From assembly GCA_965216315.1 (NCBI GenBank), contig CBDCFN010000016.1, positions 512,001-576,000 of the forward strand: a stretch of DNA of 64,000 bases, written 5' to 3'. The stretch's first letter is position 1. Each line of letters opens with the position of its first letter. Source of the DNA: a bacterium. Lineage in GTDB: Bacteria > UBA10199 > 2-02-FULL-50-16 > JAJFLM01. Made by a program: the position numbers and the translations under genes. Shown piece after piece: positions 1-64,000 of this stretch. Under the pieces are notes generated by a model. It worked only from the letters and a program-made list of their open reading frames with translations. It was not told where the DNA came from and searched no databases.

Positions 1-3000
1 GTCGACATCAAGGAACGCATTTATTTTAGGGACTTTGGGATGATTGAGGGGATGCCGGTCCCTAATCTGATCGATATCCAGAGAGAGTCCTTTAGAAAGT
101 TTCTGCAGGCAGACGTGGAAGCTGAAAAACGCGAACCAATTGGATTGCAAGGTGTTTTTCAATCGGTTTTTCCAATCAAGGATTTCAATAATACGGCGAG
201 CCTTGAATTTATTTCCTATCATTTGGGTCAACCTAAATATGATGTCGTCGAATGTCGTCAGCGTGGCATGACCTTTGCTGCACCTGTCAGAGTCGTTGTG
301 CGCCTGGTTGTGTGGGATGTCGACCCTGACACTCAAGTGCAATCGATTCGCGACGTCAAAGAACAGGAAGTTTATTTTGGCGAAATTCCATTAATGACGG
401 ATCATGGGACCTTTATTATTAATGGGACTGAACGCGTCATTGTCAGCCAATTGCATCGTTCGCCTGGTATCTTCTTTGAGCATGATAAAGGGAAAACACA
501 TTCGTCTGGAAAGCTTTTGTATTCGGCGCGAGTCATCCCTTATCGGGGAAGCTGGCTTGATTTAGAATTTGATCCCAAAGATATTTTGCATGTTCGTATT
601 GATCGCCGCCGCAAGTTTCCTGCGACAATACTTTTAAAGGCGCTTGGCTATTCAGGTAAAGAGCAGCTTGCCTATTATTATAAATACGAAACCTACACCT
701 ATGAAGGACGAAAGTATTCCAAAGATGTCGTTCTTGATGTTCTGCCGTTTCAACGCGCGTCCCAGGATATAAAGGATCCGAAAGCAAAAGAAGTAGTCGT
801 CAAGGCGGGTCGGAAGTTTACGAGGCCAGTACTTAAAAAGATTCAAGAGGCTAAAGTTAAGAGCATTCCGGTTGATTCAGCTGAGATGATCGATCGAATT
901 GTGGCAAAAGACCTCGTTAATAAGAGTACGGGTGAAGTTATTGTTGAGGCTGGTCAGCCTTTGACTGAGGAGAAACTTGATGAAGTTCGGCAGGCGAAGA
1001 TTCAAGAGATTCCTCTCTACTTTATCGATAATTTAAATGTTGGGCCGTACATTTTAAGTACTCTTCAGGCTGATAAGACAGAGTCTCAGGACGAAGCGGT
1101 TATGGAAATATACCGGCGCTTGCGTCCAGGTGAGCCGCCAACACCTGAGTCGGCGTTGACCTTCTTCAATAATCTTTTCTTCAATTCGGATCGCTATGAC
1201 TTATCCAGGGTTGGTCGTCTTAAGATGAACCATAAGTTCGGTTATGATTTGCCTCTTGATGTTACGACTCTGCGCAAAGAAGATATTCTCGATACGGTTC
1301 GGTATTTATGTGATCTCAAAGACGGGCGTCGTCAGGTTGACGATATCGATCACTTAGGAAATAGGCGCGTTCGTTCCGTTGGTGAATTGCTGGAAAATCA
1401 GTATCGCGTTGGATTGGTGCGCATGGAGCGGGCGATTAAAGAGCGTATGAGCCTGCAAGATGTTGAGACGTTGATGCCCAATGATCTCATTAATCCGAAG
1501 CCGGTGTCCGCGGTTGTAAAAGAATTTTTTGGCTCGAGCCAGCTTTCACAATTTATGGATCAGACGAATCCTTTGTCAGAGGTGACGCATAAGCGGCGTC
1601 TCTCCGCATTAGGTCCGGGTGGCTTGACGCGTGAACGTGCCGGCTTTGAAGTGCGGGATGTTCATACAACTCACTATGGGCGCATTTGTCCGATTGAAAC
1701 TCCTGAAGGTCCGAATATCGGACTGATATCTTCGTTGGCGACTTTTGCCCGGATTAATGAATTTGGTTTTATTGAGACGCCTTATCGTAAAGTCGAGAAA
1801 GGTCGCGTGTCGGATGACGTTCAGTACTATTCAGCGTTGGAAGAGGAAAATCATACGATTGCGCAGGCCAATGCGAAGCTCGACAACAAAGGGCGTTTCG
1901 TCAATGAGCGCGTTGGGGCGCGGATGAGCGGTGACTTTCAGATGATACCTAATGCAGAAATTGATTTGATGGATGTATCGCCTAATCAATTGGTTAGTGT
2001 CGCGGCATCCATGATACCGTTTTTGGAACATGACGATGCCAACCGCGCCTTGATGGGGTCGAACATGCAGCGGCAGGCGGTTCCACTTTTAAAAACGGCG
2101 GCTCCTTTAGTCGGTACGGGGGTCGAGAATAAAGTTGCTAAGGATTCAGGCGTTACTATTGTTGCGAAGCGTAAAGGAACAGTGATTAGCGTTGATGCAA
2201 GTCGAATCGTTATTAAGGCGGATAAGGGCCGTAAAAAAGGCGGTGCAAGCGAAGTCGATATCTACAATCTGACTAAGTATAGACGGTCTAACCAAAATAC
2301 GTGTGTCAATCAAAAGCCTATTGTTCGCGAGGGTGATAAAGTAGAAGCAGGTGATATTGTTGCTGATGGTCCGGCCACGGATCGTGGAACATTGGCGCTG
2401 GGACAAAATGTCCTCGTCGCTTTCATGTTGTGGAATGGTTACAACTTTGAGGATTCGATACTGGTTAGCGAACGGCTGGTTAAGGACGATATATTTACTT
2501 CCATTCATATTGAGGAATTTGAGTGTATTGCGCGCGACACCAAACTTGGTCGTGAGGAAATCACAAGGGATATACCGAATGTCGGTGATGAAGCTTTAGC
2601 TGATCTTGATGACAGTGGGATTGTTAGGATCGGTGCTGAAGTAAAGGCAACAGATATTCTTGTTGGTAAGATTACACCGAAAGGCGAGACTCAGCTATCA
2701 CCTGAGGAGAAATTGCTACGGGCAATTTTTGGTGAAAAGGCAGGCGATGTTAAAGACACTTCTTTGCGTGTTCCTCCGGGTGTAACCGGGACGGTTATCA
2801 GCGCTCAGGTTTTCTCACGCGAAGGCGCCGAGTTGGATGAACGTGCCAAGGCGATCCAAGAAAAAGAGACCAAGAAACTTCTTAAGGATCGTGATGATGA
2901 AATCTCTATTATTCGTGACAGTGTGCGTAAAAAACTTGCGTCGCTCTTGTCAGGAAAAACCAATACTTCAAAAGTCATGGATGATGATGGGGATAAAGTC

Positions 3001-4095
3001 CTTTTAGCTAAAGACAAGAAAATAGCAGACAGTGACCTTAAAGGTATTCCCGTAGAGCGCTGGGCTGAAATTTCCGTCGGAGATGAGGATACAGAGCAAG
3101 AGGCACAGGACATTATCGAGGCGATGGAAGAGAAAATCGATCTCGTTAAGATGGTTTTTGATCAAAAGGTCAGTCAGCTGAAGAAAGGTGATGAATTGCC
3201 TCCTGGAGTTGTCAAAATCGTCAAAGTTTATGTGGCTATTAAGCGTAAGCTCGCAGTCGGCGATAAAATGGCCGGGCGACACGGGAATAAAGGTGTTATT
3301 AGTCGCATTTTGCCACAAGAAGATATGCCTTATCTTGCCGATGGGACCCCGGTTGACATCGTGCTTAATCCACTTGGTGTTCCGTCACGTATGAATGTTG
3401 GCCAGATCTTAGAGACTCATTTGGGTTGGGCGGCGCGTGGTTTAGGTCAGAGAATTGGTGAAATGCTGGAGCAGCAGTCCAGTAGGGATGAACTGAAGAA
3501 ACTTCTTAAAAGCATCTATAGTTCCAAAGAGTTTGACGAATTGCTGGATAGCTTTTCTGATGAAGACCTGATGCGCTTTGCAACGAGTCTTAAGGCAGGT
3601 GTTCACATGTCTACGCCTGTCTTTGATGGGGCTTCGGAAGAGCAAATTTATGACCTTATGGAACATGCAGAGCTTGATCGCTCCGGTCAGACTATTTTGT
3701 TTGATGGTTGCACGGGTGAGGCCTTTGATCATCCGGTAACGGTTGGGGTGATGTATGTGCTGAAACTTCACCATCTTGTGGATGAAAAATTACATGCTCG
3801 TTCGATTGGGCCTTATTCCTTGGTCACGCAGCAGCCGCTGGGTGGTAAGGCACAGTTTGGCGGTCAACGCCTTGGTGAGATGGAAGTATGGGCATTGGAG
3901 GCCTACGGTGCGGCTTATGCCTTGCAGGAATTCCTGACGGTTAAGTCGGATGATGTCTTAGGGCGGACGCGCATGTATGAGATGATTGTTAAAGGTGAAA
4001 AGAATTTTGAGCCAGGTGTTCCGGAATCATTTAATGTGGCAACCAAGGAATTAATGGCATTGAGTCTCGACGTGAAGCTTCACGAGACTGAATAG
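1..4095 (+). CDS. rpoB: RNA polymerase beta subunit (5' end probably outside window)
   Basis: Motifs [42 protein letters not shown]; frame is open from base 1 ([13 protein letters not shown] precedes ATG 40), so the true start is likely upstream. Confidence 0.99.
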
Positions 4096-4120
4096 GGCTT
4101 GTTTATAGGAGATCGATTGC

Positions 4121-7100
4121 ATGGATATTTACGGATATTTTGAAAAGCCAAAAGACCCGGTCGCTTATACGGGAATTCAAATTGGCATTGCGTCTCCCGA
4201 CAAAATTCTCAGTTGGTCTCACGGCGAAGTTAAGAAGCCGGAAACGATCAACTATCGGACGTTTAAGCCTGAGCGTGACGGTCTTTTTTGTGCCAAAATT
4301 TTTGGGCCTGTAAAGGACTACGAATGTAATTGTGGAAAATACAAACGCATGAAGCACCGGGGTATCGTTTGTGAAAAATGCGGTGTTGAAGTCATTCCGT
4401 CCAAAGTTCGTCGTGAGCGTATGGGCCATATCAAGTTAGCGACGCCTGTAGCGCATATCTGGTTTCTTAAAAGTCTCCCCTCTCGAATAGGGACGCTGTT
4501 GGATATTACGTTACGTGATCTCGAACGTGTTCTATATTGTGAGGCGTATCTTGTGATTGATCCGGGCAACACAGAGCTTGAAGAGCGCCAGGTCTTAAGC
4601 GAGGATCAGTATCAACAAGCCATTGAAGAGTTCGGTCCTAAGTTTGTAGCCGATATGGGCGGGACGGCGGTTAAGGAAGTCCTGAAACATATGGACCTCG
4701 AAGAAATTTCGAAGACCATTCGCCAAAATTTAGAAGAAACACGGTCTCAGGCGACGAAGGCAAAACTTTCAAAGCGCCTCAAGATTGTGGAGTCATTTCT
4801 TAATTCAGATAACCGCCCTGAATGGATGATGTTGGATGTTGTCCCCGTTCTGCCACCTGACTTGAGGCCCTTGGTGCCGCTTGAAGGGGGACGTTTTGCG
4901 ACCTCCGACTTGAATGATCTCTATCGGCGCGTGATTAATCGAAATAATCGACTCAAACGTCTCATGGAGCTCAATGCTCCGGATATCATTATTCGCAACG
5001 AGAAGCGCATGTTGCAGGAAGCTGTAGATGCGCTCCTTGATAACGGGCGTCGTGGCAAGACTTTTACAGGGCCTAATAAAAGACCGCTTCGTTCTTTGTC
5101 GGACATGCTTAAAGGTAAGCAAGGTCGATTTCGTCAGAATTTACTTGGGAAGCGTGTCGACTACTCGGGCCGTTCCGTTATCGTCGTCGGTCCTGAGCTT
5201 AAGTTGCACCAGTGCGGGTTGCCTAAGATAATGGCGCTGGAACTGTTTAAACCTTTTATCTATCAGAAGCTTGAAGAACGGGGATATGTCTCGACCATTA
5301 AGGGCGCAAAGAAAATGGTTGAGAACCAGACACAAGAAGTTTGGGATATTCTCGATGAGGTGATTCAAGAGCATCCGATTATGTTGAACCGGGCGCCTAC
5401 GTTGCACCGCTTGGGCATTCAGGCTTTTGAGCCTGTGCTGATTGAAGGTAAAGCGATTCGTCTCCATCCCTTGGTGTGTACCGCATTTAATGCTGACTTT
5501 GATGGGGACCAAATGGCCGTCCATGTTCCCCTCTCAGTTGAAGCGCAGATTGAGGCTCGGGTTTTGATGATGAGTACGAACAATATCTTATCTCCGGCCA
5601 ATGGTAGGCCGATTATTGTGCCGACTCAGGATATGGTGCTGGGTATCTATTACCTAACGCGTGAATTGCCTTTTTCTGCGGGAGAAGGAAAGACATTTGG
5701 CTCGCCTGAGGAAGTTCGCATCGCATACGATGCAGGGCATTTGGATTTGCATGCCCGCATTAATGTTCGCTTTCAAGAGAAGCGTATCGAGACAACAGTG
5801 GGTCGAATCGTTCTTTATGAAATTGTTCCTAATGAGATTCCGTTTGAGACGATCAATAAAGTCATGTCCAAGAAGGATATTACGGACCTGATTGAGTATT
5901 GCTACCGAGAATGTGGCAATAAAAAGACGGTTCTCTTGGCGGATCATTTGCGTGCTCTGGGTTTCCGTCACTCAACGAAGGCCGGTATTTCTATTTGTAT
6001 GGGGAATATGGAAATACCTGTGAAAAAACAGGAATTGCTTGACCAGGCGAGTTTGCAGGTTCGGGAGATTGACACTCAATATCAAGAGGGCCTGATCACC
6101 GCAGGTGAAAAATATAATAAGGTTGTCGATATATGGGCTGACACGACAGAGCGGGTGGCTCGTGAGATGATGAACAGCCTGAGTAAGGATGTGTTTGAGG
6201 GCCCCGAAGGGCAAAAGAAGGAAGTCGTCGGCTTTAATCCAATCTTTATTATGGCAGATTCGGGTGCTCGAGGTTCAGCACAGCAGATGAGGCAGTTGGC
6301 CGGTATGCGCGGACTGATGGCCAAGCCCTCCGGTGAAATTATTGAAACTCCTATTACGGCGAATTTCCGTGAAGGATTGACGGCACTCCAATACTTTATT
6401 TCGACTCACGGGGCTCGTAAGGGTTTGGCGGATACGGCTCTCAAGACAGCAAACTCAGGGTATCTGACGCGCCGCCTCGTGGACGTTGCTCAAGATGCGA
6501 TTGTTTCTGAATATGATTGTAAGACGCCTGATTCGATTGAAGTTGGATCCCTGATTGAAGGCGGTGAAATCATTGAGCACTTAGGGTCTCGTATACTCGG
6601 TCGCGTCGCTCCGGAAGATATTAAAGATCCTTTCACTGATGAAGTGATCGTTAAAAAGGATGAGCAAGTGACCGAAGAGCACGTAGCTAAGATTGAGGAG
6701 TCGGGGCTGGAAAAGGTTCGTATCCGTTCGGTTTTAACCTGTAGAAGTGACTGGGGTATTTGCGTTCAGTGTTATGGGCGAGATCTGGCTCGTGGACATC
6801 TCGTCAATATTGGTGAGGCAGTTGGGGTTATTGCTGCGCAGTCTATCGGTGAACCAGGTACGCAGCTGACCATGCGGACTTTCCATATTGGTGGGACGGC
6901 GTCGAGGCGGGTTGAACAGTCTACGCTGGAAAGCCGTCACGAAGGTGTGGTTAAGTTTATCAACCTTAAATCCGTGCAGGATCGATATAAGTCACTCAAA
7001 GTCATGAATCGCAACGGCGAAGTTGCAATTGTCGATGATGAAGGGCGTGAACGTGAAAGATATCAAGTGATCTATGGAGCCCGTATTTTAGTGAAAGAGG

Positions 7101-8230
7101 GCGATAGGGTAAAGAATGGCACGTTGATGGCTGAGTGGGATCCGTATACAACTCCAATTGTTACCGAAGTGGGAGGGACGATCAAATTTGGTGACATCGT
7201 TGAAGGTGTGTCGATGCGCGAAGAAGTGGATCAGGTCTCAGGATTATCGACAAAGGTTATCTCTGAATCGAAAGATCCCAGTTTGCGCCCACGTATTTCT
7301 GTCAAAGACGAAAAAGATGGTACCAAGATTATTCCGGGCAGTGATCGTGAAGCCCGTTATCTCTTACCGTTGCATGCCCACTTAATAGCTGCTGAAGGAG
7401 ACGCTGTCGAAGCGGGTGATGTTATTGCCAAGATACCGCGTGAAACAACCAAAACTAAGGATATTACGGGTGGTCTGCCCCGAGTTGCAGAGCTGTTTGA
7501 AGCGCGAAAGCCGAAAGACTGTGCGGTTGTTACTGAGATTGAGGGTGTCGTAAGTTTTGGTAAAGATACAAAGGGTAAGCGTAAGGTCATTATTACGCCC
7601 GAGGTCGGAGAGCCCGAAGAGTATCTTATTCCGCGAGCCAAACACATCGCTGTTCATGAAGGAGATCATGTCAGGCCCGGTGATCCATTGATGGACGGTG
7701 CATCGAACCCACATGATATTTTAAAAGTCATGGGTGAAAAGGAATTGGCGAAGTATCTCGTTGATGAAATTCAAGAAGTGTATCGACTGCAGGGCGTGCA
7801 AATTAATGACAAGCATATTGAGACGATCGTGCGCCAAATGCTCCGACGGATTCGTATATTGGATCCGGGCGACAGTAGCTTCTTGATTGAAGAGCAAGTT
7901 GAAAAACAGGCATTTCGGCGCGAGAATGAACGGATCAAAGAAGCTGGTGGCAAGCCGGCGGTGGGTGAGCCCATGTTGCTTGGTATCACCAAGGCTTCCT
8001 TGTCGATCGATAGTTTTATTTCAGCGGCGTCATTCCAGGAGACGACCAAGGTGCTTACGGAGGCGGCAGTCTCCGGCAAGACTGACTTTCTGCGGGGTCT
8101 CAAAGAGAATGTTATTATGGGCCGCTTGATACCCGCTGGAACTGGGTTCACTCGGTACCAGCAGTACCAGATCGAGGTGAAAGAAGAAGGTAATGCAGCA
8201 GAAGAATCCGTACCCCCTGGAGCGGCCTAA
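4121..8230 (+). CDS. rpoC: RNA polymerase beta' subunit
   Basis: [12 protein letters not shown] catalytic motif, N-terminal Cys zinc finger, AGGAG RBS. Confidence 0.99.
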
Positions 8231-8358
8231 GGGGTCAAAATCCTTGACTCTTCTAGGGTGATGGGGTTAGGTACGCGTCTCCTTTGACCTTTTACGGGGA
8301 GCGGGGGACTTTTGCGCAAAAACGTGAACATAAAAAAGTATAAAGAAATCAGTAAGTT

Positions 8359-8730
8359 ATGCCAACGATTAATCAGCTGGTCCGTAAAGGACGCAAGCCA
8401 GTTTTCAAAAAGGGTACGGCCCCGGCTCTCAAGAGCTGTCCGCAGCGGCGGGGGGTCTGCGTCCGCGTCTATACGACAACTCCCAAAAAGCCTAATTCGG
8501 CCCTCCGTAAAGTCGCCCGTGTTCGCCTGACCACGGGCATCGAAGTGACTGCTTACATTCCTGGGATTGGACATAATCTGCAAGAGCACTCGGTCGTTCT
8601 CGTGCGTGGCGGACGTGTTAAAGATCTTCCCGGGGTGCGATATCATGTCGTGCGCGGCAGTTTAGATACCTCCGGCGTGGAGAATCGGCGTCAGGGCCGT
8701 TCAAAGTATGGGGCCAAGCGTCCCAAATAG
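8359..8730 (+). CDS. rpsL: 30S ribosomal protein S12
   Basis: [32 protein letters not shown]. Confidence 0.99.
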
Positions 8731-8740
8731 GAAATGAGAT

Positions 8741-9211
8741 ATGTCGCGTAAAGGCCCAATTCAAAAAAGAAAAATTATTCCGGATCCAAAATATAACGAT
8801 CGACTCCTGGCGCGACTCATTAATAAGGTAATGTATGACGGAAAGCGTTCAGTCGCTGAGAAAATTGTCTACAAGGCCTTTCATATCATCAGTGAGCAGA
8901 CGAAAGAAGATCCCCTTAAAATTTTCAAAGAATCCTTAGATCAGATTAAGCCGGCAGTCGAGGTTCGGTCGCGGCGCGTTGGTGGCGCGACCTATCAGGT
9001 TCCCGTTGAAGTGCGTTTTGAACGCCAAGTTTCTTTGGGTCTTCGTTGGCTTGTTGGCTATGCGCGAGAGCGGGGTGAGCGAACGATGGAACAAAAACTC
9101 GCGGGAGAAATACTGGATGCACATCAAGGTCGCGGCAACGCGATTCGGAAGCGTGAAGATATTCATCGCATGGCCGAAGCTAATAAGGCCTTTTCACATT
9201 ATCGGTGGTAA
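8741..9211 (+). CDS. rpsG: 30S ribosomal protein S7
   Basis: [27 protein letters not shown]. Confidence 0.99.
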
Positions 9212-9214
9212 GAG

Positions 9215-11305
9215 ATGGCAGACCAAAAAGTTACATTAGATAAAACGCGCAACATCGGAATTATTGCCCATATTGATGCGGGTAAAACGACCGTAACCGA
9301 GCGGGTTCTTTTTTATACGGGGATTTCCCATAAAATAGGCGAAGTGCATGACGGAGCCGCCGTCATGGACTGGATGGAGCAAGAGCAGGAGCGCGGTATT
9401 ACGATTACATCGGCTGCAACGACCTGTTTTTGGAAAGATCACCGTATTAACATTATTGATACGCCGGGCCACGTTGATTTTACGATTGAGGTGGAGCGTT
9501 CTTTGCGTGTTCTTGATGGTGCGGTTGGTGTTTTTTGCGGCGTTGCGGGAGTGCAGCCTCAATCCGAAACCGTTTGGCGTCAGGGGAATCGTTATAAAGT
9601 CCCCCGCATGGCCTTTGTCAATAAGATGGATCGGACAGGCGCCGATTTCTTTCGTTGTATTCAGATGATGAAAGATCGTTTGAATGCGAATCCGGTCATC
9701 ATGGTCATTCCTATTGGAGCGGAAGAGAATTTCGAAGGAGTCGTCGATCTTATTGATATGAAGGCGATTCGTTTCGATGAAGCCACTAAGGGAGTTAAAG
9801 TTCTTGAGGGCGAAATTCCTGATGAACTGAAGGCGCAGGCGGAAGAATATCGTGAAAAAATGGTTGAAGAGATCGCCTCGCATGATGATGCTCTGATGGA
9901 GAAATATTTAGAAGGTGGCGATATCGCTCGTGAAGAGCTCATTGCTGCGGCGCGAAAGGCAACGATTGCGGGACTTATAACGCCGGCTTATTGCGGAACT
10001 GCCTTTAAGAATAAGGGTGTTCAGACGATGTTGGATGCCGTCATTGATTTCCTGCCATCGCCGCTCGATGTCCCTGACGTTGAGGGTTATGATCCGGAAA
10101 ATACTGAAAAGGCGTTGACGCGCAAGGCCGACCCCAAAGCTCCATTTGCCGCGTTGGCGTTTAAGATCATGACGGACCCTTTTGTCGGTTCATTGACCTT
10201 TATTCGCGTGTATTCCGGATCGCTTAATTCCGGCGACGAGGTCTATAACACGATCAAAAATAAGCGGGAGCGTTTGGGCCGTCTCCTTTTAATGCATGCC
10301 AATGAGCGTCAGCAGATCGATTCCATCAGTGCCGGTGATATCGTGTCTGTAGTGGGGCTGAAAACCGCGACGACCGGCGATACGCTCAGCGATGAAAAGA
10401 ATAAAATCGTCCTCGAATCGATGGATTTTCCGGATCCGGTTATTTCGGTTGCGATTGAACCAAAAAGTAAGGCGGACCAAGAGAAATTGTCTGTTGCCTT
10501 GCAGCGCTTGGCGAAAGAGGATCCCTCCTTTAAAGTGGCAGTGGATCACGAGACCGGACAGACGATCATTTCCGGCATGGGCGAGTTGCATTTGGAAATC
10601 ATTGTTGATCGCTTGATGCGTGAATTTAAAGTTGAAGCGAATGTCGGCCGCCCTCAAGTTGCTTACCGTGAGACTATTCAAGGGAATGCCGATGCCGAAT
10701 GTAAGTATGCGCGGCAGACCGGTGGTCGCGGTCAGTACGGTCATGTCAAGATACGCATCGAGCCGCTCGAGCGTGGGTCCGGTTTCGTCTTTGATAATAA
10801 GATCGTGGGCGGGCGCATTCCTAAAGAATTTATTCCGGCGGTGGAAAAGGGTATTTCAGAGGCCATGGAAGGCGGCGTGCTAGCCGGGTACAATTTGATC
10901 GATGTCCGCGTTGAGCTCTATGATGGCTCTTTCCATGAAGTGGATTCATCGGAAATGGCATTTAAAATTGCTGGTTCGATGGCGTTTAAGGATGCCGCAA
11001 AAAAAGCAGGTCTTGTTCTGCTTGAGCCAATGATGAAAATTGAAGTGACAACGCCGGAAGATTATCTCGGACCTGTTACCGGTGACCTGAACTCGCGCCG
11101 CGGCCGTATTATGGGAACGGATAAACAACATGGCATGGTGATACTTGATGCCGAAGTGCCACTGGCGCAAATGTTCGGGTATGCAACTGACCTTCGTTCC
11201 GCAACTCAAGGTCGTGCTGTTTTTTCCATGGAGTTTAATCATTACGAGCCTACACCGAGGAATGTGATGGATGAGATTGTGGCCAAGGTGCAGGGGCAGA
11301 AATAG
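9215..11305 (+). CDS. fusA: Elongation factor G
   Basis: [30 protein letters not shown]; str operon position. Confidence 0.99.
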
Positions 11306-11332
11306 TTTTAACCGATTTGAAGGAGAGATCCC

Positions 11333-12523
<1,191 letters not shown>

Positions 12524-12536
12524 TAAGGAAGGCACG

Positions 12537-12863
12537 ATGGCCGGTTCATTAGAAGAAGGACAAAAAATTCGGATACGCCTGAGGGGATTTGATCACAAGT
12601 TGCTCGATCAGGCTGCTCAGGAAATCACTGAAACCTGTCACCGAACCGGTGCTAAGATGGCTGGTCCTATTCCTTTGCCGACGCGAATAGAGCGATACAC
12701 TGTATTACGCTCACCACATGTGGATAAAAAATCGCGTGAACAGTTTGAAATGCGAACACATAAGAGGCTGATTGATATTGTAGAACCAAATCAAGCCATG
12801 ATCGATGCCTTAATGAAGCTGGAGTTATCCGCAGGTGTCGATGTCGAAATAAAGATGATTTAG
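12537..12863 (+). CDS. rpsJ: 30S ribosomal protein S10
   Basis: [26 protein letters not shown]. Confidence 0.99.
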
Positions 12864-12875
12864 GGATTAAGTGAG

Positions 12876-13664
12876 ATGAAGGGAACAGGCCTTCTAGGCA
12901 AAAAAATCGGCATGACACAGATATTTGATGATGCAGGGGCTTGTGTGCCCGTGACAGTCATTCAGGTCGGGCCGTGCACTGTGGTCGATAAAAAGACGCA
13001 GGAGCGTGACGGTTATTCGGCACTCCAGTTGGGTTACGAACCCATTGAGGATCGCAAGGTGAATAGGCCAAAGATGGGACATTTTAAGAAGGCAGGAGTG
13101 AAGCCGTTTCGCTATCTGCGTGAGGTGCGTCTTTCGGGCGATGATTTGGGGACTGTCGGTCAAGCGCTTGATATTAGTCTTTTTGCCGTCGGAGATAAGA
13201 TCGATGTAATGGGGACCAGCAAAGGTAAAGGCTTTCAGGGGGTTATTAAGAGACATGGTTTCAGTGGAGGTCCCGGTGCCCATGGATCTCATTTTCATCG
13301 CGTGCCTGGATCTATTGGTCAGTGTACTTCGCCGGGAGAAGTACACAAAGGGCAGAAGATGCCAGGGCGAACGGGTGGTAACAGCGTAACAGTTCGTAAT
13401 CTTCGTGTTGTTGCGCTTCGTGCGGATGATAATGTTCTGTTGATCCGAGGGGCTATCCCGGGCCCAAATGATGGAATTGTGTTTCTAAGAATGGATGAGG
13501 CGCTTTTCCAGGAACGGGCTCAAGCCGCAGTGCCGGCTGAAGTTGCTGAGGAGTCGGTAGAACAGGAAAGTGCGGCGGAAGAAGCCGTTACCGATGAGAA
13601 GCCAGCGGAAGCTGAAGGCGAAGCAAAAGATGAGCCCGAAAAAGCAACTAAGGATGAAGGCTAA
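12876..13664 (+). CDS. rplC: 50S ribosomal protein L3 with acidic C-terminal extension
   Basis: GKKIGMTQIF, SKGKGFQGVIKRHGF. Confidence 0.98.
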   Translation: MKGTGLLGKKIGMTQIFDDAGACVPVTVIQVGPCTVVDKKTQERDGYSALQLGYEPIEDRKVNRPKMGHFKKAGVKPFRYLREVRLSGDDLGTVGQALDISLFAVGDKIDVMGTSKGKGFQGVIKRHGFSGGPGAHGSHFHRVPGSIGQCTSPGEVHKGQKMPGRTGGNSVTVRNLRVVALRADDNVLLIRGAIPGPNDGIVFLRMDEALFQERAQAAVPAEVAEESVEQESAAEEAVTDEKPAEAEGEAKDEPEKATKDEG

Positions 13665-14290
13665 TGGCGAGCGTAGATGTTTATAGTCAGGATAAGAAAA
13701 AGCTTTCGTCAGTTGAGCTGAACGCAGGCTGGGATGGACCTGTCATGAAGACGACTGTCTTTGATGTTGCGCTTTGGCAGCAGGCCGGACGGCGTCGCGG
13801 GACATCGTCAACTAAATGCCGGTCGGACGTGCGGGGAAGCGGCCGAAAGATTTACCGCCAAAAAGGGACGGGAAATGCGCGTCATGCGGACCGACAGGCC
13901 AATATTTTTGTTGGTGGTGGGATTACTTTCGGTCCGAAGCCAAAGGACTGGAGTTTTGCCATCCCTAAAAAACAGCGGCGTGCCGCAATATGCTCCGTAT
14001 TGATTCATAAACTGCGTAAAGATAAATTGCGAGTCGTTGATACGCTTGATTTTGGCGAAGTTAAAACCAAAAAAGCCCGTGAATTTTTTGATAAATGGGA
14101 ACTTAAAAATGCCCTCGTTGTTTTACATGAGGCGAATGATTCTGTTGTAAAATCAGTCCGGAATATTCCGGGATTTAAAACCTGTGCCGCTCAGTCATTA
14201 AATGTGGCGGACTTATTACTCCATGATATGATTATTTTAACTAAGCCGTCATTGGAGATCGTTGAGAAGCAATGGGTGCAAAAAAGTTAG
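13664..14290 (+). CDS. rplD: 50S ribosomal protein L4
   Basis: RQKGTGNARH, GGGITFGPKP; operon order. Confidence 0.98.
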   Translation: MASVDVYSQDKKKLSSVELNAGWDGPVMKTTVFDVALWQQAGRRRGTSSTKCRSDVRGSGRKIYRQKGTGNARHADRQANIFVGGGITFGPKPKDWSFAIPKKQRRAAICSVLIHKLRKDKLRVVDTLDFGEVKTKKAREFFDKWELKNALVVLHEANDSVVKSVRNIPGFKTCAAQSLNVADLLLHDMIILTKPSLEIVEKQWVQKS

Positions 14291-14568
14291 AAACCATAAT
14301 TCGCCGACCGGTGATTACAGAGAAGAGCGCGCTGATGCAGCAGTATCAAAATGCTCATGTTTTTGAAGTTGAGCGCGCGGCGACTAAACTGCAGGTCAAA
14401 GAGGCCGTCCAAAAACTGTTTGATGTAAAAGTGTTGAACGTGCGGACGATGATCATGCCGAGAAAGTGGAAGCGTCATGGGCGCCAAGTGGGGCGAACGA
14501 GCCCCTGGAAGAAAGCTATAGTCACACTTGCTGAGGGGCAAACCTTAGAGGCGATTGAGCCTAAGTAG
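14272..14568 (+). CDS. rplW: 50S ribosomal protein L23
   Basis: IIRRPVITEKS, WKKAIVTL. Confidence 0.97.
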   Translation: MGAKKLETIIRRPVITEKSALMQQYQNAHVFEVERAATKLQVKEAVQKLFDVKVLNVRTMIMPRKWKRHGRQVGRTSPWKKAIVTLAEGQTLEAIEPK

Positions 14569-14576
14569 GATAACGA

Positions 14577-15404
14577 ATGCCGACAAAGAAATTTAAACCT
14601 TATACAGACTCGCGCCGCAACATGACGGTTGTGGACTATTCTGTGCTGACTAAAAAGAAGCCGGAAAAGGGTCTTCTTGCCAAGCTCAGCAAAAAGGGTG
14701 GACGCAATGTCTATGGGCGTAAGACCGTTGGCCAACGTTCCGGAGGCCATAAGCGCCGTTATCGGATTATTGACTTTAAACGTGATAAGCAGGGAGTGCC
14801 GGGCAAAGTATCGTCAATTGAATATGACCCGAATCGAAGCGCGTTTATCGCGCTTGTAACCTACTTCGATGGAGATAAACGATACATACTAGCCCCGAAG
14901 GGTGTTGCTGTCGGAGATGAGATCCTTGCGAGTGATGATGCTGAGATTCGTCCGGGTAATACCTTGGCATTGCATAGTATTCCGGTCGGGACGCAGATTC
15001 ATAATATTGAAGTCAGTCAAGGCCGGGGAGGTCAACTTGTGCGAAGTGCTGGTGGAGTCGCACAGCTGGTTGCAACTGACGGACCGTGGGCGCAGATAAA
15101 ATTGCCTTCTGGTGAAGTGAGGCGAATAGATGTTCGCTGTCGCGCGACTGTGGGTCAATTGTCTAATACGGAGCATGAGAATGTTACGATTGGTAAGGCG
15201 GGAAGGACGCGCTGGCTGGGACGTTCACCGCGTGTGCGCGGCATGGTGAAAAATCCGGTGGATCACCCACACGGTGGAGGTGAAGGCCGTTCCAAAGGTG
15301 GAAATCATCCCATGACGCCTTGGGGTAAACCGACGAAGGGTTACAAGACGCGCCACAATAAACGAACCGATCAGTATATTGTTCGTGATAGAAGGAGAAA
15401 ATAG
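14577..15404 (+). CDS. rplB: 50S ribosomal protein L2
   Basis: [21 protein letters not shown]. Confidence 0.99.
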
Positions 15405-15407
15405 GTT

Positions 15408-15674
15408 ATGCCGCGATCGCTAAAGAAAGGCCCGTTTGTCGATGACCATTTGGCGAAAAAAGTTCAGAAGGCCCAAGAAGATCAGTCTAAAAAAGTCATT
15501 AAGACTTGGTCGCGGCGCTCGACGGTAACGCCTGATTTTGTTGGTTTGACGTTAGCCGTGCACAATGGCCGCAAATTTGTTCCGGTGTTTGTAACTGAAA
15601 ATATGGTTGGTCATAAACTAGGTGAATTTGCTCCGACGCGTACTTTTAAGTCGCATGTGGGTGGACGGAAGTAA
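15408..15674 (+). CDS. rpsS: 30S ribosomal protein S19
   Basis: [23 protein letters not shown]. Confidence 0.99.
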
Positions 15675-15682
15675 GTATTATT

Positions 15683-16021
15683 ATGGAAGTAAAGGCGAAA
15701 TTAAGGCATTTGCGAATGGGACCGCGCAAGATTCGGTTGATAGCTGACGTTGTCAAAGGGCAGCCTGTTCAAGTAGCTCTTGATAATTTGCGTTACATGA
15801 GCCGTACTGCAGCACGCCCACTCTACAAGCTGATTCGTTCTGCTGTCAGCAATGCCGATCAAAAAGAAGGTGTTGATGTGGATACACTCTTCATTAAAAC
15901 GATAATGGTGGATCAAGGGCCTACTATGAAGCGGTGGTTACCCAGAGCGCGTGGTCGTGCCAATAGAATTTTAAAACGGACATCACATGTCACTGTGGTT
16001 CTGGATGAGAGGCAAGGTTAA
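15683..16021 (+). CDS. rplV: 50S ribosomal protein L22
   Basis: [20 protein letters not shown]. Confidence 0.98.
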
Positions 16022-16026
16022 GAGGT

Positions 16027-16692
16027 ATGGGACAGAAAACACATCCAATCGGATTTCGCTTAGGTGTGACCAAGCAGCCTATGTCGCGTTGGTATTCACA
16101 GCTGAAGTATGCTGACTTTCTTCATGAAGATATTTTTGTTCGCGAGTACGTGAAGAAGCAGCTTTATCATGCAGGAATTAGCAAGGTTGGATTAGAGCGG
16201 GCGGGGGAGAATCTCAAGATCCAGGTTCACACAGCACGGCCCGGGCTTGTGATTGGAAAAAAAGGAACAGGCATTGATTCGCTGCGTGAAGACCTGAGGA
16301 AAAAACTAGGTCGAGACGTAACGATCAATATTCATGAAGTTCGCAAGCCTGAGTTAGATGCCCAGCTGGTCGCCGAGAATATCGCATTGCAGCTGGAGCG
16401 GCGTGTGGCCTTTAGACGTGCAATGAAGAAGGCTGTTGCTTCTGCCTGTAAGTTTGGAGCGAAAGGCATCAAGGTAATGTGTGCCGGACGGCTCGGCGGC
16501 GCTGAAATTGCGAGAACAGAATGGTACCGCGAGGGGCGTGTGCCTTTGCATACGCTTCGTTCGGACGTGGACTATGGAGTTGCGGAGGCGATGACAACCT
16601 ACGGCAAGATAGGTGTGAAAACATGGGTCTATCGAGGGGAAATTCTCGACATCTCCAATGCTGAGAAGGCCGCTGATAAGGGGGCAAATTAG
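16027..16692 (+). CDS. rpsC: 30S ribosomal protein S3
   Basis: [22 protein letters not shown]. Confidence 0.99.
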
Positions 16693-16694
16693 CT

Positions 16695-17117
16695 ATGTTA
16701 ATGCCGTCACGCACTAAATACAGGAAGCGACATAAAGGGCGCATATATGGTCGCGCCCTTAGAGGGTGTAATTTGAGCTTTGGAGAATATGGTTTGCAAG
16801 CGGTTGGTCGCGGCTATTTGACATCACGTCAGATTGAAGCGGCTCGAATTGCAATGACACGTATGATCAAGCGCGGTGGAAAAATATGGATTAGAATTTT
16901 TCCTGATAAGCCAATTACAAAAAAGCCGGCAGAAACACGTATGGGTAAAGGTAAGGGGTCGGTTGAGGGCTGGTGTGCCGTTATAAAGCCAGGTCGAATG
17001 CTCTATGAAATGGAAGGTGTGCCTGAAGAACTGGCTCGAAAAGCTCTTTTGTTGGCTGCGCATAAATTACCGATAAGAACGCAAGTGATCACGAGGAGTA
17101 ATCACCGTGACGCCTAA
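16695..17117 (+). CDS. rplP: 50S ribosomal protein L16
   Basis: [12 protein letters not shown]. Confidence 0.99.
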
Positions 17118-17316
17118 AGAATTGCGAGCAAAAAAAGATAAAGAGGTTAATGCGTTCATGGAAAAGTGGGCTGCTGAATTAGCCGTTTTGAAAATTCAAG
17201 CATCGGTAGGGCAGTGCCAAAAATCAGCAGATATTCCGAAGCTACGGCGAAACATTGCTCGTGCAAAAACGATATTGAATGAAAGGATTTTAAAGGATGC
17301 CGGAAGCGACAGCTAA
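17107..17316 (+). CDS. rpmC: 50S ribosomal protein L29 (GTG start)
   Basis: KELR...[14 protein letters not shown]; position between rplP and rpsQ. Confidence 0.93.
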
Positions 17317-17584
17317 GCAGCGCCGTTACAGCAAGACACGGATTGGAATCGTGACGGGAGATAAGATGGACAAAACGGTTACCGTGTCGGTTCAACGCGC
17401 CATGAAGCATCGAGATTTTCATAAATCGATTCGCCGGCAGAAGGCGATTAAAGCTCATGATGAAAAAAATGAATGTCGCGTCGGTGATCGTGTGCAAATA
17501 GTTGAGACGCGACCGATCTCAAAAAATAAGTGCTGGCGAGTTCAAAAGGTTCTGGAAAAAGCAGCTCAAGAGGTAAATGCGTAA
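17297..17584 (+). CDS. rpsQ: 30S ribosomal protein S17
   Basis: DKMDKTVTV, ETRPISKNKCW. Confidence 0.98.
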   Translation: MPEATAKQRRYSKTRIGIVTGDKMDKTVTVSVQRAMKHRDFHKSIRRQKAIKAHDEKNECRVGDRVQIVETRPISKNKCWRVQKVLEKAAQEVNA

Positions 17585-17953
17585 ATGATTCAGCAGCAGT
17601 CAATATGTGAAGCCGCAGATAATTCAGGCGCGAGGCGCGTGATGTGTATTCGTGTGCTCGGTGGAACGCGTCGTCGTTATGCGAGCCTTGGCGATATTAT
17701 AGTCGTTTCGATAAAAGAAGCCTTGCCGAACTCGAAGGTGAAAAAAGGCGATGTCAAGAAAGCGGTGATCGTGAGGACGGCTAAGGAAGTGCGTCGTATC
17801 GATGGGAGTTATATTAAGTTTGATAAGAATGCCGTTGTTTTAATCAATGACGCGAAAGAGCCGATTGGGACCCGCATATTTGGGCCGGTGGCTCGCGAGT
17901 TGAGGGCCAAGAATTTCATGAAGATCATCTCACTGGCTCCGGAGGTTCTATGA
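17585..17953 (+). CDS. rplN: 50S ribosomal protein L14
   Basis: [20 protein letters not shown]. Confidence 0.99.
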
Positions 17954-18261
17954 TTCGTAAGGGTGACACAGTGATGGTGATCGCGGGAAAAGAGAAGGGC
18001 AAGACGGGTAAAGTTCTTCGTGTTGACCCTGTCCGTGAGCGTGCCGTCGTTGAAAAGCTAAATATGGTGAAGCGTCATATGCGCCCGAATCAACAGATGA
18101 AGCAAGGCGGTATCATCGATAAGGAGTCCTCGATTCATGTCTCCAATTTGATGCTTTATTGTCAAAAAACGCAGAAGCCCTCAAGGGTTCGTATTGGCAA
18201 GGATAAGAAGGGTAAAAAAGTCCGCGTGTTGATTCGCTCGGGTGAACAATTGAATTCTTAA
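17950..18261 (+). CDS. rplX: 50S ribosomal protein L24
   Basis: KOW motif [18 protein letters not shown]. Confidence 0.98.
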
Positions 18262-18265
18262 GAGT

Positions 18266-18805
18266 ATGTTATATTCAGAATTTTACAAAGAAAAGTGTGT
18301 TTCTAAACTGCAGGAGCAGTTTAAATACACCAATGTAATGCAAATCCCACGCTTGAATAAGATCTCTATCTCAAGTTGTCGTAAAGAGGCTGTTCAGGAT
18401 TCAAAGATTCTCGAGCGAGTATCTGAAGAGCTGGGGCTGATTACGGGGCAGAAGCCAGTGGTAAGACGCGCACGTAAATCGATAGCGGGATTTAAGTTGC
18501 GTGAAGGGATGCCTATTGCCTGTTCCGTAACATTGCGTGGTTTGAAAATGTATGAATTTTTTAATCGCCTCGTGAACGTGGCACTGCCGCGAACGCGTGA
18601 TTTTAGGGGCGTTTCAAGGCACGGTTTTGACGGGCACGGGAATTATAGCATGGGTGTGCGCGAGCAGATTATTTTTCCGGAAATTCCCTATGAAAAGGTC
18701 GATCAAGTGAGGGGATTTAATATTACAGTTGTAACAACCGCGAAGACGGATGAAGAGGGCCTCGCATTGTTAAAGTTGATGGGGATGCCCTTCAGAGAAA
18801 GGTAG
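18266..18805 (+). CDS. rplE: 50S ribosomal protein L5
   Basis: [24 protein letters not shown]. Confidence 0.99.
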
Positions 18806-18813
18806 TCAAAAGG

Positions 18814-18999
18814 ATGGCAAGGAAATCATTAATCGCCAAGGCAAAGCGGCCAAGGAAATATAAGGTGCGCGAGTATAATCGTTGCCCCCTGTGTGGTCGG
18901 CCGCGCGCATTCATTAGGCGCTTTAAAATGTGTCGTCTTTGTTTTCGGTTGCGGGCGTTGAGGGGAGAATTTCCAGGCGTCGTCAAGGCTAGTTGGTGA
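18814..18999 (+). CDS. rpsN: 30S ribosomal protein S14, short Zn-binding type
   Basis: 61 aa, CPLC...CRLC. Confidence 0.98.
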
Positions 19000-19009
19000 G
19001 GAATTTATT

Positions 19010-19408
19010 ATGAGTATGAGCGACCCCATTGCTGATTTGTTGACGCGGCTAAGAAATGCTTCGCGGGCTGGACAGGAAACAACAACTGTACCTTATTCGA
19101 GCTTCAAGGAAAATATTCTGCGAGTCATAGGTGAAGTTGGTTTTATAAAGAATGTTGAGGTTATCGGTGAGAAAGCGCGCAAACAGCTCGTTGTGACGCT
19201 TCGCTATGTTGGTTACAAGGACCCGGTCATTACTGGATTGAAAAGAGTCAGTAAGCCGGGACGGCGGGTCTATCGCGGTTCAAAAGATCTAGCCGATTTA
19301 AAACCAGGGATGGGTTCAGTGCTGTTGTCGACGCCGCAAGGTGTGATGACGGATGATCAGGCGCGTACTGCCGGGGTTGGCGGTGAAGTGCTCTGTCAGA
19401 TTTGGTAG
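19010..19408 (+). CDS. rpsH: 30S ribosomal protein S8
   Basis: DPIADLLTRLRNA, SKPGRRVY, GGEVLCQIW. Confidence 0.99.
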   Translation: MSMSDPIADLLTRLRNASRAGQETTTVPYSSFKENILRVIGEVGFIKNVEVIGEKARKQLVVTLRYVGYKDPVITGLKRVSKPGRRVYRGSKDLADLKPGMGSVLLSTPQGVMTDDQARTAGVGGEVLCQIW

Positions 19409-19423
19409 ATTGGAGTCTATGTA

Positions 19424-19960
19424 GTGTCACGCATTGGTAAGGCACCTATAAAACTTCCGGATAAAGTCACGGTTAACGTGAATGATGGAGTCGTGGCGGT
19501 TAAGGGGCCGAAAGGAAATTTAGAATTGGCGCTGCCTCAGCTTGTGCAAATTGCTATCAAGGATGGGGAGGTTCAAGTGACGCGGACTTCCGATAGCAAG
19601 GCAGGGCGCTCACGGCATGGCTTAGTACGCAATTTGGTGAATAATATGATAGTTGGCGTGTCTGAAGGTTATGCGAGAAAGTTAGAGATTAATGGCGTCG
19701 GTTATCGGGCAGAAGTCAAGGGGAAGGATCTTGTTTTAAGCTTAGGGTTCTCTCATCCGGTAAATTTTAGTATTCCGGAGGGCGTAACGATTAAGGTTAA
19801 TAAACAGACAGAATTGCTTCTTGAGGGGATTGATAAACAGCTACTTGGTGAAACCGCAGCACGTATTCGTAAAGTGAGGCCCCCGGAGCCCTATAAAGGT
19901 AAAGGCGTTAAATATGCCGAAGAAGTTATTCAGCGTAAGGCCGGTAAGACCGCTGTATAG
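19424..19960 (+). CDS. rplF: 50S ribosomal protein L6 (GTG start)
   Basis: SRIGKAPI, PEPYKGKGVKY. Confidence 0.99.
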   Translation: MSRIGKAPIKLPDKVTVNVNDGVVAVKGPKGNLELALPQLVQIAIKDGEVQVTRTSDSKAGRSRHGLVRNLVNNMIVGVSEGYARKLEINGVGYRAEVKGKDLVLSLGFSHPVNFSIPEGVTIKVNKQTELLLEGIDKQLLGETAARIRKVRPPEPYKGKGVKYAEEVIQRKAGKTAV

Positions 19961-19983
19961 TATTTGTTAGGAGTCGATACAAA

Positions 19984-20343
19984 ATGGCATTTAATAGACA
20001 GAAGGCGCGTCAGAGACGACATAAAAGAATACGCAAGAAAATGGCCGGAAGTGCGGAGTGCCCGCGTTTTTGCGTTACGAAGAGTCTGAATCATCTAACC
20101 GTTCAGTTGATTGATGATGATAGCGGCCGTACTTTAGTTGGGCTTTCCACGACGTCGGCTGCGTTGCGTGATCAGGTTAAGCGAGGCAATAAAGAGGGGG
20201 CTCAGGTGCTTGGTAAGATGGTGGCGGAGAAGGCCAAAGCAGCAAAAATTGAGCGTGTCATCTTCGATCGCGGAGGGTCGATTTATCATGGTCGTGTTCG
20301 AATGCTGGCAGATGCAGCGCGTGAGGCGGGTCTTAAGTTCTAA
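19984..20343 (+). CDS. rplR: 50S ribosomal protein L18
   Basis: [12 protein letters not shown]...AREAGLKF. Confidence 0.98.
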
Positions 20344-20357
20344 AAAAGTAGGGAATT

Positions 20358-20879
20358 ATGGCAAGACGTGAGAAAGTAAAAAAAGAATTTGAAGAGAAGA
20401 TAGTCCATATTAGCCGTGTTGCAAAGGTGGTCAAAGGTGGACGTCGGTTTAGCTTTTCAGCGCTTGTAGTGGTTGGTGATAGTAAGGGACGCGTTGGTAC
20501 AGGCTTGGGTAAAGCCAAGGAAGTCCCAGAAGCGATACGTAAGGCGATTGAGCGGGCTGAAAAGAGTCTGATAAATGTTCCGTTAGTCGAGAACCGAACT
20601 TTGCCTCACGCGGTTATTGGGCGTTTTGGGGCCGCGCAGGTTGTTATTCGCCCCGCATCGCCGGGAACCGGTGTCATTGCAGGGGGTGCGGTGCGAGCCG
20701 TTATGGAATCAGCCGGTGTTCATGATGTTCTGACTAAGGTAATTGGAACGAATAATCCCCATAATGTCGTTAAGGCGACCATGCAAGGCCTCATATTGCT
20801 GAAAAATGCAGAAGATTACCAAAAGCGCCTTCAAGTCATGGGGGCCAAGGAAGAAGAAACGAGCGCGGCAAGCGCATAG
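20358..20879 (+). CDS. rpsE: 30S ribosomal protein S5
   Basis: [22 protein letters not shown]. Confidence 0.99.
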
Positions 20880-20888
20880 GGTGTTAAA

Positions 20889-21335
20889 ATGGATTTAAGG
20901 GATTTTAAGCCAGCAAAAGCAGCGCGCCATAGCAAGAGGCGTGTTGGTCGTGGTAATGGTTCGGGGCGGGGCGGTACTGCGGGCAAAGGACATAAGGGGC
21001 AGAAAGCACGCTCAGGAGGCAAGACGATCCGCGGCTTTGAGGGCGGGCAGATGGCCTTGGCCAGGCGCATCCCAAAGTGGGGATTTACCAATATTTTTAA
21101 GAAGCAATATGTCATCTGCAATGTAGGCGACTTAAATAAATTTAAAGATGGCGAAGTCGTTGATCAGGCACTCTTGCTAAAGCAAGGGATGATACGTAAA
21201 GCGGGGAATCCGCTCAAAGTGCTTGGTGACGGTGAGTTGAAAAGTAAGATTACAGTGAAGGCGCAGCGTTTTACACGATCTGCTGAAGAAAAAATTAAGG
21301 CAGCTGGCGGACAAGTGGAAGTCATTCAAAAGTGA
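20889..21335 (+). CDS. rplO: 50S ribosomal protein L15
   Basis: GRGNGSG, GFEGGQM. Confidence 0.98.
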
Positions 21336-21345
21336 CGAATTAAAG

Positions 21346-22650
21346 ATGGCCAGTAGCGTAGCGAACATTGCGAAACTTCCAGAGCTTAGAAAGCGGATAC
21401 TGTTTACCATCGCTTTGCTTGGTGTCTATCGAATAGGAATTTTTGTTCCGACGCCGGGTGTTAACGCCGATGCGCTTCAAAAGATTATCGGTGGCGGTAC
21501 GATCTTTGAAATTTTTAACATGTTCTCAGGTGGAGCGCTTAATCAGTTCTCTGTCTTTGCTCTGGGAATCATGCCTTATATCAGCGCATCAATTATCTTG
21601 CAGTTGTTGACAGTTGTTGTGCCGACTTTGGAGCGTTTGAAAAAGGAAGGTGAGCAGGGGCAGCGGAAGATAACTCAATATACTCGTTATAGTACGGTTG
21701 TATTGGCGCTGGTTCAAGGCTTTGGGATTAGCATGGGCCTTGAACAGCAAGGTGTGCTCCTGCCGGGAGCGGGTGGAATTACTTTCTACCTGACGACGGC
21801 ACTGACGCTGACGGCCGGTACTTGCTTTTTGATGTGGCTGGGAGAGCAGATTTCAGAGCGAGGCATTGGTAATGGGATTAGTCTGATCATCTTTGCCGGT
21901 ATTGTTGCGCAAGTTCCGGCTGGTTTTCGAGATGCTTGGACGACTAAAGACCAGTTTGGTGGTCTCTTTGGTTTTCTGTTGCTGACCGCGTTTATTGCAT
22001 TGATCATCGGTATTATTATCTTCTTCGAGCGGGCGCATCGAAGGATTCCGATTCAGTATGCAAAAAAAGTTGTAGGCCGAAAGCTTTATGGAGGAACCTC
22101 AACGCATTTGCCTTTAAAGATTAATATGTCGGGGGTGATTCCGCCGATCTTTGCTTCGTCGTTGATGCTGTTTCCTGCGACGATCGCACAATTTGTTCAG
22201 ACCGAGCGATTGCAGAATTTAGCCGGTTTATTGAGTTTTGGTTGGTTGCATCTTGGCCTGTATGTTGTGCTGATCGTCTTTTTCACCTTTTTCTATACGG
22301 CGGTTACTTTTAACCCGACCGATGTTGCCGAAAATATTAGGAAACAGGGGGGATTTATTCCGGGCATACGGCCAGGACAGGCGACGGCGGATTATATTGA
22401 CCGCATTTTGTCGCGTTTAACGACGGGGGGCGCTGTTTATTTGTCTCTCGTTTGTGTGTTGCCGGAGGTATTGATTACGCAGTTTGGGATCCCGGTCTCT
22501 TTGGCGTCAACATTTGGTGGAACGGCGCTTTTGATTATCGTCGGCGTGGCGATGGATACGTTGGCCCAGATGGAAGCGCATCTCATGAGCCGTCAGTATG
22601 ACGGTCTCATGGGGAAACAAGGCGGGCGGTTCAGGGGCAGGAAAGGATAA
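21346..22650 (+). CDS. secY: Preprotein translocase subunit SecY
   Basis: [32 protein letters not shown]. Confidence 0.99.
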
Positions 22651-22653
22651 GCG

Positions 22654-23238
22654 ATGATGCGGCTTATAATGTTAGGCCCTCCCGGTGCTGGCAAAGGGAC
22701 GCAGGCGGAGCGGCTGGTCGAGCATTTGGGGATTCCGCAGATATCGACCGGCGAAATGTTACGGCAAGCGCGTGAGCAACAGACGGACCTCGGTAAGCAA
22801 GCTGAGAGTTATATGGTTTCCGGGGCGCTGGTGCCGGATGAGATTGTTATTGGCATCGTAAAAGAGCGGCTGCAGCAGAATGACTGCCGCACGGGTTATA
22901 TATTGGATGGCTTCCCTCGTTCCGTTGAACAGGCTAAAGCGCTTGATTCAACGCTGCAGGCACGTAAAGAGGCCATAACGGCGGTTGTTAGCTTACAAGT
23001 GCCCGAAGAAGAGTTGATTAAGCGGCTATTGAGCCGCAAACGAGAGGATGATAACGAAGAGGTTATCAGGGAGCGCCTTAAGGTTTATTCGCAACAAACC
23101 GAGCCCTTGATCGATTATTATCGTTCCCATGGGATTCTCAAGGAAGTTGATGGGACCGGGACGATGGAGCAGATCTTTGATAGAGTAGTGGAGGCTCTCC
23201 CCATAGGTGGGACGCCGACTCAGGTAAATACAGGTTAA
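22654..23238 (+). CDS. adk: Adenylate kinase, short-LID type
   Basis: GPPGAGKGTQ, LDGFPR; LID reduced to RKREDD. Confidence 0.98.
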   Translation: MMRLIMLGPPGAGKGTQAERLVEHLGIPQISTGEMLRQAREQQTDLGKQAESYMVSGALVPDEIVIGIVKERLQQNDCRTGYILDGFPRSVEQAKALDSTLQARKEAITAVVSLQVPEEELIKRLLSRKREDDNEEVIRERLKVYSQQTEPLIDYYRSHGILKEVDGTGTMEQIFDRVVEALPIGGTPTQVNTG

Positions 23239-23244
23239 AGCACA

Positions 23245-23991
23245 ATGGTGATATTGAAGACGCCGGAAGAGGTCGAGAAGATCGCAGTGGCGGCTAATAT
23301 TGTGTTTCAAACGCTGAGTGCACTTGAGGAAAAGGTGCAGCCGGGAGTGACCCTGCGAGAGCTTGATCAGCTTGCCGAGGAGATTATTTTAAAGGAAGGC
23401 GCGATGCCGGCCTTTAAGGGATATCGCGGCTTTAAAGCGACGCTGTGTACCTCCGTTAATGAAGAGGTCGTGCATGGGATTCCGTCAGATCGGCCGCTAA
23501 AAGAAGGCGATATAGTCGGAATTGACTGTGGTGCGATTCGCGATGGTTTTTATGGAGATGCCGCTCGTACCTTTCCGGTTGGTAAGGTGAGTGAGGAAGC
23601 GACTCAGTTAATTGCAACGACGGCGGAGAGTTTGAATCGAGCGATTGAACAGATGCAGGTTGGAAATCGCTTGCACGATATCTCCTATGCGGTTCAGGAA
23701 TATGCGGAAAGCTGCGGATTTTCTGTGGTTCGTGATTTTGTTGGACATGGAATCGGACGGGATCTTCATGAAGAACCACCGGTTCCCAATTTTGGAAAGA
23801 AGAACACGGGGATTAAGTTGGAAGCAGGGCTGGTATTAGCAATTGAACCCATGGTTAATGTTGGGACCCAAGACGTTAGGTTGCTGGATGATGGTTGGAC
23901 AGTCGTAACTCTAGATGGCAAGCTCTCGGCCCATTTTGAGGACACTATTGCGATTACAGACAATGGGCCAAGGATATTGAGTAGAGGATAA
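23245..23991 (+). CDS. map: Methionine aminopeptidase type I
   Basis: [26 protein letters not shown]. Confidence 0.98.
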
Positions 23992-24004
23992 GCGAGGTAA
24001 GACT

Positions 24005-24118
24005 ATGAAGGTAAGATCATCAGTAAAGAAAATTTGTGATAAATGTAAGGTAATTCGCCGCAAAGGCGTTGTGCGGGTAATTTGTTCAAACCCGAAGCAT
24101 AAGCAAAAACAAGGTTAA
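24005..24118 (+). CDS. rpmJ: 50S ribosomal protein L36 (absent from ORF track)
   Basis: Hand translation [44 protein letters not shown]. Confidence 0.98.
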
Positions 24119-24138
24119 ATGAACGGAGTAATGAGAAT

Positions 24139-24525
24139 ATGCCACGTATAGCCGGTGTTGACATTCCAGCAAGAAAGCGAATTGTTATCTCGCTGACCTA
24201 TATTTATGGGATTGGCCGTGACACTGCGGATGATATTCTCCGTAAGGCGCAGATCGATTCGAGTACACGTGCAGAGGCGCTTTCGGACGCAGAGCTTGCA
24301 AGAATACGCGAAGTCATTGAGAACGATTATAAGGTCGAAGGAGATCTGCGTCGCGATGTAAAACAGGATATTAAGCGATTGGTGGATTTATCAGCCTACC
24401 GCGGAATTCGACATAGGAGTAATTTGCCCGTCCGTGGTCAAAGGACGAGTACCAATGCGCGTACGCGCAAGGGAAAGAAACGTGTTGCTATCGCAGGCAA
24501 AAAGAAAGCGCCAACTGCGAAGTAG
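24139..24525 (+). CDS. rpsM: 30S ribosomal protein S13
   Basis: [25 protein letters not shown]. Confidence 0.99.
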
Positions 24526-24541
24526 TTAAGGAACTATTTAT

Positions 24542-24976
24542 ATGGCTAAAAAAGACGAAACAGTATCGACTGAATTAGAAGCTCCCAAGGTTAAGCCTAA
24601 AAAGACTCGTAAGAAGAAGGGGCGCAAGAATGTCGCTATGGGTATTGCGCATATAAGAGCGACCTTTAATAATACAGCGATTACGATTACCGATACGGCT
24701 GGAAATGCTATTTCATGGAGTTCTGCCGGGGCGAGGGGGTTCCGTGGATCTCGTAAGGGGACACCTTTTGCGGCCCAAGTGGCTTCTGAAGATGCGGCGC
24801 GGAAGGCGATTGATCATGGTATGAAGTCAGTTTCTGTCTTAATTAAGGGCCCGGGAGCAGGTCGCGAATCGGCTTTGCGTGCCTTAGGGATCGCAGGTCT
24901 TCGCGTAACATTTATTCGCGATGTCACGCCTGTTCCACATAATGGGTGTCGACCGCCGAAACGGAGAAGGGTGTAG
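24542..24976 (+). CDS. rpsK: 30S ribosomal protein S11
   Basis: [24 protein letters not shown]. Confidence 0.99.
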
Positions 24977-24978
24977 TT

Positions 24979-25608
24979 ATGGCGCGATATACAGATTCAG
25001 TTTGTCGTTTATGTCGTCGCGAAGGTGTTAAACTCTACCTTAAGGGGAATCGATGTTACACGGAGAAATGTGCAATCGAGAGGCGTCAATATGCTCCGGG
25101 GCAACATGGTCAACGGCGTCGTTCAAAGATTTCCGAATATTGTCTCCAGTTGCGAGAGAAGCAAAAAATTAAGCGCATCTATGGGTTACTTGAACGTCAA
25201 TTTAGAGGTTATTTCCGCAAGGCGGACCGCATGAAAGGGATTACAGGTGAAAACCTCCTGCTTTTTCTCGAGAGACGCCTTGATAATGTTGTCTATCGCA
25301 TGGGCTTTTGTGACTCACGGCAGGAGAGTCGACAGATGGTGTTGCATGGCCATTTTCAGGTGAACGGCAAAAAAGTAACGATACCATCTTACCTGGTTTC
25401 CAAAGGGGATGAAATTGTTGTGAAAGAGAAATCTCAAAAACTTCAACGGATTAATGAATCATTGGAATCAGTGGAGCGTCGCGGGATTCCCTTGTGGGTT
25501 GAACTGGAGAAGTCGAAATATTTGGGGCGCGTTAAGAGTTTTCCAACGCGCGAAGAATTGACTATGCCGATGCAAGAACAGCTGGTCGTCGAATTGTACT
25601 CAAGATAA
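24979..25608 (+). CDS. rpsD: 30S ribosomal protein S4 (start corrected to ATG 24979)
   Basis: [27 protein letters not shown]. Confidence 0.98.
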
Positions 25609-25629
25609 TTTTTTATTTGGAGGTCCATT

Positions 25630-26640
25630 ATGTATGCAAATTGGAGAAACCTCATCCAGCCGAAAGGTGTCGAGTTTGATCAGGAAAGTAGCACGCCGAC
25701 GTATGGCAAGTTTATTGCTCGCCCTTTAGAGCGTGGTTTCGGAATCACCCTAGGGAATGCTTTGCGACGCATTCTCTTGTCCTCATTGCAGGGAGCTGCG
25801 ATTTCCAAAGTGAAATTTGAGGGTGTCTTGCATGAGTTTGGGGCGATCACCGGTGTCGCGGAAGACGTTTCGGATATTTTACTCAATCTAAAGCAAGTTC
25901 GAATGAGACTCCATTCCGAGACAGCCGATACGATGCGCTTAGTGGTCAAGGGTCCAATGGATGTGAAAGCCGAACATATTGAGACGGGTGAGAATATTAC
26001 TATTCTTAATCCCGAGCAACAGATTGCGACTTTGAATAAAGATGGGAAAATCGAGATGGAAATGACCGTTTCGATGGATAAGGGCTATGTGCCGGCAGAA
26101 CGGAATAAATCAGACGAGGATCCGGTCGGACTGATCTATCTTGATTCGAGCCATTCACCCGTGTCGCGGGTTAACTATAATGTGACGAATGCACGCGTCG
26201 GGCAGCAGACTGATTATGATCGTCTTACTATGGAGATCTGGACGGACGGAAGTGTTATGCCGGCGGATGCTTTGGCCTTTGCTGCTAAAATTCTCAAGGA
26301 GCAATTACAGATCTTCATTAATTTTGAAGAAGTTCCAGAACCGGTCGTTGAGGAGGTCCGTTTAGAAAAACCAGTTTATAATGAAAACTTGAGTCGAAAG
26401 GTTGATGAGTTGGAGCTTTCAGTTCGCTCAGCGAATTGTCTCCAGAATGCTCAAATTCGTTATATCGGTGAATTGTGTATGAAGACGGAAGCGGAAATCT
26501 TGAAGACGAAGAACTTTGGGCGTAAGTCTCTCAATGAAATTAAAGATATCTTGACGGAGATGGGTTTGAGTCTCGGTATGAAGGTCGATAATTGGGAAAT
26601 GCCGACGGAAGATCAAGAACCAGTCGAAGAGATTGAATAG
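25630..26640 (+). CDS. rpoA: RNA polymerase alpha subunit
   Basis: [31 protein letters not shown]. Confidence 0.99.
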
Positions 26641-26649
26641 GATACTATA

Positions 26650-27252
26650 ATGCGACATCGAGTAGCTGGTAGAAAACTAGGCCGTACCATGGAGCATCGC
26701 CGTGCGATGCTCAGGAATATGGTGACATCGCTTATCTTGGAAGAGCGGATTGAAACGACGCTTCCTAAGGCCAAGGAGCTACGCCGTGTTGCCGATAGGA
26801 TGATTACGCTGGGCAAACGGGGAACCCTCCATGCGCGGCGTCAGGCCTTGTCCTATGTGCGCACGAATGATGCGGTTAAAAAACTTTTTGCCGAATTGGC
26901 AGGGCGTTTTTCGGAACGCAATGGGGGTTATACGCGTATCCTGAAACTAGGACAGCGTCGTGGGGATGCGGCGCCTATCGCTATCATTGAATATCTTGGG
27001 GCACCGATAAAGCCGCCGCGAGAAGAGCGCCGTCGCTTAAAGGCTGAAGCGCGCCGCCAAGCGGAGGCCGAGGCCAAAAAGGCCAAGCCGAAGAAGAAAA
27101 AGGCTAAGGCGGGAGACAAGGCGGTAAAGGCGACACCGGAGAAGAAGACCTCGGCTGCCAAGAAAGATGCGGCGGGTAAGGCCGCTCCCAAGAAAAAAGG
27201 CATGCTGGGGCGGGTGCTCAAGCGTAAGTCCCAGAAAACAGTAAAGAAATAG
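26650..27252 (+). CDS. rplQ: 50S ribosomal protein L17 with long Lys/Ala-rich tail
   Basis: [22 protein letters not shown]. Confidence 0.98.
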
Positions 27253-27366
27253 GGCTGATCTTTATTAGCTTTCCATTAGCGGGGGCCTTGCGTATACTTT
27301 TTCTCTATCGCGTTTCTTACCCCCTAAGATAGTGCTAATCAGACCAACCATGTGAAGGAGGGAATC

Positions 27367-28581
27367 ATGGTCCGAACGAAGAAATCATTTCAAGGAATAC
27401 GTTTATTTACATTGAGTGTCGCGGCATTGGGCCTATTCGCTGTTGCGGCGTGTAGCAGTGACGATGGTGGCACGACGACGACCACCGGGACGGCCTTGGA
27501 GGGCCTGGCGTCTTGTACCGCGCAGGCCGGTTCCTCGGTCATTTGCGGAAAGGTTGTTGCTGCGGACGGGACGACGCCGGTCGTTGGAGCTGAGGTGACC
27601 CAGGCCGATGGGTCTTCCTTGGTGGCGGCGCCGCTCACGGGGCTATCAAATGATGCTTTTGGGGCCTTAACCGCCGATCCGGATAAGTGTCTGACCGATG
27701 ATCTCGGTGATTATGCCTGTCTCGTCCCCGGTTCCGGTGAGTTTAACTTGCTGCTCTCGGGGAGTATCTTCGGGAACACGCCGCAGGCCTTTACCGCGAC
27801 GGGAACCGAAGGAGAAACCACAACTGTTGATGTGACTGCGGATGTCAGTGCGCAATGGCTGGTCGTCCCGGGAAGCTTTGATGGCATTCAATTGCTCCTG
27901 GCTGAGTTAAAAGGGTGTACTCTGACGGGGGATGCTTCCAATCCGGATGGTTTACGTGGGAGCGAAGACTGTGAAAACAAAGGCCTCAAAGTCCTGGATG
28001 ATGCGGAGGTCACCGACTTCCTCGCGGATGAAGATTTGAGTGTTTACCAGGCTATTTTCGCCAACTGTGATGCGGATGAAAGTTTTAGTGCGAGAGCTGA
28101 TGAAGTGACAACCGCTCTGAGGAATTATGTGAATGGCGGTAAAAATATGTACTTCTCGGATCTATCGGACAGTTGGCTGACGACGGTCTTTCCGGACAAC
28201 ATTACCTTTCCGGCCGATAAGAATAGTACGGGCTCGGGGACGCTGAGTGGCGCTACTGTGAAGGATACCGGGCTGCAAATGTTCCTCGGTTCGACGGCCT
28301 CACCGCAGACGTCGATGGATATCATCTTTGATCTCGGTGTGTGGACGGCGATGGAAAGCGTCCGTTCGGGATGGACCACATTCATCGAGGGAGACATCGC
28401 CGGGAGCGGGCTCGGGGCGAGCCACACCGGGACGCGCCCAATCACTGTTGGTGGGCCGCAAGAAGATGGCTGTGTCTTTTACACCTCCTATCATGTCGAA
28501 CCGTCTAGTGTGACAGGGGCTGAGGATCAGGAGAAAGCCCTACGCTATCTGATCCTGAATCGCATGAATAACTGCTCTTAA
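27367..28581 (+). CDS. Secreted lipoprotein of unknown function
   Basis: AAGGAGG RBS before ATG 27367; lipobox AVAA-C, Thr linker, several Cys; followed by terminator. Confidence 0.8.
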   Translation: MVRTKKSFQGIRLFTLSVAALGLFAVAACSSDDGGTTTTTGTALEGLASCTAQAGSSVICGKVVAADGTTPVVGAEVTQADGSSLVAAPLTGLSNDAFGALTADPDKCLTDDLGDYACLVPGSGEFNLLLSGSIFGNTPQAFTATGTEGETTTVDVTADVSAQWLVVPGSFDGIQLLLAELKGCTLTGDASNPDGLRGSEDCENKGLKVLDDAEVTDFLADEDLSVYQAIFANCDADESFSARADEVTTALRNYVNGGKNMYFSDLSDSWLTTVFPDNITFPADKNSTGSGTLSGATVKDTGLQMFLGSTASPQTSMDIIFDLGVWTAMESVRSGWTTFIEGDIAGSGLGASHTGTRPITVGGPQEDGCVFYTSYHVEPSSVTGAEDQEKALRYLILNRMNNCS

Positions 28582-28604
28582 GCAGCCGATTAAATTGAAT
28601 CGTC

Positions 28605-28639
28605 AAAAGGCCCCGGTACTTGCGTACCGGGGCCTTTTT
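28605..28639 (+). terminator. Intrinsic terminator, possibly bidirectional
   Basis: AAAAGGCCCCGGTAC-ttgc-GTACCGGGGCCTTTTT perfect stem with U tract. Confidence 0.9.
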
Positions 28640-28655
28640 GTATGATAACCCCTTC

Positions 28656-29183
28656 ATGCGTAATCGCATCGTTCTCATTGCTATCCTTGCGGCAGGCCTG
28701 TTGATCTATTTTTATGTGACCCCTTACACTGAGGGGATTGCGGTTGGCGATCCGGCTCCAGCGTTTGAGCTCACCGATCAGCAGGGGAAGCTTGTAAAGT
28801 TATCCGACCTGAGAGGGCAGACGATACTCCTGAATATCTGGGCCACCTGGTGTCCTCCCTGCGTCTGGGAGATGCCCTCGTTGGAGCGCTTGCATTTGGC
28901 GCTGGCGCAGGATAATTTTAAGGTCGTTGCGGTCAGTATTGATGAAGGAGGTTGGCCGGTCATTAGACAGTTTTTGCAACGGACGTCATTGTCGTTTCCG
29001 ATCTTGTTAGACAGCAGTACGGCGGTTGCGCAAAGCTACGGGACCTATCAGCTACCGGAATCCTACATCATTGGGCCGCAGGGTAAGATCTTAAAAAAGT
29101 ATCGCGGTCCGCGGGAGTGGGATAAAGAGAGTGTTGTTAATGAGATTCAAGCACTGATAAGAAAGCATAGCAATGTACCGTAA
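28656..29183 (+). CDS. TlpA/ResA-family thiol-disulfide oxidoreductase
   Basis: N-terminal TM, APAFEL, NIWATWCPPCVWEMP, LPESYII; start moved to ATG 28656 because the upstream frame runs through the terminator. Confidence 0.92.
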   Translation: MRNRIVLIAILAAGLLIYFYVTPYTEGIAVGDPAPAFELTDQQGKLVKLSDLRGQTILLNIWATWCPPCVWEMPSLERLHLALAQDNFKVVAVSIDEGGWPVIRQFLQRTSLSFPILLDSSTAVAQSYGTYQLPESYIIGPQGKILKKYRGPREWDKESVVNEIQALIRKHSNVP

Positions 29184-30018
29184 ATATCTTCCATTCTTAA
29201 TCGTAGTATTGGTAATGGCCGGTTGTGTCAGGGATCCTATTACCGGCAAGAAGACCTACAATTGGTACTCGATTAAAAACGATGCCAAGTTGGGTGATCA
29301 AGTCATGACCGCTCAACTACAGGCTCTCGATAAGAAGAAAAAACCTATTGATGCTAAGGCCGATCCCAAAATGTATAAGAAGATGAAGAAGATTGCCTTT
29401 GATATCGCGGCGGTTTCACATGTGCGTACGTTTCCCTGGGAATTTCATCTTGCTGAAGTCGATGTCGTGAATGCCTGGGCGGCACCGGGCGGTAAGATCA
29501 TGGTTTATTCCGGACTGTACAATCACAAGAAAAAAGCCTTAGTGAATCCTAAAAATAAACATGAGATTGCAGCGGTGCTCGGACATGAGATTGCCCACGC
29601 GACGGCGCGTCACGTAACGGAATCGATAAGTCGTAACTACAGCATCCTTCTTGTGGGTCAGGCGGCCATGTCCGCCATATCGGCGTCCGGAAGCACGTTG
29701 GCGACGAACATCTTTCATAATGTTTTTGTGAGTGGGATGAACATTTATGTTCCGACCTATTCAAGAAAATATGAGGCCGAGGCGGATAAAATAGGACTCT
29801 TTTATATGGCCGCGGCCGGTTATGACCCCACGGCGGCGCGTGATTTATGGTACCGTGCCTGTAAAAAACGGGGTGACCGTACCTCGATATATGCCTCGCA
29901 TCCTTCGAGCTGTGCGCGGGCACAGAAATTGGAAGGCTATCTCCCGGAGGCGACGGCCCTTTACAAACGAGTCAAGCGCGGTGAGAAGGTGCCGATTCCA
30001 CCGCATATCCCTGAGTAG
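29173..30018 (+). CDS. M48-family Zn metallopeptidase lipoprotein
   Basis: Lipobox MAGC, NAWAAPGG, HEIAH, EAEAD, SHP. Confidence 0.92.
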   Translation: MYRKYLPFLIVVLVMAGCVRDPITGKKTYNWYSIKNDAKLGDQVMTAQLQALDKKKKPIDAKADPKMYKKMKKIAFDIAAVSHVRTFPWEFHLAEVDVVNAWAAPGGKIMVYSGLYNHKKKALVNPKNKHEIAAVLGHEIAHATARHVTESISRNYSILLVGQAAMSAISASGSTLATNIFHNVFVSGMNIYVPTYSRKYEAEADKIGLFYMAAAGYDPTAARDLWYRACKKRGDRTSIYASHPSSCARAQKLEGYLPEATALYKRVKRGEKVPIPPHIPE

Positions 30019-30072
30019 GGCCTTGGGCGTCACTTGATATTTCACGTCCTTAATGATAAATAGCTTTCAATA

Positions 30073-30537
30073 ATGGCGGACCAAGTCTCAAAGATGGATG
30101 ACGTTCCTAAAGGCTTTGAAGACAAACTCTCCAGACTTCAGAGCTATTTAGTCGAGCACGGATTACGGAATACGCATCAACGTGAGGTCATTCTGGCCGA
30201 GTTCCTGCGGCGACATCACCATTTTACTATTGAAGAACTCTGGGAGGAAGTCCGCAAAGTAGACCCGACGATTGGCTATGCTACCGTCTATCGGACGCTT
30301 CGTCTCTTTACGGAGTGTGGGATTGCGAACAAACACGATTTTGGGGGAGGCAGCGCGCGTTTTGAACAAGAGTCCGGTCATCACCATGATCACATGATTT
30401 GTAATAAGTGCGGTAAGATCATCGAGTTCGAGGATGATAGAATTGAAGAACTTCAAGAGGTTGTCTGTAAGAGCTATGACTTTCAACTGCAATCTCATCG
30501 TATGGAGATGTACGGTATCTGTTCGGACTGTCAGTGA
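30073..30537 (+). CDS. fur: Fur-family transcriptional regulator
   Basis: ATVYRTL, HHHDHMICNKCG, C-terminal CSDC. Confidence 0.93.
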   Translation: MADQVSKMDDVPKGFEDKLSRLQSYLVEHGLRNTHQREVILAEFLRRHHHFTIEELWEEVRKVDPTIGYATVYRTLRLFTECGIANKHDFGGGSARFEQESGHHHDHMICNKCGKIIEFEDDRIEELQEVVCKSYDFQLQSHRMEMYGICSDCQ

Positions 30538-30545
30538 GAGTTTTT

Positions 30546-31040
30546 TTAGTCTTGATGGTTTTTCCCCCACATGTCACGCAGCGGTATGATGATATAACTT
30601 AGGTAGAACAACCATTCCCCGATCCAACCAACTATTAAGAGCGGAATAAATAGCGGTGAGATATATCGAATTCCCCAGGGCGCCAATAGATCTAAGAGCG
30701 TCGCGACAAAACCTCCCACCAAAAGTATATATTTCATACGCTGCTTGATCTTCGTGGCAATGAGGATATGTGCTAAAGTCAGGTAGATAATCCCCATCAT
30801 GAAGGCATGGAAATGAGTTGTTTCCAATAACTGCAGGAAACTGCGCGGAAAAGTCAGCTCTGTTTGGCTGCCGAGATAATGCTGTTGGATAGCCTGCCAA
30901 CTCCAACCGATAATATGAAGCTGAAAGGCGGCAACGGTAATAAAGCCGATAGCTACGAAGAGAAGAAAAAATGTATAAATCAGTTTAACGTCTTTATTGG
31001 CGTTAGCTATGCGGTAGCCGCGACGGGTGTAATTTTTCAT
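30546..31040 (-). CDS. Membrane protein (~4 TM) with THFH and downstream His, unknown function
   Basis: Hydrophobic segments; start overlaps the apbE-like stop (ATGA), implying cotranslation. Confidence 0.75.
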   Translation of the reverse strand: MKNYTRRGYRIANANKDVKLIYTFFLLFVAIGFITVAAFQLHIIGWSWQAIQQHYLGSQTELTFPRSFLQLLETTHFHAFMMGIIYLTLAHILIATKIKQRMKYILLVGGFVATLLDLLAPWGIRYISPLFIPLLIVGWIGEWLFYLSYIIIPLRDMWGKNHQD

Positions 31041-31789
31041 TTGGGTTCACACTCTATATCGAGATTCCCGCTGATGTCTACTTGTCCGTTGGACCGAATA
31101 ATCATAAAAGCAAGAGACGGGTCTTGCCGTCTCAAATGATGAATCAGTTGAGTTTTATTGGGTCCGGCCGCATAAACAGCAGTCGCCAGGGCATCGGCCG
31201 TGTCGGCCGTATTTGCAAAGACCGTCACGGAATGATCGTTTGTTTCAACCGGCTTTCCACTATGAGGGTCAAAAATATGCTGACCGCGTTCCGATGTTCC
31301 TGAGGTGGCTAGCGCCCCCTGCATGACGCAAAGCGGAGCCGGGAATGACTCGAGTTCGATTTTCCAAGCGTGGCGTCTCAACTTGTTTTCGGCCCAAATG
31401 TCGCCCCCTGCATTAATTAAAAAGTGTTGATAGCCGACTGCGCGTAAGAATTGAGCCATTTGGTCAATGATGTACCCCTTGGCAATACCTCCGAGCCCAT
31501 AGCGGCGATCAAAATAACCGAGGGTGGCGGGTCCCAGCTGGGTGGCTTTTTGTTGCAGCCGGGGAAGCCTCTCGACACGCGCCTCCAGGCGGCGAGCGAG
31601 CTCAAAGGCTTCAGTCATGCTGCCTAGGGCCTCAGCAGGAGGGCGGGCCTCTGGATCTAATATGAGGGTTACAGGCACCGTTTCCATCAAGATTTGGGTG
31701 CGGGCGAGCTCTTGGGCGGCGTCGAGGGAGGTGGCCGCGCCAAGGGAAGTAGCGGCGTAACTAGCTAAAATAAAAAGAAAATATTTCAT
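31037..31789 (-). CDS. apbE: ApbE-like FAD:protein FMN transferase, internally shortened
   Basis: LGGIAKGYIID, INAGGD, ATSG, HIFDP, ADALATA; signal peptide. Confidence 0.85.
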   Translation of the reverse strand: MKYFLFILASYAATSLGAATSLDAAQELARTQILMETVPVTLILDPEARPPAEALGSMTEAFELARRLEARVERLPRLQQKATQLGPATLGYFDRRYGLGGIAKGYIIDQMAQFLRAVGYQHFLINAGGDIWAENKLRRHAWKIELESFPAPLCVMQGALATSGTSERGQHIFDPHSGKPVETNDHSVTVFANTADTADALATAVYAAGPNKTQLIHHLRRQDPSLAFMIIRSNGQVDISGNLDIECEPK

Positions 31790-31846
31790 ATGATGTCCAA
31801 CAGCTTGACAGTTGTGACCGACGACTCTATGTAGGGTCTGTTTTAT

Positions 31847-31861
31847 TGAAAATGGTTATCA
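31847..31861. promoter_or_regulatory. Putative Fur box in divergent apbE/beta-barrel intergenic region
   Basis: TGAAAAT-G-GTTATCA versus 7-1-7 consensus TGATAAT-N-ATTATCA (2 mismatches); TTGACA at 31805-31810 upstream; fur gene 1.3 kb away. Confidence 0.7.
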
Positions 31862-31903
31862 AAATCAACTAAATTGTCGTGAGACGAATGAAGGAGAAAA
31901 ACG

Positions 31904-33136
31904 GTGAAATATTCAAAACAGCTGCTGGGGATTCTAGGCCTGACAGTCATGGCCCTTTTCATCCAGTGGAGTAATCCGACGCAGGCAGCCGCAGCGGAGG
32001 GTCCTGATATTCAGGTCGAAGACGAGGAGGTCGAACGGGACTTCTTACGTTATGAAACAGGGAAAGGGCTACGTGTTGGCGATAAGGTGACTTTCTTTGG
32101 GTACGGGGAACTCCACTATAACAATGTGATCGGGTCATCGGGTGACAAATTTGATTTCCACCGTTTCGTGATTGGTTTGGGTATCGATTTTACGGATTGG
32201 TTGGTCTTTCGCAGTGAGATAGACTTTGAACACGCTGCAACCGAGCTCGAATTGGAAATTGCGTACTTAGACTTTTTGATCCACGAACTCTTTAATGTGA
32301 GAACGGGTATTATCCTTACTCCGGTTGGTTTTCTTAACGAACATCACGAGCCGACCCTGTTCTACAGTGTAGAGCGGCCACAATTTAATACCGTGATTAT
32401 TCCAACAACCTGGTTTGGCGCGGGAGTCGGTTTTCATGGCAAGACAGACTTTGGATTGCACTATCAGGCGTATTTAATGGAATCTTTGGACGCCATCAAT
32501 GAAAGCAATCAAACGGGTGGTTTCCGCGGATCTAAGGGGTTGCGCAGTGCCCGCCGTAAAACGGCTGAAGCGCCTGGACGTGACGTGGCAGGTGTTGTGC
32601 GACTTGAATATAAAGGGATGAATTGGTTTCAAGTCGGCACGTCTTTTTGGTTAGGGAATACCAGCCAAGGGAATGCTGCGGTTGATGGGGGTTTAACGAG
32701 CGTTATCGAGAGTGATCTCCGCTTTCAATTTGAAGGCCTCGAACTCACTTTTGTAGGCGCCTGGATTCATATCCAAAATGCCGACCAGATTAATGCGGCT
32801 ATTCAGGCCGTAGATCCGGCTACGCCGTTTACCGATCTCGTCGGTACGGACATACTCGGCGGGTATGCGGAGATTGCCTATCATCTTTTTCACCATTTAT
32901 GGCCGAGTACCACCCATGATCTCGTGGTCTTTGCGCGGCATGAACGGTTTGATACGCAATTTAGGATGCCGACAGGCGCGACAGCCGATTCTGCGAATAA
33001 ACGTCATACCACAACTTTTGGGTTAGCTTATTTCCCGATTGACCAAGTGGCGATTAAAGTTGATTACAATGTTAATCGTAACTCGGCAGGGACGGCAAAT
33101 GATCAGTTTAATGCAGGCTTTGCATTCCATTATTGA
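31904..33136 (+). CDS. Outer-membrane beta-barrel/porin-like protein (GTG start)
   Basis: AAGGAG RBS, signal peptide, amphipathic strands (FFGYGELHYN, SEIDFEH), C-terminal FAFHY. Confidence 0.8.
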   Translation: MKYSKQLLGILGLTVMALFIQWSNPTQAAAAEGPDIQVEDEEVERDFLRYETGKGLRVGDKVTFFGYGELHYNNVIGSSGDKFDFHRFVIGLGIDFTDWLVFRSEIDFEHAATELELEIAYLDFLIHELFNVRTGIILTPVGFLNEHHEPTLFYSVERPQFNTVIIPTTWFGAGVGFHGKTDFGLHYQAYLMESLDAINESNQTGGFRGSKGLRSARRKTAEAPGRDVAGVVRLEYKGMNWFQVGTSFWLGNTSQGNAAVDGGLTSVIESDLRFQFEGLELTFVGAWIHIQNADQINAAIQAVDPATPFTDLVGTDILGGYAEIAYHLFHHLWPSTTHDLVVFARHERFDTQFRMPTGATADSANKRHTTTFGLAYFPIDQVAIKVDYNVNRNSAGTANDQFNAGFAFHY

Positions 33137-33138
33137 TC

Positions 33139-33259
33139 GGCCCTTGATAAAGGCCCATCTGCTTCGTTGGCCAGCGCGCTTACTCCTCGACGTACGATCA
33201 AGTACGCCTGCGTCGTATCGCGTTGGCCAGCCTTGCAGCTGGACGCTTTCTCAAAAGCC
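33139..33259. repeat. Palindromic miniature element (REP/MITE-like)
   Basis: Imperfect terminal IR GGCCCTTGATAAAGGCCCATCTGC / GCAGCTGGACGCTTTCTCAAAAGCC, nested TGGCCAGCGCG/CGCGTTGGCCA and CGTAC/GTACG stems. Confidence 0.7.
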
Positions 33260-33266
33260 TCTTTTC

Positions 33267-33791
33267 GTGTGCATCCTCTTATTCAGCCTACTTTATTCAC
33301 CGGTGGCGTTTGGGGTTGTTTACATGAAACCTAAGGATGTCTTGACGCAATTCTTTAATAACTCTGAAAAAGTCGTTTCAGAAAAAAAGCAGGTCGGTGC
33401 AATCCAGAGAGCCGAGCTGTCCCAACGGTTAGGTTATAAATTTAAGGAAAAAGAGCTGATTTTCTATGTCGGAAAAACTGGGGCCAAGATTGACGGATAC
33501 GCTCTCCTAGATCATCAAATCGGCAAGACGCAACCGATTACCTTTATGACGTTGATTGGCCCTAAAGGCCGGGTCGAGCAGATCGAGGTTCTCGTCTATC
33601 GGGAGTCCCATGGTTCCGAAGTGCGCCATCAACGTTTTTTGAAGCAATTCTATACGAAGGTCTCCTCGGATCCGTTACGGCGTGGTCGGGATATCGTCAA
33701 TATTTCAGGGGCGACAATGTCCGTAGATGCCATGACCGTAGGGGTCAAACGTGCGCTCATCCTGTGGAATTATTATTTTGGCAATGAATAG
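33267..33791 (+). CDS. Extracytosolic FMN-binding domain protein (start uncertain)
   Basis: Signal-like VCILLFSLLYSPVAFG, YRESHGSEV, flavinylation motif ISGATMS (SGAT 33705-33716). Confidence 0.85.
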   Translation: MCILLFSLLYSPVAFGVVYMKPKDVLTQFFNNSEKVVSEKKQVGAIQRAELSQRLGYKFKEKELIFYVGKTGAKIDGYALLDHQIGKTQPITFMTLIGPKGRVEQIEVLVYRESHGSEVRHQRFLKQFYTKVSSDPLRRGRDIVNISGATMSVDAMTVGVKRALILWNYYFGNE

Positions 33792-33815
33792 GTCCTGTGC
33801 TAGAAAGACAGGCCT

Positions 33816-34460
33816 ATGAGTGAGGCCTTTGAAGCGGTCAAATATTTCTTCGAAGTCGGCGGCTGGGCCATGTATGGGATTTTGCTCTGTTCCGTGGTCG
33901 CCTTGGGCGTATTTTTAGAGCGGATGTGGACCCTTCGTGCCAGCCGTATTGTTCCGCGATCCTTCTTTATCGATGTGGAGTCAGCACTCGAGCAAGGCAA
34001 GCTCGACGAGGCGGAGAAACTCTGCCGCAAAAATGATTCTCCACTGGCGCAGGTTTTTTATCAGGGCCTTTCGCAGGTCCGTTCGGGTGTACAAGCCGTC
34101 AAACAGATGATCGAAGAAGAATCGGAGCGTCAGACTTTCGTCTTAGAACGTGGTATTGGGGTTCTCAATATGATTATTACTTTAGCACCCCTCTTAGGTT
34201 TTTTAGGGACGGTCCTGGGCATGGTGGAGCTTTTCTCGAGCATTGCTCAAGAAGGTGAAATCCAGAACATTGGTGTGATTGCCGGAGGTGTCTATAAGGC
34301 TCTCTATACCACCGTGGCCGGGCTCATCGTTGCCATTCCAACGACGGTTTTTCATAAGATCAGTATGTCGAGTGTGGATCAGCGGCTTGTGGCCTTGGAA
34401 GAATTTTCGCTTAAGTTTCTCGCCATTCTCGGTAAATCAAGTAAAGGGACTGCCGGTTAA
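33816..34460 (+). CDS. exbB: MotA/TolQ/ExbB proton channel protein
   Basis: APLLGFLGTVLGM, ALYTTVAGLIVAIP. Confidence 0.9.
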   Translation: MSEAFEAVKYFFEVGGWAMYGILLCSVVALGVFLERMWTLRASRIVPRSFFIDVESALEQGKLDEAEKLCRKNDSPLAQVFYQGLSQVRSGVQAVKQMIEEESERQTFVLERGIGVLNMIITLAPLLGFLGTVLGMVELFSSIAQEGEIQNIGVIAGGVYKALYTTVAGLIVAIPTTVFHKISMSSVDQRLVALEEFSLKFLAILGKSSKGTAG

Positions 34461-34462
34461 TT

Positions 34463-34876
34463 ATGCGGCTCCCTTATCGCGTTCGCAGGCGACAGGAACG
34501 ACGGGCTTTAGGCCTTAACCTGACACCGTTGGTGGATGTCATGTTTCATCTCATGATATTCATACTCGTGACGGCCCAGTATTCCAATGTCTATTCGATG
34601 AAAGTCGATCTTCCCAAAGCTGAGTCGGCGCAGCGGGTCGGTGAAAAGAAGGTTGTTGTCGTCAGTTTAACGGATGATGCCGCGATTTTTTTTGAAAAGA
34701 CCAAGGTCAATATTACGGAATTAGAGTCTCAGCTCAAAGAGCTCGCGGAACGTGAATCACCCCCTCAAATTATTCTTCGGGCGGATCAAGATTCGACGAC
34801 GGGGACACTCGTTGAGGTGATGGACGTTGTGCAAAAAGTGGGCTTGAAACGGGTGTCTTTGCAGACGGAAAAATAG
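34463..34876 (+). CDS. exbD: ExbD/TolR protein
   Basis: NLTPLVDVMFHL, VDLPKA, LRAD. Confidence 0.9.
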   Translation: MRLPYRVRRRQERRALGLNLTPLVDVMFHLMIFILVTAQYSNVYSMKVDLPKAESAQRVGEKKVVVVSLTDDAAIFFEKTKVNITELESQLKELAERESPPQIILRADQDSTTGTLVEVMDVVQKVGLKRVSLQTEK

Positions 34877-34881
34877 ATGGC

Positions 34882-35148
34882 CTAGGAACGGCGCAGATGT
34901 TGGGTCCAACGGCTGGGACCGGCGGTACCAAAAAACTGTCCAGCAGCTGTGTCTTCTAAGCGGCCACGTCTGGGTCGATCACCCGTCGGGATGGCTTCAG
35001 AAAATTCACTCTGGCCGGCGTTAGCTACACGAGCATCAACCGTCGCGTCAGGAGCTTCATCGAGACTGATAGTTTCCCGAGGCTGAGACGGTTGTACCGG
35101 CTGAACCGGCAGCTTTTCTCCGACTGGTCTGTTGTTGTCCGTGCCCAT
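34882..35148 (-). CDS. Small Pro-rich hypothetical protein
   Basis: 88-aa ORF, AAAGGT upstream, preceded by GCAAC-N18-CGATAA motif. Confidence 0.55.
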   Translation of the reverse strand: MGTDNNRPVGEKLPVQPVQPSQPRETISLDEAPDATVDARVANAGQSEFSEAIPTGDRPRRGRLEDTAAGQFFGTAGPSRWTQHLRRS

Positions 35149-35168
35149 AAATATACCTTTACCAGTAT

Positions 35169-35198
35169 ATTATCGTATTTTTGGGGGGTTCGCGTTGC
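35169..35198 (-). promoter_or_regulatory. GCAAC-N18-CGATAA alternative-sigma promoter candidate
   Basis: Minus strand GCAACgcgaaccccccaaaaataCGATAAT. Confidence 0.55.
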
Positions 35199-35215
35199 GA
35201 ATCTTGACGAAATTT

Positions 35216-35488
35216 CTAAGCTCTTGAATTTATTCGAGAAATTGCTCTTCCGGAGCGGATTTGGGCAAGTAAATCAGCGGCAGTCCGCCCGGTGGGTTCG
35301 GAATGGGAGAATTCGACCCGGTATTCGGCGGTGACGGTACGAGAGTCCGCGGCGACGTCTTCGCTGCGGACAAATGAGCTCCGTTGAGCGTCGCTCTGGG
35401 TCCGAGGCGAGGGCGGAGGGCCGGAGAGGCTCTCGGGTTGACCCGGAGTGCTGTTTTGCTGGGGAGTGGCGAGAGGGATCAGTTTCAT
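35216..35488 (-). CDS. Small Pro/Ser-rich hypothetical protein (start likely ATG 35488)
   Basis: ORF MKLIPLATPQQ...; the upstream ATG 35506 falls inside the promoter motif. Confidence 0.5.
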   Translation of the reverse strand: MKLIPLATPQQNSTPGQPESLSGPPPSPRTQSDAQRSSFVRSEDVAADSRTVTAEYRVEFSHSEPTGRTAADLLAQIRSGRAISRINSRA

Positions 35489-35496
35489 CTTTATAA

Positions 35497-35525
35497 GTAT
35501 CGGCATTTAGATACGATCGGGTTGT
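35497..35525 (-). promoter_or_regulatory. ACAAC-N18-CGATAC alternative-sigma promoter candidate
   Basis: Minus strand ACAACccgatcgtatctaaatgcCGATAC. Confidence 0.45.
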
Positions 35526-35532
35526 TTAAAGA

Positions 35533-35623
35533 AAATCCCTCCTAACCTCCCTTTCCTAAAGGGAGGGACCTCAAGTGGAGACCGTTACCTCCCCCTTTAA
35601 GAAAGGGGGACTGAGGGGGATTT
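35533..35623. repeat. Double-hairpin REP-like element at metH 3' end
   Basis: CCTCCCTTT-cct-AAAGGGAGG and TCCCCCTTT-aag-AAAGGGGGA within outer AAATCCCTC / GGGGGATTT. Confidence 0.75.
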
Positions 35624-38600
35624 AAACGCTAAAATAAGTACATTGCGGATGATGAAAGACGATGGCCGACACGGAGGCCTCTGGATCCATCATGAAGCCT
35701 TCCGTCAACTCGACACCGATTTCCTCAGGAGTCAGTAGCTCAAAGAGGATCTTTTGATCCGCTAATTCGGGACAGGCCGGATAGCCGAAAGAGTAGCGTT
35801 TGCCCTGGTACTTCGCCTGAAAACGTTGCTGCATCGTCATGTCCTTCGGATCGGCAAAACCCCACGCGCCGCGTATCTTGGCATGGAGCCATTCCGCGTA
35901 TCCTTCCGCGGATTCCAGGGCGAGAGCTTGGAGCGCGTGTGATTTGAGATAGTCTCCGGAAGCCTTCCAGCTTTCGGCCTGTTCCCGGATACCGAAGGCG
36001 GCGGTCGTGACAAAAAGGCAGATATTGTCGCTTATTTTTTCTTGTCGTGGTGCCGTGTAATCACTGAGGCAGAGTCCGTTTTCTTTGGCCTGGCGCGGAA
36101 ATTGAAATGACGCTACTTGTAGGCCCTCTTGGTCAAACAAGTTGAGCTCATTCCCCTCACTCGCAGCGCGGAAAAATTGATAAATAGCTTTTGGCTTAAA
36201 AAGGGCCTTCGCACAATCACGCTTGAGTTCTTCGACGATCTCAATAATCTCCAGGGCCTTTCGGCTTTCGTCAGTGTCTTTGAGTGCTGTCGTGCCTTCC
36301 TGTTGCCAGCGGTCGATGAGAGAACCCTTAATGCCTAAGTGGCGTCCATAAAGCATGCGCGGATTGATATAAGCCCAGATCTCTGCGATGGGCGTCCATT
36401 CCAGTAAGTGGCGCTTATAATCAGGAGGTGCAGGAATTTCGCTGCATAATTCAATCTGTGAGGAGCGCGTCGTGCTAATTTTTGTTTCGGTCTTTTTAAT
36501 CGGCGTAAAATCGATCTGAGCGACCGCCTGTGCCTCTTTAAGTTCTGATTTGAGAATATCAAAGGCCCGTTTGTCGCGGATACGCTTGGCGAGGTCGAGA
36601 CCATTCATGGCATCTTGTGCATAGACCGCGACACTTCCATAGGCCTTGGCAATCCGCGTATCGGTAAACTTGCGCGATAAAGCGGCCCCTCCGACCATCA
36701 GTGGTAATTCGATGCCGGCATTCTTGAGGTCTTCAGCAGTCACTTCCATTTGTTGAGCGGATTTAACGAGTAGGCCCGAGAGGCCGATGATATCCGGCTT
36801 GTGTTCCTTGACGGCCTTGATGATCTGCTCCGGAGGGATCTTGATGCCGAGGTTGATGACCTTAAAAGAATTATTGCTCAAAATAATATCAACTAAATTC
36901 TTGCCGATATCATGCACATCACCCTTTACCGTCGCGAGGAGGATAGTGCCTTGGGCGGCGGAATCGGCTTTTTCCATATGGGGTTCTAAATGAGCGACCG
37001 CGGCTTTCATGGCCTCCGCACTCTGCAGAACTTCGGCGACAATCATTTCATTCTTGTTGAAGAGTTGACCGACCTTATCCATGCCGGCCATGAGAGGCCC
37101 GTTAATAATCTCGAGCGGTTTCATTGTTTGCAGGGCTTCATCCAGATCTGCATAGAGCCCGTCCTTACTGCCCTCGAGTATGTAATTGCCGAGGCGTTTA
37201 TCCAGTGGCAGTTTGGCTATTTCCTCTTTGGGGACGATTTTTTTTGAACGAAAATAATTTGCGAAGGTGGCGATAGGATCATCTCCCCGGTTGTGCATGA
37301 GGTCATCGCACAATTGAATTTCCTCGGCAGGGATTGCCGCATAACGTTGCAGTAGTTCCGTATTGACGATAGCGAGGTCGAGACCCGCCTCAACACAGCG
37401 GTGCAGAAATACCGAATTAAGCACTTCGCGACCGGCTGTGGGAAGCCCGAAAGACACGTTGGAGATCCCAAGTACGGTTTTGCATTCGGGAAAATTTTCT
37501 TTGATTGAACGAACTCCTTCAATCGTTTCAATAGCTGATCCCTTGTATTGTTCGTCGCCGGTCCCGCAAGGGAAGACAAGAGGATCAAAATAAATATCGG
37601 CGGGCTTTACACCGTACTTATTGACTAAGAGGTTATAAGACCGTTCGGCAATCTCAAGCTTGCGCGCTCGTGTGACACCCATTCCTTGCTCGGGATCTTC
37701 ATCAATGGTTCCCACTACGAGGGCCGCACCAAATTGATTGGCGATCGGGACGACTTTTTCAAAGCGTTCTTCGCCATCTTCTAGATTAATAGAATTGATA
37801 ATCGCCTTGCCTTGAGAATAAGTGAGCGCCTTCGCAATAACCGCTTCATCCGTTGAATCAATCATAAGGGGGACACGGACCTTTTGAATGACCTGATCCA
37901 GGAATCGTTCCATGTCGAGCATTTCATCGCGGTCTGGGTTAGCGAGACAGACGTCAATGATTCCGGCTCCGCCCTTAAATTGACGGCGCGCGATCTCGCT
38001 GGCCTCTTCAAATTTTTCTTCGACGATCAGGCGCTTAAACTTACGACTGCCGATGACATTGGTCCGTTCGCCGACGAGGATGGGCCGCTTTTCATCTGAA
38101 ACCTCGAGATAGTCGATACCGGATAGGAAGGAGCCCTTAACCACTGGAATGGTGCGAGGCGGACAGGAGTCGGCGACCTGTCGTAAGGTTCGAATATATT
38201 CAGGCGTCGTGCCACAACAACCTCCGATCACATTGATCCACCCTGATTTGGCAAAATGTTCCAGATGCTGGCCCAACATTTCAGCGGATTCAAGGTAGTT
38301 GCCGTCGACATCGGGCAGACCGGCGTTGGGAACACAGGCGATCGGTACTTGTGCTAATTGGGCCATCGAGCGGATATGGTCGGTCATAAACTCAGGACCG
38401 GTAGCGCAGTTGAGCCCCAAGTATAAGAGGGGTCGATGATCTAGTGAGACGACCAGGGATTCGACGGACTGGCCGGCGAGCATCGTGCCCATCGGTTCAA
38501 TGGTTCCGGAGACGGCAACGGGGATGGACTCATGCCCCTCATTGAAAAGACGGTCGATGGCCAGCAAGCCCGCCTTGATGTTGCGCGTATCCTGCGCCGT

Positions 38601-39098
38601 TTCAAGTAGGAAATAGTCACAGCCGCCTTCGTAAAGGGCCTTGGCTTGGACGTAAAAATGTTCGATCAGCTCATCAAAAGTGACGCCACCGGTGACGCTA
38701 ATGGCCTTAGTGGTGGGACCGATGGAGCCCGCGACCCAGCGCGGGCGGTCCGCTGTGCTGAACTTGTCGGCGGCCTGCCGCGCCAAACGGACGGCCTCCT
38801 TATTTATTGCTTCGGTCTTGGTCTCAAGACCATATTCCGCGAGGACCAAGGGTGTGGCGCCGAAGGTGTCTGTCTCAACGATATCCGCTCCGGCTTCGAG
38901 ATAACTTTCGTGAACGCCTTGAATGACGTCCGGTCGCGTCAGGACGAGATTTTCATTGCAGCCTTCCAGGGCCTCGCCCCCAAAATCAGCTGCCGTGAGG
39001 GCGCATGTCTGCAGGGCCGTCCCCATCGCCCCATCGAGGAGGAGGATGCGCTCGTTGATGGCCTTTTTGAGGGCCTCTGTGCGGTTGCGACGATCCAT
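35622..39098 (-). CDS. metH: B12-dependent methionine synthase
   Basis: LDGAMGT, GLNCATG, GGCCGT, GERTN, GDVHDIGKN, RYSFGYPACP. Confidence 0.98.
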   Translation of the reverse strand: MDRRNRTEALKKAINERILLLDGAMGTALQTCALTAADFGGEALEGCNENLVLTRPDVIQGVHESYLEAGADIVETDTFGATPLVLAEYGLETKTEAINKEAVRLARQAADKFSTADRPRWVAGSIGPTTKAISVTGGVTFDELIEHFYVQAKALYEGGCDYFLLETAQDTRNIKAGLLAIDRLFNEGHESIPVAVSGTIEPMGTMLAGQSVESLVVSLDHRPLLYLGLNCATGPEFMTDHIRSMAQLAQVPIACVPNAGLPDVDGNYLESAEMLGQHLEHFAKSGWINVIGGCCGTTPEYIRTLRQVADSCPPRTIPVVKGSFLSGIDYLEVSDEKRPILVGERTNVIGSRKFKRLIVEEKFEEASEIARRQFKGGAGIIDVCLANPDRDEMLDMERFLDQVIQKVRVPLMIDSTDEAVIAKALTYSQGKAIINSINLEDGEERFEKVVPIANQFGAALVVGTIDEDPEQGMGVTRARKLEIAERSYNLLVNKYGVKPADIYFDPLVFPCGTGDEQYKGSAIETIEGVRSIKENFPECKTVLGISNVSFGLPTAGREVLNSVFLHRCVEAGLDLAIVNTELLQRYAAIPAEEIQLCDDLMHNRGDDPIATFANYFRSKKIVPKEEIAKLPLDKRLGNYILEGSKDGLYADLDEALQTMKPLEIINGPLMAGMDKVGQLFNKNEMIVAEVLQSAEAMKAAVAHLEPHMEKADSAAQGTILLATVKGDVHDIGKNLVDIILSNNSFKVINLGIKIPPEQIIKAVKEHKPDIIGLSGLLVKSAQQMEVTAEDLKNAGIELPLMVGGAALSRKFTDTRIAKAYGSVAVYAQDAMNGLDLAKRIRDKRAFDILKSELKEAQAVAQIDFTPIKKTETKISTTRSSQIELCSEIPAPPDYKRHLLEWTPIAEIWAYINPRMLYGRHLGIKGSLIDRWQQEGTTALKDTDESRKALEIIEIVEELKRDCAKALFKPKAIYQFFRAASEGNELNLFDQEGLQVASFQFPRQAKENGLCLSDYTAPRQEKISDNICLFVTTAAFGIREQAESWKASGDYLKSHALQALALESAEGYAEWLHAKIRGAWGFADPKDMTMQQRFQAKYQGKRYSFGYPACPELADQKILFELLTPEEIGVELTEGFMMDPEASVSAIVFHHPQCTYFSV

Positions 39099-39159
39099 TT
39101 TACTCTACAAATTCTCCGCTACGCTGCGAATTTGTTCCGCGGCTAAAGCGCAGCTTCAG

Positions 39160-39230
39160 CCTTAGCGGTTGATACGGCCCCGCATCAAAACAAAGATGCG
39201 GCGTGGCGGCAACGGTTAAATCCGGGCCCC
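39160..39230 (-). ncRNA. SAM-II-like riboswitch candidate (long-loop variant) upstream of metH
   Basis: Minus strand GGCCC-GGAUUUAACCGUUG...[CCGCAUC/GAUGCGG hairpin]...GGGCC-GUAUCAACC-GCUAAG: P1, GAUUUAACCG core and 3' GCUAA as in SAM-II. Confidence 0.6.
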
Positions 39231-39440
39231 TATATTAAGGAGTCATGCTGAGCGAGGGTGTGCCCCGCAGGATGCGACTTGAGTCCAAAAAAACAGCAAA
39301 AAAAGTGAATGTGGATAACTTGTCGAAATGTATGATTTCTATAGATTATTTTGTCCACATTCTGACGCAGCGCGCTATTGAAAGGAATTGTAAACGAATC
39401 CTCGAAACTTTAGGCCATAACTGTCGAAACTTGCGGAGCT

Positions 39441-42400
39441 ATGGTGCCTATAGCCTCATTTTCGAGCTCGCTTGCGTTGGGTTTTCCGGCGGCGACCGCC
39501 ACGTTTCAAGCTCCCATGCTCTTGGCATCGGGTCGTACGAACGATCCGATGACGGCGGTGATGGCGGGTGCCGGCTCGTTTACCAACTTGACCGAGCAGG
39601 GAGACGGGCAGGATCAACTGTCGTTGGGCAGTGATGCGAGCTCCGCCTTATTGGCCCAAGGAACGGGTCTGCGCGAAGAATCTCCCGTCCTTTCACTCCT
39701 GGCCACCGGTGCGAACACCGACCCTGAAATGTCTAGTGATGTGGATGGACCGTCGCTATCGGTTCAAAATACCGCTGCCATGACGGCGGCACCGTCACGC
39801 TTTATGGGGCGGGCGAGTCAATTTCTATCGACGATGGTTTTTATTGGGGCCATGTTCTGTGGTGGCTGCGGAAATGAGTCCACTACGGATAATCGTCCCG
39901 CTGTGACACGGGCGATGCCTGAAGGGATTAATCAGGCCGAGACCCTGCGTGAATCCGCTTTTATTTTTGGTCTCACGGATATGCCTTCCGGCGAACTTAA
40001 TGATCCCGCCACCGTTGATATAGCGATCTTAACCGGCGCGCCTTATCAGGCCTTTAAGGCCGACTTGATACGCGTTGATCCGCGCCTGGCTGCACAGTGG
40101 ACGGAAGTGGAAGCACTCGTCCAGCACCTAACTACTGCAGCGAATGTTCGCGACGGGAATCCTAATGTGGTGACACGCGCTGAAATGGCAACACGTCACG
40201 ATCCCGCGACCAACTCCACGGAATTTACCAATGCGGTTCGTACGCTACGCCTCGCACATAATATTGTTGCCGAATATGGACGGCGTGTTGAAGGCCGTGG
40301 AGCGGCGAGTGTTTCAAGACCGTCTGATCAATCGAGTGATCACGATTCACCTTTAGGCACACTACTCGGAATTTTAGCGCTATTGGCCCTGGCAGGGGCG
40401 GGATTCTATATCGCCCGTCAGCGTAAGACGATGAAGGGGCAGCAGCAAACAATCAATGACGGGAAGCAACGGCTCAGAGAGGCTGAGACCTTAATCAAGG
40501 ACTTAAGTCGGAAACAGGTTTTATTAGGCCTCGATCAAGGTGAGCAGCGGTACGAAGATATTGCCGCTCGTCTGCAAGCGGCAAAAGAGAAAAACGCCAG
40601 TATCAAGAAGTTGCAGGCGGATCTCACCGAAGTCGAACGTGATAATGTTGAACGTGCAGCCGCACTGCGCGAGTCTAATCGGAAACGCTATGAAGAGATG
40701 CGGGAAGAAGCGACTCGGGCGGCGGAAGAAGAGCGCGTTTATAAATCGCTGAAGCGCTATCGGGACTCGCTGCGCGAGCGGTTAGAGAAATTGCAGGCGG
40801 ACGAAGACGAAGATCCGGCGGTCACCGTTGAAAAACTCCGTGAGAAGATAGAAGAATTTAATAGTGCCATCAAGGAACGCGACCGCCTCCAAGCTGAATT
40901 GGATGGGCTCAAAAGCGACAATGAGGGCCTCGATCAGCAGAAAGTAAATCTCCAGGCGGAGATCGACCGCTTGCAACCGATCATCTTTGAGCTGCGCCGA
41001 GAGGTCGGGACTCTAGCCGGTCAGGCACGAGACCTAAGGGCAAAGAAGGAACAACAAGAAAGCGCGCGGGATGATTTTAACGAGAGTATTATCACGTTGA
41101 AATCCGAGCTTCATGCGTTGGGGCTCACCATTAACAGCCTTGGTACCGAGAAGGCCGAGCTTGAGCGGGAGAAGACGTCGCTGATTGCAAAACGAGACGC
41201 GGTTACTGCTGCGATCGCGCAATTAAGGGGAAGCATTGCGGAGCTGGAAGCGGCCTTGCCTCAGTTGGCAGCTGAACGCGGACGCCTGGATGAACAGAAA
41301 AGTCAATTAGAGCCTCAAGTTGAGGAACAGACCCGTCTGCGCAATGCGGCTCAGGAGGCTTACGATACGACGTTGAACACCTTGAATGGCCTCAAAGACG
41401 ACGAGCGCGATTTCACCACTAGAAAGACTGAATTGGAAGACGAGATTGGCGAGAAAGAAGGGTCAATCGAGAGTCTCAAGTCAACAATCGGTACGCTGGA
41501 GGCGCGGAAAAATACCTTAAATACGGAACTGACCGAGACCAAGGAAAAACATGATAAATTAGCTGAGGAAATACCCGGTATTGAACGCGCTACTCTAGAG
41601 GCTCAGGCGGCTCTCGCGGATCTGATCACGAGCCATGAAGATAAAGTAAGGATACGTGGTGAAGAAGAGGCAAAGGCCCAGGCCAAGTCGGACGCGGTTG
41701 CCGAGCAAGACAGAATTATTGGAGAACTTCGGGCCCAGATTGAACAAGATGATCTGAAGTATAACGCCCGTTTGGCGACGGCGCAGAGCGAGCGGGCACG
41801 GCGTGGCGCACTCCGACAGGAAATTGCCCGCATTGAAGCCGAGATTCGTGCTTATGAAATCGAAATGGATGGGGTCAGTGCGATTGACGCCCAACTCCAA
41901 GAGGCGACCGAGCGGAGTCAATATCTAGAAACGGCTCAGTTTGTAGATGATGAAGAAGCCAATGCGGCGAAGATTGAAATGAGTGAGTTGGCTGATCGTC
42001 TCGGAAGGTTGCAGCGGCGCCGTGAAGAAATGGATCTTGTCGCGCAGCGTGTTAGCCTCCGTGCCGAACTGGAACCTTTCGCGGCTGCGGGCGATCACGT
42101 TTCGGGTCAGGCTGTAGAGCTGCAGTTGAAGATTGATGCCCTGACGGAACGCATTTCCGCCGGCGAAGCCGGCCTGACGGCCCAGCGCGACGAGCTGAGC
42201 GCCATGCGGGGAACGCTGCGTAGCAGCAGAGACGAATTAGAGAGTGAACTTGAACGGCTGACAGAGACCGTCCGTCAGCTCAGCGGTGAAGTTGATGGCT
42301 TGAAGCAACGGCTTCGCGAAAAAAATGAACAATTGGAAGGGCTTCAGAGCGAGGATAAGGGCTTAAATGCGGATATCCGGAGTCGTGAGACGGATATCAG

Positions 42401-45400
42401 TCTGGCGGAGGGCGAGATACAGAGGCTCAAGGGAGTTCTCGAGCAGACCCAAGAGCGCAAGGAGGCTGCCGAAGCCGAGGCGCGTGCCAAGTTTGAAGAA
42501 CAGCAGCAGCTTAACGAGCAGATTGCAGCCGCACGGCAACGCGCCCAAGAAATTCATGAAGATATACTTCAAAAGGGTATCCAAAAGGCGGAGGCGGAAG
42601 CGGCTCGGGATGATTTGCAGCAACGCTATGCACAAGTGGAAAGTCAAGTCCTCGCCGTTTGGGAGCAGGTCACCGAAGTTTATGCAAACTACATGGAACA
42701 TCGCCGCTTCATTGAAGCGGTCTTGAGGCTTATTGCAAGAGTTGCGCGTCCGATCCAAGATGATGAGGCGACCCAGCCGGAACTCTACATAGAGGCCTTG
42801 GATGAACGCCTTCAGGAGGTTCAGCAGGTCATTGATCAGGTTGGTACGGCTGAGCATCGTCATGAGGATATGGTACGCGCCTCTGAGCAACTAGGCTCGA
42901 TGATCCAGCGAGTTGAGCAACAAGTCGTGACGATGGAGAGTGGAATTGGCTTGCTCACGGAAAAAGATCTGGAGCTCCAGAATCGCATTGCCGAACTTAA
43001 GGGTGAGATAGAGGAGTTTAAAGCGCATCGTGCTGAGGTCACGGAGCAGCGAGCCGAGCGCGATCGTTTGACTGCGGAATATCCCAATGAGCAGTATCAA
43101 AATGTTGATGAAGAGTTGACGGACTTGAGAAATCGCGTACCGGAATTACAAGGCAAGGCCAATCAGCTGGATATCCTCAAAGGTCAAATTTCTGGCATTG
43201 CCGAACAGTATGGTGATCTCGACAACGCTATTGCGCAGGAAGAAGCGCTGAAGCAAGAGGCGCAAGATGAATTAGATGAGCGGAATAGAAGGCTGGCGGA
43301 GCTTGATAAGAGCAAGGGAGAGTTAGCCGAGCAATCTGCTGCGGTCCAAGCGAGTATTGATGAGGCGGGGCAAGAGATAAAAGACAGGGAGGCCGAACTT
43401 GCTGAGGCCGAAGCCGAGCAGGAACGCGTCCGTGCCCAAATTACAGAACGGGAAAAAGCGCGTGACGAAGCGAACGAGGCGCTTGATGTCGTCCGCGCCG
43501 AGGCCGAGCGGGTTCAAGGACAGATTGAATATCTTAAAGGTGAGCTAGAAAAATTTCAGCAGAATCAACCGGCGTTGGTTGATCAGCATGCGCAGCTCCA
43601 TAAGGCCTTCCAAGTAATTACTTATATGACGCGACGGATGGGAGATATTCAATCGCAGCTAGAGGCCCTTCAGCCCATGTATCCGGATCTTGTCGATCCT
43701 ATCCTCGCGAGAATCAGCGAGCAAAGTGCTACTGATGTCGTGGATCAGGTGACGGCCTTTGAACTCTTGCTCCTGATTAATGCCTTGAATGCCGACATTG
43801 CCCGACTTTCAGTGACGACGGTGCGCGCCACGGGTGCGCAGATGATGCGCGGTGAGGTTGATGATGTCTATCAGCCTCCGATCGTTAAGGTCGCAGCAAC
43901 GCCCGATATGGGTGAGCTGGCGCAGACGGCGACTCAGGGAATGGGCCGCAAATACGCCGAAGATACGGTGACGCACGCCCATGATGATAACAGAAATCTT
44001 TATATACTCGACGTTGACGGGATGGGCGGGCACGAGAAGGGTGATGTCGCGGCCGAAATTGCGACCGAGCAATATACGCTGACGGCGTCCATTCACGGTG
44101 ATCCCATTGCCGCCTTGCGGGCTGCGAACACTTCGATGCGACAGACTTTTGCTCACAAAGGAGACAAAGCACCCGGGGCCTGCGCGGTTTCGGTTCGGAT
44201 TCGTAAACCGGAGCAGGCGGGGGGTGCCCATCATGCCGATTTTAACTGGCTCGGCGATACCCGCGCAATCGTGTTGCGGCGCAACGCTGCTGGCAAATGG
44301 CAGTGGCTCTATCGCACTGTCGATCAGAATATGGGCTTGGTTCATATGCAGGCGGGTGCCTTGAAGCCCGGGGTCGATTTTGAAGTCGGCGGCAAAGGAC
44401 TTGAGATGGCTCTGCTGACGGTTCCGAATAACAATGTCGTGATCAGTGCTTTGGGTCAAAAAGACGAACCAGACATTAAATATACCAAGGATGGTCACGT
44501 GCCGGCCGAGAACGATTGGGGGCGGAGAGAAGCAACTGAGTTTGCGGGCGGTGTTCCCTTGCAGCGTGGTGACGTAGTCCTGATGGGATCGGATGGCCTG
44601 TTTGGCAACTTTGGTAACATTGAAATGATCGCCAACTTAATTCAATATTGTGAGACCGCGGAAGAAATCATCCAAGTACTGACACGTGAGGCTCATGAGA
44701 GAATGGCGATCTTGCGGGAAGCAAAACGACATCTTAAAAACGGGGGCCGTTGGCCGTTTGAGCATCATGGGCGCTCGCTTTTCATTGATAGCAGCGGAAA
44801 AGTTTATGAAGAGGCCAATAGTACAAAGCCCTTTGATATTTTCAATATCGATAACTTCAGCGCGAGTGTCTATCTGCACAACCCGACCACGCCGCGGGCC
44901 CCGCACCTCGGTGCTGATGACGGTGCCTCCCCGGCCTTTAATGACGCCGTCACGGACCGCATTGCCCTGCCGACGCTCGAGCACAAGGGCAATAACCGTT
45001 ATGGTCTTACGATCCATAGTGGGACTCAAATAGTGGAGTTCAGACGCCGGACGGCGGATGAACAAGGAACGGGTTTCATTCAGCAAGGGAATAGGCTGAC
45101 GATCTATATTGATTCACCTAGAATTTCAAGGCAGGGCGAAGCGCGCATGATACGCGACGCCGACGGTGTCTACCAAATGCAGGATTTAGGCAAGGCGAAT
45201 GGCGTCCGCGTTTTTGAAGATGGGCAGCCGGTGCGCATTACGTCACATCAAAATTATCCGGTACAAGAGGGCGGTGTTTTCTTTGTCGGAGATTATCGCT
45301 TTGATATCGACAGGCTTCCGGAAGCTGTAGATGACGGCCCGATGGTAGAGATTGCGGTTGAAGAGCTGGAGCCCGTTGACGGTGTCGATCAGGTCGTCGG

Positions 45401-46775
45401 TGGGAGGCGCCCCCGGCTCCCGGCAGACCCCTCGGAACGTCTTACCCCGCAGCTAACGGGACCCATTTATGCCCGTTCACAGAAGTTAGCGCGGGAGATC
45501 GCTGCAACCCCAGAGAATCAGCGTAAAAATAATCCTCGTTGGGTCGGTATGTTGGCCGAGCGGGAAATTCTTGCCGAGATAGATCCACAAGTGACCTTTG
45601 ATCGCGGCCAGCAAGAAGGACGCAATTTTATTCGCATTCGTATTGGCGATGATGAATATGCCTTCTGGCCGGAGGACGCGGTGCAGATTACGCAAGCTTT
45701 GGAAAGTGCCGCATCCATCTTGACCGGTGCACGGCAGGAGCGGGCGCGCGAGATTCTGGCGGCGTTCAATCGTTATATTAAAGCCATGATGACTTCGGCC
45801 CGGCCGATATTAACAGACGAGCGTCGGGCTCAGCTACAACGGGCCGGCCTCACTCAAGCGGATCTCGTCTTAATTGAAGAGGCGGTCGGACAAAACATAG
45901 CAGGTCAATATGAGATCAAAGAGTTGATTGGCATGGGTCAACAAAGCCTGATCTTTCGGGCCTATGATCACGAAGAAGGTCAAGATGTTGTCGTGAGGCA
46001 GGCAGCTTTTTCTTATTCTAAGCTCGACAATCGCTACGCTCTCGCGGAGCATGAAAAGCGCCGGAAGCAGCTTGGTGAGTCTTTTCGAGCCCAGATCAAG
46101 GACCCGACTGGCAAGATGCCGGCGGCTATTAAAGCTATCGAAGCGCCGGCTATTATTCCAGCCGCACGACAATCAGAGCCTTTGTCAAAAGAACTCTATG
46201 TTATTGAAGAATATGTTAATGGTTCGACGATCAATGAGGTTATCCAGAGTCCCTTCTGGATTCGCATGCCGCTGGAGGAACGGGAAAGATGGCTGAAAGC
46301 TTGGATGGGTCAGTTTATCGAGTTTTGGGGTGCCTATCAACAGGCGGGTTATCATTATAGTGATATCAATCCCGACAACCTCATGGTTGATGACGAGACG
46401 AGCGGACTTCGCGTCGTCGATGCGGGGAGCCTCCGTCCTATTCAAAATATCTTCATCCAGGGGGGACCTCTTGCCTATACGCCGGGGTATACGACGCCGA
46501 AATTGCTTGAAATGATTAAGGGCCACAGCAGACGCAGTATGCAGACGAGCCCGAACTATCTCTATCCCATGCTCGGCAAGCTCATGCACCACATCTTGAC
46601 TGGAGAGGCCCCACAGCAAGCCGGTGTCATGCCGGATATGCCGGCGTTGAAAAACTCCGGCAAGGCCAGCTCGGGTGCGATTACCGTCATTGACCGTTTC
46701 TTGGCGATGGATGGAGCGACGGATATGGGGACCTATCGGAATGCGCAGGCGGCCTTTAAGCAGTGGCGCCCTTAA
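39441..46775 (+). CDS. Giant membrane-anchored coiled-coil protein with PP2C phosphatase, FHA-like and divergent Ser/Thr kinase domains
   Basis: TM ~40362-40412; E/Q/R/L heptads ~40420-43800; DGMGG, GDTR, SDGL, DN; ISR..DLGKANG; IGMGQQS, YSDINPDN, DAG. Confidence 0.85.
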   Translation: MVPIASFSSSLALGFPAATATFQAPMLLASGRTNDPMTAVMAGAGSFTNLTEQGDGQDQLSLGSDASSALLAQGTGLREESPVLSLLATGANTDPEMSSDVDGPSLSVQNTAAMTAAPSRFMGRASQFLSTMVFIGAMFCGGCGNESTTDNRPAVTRAMPEGINQAETLRESAFIFGLTDMPSGELNDPATVDIAILTGAPYQAFKADLIRVDPRLAAQWTEVEALVQHLTTAANVRDGNPNVVTRAEMATRHDPATNSTEFTNAVRTLRLAHNIVAEYGRRVEGRGAASVSRPSDQSSDHDSPLGTLLGILALLALAGAGFYIARQRKTMKGQQQTINDGKQRLREAETLIKDLSRKQVLLGLDQGEQRYEDIAARLQAAKEKNASIKKLQADLTEVERDNVERAAALRESNRKRYEEMREEATRAAEEERVYKSLKRYRDSLRERLEKLQADEDEDPAVTVEKLREKIEEFNSAIKERDRLQAELDGLKSDNEGLDQQKVNLQAEIDRLQPIIFELRREVGTLAGQARDLRAKKEQQESARDDFNESIITLKSELHALGLTINSLGTEKAELEREKTSLIAKRDAVTAAIAQLRGSIAELEAALPQLAAERGRLDEQKSQLEPQVEEQTRLRNAAQEAYDTTLNTLNGLKDDERDFTTRKTELEDEIGEKEGSIESLKSTIGTLEARKNTLNTELTETKEKHDKLAEEIPGIERATLEAQAALADLITSHEDKVRIRGEEEAKAQAKSDAVAEQDRIIGELRAQIEQDDLKYNARLATAQSERARRGALRQEIARIEAEIRAYEIEMDGVSAIDAQLQEATERSQYLETAQFVDDEEANAAKIEMSELADRLGRLQRRREEMDLVAQRVSLRAELEPFAAAGDHVSGQAVELQLKIDALTERISAGEAGLTAQRDELSAMRGTLRSSRDELESELERLTETVRQLSGEVDGLKQRLREKNEQLEGLQSEDKGLNADIRSRETDISLAEGEIQRLKGVLEQTQERKEAAEAEARAKFEEQQQLNEQIAAARQRAQEIHEDILQKGIQKAEAEAARDDLQQRYAQVESQVLAVWEQVTEVYANYMEHRRFIEAVLRLIARVARPIQDDEATQPELYIEALDERLQEVQQVIDQVGTAEHRHEDMVRASEQLGSMIQRVEQQVVTMESGIGLLTEKDLELQNRIAELKGEIEEFKAHRAEVTEQRAERDRLTAEYPNEQYQNVDEELTDLRNRVPELQGKANQLDILKGQISGIAEQYGDLDNAIAQEEALKQEAQDELDERNRRLAELDKSKGELAEQSAAVQASIDEAGQEIKDREAELAEAEAEQERVRAQITEREKARDEANEALDVVRAEAERVQGQIEYLKGELEKFQQNQPALVDQHAQLHKAFQVITYMTRRMGDIQSQLEALQPMYPDLVDPILARISEQSATDVVDQVTAFELLLLINALNADIARLSVTTVRATGAQMMRGEVDDVYQPPIVKVAATPDMGELAQTATQGMGRKYAEDTVTHAHDDNRNLYILDVDGMGGHEKGDVAAEIATEQYTLTASIHGDPIAALRAANTSMRQTFAHKGDKAPGACAVSVRIRKPEQAGGAHHADFNWLGDTRAIVLRRNAAGKWQWLYRTVDQNMGLVHMQAGALKPGVDFEVGGKGLEMALLTVPNNNVVISALGQKDEPDIKYTKDGHVPAENDWGRREATEFAGGVPLQRGDVVLMGSDGLFGNFGNIEMIANLIQYCETAEEIIQVLTREAHERMAILREAKRHLKNGGRWPFEHHGRSLFIDSSGKVYEEANSTKPFDIFNIDNFSASVYLHNPTTPRAPHLGADDGASPAFNDAVTDRIALPTLEHKGNNRYGLTIHSGTQIVEFRRRTADEQGTGFIQQGNRLTIYIDSPRISRQGEARMIRDADGVYQMQDLGKANGVRVFEDGQPVRITSHQNYPVQEGGVFFVGDYRFDIDRLPEAVDDGPMVEIAVEELEPVDGVDQVVGGRRPRLPADPSERLTPQLTGPIYARSQKLAREIAATPENQRKNNPRWVGMLAEREILAEIDPQVTFDRGQQEGRNFIRIRIGDDEYAFWPEDAVQITQALESAASILTGARQERAREILAAFNRYIKAMMTSARPILTDERRAQLQRAGLTQADLVLIEEAVGQNIAGQYEIKELIGMGQQSLIFRAYDHEEGQDVVVRQAAFSYSKLDNRYALAEHEKRRKQLGESFRAQIKDPTGKMPAAIKAIEAPAIIPAARQSEPLSKELYVIEEYVNGSTINEVIQSPFWIRMPLEERERWLKAWMGQFIEFWGAYQQAGYHYSDINPDNLMVDDETSGLRVVDAGSLRPIQNIFIQGGPLAYTPGYTTPKLLEMIKGHSRRSMQTSPNYLYPMLGKLMHHILTGEAPQQAGVMPDMPALKNSGKASSGAITVIDRFLAMDGATDMGTYRNAQAAFKQWRP

Positions 46776-47533
46776 CCGATCGTAATTTCCTTGATCATTC
46801 CATCTCGATGAAAACGAACTGCTGTTTGCGAATGGCTCCTGCGTCGCGAATGCGTCAAGAGCCGCATAACTTTGGCGAGCGAGAGTTTTCCATCCATATC
46901 CAGACAAACGGTGACACCCGCATGAAATTTATGACCTAAGATTTCGGTTTTGTTGGCGAGGACGATCGAGCGCAGTGAACCGTTATGATGAAACTCAAGG
47001 CAGGAGTTGGCAGCGGCGATAAGTACCTGCTTATTGAAACGGATTTCCATGGGTTCATTAATATGTACCCAAACCAGCTGACCTTGATTGGAGAAATGGA
47101 CGACGGTTCCGGCCGGGAAGCGGTAGCCGGCTATTTGCATGGCTTCGGCCAGAGTCGTTTCTTTGAGGATGCCATTGCGGTAAAACGAAACCAGACGATG
47201 TGCGATGAGTTTTTTGACTTGAGCGCAATTGGTTTTCAGTCGGGTATCGCTCGCAAGTGAGACCCAATCCAGCTGAGCGTCGGGAAAGAAGTAGGCGATA
47301 CTGGTGCCGGGGAAAGTATTCGCACCGATGCGAGTCATGTCCCCAAGCCAGATGGAGGTCAGCCGCCCCCGCTCCGTGTAGAAAATTTCCGAACCTTGAG
47401 GCAGCTGCAGACCATGGACATTCATGTCGGCATGCAGCCGTGTGCTAAAGGTTCGGGGGCTATGCACGAGCAAAGCCCTGTCCTTCGGGTCCGTTTCAGT
47501 GACCTCTAAGTCGATTTCGTTCGCCGCCCTCAT
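46772..47533 (-). CDS. Beta-repeat protein (MORN-variant/YwqK-like)
   Basis: Repeats of (F/L)PxGxx(I/V)xF...GxL; GGAGG RBS before ATG 47533. Confidence 0.65.
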   Translation of the reverse strand: MRAANEIDLEVTETDPKDRALLVHSPRTFSTRLHADMNVHGLQLPQGSEIFYTERGRLTSIWLGDMTRIGANTFPGTSIAYFFPDAQLDWVSLASDTRLKTNCAQVKKLIAHRLVSFYRNGILKETTLAEAMQIAGYRFPAGTVVHFSNQGQLVWVHINEPMEIRFNKQVLIAAANSCLEFHHNGSLRSIVLANKTEILGHKFHAGVTVCLDMDGKLSLAKVMRLLTHSRRRSHSQTAVRFHRDGMIKEITIG

Positions 47534-47570
47534 GGCGAGATTCCCCTCCAAATTCATAGCCCCTGCGCCT

Positions 47571-47598
47571 CATCGGATTGCAGGGCGGGTTGAGTTGC
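47571..47598 (-). promoter_or_regulatory. GCAAC-N18-CGATG alternative-sigma promoter candidate
   Basis: Minus strand GCAACtcaacccgccctgcaatcCGATG. Confidence 0.5.
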
Positions 47599-47668
47599 GC
47601 GCCGGGGCAAAAATATTTGGCTACGTATTCATATGTATACTGAAAATAGTGTCATGAGGACTAACAGC

Positions 47669-47694
47669 GCAACGAGGAGGTGATTTTGGCGATA
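47669..47694 (+). promoter_or_regulatory. GCAAC-N16-CGATA alternative-sigma promoter candidate
   Basis: GCAACgaggaggtgattttggCGATAC, 30 nt before ATG 47724. Confidence 0.5.
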
Positions 47695-47723
47695 CACGGG
47701 GCACATTAACGAGAATTATTGTC

Positions 47724-49379
47724 ATGGTGTATACAACACTCAGCCAAACGACTCTTCTTATGGGTCACACCCTCCCAATGCTCGCGTCTGCCGATCTGTC
47801 CGCAACGCAGCCGGCGCCAGTGCTTGCCGCACCGTCACAGTCATCACTCGCATCGACGTTGTTTCAGCGCTGCATCGCGCGCCCCCTCGTGGCGACGCAT
47901 ATGTTACTCAGTCCGTTGAGTTTCGCTGGCTGTGAAGACCGGGAAATTAAACCCGTTGTGTCGGCTCGGCCTGACAGTGTTCAATCCATTCAAAGCCCTT
48001 TAGAAGTCGATTCGAACGTTGTTCCGAAAGAATTGGCGGTTATCGGTGTCTTGGTCTTGCTAGGTACGGGCTTGATACTATTGAGAAAAAATTCTCAGCT
48101 GAGATCGGAGCTGAAGGCCAAAAATAGCGCGTTGCATGAGAAAAGCGAGGAATTAGAATCCATCCAGATTTCATACGCTAAGATGCGACGGCTATTCGCG
48201 AAGGTGAAGGATCGCGATAAGATGCTGGGTCTCTATCAATCCAAGTTGGATGTCGATGCTATCTCGGCTGAACTTCGAGATCTTGAGCGAGAGATTGCCG
48301 GCCTGCAGGAGTTAAAGGAAGAACGCTATCGCTTGAAAACCGAATTTGATGAGCTCACTTCGTTAAAGTCCGTGATGGAGTTTGATTGTGAGCGCTTTGG
48401 AACAGCGATTGAGAAAGTCGAGGACGAACTGGACGAGCTGGATGCAGCATTAAAGGTTGCCGAAAGCCGATTAAAACAACGAAAGGCCGAGTATAAATCT
48501 AAACAGCAAGAGCTAGAGAATGTTCGACAACGCAGAATCACGCCTCTTCGCGTAGCACTAGCTCCGGCACCGGAAAATCCGGAGCGGCCGGTTAGGAGAG
48601 AGGTTCGATATGATCTGCCGTTGGCACAGCGGAAACGGCAGGCAATTCCTCTTCTGTCAGTCCCCGTCCCGAAAGGGCGACGCGTGAACGTGCGGTTGCA
48701 TGATGGTTTTGCCGAATATGTTCGCAATAACGGGGCCGACGTTGAGATGAGTCGTGGTGTCGGAGTCAATGGTTTTTTTAACCTTGTTCCTAAAATAGGG
48801 TATCGATTTCTCCGTGTAAGCTCCTTTCACTCGCATGATTGGAAAGCATTAGATCTTGTCTCGCTTGATGTGATTTCGGAGCCTATCAATCCGGAGGCTC
48901 ATGGTGTTTGTGATGGTGACTTTATCCTCATCAAGGACAAGGAGGGGGGACTCGTTGGTGTCGGTACTGTCAGTAGCGTCGGTGTAAGTCGCTTTAAGGC
49001 ACTCGAAGGAGCAGCTGGATCGTCGTCAGCAAAAATTTCATCGTCGGCTCTGAGCTCACAAAAACCACCGCAAAGCCAAAAGCCGGTATCACCGCAAACA
49101 ACTTTCGATATACTACGCCCTCCTGGAAAAACTGCCGAGCGGTTTGGAGCAACGGTCGAGCGGCTTGATGACGGGAAATATGAATTCCGCATCCGAGTCT
49201 ATGAAGGGGAGATTTTGATCTGGGGAGATCGGCGGTATCAGGGTCCCGCTATTCGTAAGCTTGCCGTCAGTCGTGCAACTGAAATCAAGATACAACCGTC
49301 TCGTGGCAGGCGGCTATCATTTACGCTGCGGCCGCCGAAAACCGGGCAGCAAGCCAGCATTGAGAAACACCCGCGGTAG
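47724..49379 (+). CDS. Membrane-anchored coiled-coil protein, N-terminal half resembles the giant protein
   Basis: TM LAVIGVLVLLGTGLILL followed by coiled coil; segment similarity to 39441 ORF. Confidence 0.75.
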   Translation: MVYTTLSQTTLLMGHTLPMLASADLSATQPAPVLAAPSQSSLASTLFQRCIARPLVATHMLLSPLSFAGCEDREIKPVVSARPDSVQSIQSPLEVDSNVVPKELAVIGVLVLLGTGLILLRKNSQLRSELKAKNSALHEKSEELESIQISYAKMRRLFAKVKDRDKMLGLYQSKLDVDAISAELRDLEREIAGLQELKEERYRLKTEFDELTSLKSVMEFDCERFGTAIEKVEDELDELDAALKVAESRLKQRKAEYKSKQQELENVRQRRITPLRVALAPAPENPERPVRREVRYDLPLAQRKRQAIPLLSVPVPKGRRVNVRLHDGFAEYVRNNGADVEMSRGVGVNGFFNLVPKIGYRFLRVSSFHSHDWKALDLVSLDVISEPINPEAHGVCDGDFILIKDKEGGLVGVGTVSSVGVSRFKALEGAAGSSSAKISSSALSSQKPPQSQKPVSPQTTFDILRPPGKTAERFGATVERLDDGKYEFRIRVYEGEILIWGDRRYQGPAIRKLAVSRATEIKIQPSRGRRLSFTLRPPKTGQQASIEKHPR

Positions 49380-49395
49380 AATCAGGTGCCGCCGG

Positions 49396-50520
49396 TCACG
49401 TAACGCCAAGAGGGCGCGCAACTTCCGGTTTTCTCACTTTCCAGATCCAGCCATCATAGAGAAAATGCAGGAGTGATGTGCCGGAATAGTAGACGATGTA
49501 GAAATCCGTCCCGCGCAGGTTGAGGAGGAGGTAATAGGTCAAACCCATCCCCGCAATGAGAAGTGGGGCGCCTTTGAGGGCGCTACGAAAACAGAATGCC
49601 GCGACGTCACGGTTGTTCCGGTCTTGATACTTTCCATGGCCGTAGAGGTGCACAAAGGCGATGTACTCAACGGCATGGGCCATGCCGAAACAAAGATAGC
49701 CGACGATTGGTCCATGGATGACAAAGATCGCCAAGAGGGTGAGAGTCGAGATCAGGAACGTCCAGCGAGGCACTCTTTGCCGCCAACTCAGTTCCGCTGC
49801 CAGTTCATTGCGGAGCCACCAAACGAGTGCGATCAATGCTGTGATCCCGACAATTGTTGGGATCAGCCAGAGGAGGAAATTTTGGTCAACAAAGCTGAGA
49901 GCCTTCATCACGAAACGGGCTTTACCAAGCGTTGCGAAGCTTGGCCGCTGATACAGAGCCGCTCCACAAATGATGACCACAACGAATGACCAGAGCAAAA
50001 ATAAATCACGCCGACCGTGGGCGTGTTGCTCGATACCGCCCTTGCTGCGTCCGGCGTAGACCCGGAGTATGCCATAACGTTGCATAATCACGTGCCAGAT
50101 ATTCCAAAAGGCGACGATGATGATAATAATGGTCCAAGTCCAGGGGAGATCACTGATTCGGCTCCCGATTAAGAGAGCAAAGATGAGCAGTGGTGACAGG
50201 ATGTAGTCACGGATGCGCTGCGACAAGATCTGGCGGTCTCCATAGACGAGTAATAAAGTGTAATGCCGGTGGATGTACGTCAGGCCGAGTACGACGACCA
50301 TGGCCAGGCTCAAGTTTTGAAAAAAGGCTACGCGTTCAGTGTGGCGAAGCGGGATGGGGCCACTCATGTCGAGACCCCAGACGATCCAGAAATAAAAAGG
50401 AAGCCAGCAGAAAGCCAGGCAACTCAGATCGAAAATGGGGTTTACGAGCCAGCGGGCCGATGGCTTATTCGCGTCCATGTTTGTGGCGGTGTTCCAGGAT
50501 ACGTTTGTAGCAAAAGACAT
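49396..50520 (-). CDS. Polytopic membrane protein with His motifs, unknown function
   Basis: Many TM segments; HRH, WHVIMQ, HAVEY, HFLYDGWIWK. Confidence 0.75.
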   Translation of the reverse strand: MSFATNVSWNTATNMDANKPSARWLVNPIFDLSCLAFCWLPFYFWIVWGLDMSGPIPLRHTERVAFFQNLSLAMVVVLGLTYIHRHYTLLLVYGDRQILSQRIRDYILSPLLIFALLIGSRISDLPWTWTIIIIIVAFWNIWHVIMQRYGILRVYAGRSKGGIEQHAHGRRDLFLLWSFVVVIICGAALYQRPSFATLGKARFVMKALSFVDQNFLLWLIPTIVGITALIALVWWLRNELAAELSWRQRVPRWTFLISTLTLLAIFVIHGPIVGYLCFGMAHAVEYIAFVHLYGHGKYQDRNNRDVAAFCFRSALKGAPLLIAGMGLTYYLLLNLRGTDFYIVYYSGTSLLHFLYDGWIWKVRKPEVARPLGVT

Positions 50521-50574
50521 TAACGACGATGATAATGCCCCAAAACAGACCCATGAAAATCCAGCCGGAGTGGC

Positions 50575-52134
50575 TCATGATTTCTCCCTCGCTTTTAAGC
50601 GGTGATGAGCAAAACTATATTTCACTCCTATAACAAGACCCACGAGCATCAAACAGAGCATGACGCGGACGCCTGCAACGTATGCCATGTTTTCGGGTTT
50701 TACATTTTTCATGAGGATTACTTCGAAACCGGTTTTGTAAAGCCAGACGCCGAGCAGGCCAATCAAGAACATTGGTGTGACGTATTTCAGGATATAAAAG
50801 AATATCCGTGGGACTCGCATATCCGCCCCGCGGGTGATTTCCTGCCAGGCATTCTTTGGCCCAAAGAGCCAGACAAAAATTACGATTTCAACGACGGCAA
50901 ACACGGTGACGCCAAAGGTGCCTAACCAGAAATCCATGTCGTCGAGGAAGCCTTGTTTCAGGAAAAAGATGACCGGTTGGCAGAGGACAAAAAGTGCCGT
51001 GCCGGTGATGGCTGTTGCGACTTTGCGACTGACCTGAAACTCGTCTTGGAGAAAAGCCATGAAGGGTTGCACGATGGCTACAGAGCTAGTCAGGGCGGCC
51101 ACGAACAGGAGAAAAAACCACACGGTGCCAAAGGCCTGCCCGAAAGGGATTTCCTGAAAGATCAGCGGCATGGCTGCGAACCCTAAGTTGAAGGCGCCGC
51201 CGGCAGCGACCTGCTGAGTGCCGACAATGCCGAAAAAGGCAACGGCAATAGGGATTGCAATGGAGCCGCCGAGAATGACTTCAACAAAACTGTTGGTCGA
51301 CGCCGTGCTCAAGCCATTGAGCGCGACATCGTCATTCTTTTTAATATAGCTGGCATAGGTTTGAATGGCTCCAAAGCCGACCGAAAGAGTAAAAAAGACC
51401 TGACCGGCGGCTGCCAGCCATACTTTGGGGTTTTTGAGACTGGTAAAATCAGGATTCCAGAGAAAACCAAGGCCGGCGTTAATTGAGTTTTCCGGAACAT
51501 TCGGGTCGGGTGTTCCGAGCGTAAAGATACGGATCATGAGAATGATTCCAAAGATAAACAAGAGCGGCATGCCGAACTTCGCTAAACGTTCGAGGCCGCG
51601 GACGACACCGCGTGACAAGACGTAAATCGTTAGGCCCAAGCTAATCGCATAGAAAAGATAGGACGTCCAAATGTTGCTGAAGTATTGGCTGGTCGTGACA
51701 CCTTGATAGCTTGAGAGGAACAAGCTCATTTCCTGCTGAGTGGTAATGCCCATGTATTTCCCGGTAAGGGAAAAGAAACTAAAGCCCAATGTCCAGCTCA
51801 TGATGTAAATGTAGTAAACTCCGACACCGAAGCTAATGAGAATGCCAAAAGTTCCTAAGTACTTAGAGATACGATGATGCCAGAGGCGATAGAACATGCC
51901 CGGGGTGGTGCCGTGACCATGGCTGCCACCATGTCGTCCCATCGCCCACTCGACCCACATCAGCGGAATGCCGAATAAGAGTAGACAAATGAAGTAGGGG
52001 ACCATGAAGGCTCCCCCACCATTCTCAGCACACTGGACGGGAAAACGGAGGAAATTACCGAGCCCGACGGCGTTGCCGGCCGTAGCGAGGACGAGTCCGA
52101 TGCGTGACTTCCAAAGCTCGCGAGGCTGGGCCAT
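50575..52134 (-). CDS. NSS (neurotransmitter:sodium symporter) family transporter
   Basis: GNAVGLGNFLRFP, NGGGAF, AAGQVFFTLSVGFG. Confidence 0.95.
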   Translation of the reverse strand: MAQPRELWKSRIGLVLATAGNAVGLGNFLRFPVQCAENGGGAFMVPYFICLLLFGIPLMWVEWAMGRHGGSHGHGTTPGMFYRLWHHRISKYLGTFGILISFGVGVYYIYIMSWTLGFSFFSLTGKYMGITTQQEMSLFLSSYQGVTTSQYFSNIWTSYLFYAISLGLTIYVLSRGVVRGLERLAKFGMPLLFIFGIILMIRIFTLGTPDPNVPENSINAGLGFLWNPDFTSLKNPKVWLAAAGQVFFTLSVGFGAIQTYASYIKKNDDVALNGLSTASTNSFVEVILGGSIAIPIAVAFFGIVGTQQVAAGGAFNLGFAAMPLIFQEIPFGQAFGTVWFFLLFVAALTSSVAIVQPFMAFLQDEFQVSRKVATAITGTALFVLCQPVIFFLKQGFLDDMDFWLGTFGVTVFAVVEIVIFVWLFGPKNAWQEITRGADMRVPRIFFYILKYVTPMFLIGLLGVWLYKTGFEVILMKNVKPENMAYVAGVRVMLCLMLVGLVIGVKYSFAHHRLKAREKS

Positions 52135-52261
52135 GAAGTTCTATTAGTGGCTTCAGGCGGTCAGTGCAAGGAAAATGCTCCATTAGGCGGGTCCTGTCCC
52201 TGGGCGGATCACCCCATTAAATTGCGCCGGGTGATGTGAGCGATTCGTTCTAGTGAGCAAC

Positions 52262-52320
52262 GCGAGCGAGAGGGGGAGGCTCCAGGAGCTTTGCTTCTGG
52301 AGGGGGCGACGCTAGCCCCT
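52262..52320. repeat. G-rich hairpin intergenic element directly after gdh stop
   Basis: GAGAGGGGGAGG-CTCCAGGAGC-ttt-GCTTCTGGAG-GGGGCGACGCTAGCCCCT. Confidence 0.5.
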
Positions 52321-52321
52321 A

Positions 52322-53593
52322 TTACGGAAACAGACCGCGCGTCTTCATGGCACTGCTGATCGTTTCAATAGCCGTTGCCAGGGCCGCCTCGCGCATCGTG
52401 AATTTACGGTGGAGGTGCACGGTATAGGTGTTGTCGAAGGCGCGTAACAGGATGTCGCAAAGACGTTTTTCGATTTCTTCTTTCGTCCAGAGGAGACTCT
52501 GAATGCCCTGGACCCACTCAAAATAACTAACGGTGACTCCGCCGGCATTGGCGAGCACGTCTGGAATGATGAAGAGATCATCATTTTCAGTGAGTATCTT
52601 TTCGGCTTCATTGGTGGTTGGCCCATTCGCCCCTTCGGCGAGGATGCGACACCGGATTTTTTTGGCATTGTTTTTATTGATGACACCGCCAACGGCCGCC
52701 GGTATCAAGATCTCGACATCCAGAGTCAAGAGCTCCTCATTACTAATGTGATCGGCCTCTTTATAGCCTTTTAAAAACTGATTTTCTTTTAGGTAGTTAC
52801 TGATCGAGAGTAGATCCAATCCTTTGTCATTGTAAAGTGCGGTCGTGTGATCGCTAACGGCAACAATGCGACAGCCTTCCTCGGCAAGGAATTCCGCAGC
52901 CGCGGCACCGACCTGTCCAAAACCTTGCACGGCGACTTTTGTTTGGTTGGCGAGCGGGATATGCAGTCGCTTGGCAGCTTCACTGGCCAGGAAACCGCAG
53001 CCGAATCCCGGGGCTTCTTTGCGACCAACGGAACCGCCAATCTCAACCGGTTTACCGGTCACCACTTGTGGAACGGCATGGCCGACCTGAGCACTATAGG
53101 TGTCCATCATCCACGCCATGACTTGGGCGCTTGTCCCCATGTCGGGGGCCGGGATATCGATAGTCGGGCCGATGAAATTAACGATATCCATCGTGTAGCG
53201 CCGCGTGAGCCGTTGCAATTCTCGACGACTCAATGGATGGGTATTAATCGAGACGCCCCCTTTGGCTCCACCCAATGGAAGACCTACGAGTGCTGTTTTC
53301 CAAGTCATGAGCATCGCGAGGGCGGCGACTTCGCCTAAGTTGACGGATTCATGGTAGCGAATGCCTCCTTTGTAAGGGCCGAGGGTGTCGTTGTGCTGGA
53401 CGCGATAGCCGGGAACAACTCGGACCGTATAGTCGTCCATGCGAAAGGGGACGCTGACAATGTGTGCGTGTTCAGGGACGCGGAGTCGATAGAAAAGATT
53501 TTCGTCGAGGTCAATCTTGGAAGCGATTTGCTCGAACTGTAGCTGGACCTCGCGAAATAGCGGTGAATCCCACTCGGCGGCCAGTGCCTTCAT
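52322..53593 (-). CDS. gdhA: Glu/Leu/Phe/Val dehydrogenase (glutamate dehydrogenase)
   Basis: GPYKGGIRYH, GGAKGG, PAPDMGT, QGFGQVG, EGANGP, NAGGVTVSYFEW. Confidence 0.93.
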   Translation of the reverse strand: MKALAAEWDSPLFREVQLQFEQIASKIDLDENLFYRLRVPEHAHIVSVPFRMDDYTVRVVPGYRVQHNDTLGPYKGGIRYHESVNLGEVAALAMLMTWKTALVGLPLGGAKGGVSINTHPLSRRELQRLTRRYTMDIVNFIGPTIDIPAPDMGTSAQVMAWMMDTYSAQVGHAVPQVVTGKPVEIGGSVGRKEAPGFGCGFLASEAAKRLHIPLANQTKVAVQGFGQVGAAAAEFLAEEGCRIVAVSDHTTALYNDKGLDLLSISNYLKENQFLKGYKEADHISNEELLTLDVEILIPAAVGGVINKNNAKKIRCRILAEGANGPTTNEAEKILTENDDLFIIPDVLANAGGVTVSYFEWVQGIQSLLWTKEEIEKRLCDILLRAFDNTYTVHLHRKFTMREAALATAIETISSAMKTRGLFP

Positions 53594-53641
53594 ATGAGTG
53601 GGATTGTCTCACAAATGACGAAGGGTCCAAAGGCAAAATAT

Positions 53642-54649
53642 CTATTTGCCTAAGAACATTTTAAAGGGGTTGCCGGTGAAGATCAGCCCCACGACGATCC
53701 AGCAAAAGGCGCGGACGCGTCGCAAGAGGACGATGGCAATTCCGGCGACCGCGCCAAGCGGGCCAAACGTAATGGCGAGCATGCCGGCAAAAGCCATCTC
53801 CATGACACCAAAGGCGCCGGGAAGAAAGCAAAACAAAGCGCTGACTAGTGGGGCCAGGGCCGCTAAGAGAAGCGCCCAAGAGAGGGTGAGATCCGGAATC
53901 AGAGCTGAACCGAGCAGGTAAACCTCAGCGACCATAAGGCCTTGGCAGATTAAATGAAGGATAAGGCATTGATAGAAGGTCCCACGTCTCTGGTTGTAAA
54001 AATTGAGGAGCAGACGGTCGTATTCATCTAAGGTGCCGCGTACCGCCGGGCTCTTGCAGCTGCAGGGCAGTCCGCAGGTTGGGATTTTGTCGACCAGCGC
54101 GCTAAAAAAGCCGCTTTTTGCTGTGCGGATCGCGACGACGCAAAAAATACCGATGACAGCCAGCAGAGCGGGAACGACAATGCGAACGACTTGAGGCAGG
54201 CTCGGGGTGTTGAGAAAGGCCACCATCAATCCGACCCAGACGAAGATCCCCAATGCCAGCATGTGGACGGTACGGTCAGTGATGATCGATTCGGCTCCGG
54301 ACTTAGCTTCGTATTTTTTGAGCAGTTGGTGGCCTTGGACCGCGTCGCCGCCGACCAAGGAGAAGGGACTCAGATTGCGTAAGGAGTTGCCGCTGGCCTC
54401 AAGGATGAACAAACTCCAAAAAGAGGCCTTGCTGGGTCCGAGTGCAAATTGCCATGCGAGGCCTTGCAGGAACGCATAAAAAAACGAGATAAGCAGGACC
54501 ATTGGGAAGACGGCGACGCCGTCCAAGCTGTATTCGGCCACCAAGCCGGCGTCTTGGCTGTAAATAAACCATACCAAGAGAAGAACGCTCAGCAAAAAGA
54601 ACGCGAGTGATTTCCAGGGCAACAGCTTTGAGATATTCAGTCCTTGCAT
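53642..54649 (-). CDS. Lysylphosphatidylglycerol-synthase-TM (UPF0104, flippase-like) membrane protein
   Basis: P..GGD, DR, PGAFGVME, RR..W pattern in ~8 TM protein; AAGGAG RBS. Confidence 0.7.
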   Translation of the reverse strand: MQGLNISKLLPWKSLAFFLLSVLLLVWFIYSQDAGLVAEYSLDGVAVFPMVLLISFFYAFLQGLAWQFALGPSKASFWSLFILEASGNSLRNLSPFSLVGGDAVQGHQLLKKYEAKSGAESIITDRTVHMLALGIFVWVGLMVAFLNTPSLPQVVRIVVPALLAVIGIFCVVAIRTAKSGFFSALVDKIPTCGLPCSCKSPAVRGTLDEYDRLLLNFYNQRRGTFYQCLILHLICQGLMVAEVYLLGSALIPDLTLSWALLLAALAPLVSALFCFLPGAFGVMEMAFAGMLAITFGPLGAVAGIAIVLLRRVRAFCWIVVGLIFTGNPFKMFLGK

Positions 54650-54719
54650 AGGGTCTCCTTAGATTGCGTCAAAAGGTCGCAGGAGTTCTTACAAGAAACT
54701 TAGAGAATTGCAATGAAAT

Positions 54720-55793
54720 CTAAAACACTTCGTCGATGGCGTCTGAGACCAGCTGCCAGGCCGTGCTGTCGGTGCGTAGCGAGCTCGCCTGTTCCAGGTG
54801 AATAAAGCGACCATTAAATCCGGGGGCTGCATCGGTGCATTCATCGGAGCTGCCATTGGTATAGCGTCCCTGGACATTGGTTGTGCCGCAGAGGCTGTCC
54901 GGATCCCCCATCTTGTTACAGCTAACAGCAAAGTCCGGGTCACTGAGGCTATCATCGATAGCCGTCGCCAACTGATTGACGAAGGCGAAGGCGCCGACAT
55001 CTGTTGTGCTTCCATTAGATACGATGGCGCGGGGATCGGATGCATCCGCGCTGAAGCCGTGAAGAGAAATGAATTTTACAAAGTCGACGGTATCATTGGC
55101 CGCTTTATGCGCTTCGTGGAAGAAATTGTCAGTCGCATGGGCGACATCCGAGATGCGGTAGGGACCTTCGGTTCCACAGGCATCGGTTGTTCCCGAGCAG
55201 CTCGATTCAGCGGAATTGGCGCAGCGATGCGTGCCTGCGATAAACAGGGCTTTCGCACGCATATTTTTAAAAATCAGGAGTCCCTCATCCAGGGTGTTTT
55301 CGTCGAAGAGGGGATGGGGCACTTCAATGACAAGTTGTGAGTCGGTCGTTTCATTGATGAGAAACGTGCCTCCCCCATTGCCGCTCTTATCCGTGAGCGC
55401 GATGATTGTATCCCCGTTTTCACTAAAATTTTGTTGTTCGTAATTAAGAGCATCAAGGGTAGCCGTGCTGACGGCGGTTGCCCCGAGTACATCACGGACC
55501 AGCTGATTAAAGTTGGTTAAGTCATCACCGGAGGGTGCTGAAAAGGCATCGCTATCCGCACCGGGAATGGTCAGTCCCGAAATAAGCGCGTCGATGCTGT
55601 CGACCGTGCTGCCGCCACCCGAATCACCGGATCCACTCGAACCACCATTGTCAGAACCGGAAGCGCTGGGATCCCCTGGGCTCGACACTTCACTATCTCC
55701 CACAAAAGTGGGGCCATCCTGGCTGCTGGTGCAGGCCGAAAAGGCGCCTAGTATAACGATGGCTGAAACAATGCTGAAAAACTTAATAATCAC
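54720..55793 (-). CDS. Lipoprotein with putative Zn-hydrolase-like domain (GTG start)
   Basis: Lipobox FSAC, Ser/Gly linker, EVPHP, SDVAH, SLHGF, HLEQ, paired Cys; GGAGG RBS. Confidence 0.65.
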   Translation of the reverse strand: MIIKFFSIVSAIVILGAFSACTSSQDGPTFVGDSEVSSPGDPSASGSDNGGSSGSGDSGGGSTVDSIDALISGLTIPGADSDAFSAPSGDDLTNFNQLVRDVLGATAVSTATLDALNYEQQNFSENGDTIIALTDKSGNGGGTFLINETTDSQLVIEVPHPLFDENTLDEGLLIFKNMRAKALFIAGTHRCANSAESSCSGTTDACGTEGPYRISDVAHATDNFFHEAHKAANDTVDFVKFISLHGFSADASDPRAIVSNGSTTDVGAFAFVNQLATAIDDSLSDPDFAVSCNKMGDPDSLCGTTNVQGRYTNGSSDECTDAAPGFNGRFIHLEQASSLRTDSTAWQLVSDAIDEVF

Positions 55794-55835
55794 GGTAGGT
55801 TTCCCTCCCTCGTTGGTCTTCTACCATTACGAAAT

Positions 55836-55861
55836 TATCGGTCAATTTTTGAAAAAGTTGC
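55836..55861 (-). promoter_or_regulatory. GCAAC-N16-CGATAA alternative-sigma promoter candidate
   Basis: Minus strand GCAACtttttcaaaaattgacCGATAAT. Confidence 0.6.
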
Positions 55862-56003
55862 TGTCTCATTTCTTAAAAATAATCCAATGAAATCAATAGG
55901 TTTAGGATATTCTCGTTGCATTTGGAGGGTGATATGCGTAATAGTAATAGACCTGCTGTTAACGGGGGTTTCCGGGTTTTTCGAGGGATTTATAGGTGCA
56001 ACG

Positions 56004-56378
56004 ATGGATGTTTCTACCGTCAAGAGGGTGCTGATTATCGATGATGATCCGGCCTTGCTAGATGTCCTCAGCCGGCGTGTTCAAAAGAACGCTTATTCCT
56101 GTGAAACGGCACAATCTGCCTCGGAAGGCCTTGAAAAGGCGATGCAAACGCCGCCCGATCTTATTCTCCTCGACCTGATGATGCCAAGGATGAGTGGTTT
56201 TGGTTTTCTGCGCGAACTCAAGCGCCACAAAGAGCTGGCCCATATCCCCGTCGTCGTCCTGACCGGTCTCGGCGATGATGAGGTCGCCAAAGAATCGATG
56301 GACTTAGGCGCTGTGGGGTATCTGACCAAGGACTGTGATCATGGCGAACTCATGCACCTCGTTCAACAACATGCGTGA
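56004..56378 (+). CDS. Single-domain response regulator (receiver only)
   Basis: VLIIDDD, LLDLMMPRMSG, LT, YLTK; start corrected to ATG 56004. Confidence 0.9.
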   Translation: MDVSTVKRVLIIDDDPALLDVLSRRVQKNAYSCETAQSASEGLEKAMQTPPDLILLDLMMPRMSGFGFLRELKRHKELAHIPVVVLTGLGDDEVAKESMDLGAVGYLTKDCDHGELMHLVQQHA

Positions 56379-56415
56379 AGAACGACAGCCTTGGATCTGA
56401 GCTATTCTTGGAGGT

Positions 56416-57381
56416 CTATTGTGCTTGAGGTAACGGCATTTCGGTGAGGCCGAGTTTCTTGAACAATGCCTGATCGGCATCGACTTCCGGATTTGGCGTG
56501 GTGAGGAGTTTTTCACCGGCAAAAATGGAATTGGCGCCGGCCATAAAGGCCAAGGCCTGGGCCTCATCGGACATGGTGCTGCGTCCGGCACTCAAGCGGA
56601 CCATAGATTGAGGCATAATAATCCGTGCCGTCGCGATGCAGCGGACGAGTTCAATCACGTTCATTTCTATCTCGTCGGCAAGGGGCGTGCCTTCGACGCG
56701 GACCAGGCGATTGATCGGGACACTGTTGGGGTGTGGGTCTTGAGTCGCGAGCTCTTGCAGGAGGCCGATGCGATCCGCCCGATCTTCCCCCAAGCCGATA
56801 ATGCCGCCGCAACAGACTTGGAGACCCGCATTGCGGACGTTGTCGAGGGTGGTCAGGCGATCTTCATAGCATCGTGTAGTAATAACTTCTTGGTAAAATT
56901 CCGGGGAGGTATCGAGGTTGTGATTATAGGCCGTGAGTCCTGCCTCTTTAAGTCGTGTGGCCTGCGCAGGGGTTAGCATGCCCAGGGTGCAGCAAACTTC
57001 CATCTCAAGGGCAGCGACTCCGCGCACCATTTCGAGGATCTGATCGAAATCCGGTCCGTCTCTGACTTCGCGCCACGCGGCCCCCATGCAAAAGCGGGTT
57101 GAGCCTGAATCCTTCGCCGCGCGGGCCTTATCCAAGACTTCGTCGAGACCCAGCAGGGGTTCCCGTTCCAGGCCGGTTTGATAGCGCGATGATTGCGGGC
57201 AGTAAGAGCAGTCTTCCGAACAGCCTCCGGTTTTGATCGACAGGAGGGTCGATTTCTGGACTTCACCGCTGACGAAAAATTCACGATGCCGGGTCTGGGC
57301 CTCGTAGAGGAGGTCCAGGAGGGGCCGTGTGTAGATGGCTTCAATTTCTTCTCGAGTCCAGTCGTAGCGCAGTGTTTCCAT
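56416..57381 (-). CDS. bioB: Biotin synthase
   Basis: [36 protein letters not shown]. Confidence 0.97.
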
Positions 57382-57402
57382 AAGCTCCCTAGATTATTCA
57401 AA

Positions 57403-57428
57403 CATCGGCAGCTAAGTCCAGGAGTTGC
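57403..57428 (-). promoter_or_regulatory. GCAAC-N16-CGATG promoter candidate upstream of bioB
   Basis: Minus strand GCAACtcctggacttagctgcCGATG. Confidence 0.5.
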
Positions 57429-57538
57429 TTGCTAATTTTGAGGAGGTCGCATCACTTCAAGGAATTGCCAGAACCCCCTTGATTGAACGGGGATAAATCA
57501 GTAGAAACAGGCCCGGGGGCAGGGAATCCACGAAGATT

Positions 57539-58432
57539 ATGGAAGCGCAAAGCAATACACAGGTTCGGTCATTTTCACTCGGTCTGACGCCGGTCGACAA
57601 ATTCTTTTTGGCCTACAACGTCCTGGTTTTGGCCCTCGTCGGTGTTTTTGGAAGCGAACGTCCTGATTTTACGTCGCTCATCGTTTGGCATGTGACTCTT
57701 ACGGGACTCACGTTTTTGCTCGCCATCTATGAGATGCGGCAGGGGGGTAGGATCGCCGCGTTTCTACGCTTCGCCTATCCCGCGGTTTTGTTGCCCTTTG
57801 TTCACTACGAGTCGGGGCTCTTAAGTCCGCTGGTAACCGACGGCTACTTTGATGCATGGTTTGTTTCTATTGATCGTTTTTTGTTTGGGCGCGATCTTTA
57901 CGCTTGGTTGGCTCCCAATGTTGGTGGCCTCGTCATGAATGAAATCATGAATGCTGCCTATTTTGCTTTTTATTTGCTGATACTGGGCACGCTATTGGGG
58001 ACTTATTTTTGGCGTCGGCATTGGACGGGCGAACTGATTTTTGTGCTGACCTTATGTCTCTATGCGCATTATTTCTTTTTCATTGTTTTTCCCGTCGTCG
58101 GTCCGACAGATTTGCGCCCTGCCCTTTTTGCGGCCCAGGAAGGCTGGATCACACCGTTTGTTTATAACGTCGTGGCCAGCGGCGATACGGCCGGGGGAGC
58201 CTTTCCTTCCAGCCATTGCGCCGGCGCCGTACTGCTCAATTGTTATGCCGGGCGCATCTTTGGAAAGAAGATAGGCTGGCTGCTAGCGCCGCTATCGGTG
58301 TTGATTGTTCTCTCCAGCATCTATCTCTCGATGCATTACGTGATCGATAGTATTGCCGGGATTATTGTTGGTGCTTTTTTCTTTTGGTATGGTCCGCGGG
58401 TTTACCGAATGTTGAGAAAAGAAGAGACTTAA
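57539..58432 (+). CDS. Aur1/IPC-synthase-like PAP2 membrane protein
   Basis: Multi-TM; FP..GP, GGAFPSSH, YLSMHYVID (His/His/Asp triad). Confidence 0.8.
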   Translation: MEAQSNTQVRSFSLGLTPVDKFFLAYNVLVLALVGVFGSERPDFTSLIVWHVTLTGLTFLLAIYEMRQGGRIAAFLRFAYPAVLLPFVHYESGLLSPLVTDGYFDAWFVSIDRFLFGRDLYAWLAPNVGGLVMNEIMNAAYFAFYLLILGTLLGTYFWRRHWTGELIFVLTLCLYAHYFFFIVFPVVGPTDLRPALFAAQEGWITPFVYNVVASGDTAGGAFPSSHCAGAVLLNCYAGRIFGKKIGWLLAPLSVLIVLSSIYLSMHYVIDSIAGIIVGAFFFWYGPRVYRMLRKEET

Positions 58433-58433
58433 T

Positions 58434-59672
58434 ATGGACTTACTCAACGAAATCGCCAGTTGGACGACGCAATTTGAGGCCGGCGGCCATGATGTGCTCG
58501 CGAAGGCCGAGCAATGGCAACTCTATGATCAGGTGTCCGGCACCGGACTCTATCCTTATTTTCAGCCACTTGATGAAAACCAAGGTCCGGTAGCGCGCTA
58601 CGATGGCCGCGAGGTCCTGATGTTGGGATCGAATAATTACATTGGACTGACGACGCATCCCAAGGTGCGGGAAGCGGCGGTTGAGGCCGTGCGCAAATAC
58701 GGGACCGGCATGACGGGATCACGTTTTCTCAATGGGAGTATGCGCCTTCATGAAGAACTGGAAGGAAAACTCGCCTCGTTTTTAGAAAAAGAGGCGGCCT
58801 TGGTTTTTACGACGGGCTATCAAGCCAATCTGGGTATGTTGACCGCGCTGATTAACAAACACTCGGTGGCGGTTGTCGACCGCTTTGCCCATGCGAGCAT
58901 TCATGATGGCTGTCGTCTGATGGAAGGGGAGAATCTCAAATTTGAGCATAATGACGTGAACGACCTGGCACAGGTGTTGGCATCGATCCCGAAAGATAAA
59001 GGGCCGCTGGTCTGTGTCGATGGTGTTTATAGCATGGAAGGGGATTTGGCTCCGCTGCCCGAATATTTGAAACTCGTGAAACAATACAAGGTGCGCTTTG
59101 CAGTTGACGATGCGCATGGCCTCGGCGTGATGGGGCCCGGCGGACGAGGGACCTGCCACCATTTCGGCGTCCAAGATGAAGTCGATCTCATTGTCGGGAC
59201 GTTTAGCAAGAGTCTGGCAAGCACCGGTGGTTTTGTAGCGGGCACTAAAAAGGCCGTCGATTTCATCAAGCACTTTGGCCGTCCGATGATCTTCTCAGCC
59301 TCGCTGACTCCGGCGTGTACGGCTGCCGCCGATGCAGCCCTGGAAATTTTAATGCAAGAGCCAGAACGTGCGGAACAGGTGCGCGCCAATACGATGGCAA
59401 TGAAAAAGGGGCTCGACGAAATCGGTTATCAGACCGGCGAGGCCGCTGCGGCGATTGTTCCTGTCGTCATAGGGAACAGCATGATGACTTTTATGATCTG
59501 GAAAGAACTCTTGGATGAAGGGGTGTACACGAATCCCGTTCTGTATCCGGCGGTGGCGAAGGGGCAGGAAATGTTGCGCACCAGTTACCTGTCGACTCAT
59601 ACGGAAGAACACTTAAGTCGCGCTCTCGATATTTTTAAGCGGGTCGGCCGTAATTATGACATCTGCCCGTAA
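58434..59672 (+). CDS. spt: Alpha-oxoamine synthase, probably serine palmitoyltransferase
   Basis: GLYPYF, LMLGSNNYIGL, GSRFLNG, HASI, DDAH, GTFSKS, IFSAS; coupled to downstream GNAT. Confidence 0.75.
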   Translation: MDLLNEIASWTTQFEAGGHDVLAKAEQWQLYDQVSGTGLYPYFQPLDENQGPVARYDGREVLMLGSNNYIGLTTHPKVREAAVEAVRKYGTGMTGSRFLNGSMRLHEELEGKLASFLEKEAALVFTTGYQANLGMLTALINKHSVAVVDRFAHASIHDGCRLMEGENLKFEHNDVNDLAQVLASIPKDKGPLVCVDGVYSMEGDLAPLPEYLKLVKQYKVRFAVDDAHGLGVMGPGGRGTCHHFGVQDEVDLIVGTFSKSLASTGGFVAGTKKAVDFIKHFGRPMIFSASLTPACTAAADAALEILMQEPERAEQVRANTMAMKKGLDEIGYQTGEAAAAIVPVVIGNSMMTFMIWKELLDEGVYTNPVLYPAVAKGQEMLRTSYLSTHTEEHLSRALDIFKRVGRNYDICP

Positions 59673-60801
59673 TGGAATCGAAATCCGCCCGGTAAAATCG
59701 CGCCGGGATCTCAAGGATTTTATTCAGCTACCATGGCGCATCTATCGGGACGATCCCGCCTGGATCCCACCTTTGCTGGCTGAGGAAAAGAAGCGACTGA
59801 ACCGGAATAAGAATCCCTTTTTTGAACATGCCGAAGCCGAATATTTTTTAGCTTTCCATAACGGTGAACTCGTCGGGCGGATTACGGCGCAAATCGATCG
59901 GCTTCACAATAAGACCCACAATGAAAAGACGGGATTCTTCGGTTTTTTTGAAACTGTCGATGAGCCAGCCGTGGCACACGCTTTGCTCGACCAGGCGGCG
60001 ACTTGGTTGCAGGCGCGTGGCATGGAATGCATGAGAGGGCCGTTCAACTTTTCGATCAATGAAGAGTCCGGAATTCTGATTAAAGGGCATGAGCATGCTC
60101 CCTTTGTGCTGACGACGCATAGTCCGGATTACTATGCTGCATTGCTGGAGACAGCCGGTTTGAACAAAGTGAAAGATCTCTACTGTTGGCGCTATGATTC
60201 AACGCGGCCTGTTCCGGAGATGGCGCAAGAAATAGCTGATGAAGTCCGAAAATATCCGGGGCTCACGCTGCGCGAAATCGATCCTAAGCGCATCTATGAT
60301 GACGTCAATATTTTGATCGATGTCTTCAATTCGGCCTGGCAACAAAATTGGGGCTTTGTGCCGTTAACAACCAATGAAATTAAAAAGGCAGCCGAGGATT
60401 TCAAGATGATCCTTGAACCGAAATTGGCGTTGATCGCGGAAGTTAATGGTGTGCCGGCGGCTATCTCGCTGGCCATTCCAAATCTCAATGAAATCATTCG
60501 TGATCTGAATGGTCGGCTCTTTCCGACAGGGTTTCTCAAGTTACTGTATCGACTCAAGCGAAAAAAATGCCGTTCCGCAAGGCTAATGTTGCTTGGGATT
60601 AAAAAAGAGTTTCGTGGCGATGTCTTGAATGGCCTCGTTGTTTTGCTTTACTCGGAAATGCATCGTCGTTCCCAGGAGTTAAAGCATTGGGGCGGAGAGC
60701 TCTCCTGGACTCTAGAAGATAATCAAAAGATCAACGTGGGAATTCAGATGATGGGCGGGGAGAACTACAAGACCTATCGGGTGTTTGAGCGGGCGATTTA
60801 A
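59656..60801 (+). CDS. Double-GNAT acyltransferase, bacterial ceramide synthase-like
   Basis: FIQLPWRIY.DDPAWIPPL, GRITAQID, GFFGFFE, GPFNFSINEE, NWGFVP, ELSWTLEDN, KTYRVF. Confidence 0.75.
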   Translation: MTSARNGIEIRPVKSRRDLKDFIQLPWRIYRDDPAWIPPLLAEEKKRLNRNKNPFFEHAEAEYFLAFHNGELVGRITAQIDRLHNKTHNEKTGFFGFFETVDEPAVAHALLDQAATWLQARGMECMRGPFNFSINEESGILIKGHEHAPFVLTTHSPDYYAALLETAGLNKVKDLYCWRYDSTRPVPEMAQEIADEVRKYPGLTLREIDPKRIYDDVNILIDVFNSAWQQNWGFVPLTTNEIKKAAEDFKMILEPKLALIAEVNGVPAAISLAIPNLNEIIRDLNGRLFPTGFLKLLYRLKRKKCRSARLMLLGIKKEFRGDVLNGLVVLLYSEMHRRSQELKHWGGELSWTLEDNQKINVGIQMMGGENYKTYRVFERAI

Positions 60802-60950
60802 TGTCTAACGGGGGTTGACCCGAGCCGCCTACACGTGTTTTAAAGCTACGCAAGAATTATCACCTATCATTCAGAAGTGTCCTTTTCTCAGTATCCGCAA
60901 GATTTGCAAAAAGAGCCACCGCTGGAATTGAGCAAGGAAAAGGAAGCTTC

Positions 60951-62444
60951 ATGTCATCGTCAAAAAAACAACAGGTCCTGTTTTCGGATCTTGGTTTAAA
61001 TCCAAAATTAATCAAGTCGCTTGAGGAGATTGGCTATGAAGCGCCTACGCCGATTCAAGCGCAAACGATTCCACATCTATTAGAGGGCAAAGACATTGTT
61101 GGGCAGGCACAGACAGGAACGGGGAAAACGGCTGCTTTCGCCCTTCCTCTTTTGTCACGACTTAACCTGAAAAAGACTGGTCCGTTAGTTCTTGTATTAA
61201 CTCCAACTCGAGAGCTTGGGATTCAAGTGGCCGAGGCGTTTCAACGTTATGCCGCTCCACTAAAAGATTTTCATGTGCTGCCAGTGTATGGCGGTGCGAA
61301 TATGAGCGTTCAGATGAAGCAGCTCAAGCGTGGAGTACATGTTGTCGTGGGTACGCCAGGTCGCCTGATGGACCATATGAGACGAGGGACACTTAAACTC
61401 GACAAGTTGGACGCGCTTGTTTTGGATGAAGCGGATGAAATGCTTCGCATGGGTTTCATCGATGATGTGGATTGGATTTTGTCACACACCCCAGCGACGA
61501 GGCAGATCGCTTTGTTTTCAGCAACCATGCCCAAGCCTATTCGGCAAATTGCCAAGAAGTATCTTCAAGCCCCTAAGGAAATTACCATCAAGCTCAAAAC
61601 AACGACGGCTGAAACGATTAATCAACGTTTTTGCTTCGTCTCAGGGATGAAAAAGCTCGATATTTTGACACGTATTTTAGAGACAGAAGGCTTTGATGGC
61701 GTTTTGGTTTTTGTGCGGACTAAAAATTCGACCAAGCACTTAGCAAGTAAGCTGGCGGCGCGAGGTTATGCCTGCTCGGCTTTAAACGGTGATATTGCGC
61801 AGAAAGCTCGAGAGAAGACGGTAGAAAAATTTAAAAATGGCAGGCTGGATATCGTAGTGGCCACCGATGTTGCTGCCCGTGGGCTCGACGTGAAACGGAT
61901 TAGTCATGTGATCAATTTTGATATCCCGTATGACACCGAATCGTATGTTCACCGCATCGGCCGAACGGGTCGAGCGGGTCGCGAAGGGGAGGCCATTTTA
62001 TTTGTCGCTCCTCGTGAAAGGAATTTGTTGACTGCGATTGAGAGAGCGACGAAACAGAAAATTACTCCAATGAAATTGCCGAGCAAAGAGGCCGCATCTC
62101 AAAAGAGACGGGAGCAATTTAAGGAGCAAGTTCAAGTAATTCTTGATCAAGGGAATCTTCAGTCTCAGTTTCGTATCCTGGAGCAATATCAGCAAGAGTG
62201 GGGAATGACCCTTAAAGAGCTTGCAGCAGTATTATTGAAACTGCTCGAAAATAAAAATCCAGTTTTTAAAGAGAGAGGAAAGGCTGGGCCCGCAGAAGAA
62301 CGTAAACCGCGACGACCTAAGTACGGTGCTAAAAATAAAAAAATACCCAAGCAGAAAAAGAAATCATCTACTCGAAATAAAAAGACATCGGTTAATAAGA
62401 AGAGGCGGGGAAAAAGAGGAAGAATGAAAAGAATCACTGACTGA
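60951..62444 (+). CDS. deaD: DEAD-box RNA helicase (DeaD/CsdA-like) with basic tail
   Basis: PTPIQ, AQTGTGKT, PTREL, DEAD, SAT, HRIGRTGRAG. Confidence 0.9.
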   Translation: MSSSKKQQVLFSDLGLNPKLIKSLEEIGYEAPTPIQAQTIPHLLEGKDIVGQAQTGTGKTAAFALPLLSRLNLKKTGPLVLVLTPTRELGIQVAEAFQRYAAPLKDFHVLPVYGGANMSVQMKQLKRGVHVVVGTPGRLMDHMRRGTLKLDKLDALVLDEADEMLRMGFIDDVDWILSHTPATRQIALFSATMPKPIRQIAKKYLQAPKEITIKLKTTTAETINQRFCFVSGMKKLDILTRILETEGFDGVLVFVRTKNSTKHLASKLAARGYACSALNGDIAQKAREKTVEKFKNGRLDIVVATDVAARGLDVKRISHVINFDIPYDTESYVHRIGRTGRAGREGEAILFVAPRERNLLTAIERATKQKITPMKLPSKEAASQKRREQFKEQVQVILDQGNLQSQFRILEQYQQEWGMTLKELAAVLLKLLENKNPVFKERGKAGPAEERKPRRPKYGAKNKKIPKQKKKSSTRNKKTSVNKKRRGKRGRMKRITD

Positions 62445-62464
62445 CAACTTCGCTGCAATCACAT

Positions 62465-63283
62465 CTATCTGGTGCCTGAAGCGGCTCCATATTGCGAATC
62501 TTGTTTTAGAAGTTCTGCAAAGGGCGTTAAGTAAATTCCCTTAAGAGTTTGCCATTTCTCATCTGAGAGCTCTTTGATTCCGTATGTTATAAATTGATCT
62601 TCTGGTTTGATATAGGTTTTGAAAATCCGATCCCAGAACGAAAAGCCAGCACTGTAGTTACTATCATGTTCGCTTCTATCGACAGAATGGTGAATGCGGT
62701 GCATACGAGGTGTGACAAGTAGCCACCGCAATAATTGATCTTGCTTTTCACTTATTGAAATATTGCTGTGATGAAATGGAGTGATGACATGGATGAAGAT
62801 GAAATAAGCGATAGCATGGGTACCTCCGATACCAATAAAACCGAATGCAAGGGTTTTAATGAAAGTGGCGATTAACGCTTCAGCCGGATGAAAGCGAAAG
62901 GCTGTAGAGCCATCGACGAGCTGGTCGCTATGATGGGCGCGATGTAGTTTCCAGAGGAGAGGGAGCTTGTGATGTATTATGTGTAACCCGTAAACGACGA
63001 GATCCATAAGAAGAATGGTGAGAATGAATTCCAACCATTCTGGCCATTCGACCCAGTAACGCATTCCTAAATTGCTGTGCCGTTGTACCCAATAGGCAAC
63101 CCCTAGTGATCCTGCGAGTTCTAAGCTGGTGATTCCTTGGTTAATTACTTTAACGAAGAGATTTCGACTGATATGTCGAATGGCAGATTCACTCCGTTTG
63201 CGGAAAGGATAAAGGGCCTCCAGTCCTGCTAATAGGCAGACGTATGCAAGACTGGAGGCAACAATGAAGTTAAACGTTGTCAA
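62465..63283 (-). CDS. Sterol desaturase/fatty-acid hydroxylase superfamily protein (TTG start)
   Basis: His boxes HIIHH, HRAHH, FHHSN, HRIHH. Confidence 0.9.
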   Translation of the reverse strand: MTTFNFIVASSLAYVCLLAGLEALYPFRKRSESAIRHISRNLFVKVINQGITSLELAGSLGVAYWVQRHSNLGMRYWVEWPEWLEFILTILLMDLVVYGLHIIHHKLPLLWKLHRAHHSDQLVDGSTAFRFHPAEALIATFIKTLAFGFIGIGGTHAIAYFIFIHVITPFHHSNISISEKQDQLLRWLLVTPRMHRIHHSVDRSEHDSNYSAGFSFWDRIFKTYIKPEDQFITYGIKELSDEKWQTLKGIYLTPFAELLKQDSQYGAASGTR

Positions 63284-63286
63284 GCT

Positions 63287-63655
63287 CTATCGGGTATAGG
63301 TCTTAAATGTGCTATTAGGCATGACCCTCTTTTTGCCACTGAACTTCGCTTCAAGTTCTTTAATTTTGTAAAAAAGGAAGTGACTGAACGCTAATTGATA
63401 GTCAATGTCACTTTTTAATTCAAGGGCTTGCTTATCGGTTTGCTGAGCCCAGACAGTGAACTCTCTTTTTAGCTGGTCATCATTCTTGAATTTGTAGCCA
63501 GCCCAATTACCTAATGACGCGACTATATCTATCTGACCCGCTGGTGATCCATAGTAATAAGCGCGAATTGTGCTTGAGCTTAGAGTAATAGCTCCCAAGA
63601 CGAAGCCTCCGATGAATGTGACGGCTAGAACAAGTGATTTAAAACGAAATTGCAT
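63287..63655 (-). CDS. Hypothetical protein with N-terminal hydrophobic segment
   Basis: GAGGAGG RBS; 3 nt gap to the desaturase start. Confidence 0.65.
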   Translation of the reverse strand: MQFRFKSLVLAVTFIGGFVLGAITLSSSTIRAYYYGSPAGQIDIVASLGNWAGYKFKNDDQLKREFTVWAQQTDKQALELKSDIDYQLAFSHFLFYKIKELEAKFSGKKRVMPNSTFKTYTR

Positions 63656-63772
63656 GATTCCTCCTCAGCTAGATACAGATGGTGTTAAGTTGTGACTGTA
63701 GATTGTACCTGATCAGCCTGGCTCCAAGCGCCAATGCCGAATTGGCTGGCGTTGACGCGTTGTGGCATTAAA

Positions 63773-63801
63773 TTGACAGGGTGGCGGAGATAGGCTAGAA
63801 C
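63773..63801 (+). promoter_or_regulatory. Sigma70-type promoter candidate
   Basis: TTGACA-N17-TAGAAC, 9 nt before ATG 63811. Confidence 0.5.
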
Positions 63802-63810
63802 CGGCCGGTT

Positions 63811-64000
63811 ATGCCCAAGGGCCTCCGCCATAGAAGCGTGGTTTTCCTACTCTTTCTCGCCATTACGGGGGGCAATGCCTTGCCCTACGCCCATGCCTTT
63901 CAAGAGGCGACCAAGGTCCAGTTCAGCTGTCATTGCTGTGATCATGGTAAGGCTGACTGTGATCACTGTGCTCGTTTTGGTCACAAGCTGGACGAAAAGG
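63811..64000 (+). CDS. Exported Cys/His-rich protein, truncated by window end
   Basis: Hand translation MPKGLRHRSVVFLLFLAITGGNALPYAHAFQEATKVQFSCHCCDHGKADCDHCARFGHKLDEK..., no stop. Confidence 0.6.
   Translation, partial: MPKGLRHRSVVFLLFLAITGGNALPYAHAFQEATKVQFSCHCCDHGKADCDHCARFGHKLDEK

Follow-up and report, generated by a model that had tools for sequence, protein, structure and literature searches.

A predicted membrane-anchored coiled-coil protein with PP2C, FHA and kinase-like folds in an uncultured bacterium

The gene and its surroundings

The window analysed here, a 64,000-nucleotide stretch of a bacterial contig, holds on its forward strand a very long open reading frame, P0001 (39441..46775), which encodes 2444 amino acids plus a stop codon; the public copy of the protein has 2443. 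Its ATG start is directly preceded by GGAG, with a GTG next at 39444, and the frame runs uninterrupted for 7.3 kb, in agreement with the original prediction, which had read the region as a single intact 2444-residue product. Upstream and divergently transcribed lies metH (35622..39098, reverse strand; TIGR02082, 1185 bits); downstream, a convergent gene on the reverse strand (46772..47557) overlaps the end of P0001 by 4 nt and encodes a 261-residue repeat protein with a weak resemblance to MORN_2, all of its Pfam matches being sub-threshold. Both flanking genes recur in synteny around a relative of P0001, P0040, in G001, a genome of the same family and a sister genus: the gene upstream of P0040 is 76% identical to the metH of the window, the gene downstream is 44% identical to that for the repeat protein, and the metH neighbour identifies the two loci as orthologous. 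A single query with a further neighbour, a 551-residue coiled-coil protein, returned no match in G001.

Two circumstances favour regarding so long a frame as an artefact, either a chimaeric assembly or a decaying pseudogene taken for one gene: the source is a metagenome-type assembly from an uncultured organism, and the public runs that hold the gene all come from one study. Against this, a contig of 16,329 nt from a second sample of the same study (run X3) spans 39300-46571 with 25 substitutions and neither an indel nor a joint; because it covers every domain junction, the gene is not chimaeric, and the faulty assembly that the original prediction had named as one way in which it might fail finds no support. 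Contigs from run X1 cover 39300-44814 and 44870-46819 without a single difference, and a 115-nt piece bridges them. No RNA run appeared among the public runs listed for the gene. The strain differences in the C-terminal third, 20 synonymous against 5 non-synonymous, indicate that this part of the protein is under purifying selection. With the uninterrupted frame and a syntenic orthologue of similar length in another genus, these data make an artefact almost certainly the wrong explanation.

Predicted anchor and coiled-coil stalk

The first 125 residues (39441..39815) are of low complexity (S+T 22%, A+G 26%) and are predicted to be cytoplasmic and disordered; their extreme end carries a conserved motif, GFPAA...LLAS, and aligns collinearly with P0040 and with a third homologue, P0009. 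A first hydrophobic segment follows at aa ~126-143 (39816..39869) and ends in CGGC, as the original prediction had described, and it would form only a weak transmembrane segment or signal-anchor, with a Kyte-Doolittle maximum of 1.38 in P0001, 1.73 in P0040 and 2.21 in P0009. The Gly-Cys of this segment is invariant across the three homologues, and lipidation of the invariant Cys is possible. A lipoprotein start at Met122 was considered and is disfavoured because Met122 has no GGAG before it to serve as a ribosome-binding site and because the 120 amino acids upstream are collinear in the three homologues. Between this segment and the next lies a domain of ~160 residues (39870..40352) with a conserved DGN(P/A)N motif, predicted to be periplasmic and shared with P0040 (E 1e-27) and P0009 (E 5e-7). 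For the N-terminal 345 amino acids as a whole we found no Pfam family, no meaningful sequence match in the PDB and no usable match in the Atlas.

The second hydrophobic segment is a strong predicted transmembrane helix at aa 305-326 (40353..40418), with Kyte-Doolittle values up to 2.13; values above 1.6 occur in aa 302-326 alone, 'LGTLLGILALLALAGAGFYIA' (nt ~40353-40418), a peak that agrees with the helix originally placed at about 40362-40412. Basic residues stand before the first hydrophobic segment and, as RQRKTMK, directly after the strong helix, where the 19 following residues have a net charge of +4. Because basic residues thus flank both segments, hydropathy and charge place the stalk and the enzymes on the cytoplasmic rather than the outer side of the membrane; the weakness of the first segment makes this predicted topology less certain.

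The stalk itself occupies aa 331-1440 (40431..43760), some 1100 residues with just 14 prolines, and the heptad-like character first noted there is borne out by a heptad signal of 0.52 against 0.298 +/- 0.015 in 30 shuffles; sub-threshold matches to SMC/Rad50 coiled-coil models fall in the same region. If it forms one continuous rod, the stalk would be ~165 nm long. A fold-back hairpin was considered as well: the stalk has a break near its midpoint (aa 852-894, with Pro879), but the coiled coil of P0040 has no corresponding central break. A self-association test on two copies of aa 880-1103 gave a score of 0.00, a value that counts neither for nor against binding. The suggestion that the stalk acts as a ruler is weakened because its length is not conserved: P0009, which shares the anchor and may be a truncated record, has only ~240 amino acids from the transmembrane helix to its PP2C-like module.

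Three folds at the C-terminal end

Beyond the stalk, a PP2C/PPM-fold module at aa 1487-1818 (43899..44894) contains each of the motifs by which it had first been recognized, YAED (1505-1508), DGMGG (1526-1530), GDTR (1605-1608), GSDGL (1716-1720) and IDNFS (1803-1807), along with two family-specific insertions. The metal-ligand motifs xED, DGxGG, xSDG and DN (D1508, D1526-G1527, D1718 and D1804) are all kept, are conserved in the family and align with those of tPphA in a family-profile comparison (E 1.9e-7). For all three C-terminal domains sequence profiles alone are marginal, and here PF00481 scores 18.5 bits against a cut-off of 20.3 and PF13672 scores 13.6 bits against 24; the folds are settled because the predicted structures match, the models used for the fold searches having pLDDT values of 86.4 and 85.2. 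In the VIA search, ranks 1-37 are 37 PP2C-fold entries, the best of them Stp1, tPphA, MspP, PstP and PppA at Z 26-27.6 (for Stp1 and tPphA, rmsd 2.2-2.5 Å over 225-240 residues), and Foldseek gives E 1e-11 with a TM score of 0.82 normalised to the target. The phosphatase looks, from its motifs, catalytically competent. A PP2C fold need not remove phosphate: SidD and Lem3, removers of AMP- and phosphocholine-type modifications, have the same fold, and a divergent family below Pfam thresholds with two large insertions might serve such a chemistry or act as a non-catalytic binding module. With motifs that match the classical PPM phosphatases, and classical PPMs at Z 26-27.6 as compared with Z 17-22.8 for the effectors, we regard either role as highly improbable.

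An FHA-fold domain follows at aa 1839-1963 (44955..45329), where the ISR...DLGKANG segment had been taken for FHA-like. Thirteen consecutive FHA domains, among them those of MDC1, EmbR, CEP170, DgcB, ArnA, CT664, GarA and Rad53, fill VIA ranks 38-50 at Z 8.6-9.4, with 89-106 residues aligned on model positions 372-502. PF00498 gives 14.0 bits (cut-off 20.7), and the segment is homologous to FHA domains that are Pfam-positive in P0009 (E 1e-8, 27.4 bits) and P0040 (E 1e-4, 35.1 bits); a direct BLAST comparison of the FHA-like piece with the FHA of P0007 was not significant. The residues that bind phosphothreonine in FHA domains have been defined as GR, SxxH and NG (PMC1262709, in the part of that report drawn on here). 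P0001 keeps Arg1869 and, within the located motifs ISRQGE (1895-1900) and GKANG (1917-1921), Ser1896 and Asn1920-Gly1921, and the alignment places Glu1900 at the conserved His and Lys1918 at the loop Ser of GSxNG. The domain resembles a phosphothreonine reader whose binding site has partly degenerated, and in which binding is not assured because the conserved His and loop Ser are lost. An unassigned linker and small helical/beta subdomain with a three-strand sheet (aa 1966-2147; 45336..45881) come next, with pLDDT of 43-88 in 10-residue blocks, a stretch hardly covered by the fold searches.

The chain ends in a kinase-like domain at aa 2148-2444 (45882..46772), which confirms the kinase fold that had been read from 45909 to the end as a Hanks-type fold: VIA gives Z 21.0 to PknB (rmsd 2.9 Å over 247 residues) and Foldseek E 1e-13 with TM scores of 0.77-0.79 normalised to the target. 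Against a cut-off of 31.7 bits, the PF00069 score is 32.5 for the isolated C-terminal piece, 26.7 for the full-length protein and 29.8 in the genome scan (34 with neighbouring pieces); the best sequence match is PpkA (E 4.3e-7). The Gly-rich loop (GMGQQS) and the catalytic residues D2308 and N2313 (HYSDINPDN) and D2327 (VDAGS) are kept; in the aligned kinase piece D318 is invariant and D299 and N304 are nearly so. The position of the invariant beta-3 (VAIK) lysine is instead occupied by Arg2186 (VVVRQ; codon AGG, 45996..45998), which aligns to the Lys of PpkA 'IAIK'; the residue is lysine in the orthologue P0040 and in 28 of the 31 relatives that were aligned. The arginine is not an error, since the variant strain carries a synonymous Arg codon (AGG>AGA). 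Replacing the beta-3 Lys with Arg is the usual way to inactivate a protein kinase. Because the arginine replaces an otherwise invariant lysine, the putative writer is probably a pseudokinase or a weak kinase; residual or atypical activity is possible because the exchange is conservative and all other catalytic residues are kept. An atlas of bacterial serine/threonine kinases, in the part available, defines pseudokinases by loss of the VAIK lysine and cites the bacterial ActPs2 family and the eukaryotic KSR1, which likewise have Arg for this Lys in a kinase-like fold and are proposed to act as scaffolds or to bind ligands (bioRxiv 10.1101/2025.01.12.632604). According to the same part of that source, ActPs2 members also lack the HRD and DFG aspartates, whereas P0001 retains both Asp residues and the Asn.

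Relatives, precedents and proposed function

The orthologue P0040 (2483 aa), which also lies between metH and a MORN_2-like gene, resembles P0001 in its N-terminal anchor (E 1e-27), transmembrane helix, ~1100-residue coiled coil and C-terminal kinase-like domain (E 2e-35), but it lacks the PP2C-like module, in place of which stand FHA domains, three of them Pfam-positive (48.8, 35.1 and 33.8 bits) and a fourth below threshold, and its kinase-like domain keeps the beta-3 lysine (VIVKQ). Overall identity between the two proteins is 25%, against 76% for metH. P0009 combines the anchor of P0001 with a PP2C-like module and an FHA domain, so that one anchor type carries differing reader and eraser cassettes in the three proteins. 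Relatives with the complete set did not appear in our searches: none of the best 149 other matches had PP2C-like and kinase-like domains in one chain, no close relative with PP2C, FHA and kinase domains was found among the best matches, and word-indexed homologue searches returned only P0001 itself for aa 1440-2444 and nothing at E<=1e-10 for the kinase piece. A profile scan of metagenome contigs yielded 13 loci; a 1.9-kb contig carries one close relative, and identity at the other loci is 23-28%. A larger metagenome locus, L033, consists of ORF-poor DNA.

The original prediction had called the architecture unrecognised, which holds for the full combination, for which we found no match, but not for its pairs. 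Composites of PP2C and kinase in Pseudomonas and Deinococcus, and FHA-kinase proteins in cyanobacteria, are described in the part of Krupa & Srinivasan 2005 (PMC1262709) used here, and the corresponding part of a census of bacterial PP2Cs lists FHA and Pkinase among their commonest partner domains (PMC12088040). As far as these portions go, the published composites share with P0001 a PP2C domain N-terminal to a Hanks kinase in one chain and differ in having two domains, both canonical; a triple PP2C-FHA-kinase chain, an 1100-residue coiled coil and a Lys-to-Arg kinase appear in neither portion (PMC1262709, PMC12088040). What is unusual in P0001 is the way familiar signalling parts have been fused; the kind of system is not new.

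Work on bacterial Ser/Thr signalling usually deals with kinases, phosphatases and FHA proteins encoded by separate genes. The three activities to which the P0001 domains correspond work together in the threonine phosphorylation pathway of type VI secretion (T6SS), in which PpkA, PppA and Fha1 are three separate proteins regulating a secretion machine; PppA (6jkv, Z 26.3) and PpkA (5hnv, Z 20.6) are among the closest solved structures to the P0001 domains, and a search of this genome (98.3% complete) for the sheath protein TssC/VipB (PF05943) found none, with a positive E. coli control. In the mycobacterial PknA/PknB-PstP-FhaA/FhaB network a membrane-anchored PP2C (PstP) works with FHA readers, from separate genes, with active kinases and with no coiled-coil stalk; PknB (Z 21.0) and PstP (Z 26.2) are again among the top structural matches. 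MviN-FhaA provides the case of a membrane-linked pseudokinase that acts as a phospho-dependent docking site. Plant KAPP unites a membrane anchor, an FHA domain and a PP2C in one chain, and its FHA guides the phosphatase onto receptor kinases once they are phosphorylated; this FHA-guided phosphatase is the working model that we favour for P0001, with homology limited to the domain families, KAPP being eukaryotic and having neither a coiled-coil stalk nor a pseudokinase.

On this model, to which we give about an even chance, P0001 is a tethered phosphatase and docking scaffold within the Ser/Thr phosphorylation network of the cell. The protein would sit in the inner membrane through two hydrophobic segments, with the ~160-residue domain between them exposed on the outside. 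Its disordered N-terminus would lie in the cytoplasm, as would the ~2100 residues after the second segment, where the ~1100-residue stalk carries the three domains at its far end. With its own kinase activity presumably lost, phosphate would be supplied in trans by active kinases encoded elsewhere in the genome, where we count 17 other Pkinase matches over the cut-off, together with 11 matches to FHA and 2 to canonical PP2C. The FHA and pseudokinase domains may then draw in phosphorylated partners or else bind a phosphosite within P0001 itself, and the PP2C would strip the phosphate mark. A related arrangement that we consider quite unlikely is a phospho-regulated cytoskeletal tether, in which a coiled coil of 80-165 nm, fixed to the inner membrane, sets how far from the envelope a self-resetting phosphothreonine latch lies: a partner kinase would mark a site on the pseudokinase or linker, the FHA would bind this site, the PP2C would erase the mark, and phosphorylation would, if so, switch the shape or the partners of a large intracellular structure.

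The original prediction had instead proposed a self-contained switch that erases, reads and writes its own marks, and of its parts the eraser seems to be whole, the reader has lost some of its binding residues and the writer has Arg at the beta-3 Lys. For the idea to hold, the kinase would have to be atypical but active despite Arg2186, with the FHA reading and the PP2C erasing what it writes on P0001 itself or on its neighbours. It gains from the retention of every catalytic-loop and metal-binding residue save that lysine, from the purifying selection on the region and from a close family that has Lys and looks catalytic, and fusions of PP2C and kinase thought to be bifunctional have been published (PMC1262709 and PMC12088040, in the parts drawn on here). 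It is weakened by an arginine fixed in two strain variants at a position that is Lys in 28 of the 31 aligned relatives, the very change used to inactivate kinases. The part of the atlas cited above would class the loss as that of a pseudokinase (bioRxiv 10.1101/2025.01.12.632604), and overall we find an active writer possible but doubtful.

Export, the other role that had been raised, would make P0001 a giant effector, injected or polymorphic-toxin-like, with an N-terminal secretion signal, the stalk as delivery filament and a swappable enzyme cargo that would act on the phosphoproteins of another cell. In its favour are the disordered extreme N-terminus with its conserved motif and the C-terminal cassette that varies between orthologous loci; many giant proteins of this lineage, with frames of up to 17,560 amino acids, carry the same PP2C-like module at their C-terminus or close to it, and the Legionella PP2C-fold effectors Lem3 and SidD are among the structural matches (Z 22.8 and 17). 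This role is not favoured because the basic residues, RQRKTMK after the strong helix and those before the first hydrophobic segment, place the stalk and enzymes in the cytoplasm, the cluster after the helix being as in resident inner-membrane proteins. Nor is there an N-terminal signal peptide or a same-strand immunity-like gene downstream, where the next gene is convergent and conserved, and no TssC was found in the genome; housekeeping PPM phosphatases of bacteria, not effectors, lead the structural matches, and an FHA domain with a pseudokinase suits signalling within the cell itself, whose genome encodes 17 other kinases. An exported effector is accordingly improbable.

Returning to the tethered phosphatase and scaffold, the joining of three parts on one membrane-tethered stalk acts as a Rosetta-stone-like pointer to components that work together, and it offers a compact object for studying how a pseudokinase and an FHA domain may steer a PP2C. 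Its natural Lys-to-Arg change, in a domain with all its other catalytic residues, is the counterpart of the laboratory 'kinase-dead' mutation, for which the orthologue with Lys offers a direct comparison. Two divergent subfamilies, hardly visible to current Pfam models, emerge from the analysis as well: one is a PP2C-like module that has two insertions and recurs as a cassette in giant proteins of an uncultured phylum, the other a YxD/DAG kinase-like family. The host organism is itself uncultured, and the parts of P0001 are textbook domains.

Integrity of the giant gene

The giant gene runs uninterrupted through 2444 codons at 39441-46775 (+), flanked on one side by a divergently transcribed metH (TIGR02082, 1185 bits) and met at its end by a convergent gene for a 261-aa repeat protein (46772-47557, -), with which it shares 4 nt. 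GGAG lies just 5' of its ATG, GTG follows at 39444, and no GGAG-like site precedes the internal Met122; a public copy of the protein, on a 2.4-Mb contig, has 2443 aa. A 7-bp inverted repeat (GCTATGG...CTATAGC, 39438-39454), terminator-like in our scan and followed by a T-rich run, surrounds the ATG and could hide it in the transcript.

The host genome is 2.96 Mb and 98% complete (window, G000:C16:512001-576000), and the stretch also turns up in public sequencing runs for two samples from the same study; since some of these runs may have gone into the assembly itself, they are not all independent. Contigs from run X1 matched 39300-44814 and 44870-46819 with no differences, the gap being spanned by a 115-nt piece, while a single 16.3-kb contig from run X3, the other sample, matched 39300-46571 with 25 substitutions, no indels and no joints, and therefore bridges all domain junctions of the gene. 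The view that this is a genuine, non-chimeric gene is thus borne out by a contig from the second sample: the X1 and X3 contigs in effect exclude a chimeric assembly, and the open frame, the lack of indels in X3 and the predominance of synonymous changes (20 of 25), a pattern as expected under purifying selection, in effect exclude a pseudogene. The X3 differences are confined to 44693-46293, within the last 1.6 kb covered, with none in 39300-44692; the contig path may combine sequence from two strains, or recombination may have left a boundary within the gene, close to where its PP2C module ends.

Three folds and an altered kinase-like site

Sequence profiles alone were marginal for the C-terminal piece (PP2C, 18.5 bits against a cut-off of 20.3; FHA, 14.0 against 20.7; Pkinase, on the isolated piece, 32.5 against 31.7), and we therefore turned to homologue collection, alignments and structure prediction. 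Searched exhaustively with HMMER, 1.84 billion representatives contained 259 matches at E<=1e-3, the best 150 of which were taken up, and the resulting alignments yielded two predicted structures (pLDDT 86.4 and 85.2). The first superposes on the bacterial PPM phosphatases Stp1, tPphA, MspP, SaSTP, PppA and PstP (Z 26-27.6; rmsd 2.2-2.5 A over 220-240 residues), with Foldseek in agreement; after its last PP2C-fold entry come thirteen successive FHA entries (Z 8.6-9.4, model residues ~372-502). The second matches PknB (Z 21.0; Foldseek E 1e-13). The original prediction had assigned PP2C, FHA-like and kinase folds, and all three assignments are right (Z 27.6, 9.4 and 21.0 to solved structures); the anatomy it described is correct and the finding real.

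The PP2C motifs (YAED1508, D1526GMGG, GD1606TR, GSD1718GL and ID1804N) are conserved family-wide and line up with those of tPphA, in a module that also carries two large family-specific insertions. The FHA domain, homologous to Pfam-positive FHA domains of two anchor-sharing homologues, P0009 (E 1e-8; 27.4 bits) and P0040 (E 1e-4; 35.1 bits), keeps Arg1869 of GR, Ser1896 of SxxH and Asn1920-Gly1921, with Glu1900 in place of His and Lys1918 in place of the loop Ser. In the kinase-like domain the GMGQQS loop and the motifs HYSD2308INPDN2313 and VD2327AGS are present. Its beta-3 motif is VVVRQ, with Arg in place of the Lys that P0040 and 28 of 31 aligned relatives carry; aligned to PpkA, this Arg falls on the K of IAIK. 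The codon is AGG in the window and AGA, likewise Arg, in the strain variant, so the residue is fixed and does not stem from an error. In a bacterial STK atlas, loss of the VAIK lysine marks pseudokinases, with K-to-R cases named (bioRxiv 10.1101/2025.01.12.632604); by its sequence, this domain, the supposed writer, is probably defective.

Fusions of these domains have precedents: PP2C-kinase chains are known in Pseudomonas and Deinococcus and FHA-kinase chains in cyanobacteria (PMC1262709), in a 2025 census the additional domains found most often on bacterial PP2Cs include Pkinase, FHA and TPR (PMC12088040), and pseudokinase-FHA partnerships are reported for type VII secretion. Full-text searches of openly accessible literature found no chain with PP2C, FHA and kinase on a long coiled coil, and by that measure the union of all three would be a new combination.

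A shared chassis with exchanged cassettes

Under a strict hydropathy cut-off the giant has one hydrophobic segment only (aa 302-326, Kyte-Doolittle up to 2.13), followed by RQRKTMK; an earlier hydrophobic stretch (aa ~126-143, ending CGGC) is weak here (1.38) and stronger in the two anchor-sharing homologues (1.73 and 2.21). All three proteins have an invariant Gly-Cys at the end of that stretch (aa 138-143 of the giant, 39852-39869), where an internal signal-anchor might carry a lipid; in P0009 the Gly-Cys is lipobox-like (VTGC), yet the N-terminus is over 100 residues away. With basic residues ahead of the first hydrophobic segment and behind the second, the simplest topology on hydropathy and charge would place the N-terminus inside, a ~160-aa loop outside and the C-terminus inside. 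The predicted outer loop (aa 144-304, 39870-40352), for which Pfam, PDB and Atlas searches found no recognisable family, conserves a DGN(P/A)N motif that recalls calcium-binding loops, by resemblance only; the longer form D-G-N-(P/A)-N-x-x-(S/T)-x-x-E is kept in all three homologues, as is GF(P/A)A...LA(S/A) at the extreme N-terminus. Heptad periodicity in the stalk (aa 331-1440) scores 0.52, where shuffled sequences give 0.298 +/- 0.015, and the stalk has only 14 prolines. At the textbook coiled-coil rise of 0.1485 nm per residue it would be ~165 nm long if the rod is continuous; it may be an extended dimer or may fold back.

The 149 other best matches of the 259 form two separate families, PP2C-like and kinase-like, and no other protein among the best 150 unites both in one chain. 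The kinase-like domain mostly stands alone, in proteins of ~310 aa. Most proteins with the PP2C-like module are long or giant (the largest of those listed, 7998 aa), and same-class genomes carry it in open frames 2,000 to 17,560 aa long: the longest in genome G022 (G022:C8:44765-45781, locus L003), others on contigs C1, C2, C3 and C5 of G027 (L002; 2765, 3629, 3973, 5218 and 5913 aa), these genomes being 2.6-3.3 Mb. A Pfam scan of 19 homologues found several with a true FHA in the same chain as the module, which in this lineage behaves as a cassette that recurs in giant proteins.

Among 93 species genomes of the class, the whole phylum as sampled, neither the anchor nor the kinase-like subfamily occurs outside the window's genome and G001, from a sister genus of the same family. 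There P0040 (2483 aa) is the positional orthologue, with metH beside it 76% identical and, on its other side, the repeat protein (44%) and a 374-aa protein (55%). Like the giant, P0040 has the anchor, transmembrane segment, stalk and kinase-like end; at the PP2C-like position, by contrast, lie three Pfam-positive FHA domains and a fourth FHA below threshold, and the lysine is kept. P0009 (1104 aa, possibly a truncated record) combines the anchor with a short stalk, the PP2C-like module and one FHA. Reader, eraser and kinase-like cassettes have thus been swapped on a common chassis of anchor plus stalk.

A candidate tethered phosphatase and its surroundings

Elsewhere in the genome a further 17 Pkinase matches exceed the threshold, many of them within frames 1000-1700 aa long, alongside 11 FHA matches and two canonical PP2Cs; TssC was not found in this 98% complete genome. 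The giant therefore sits within a rich Ser/Thr network, untied to a type VI system. We give about an even chance to its being a tethered phosphatase and docking scaffold: at least one other kinase of the cell would write the phosphate in trans, the FHA and pseudokinase domains would bind phosphorylated partners or a phosphosite inside the giant itself, and the PP2C would reset the mark. KAPP, PstP and MviN-FhaA offer parallels.

The self-contained phospho-switch originally proposed keeps its plausibility as a phospho-switch and loses, probably, its writer, given Arg for the beta-3 Lys. As every other catalytic residue is kept, a kinase-like domain still able to phosphorylate despite its Arg stands as the main rival, although a rather unlikely one. 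Export as an effector, also suggested at the outset, fits poorly with the traits of a membrane protein and with a convergent neighbour that is conserved, and we think it improbable; still harder to credit is some other chemistry for the PP2C fold, against which the motif match to PPM phosphatases speaks. The convergent 261-aa repeat protein is a possible partner of the giant.

That protein has internal repeats, with a weak, sub-threshold likeness to MORN_2, and occupies the same place in G001. Beyond it, a 551-aa protein (47724-49379, +) with a coiled-coil segment at aa ~120-270 and no family match was not found in G001 by a search with that query. Three further ORFs of 335-374 aa (49396-50520, 53642-54649 and 54720-55793, all -) match no Pfam family; the first, of 374 aa, is the gene kept in G001 on the same contig as the orthologue.
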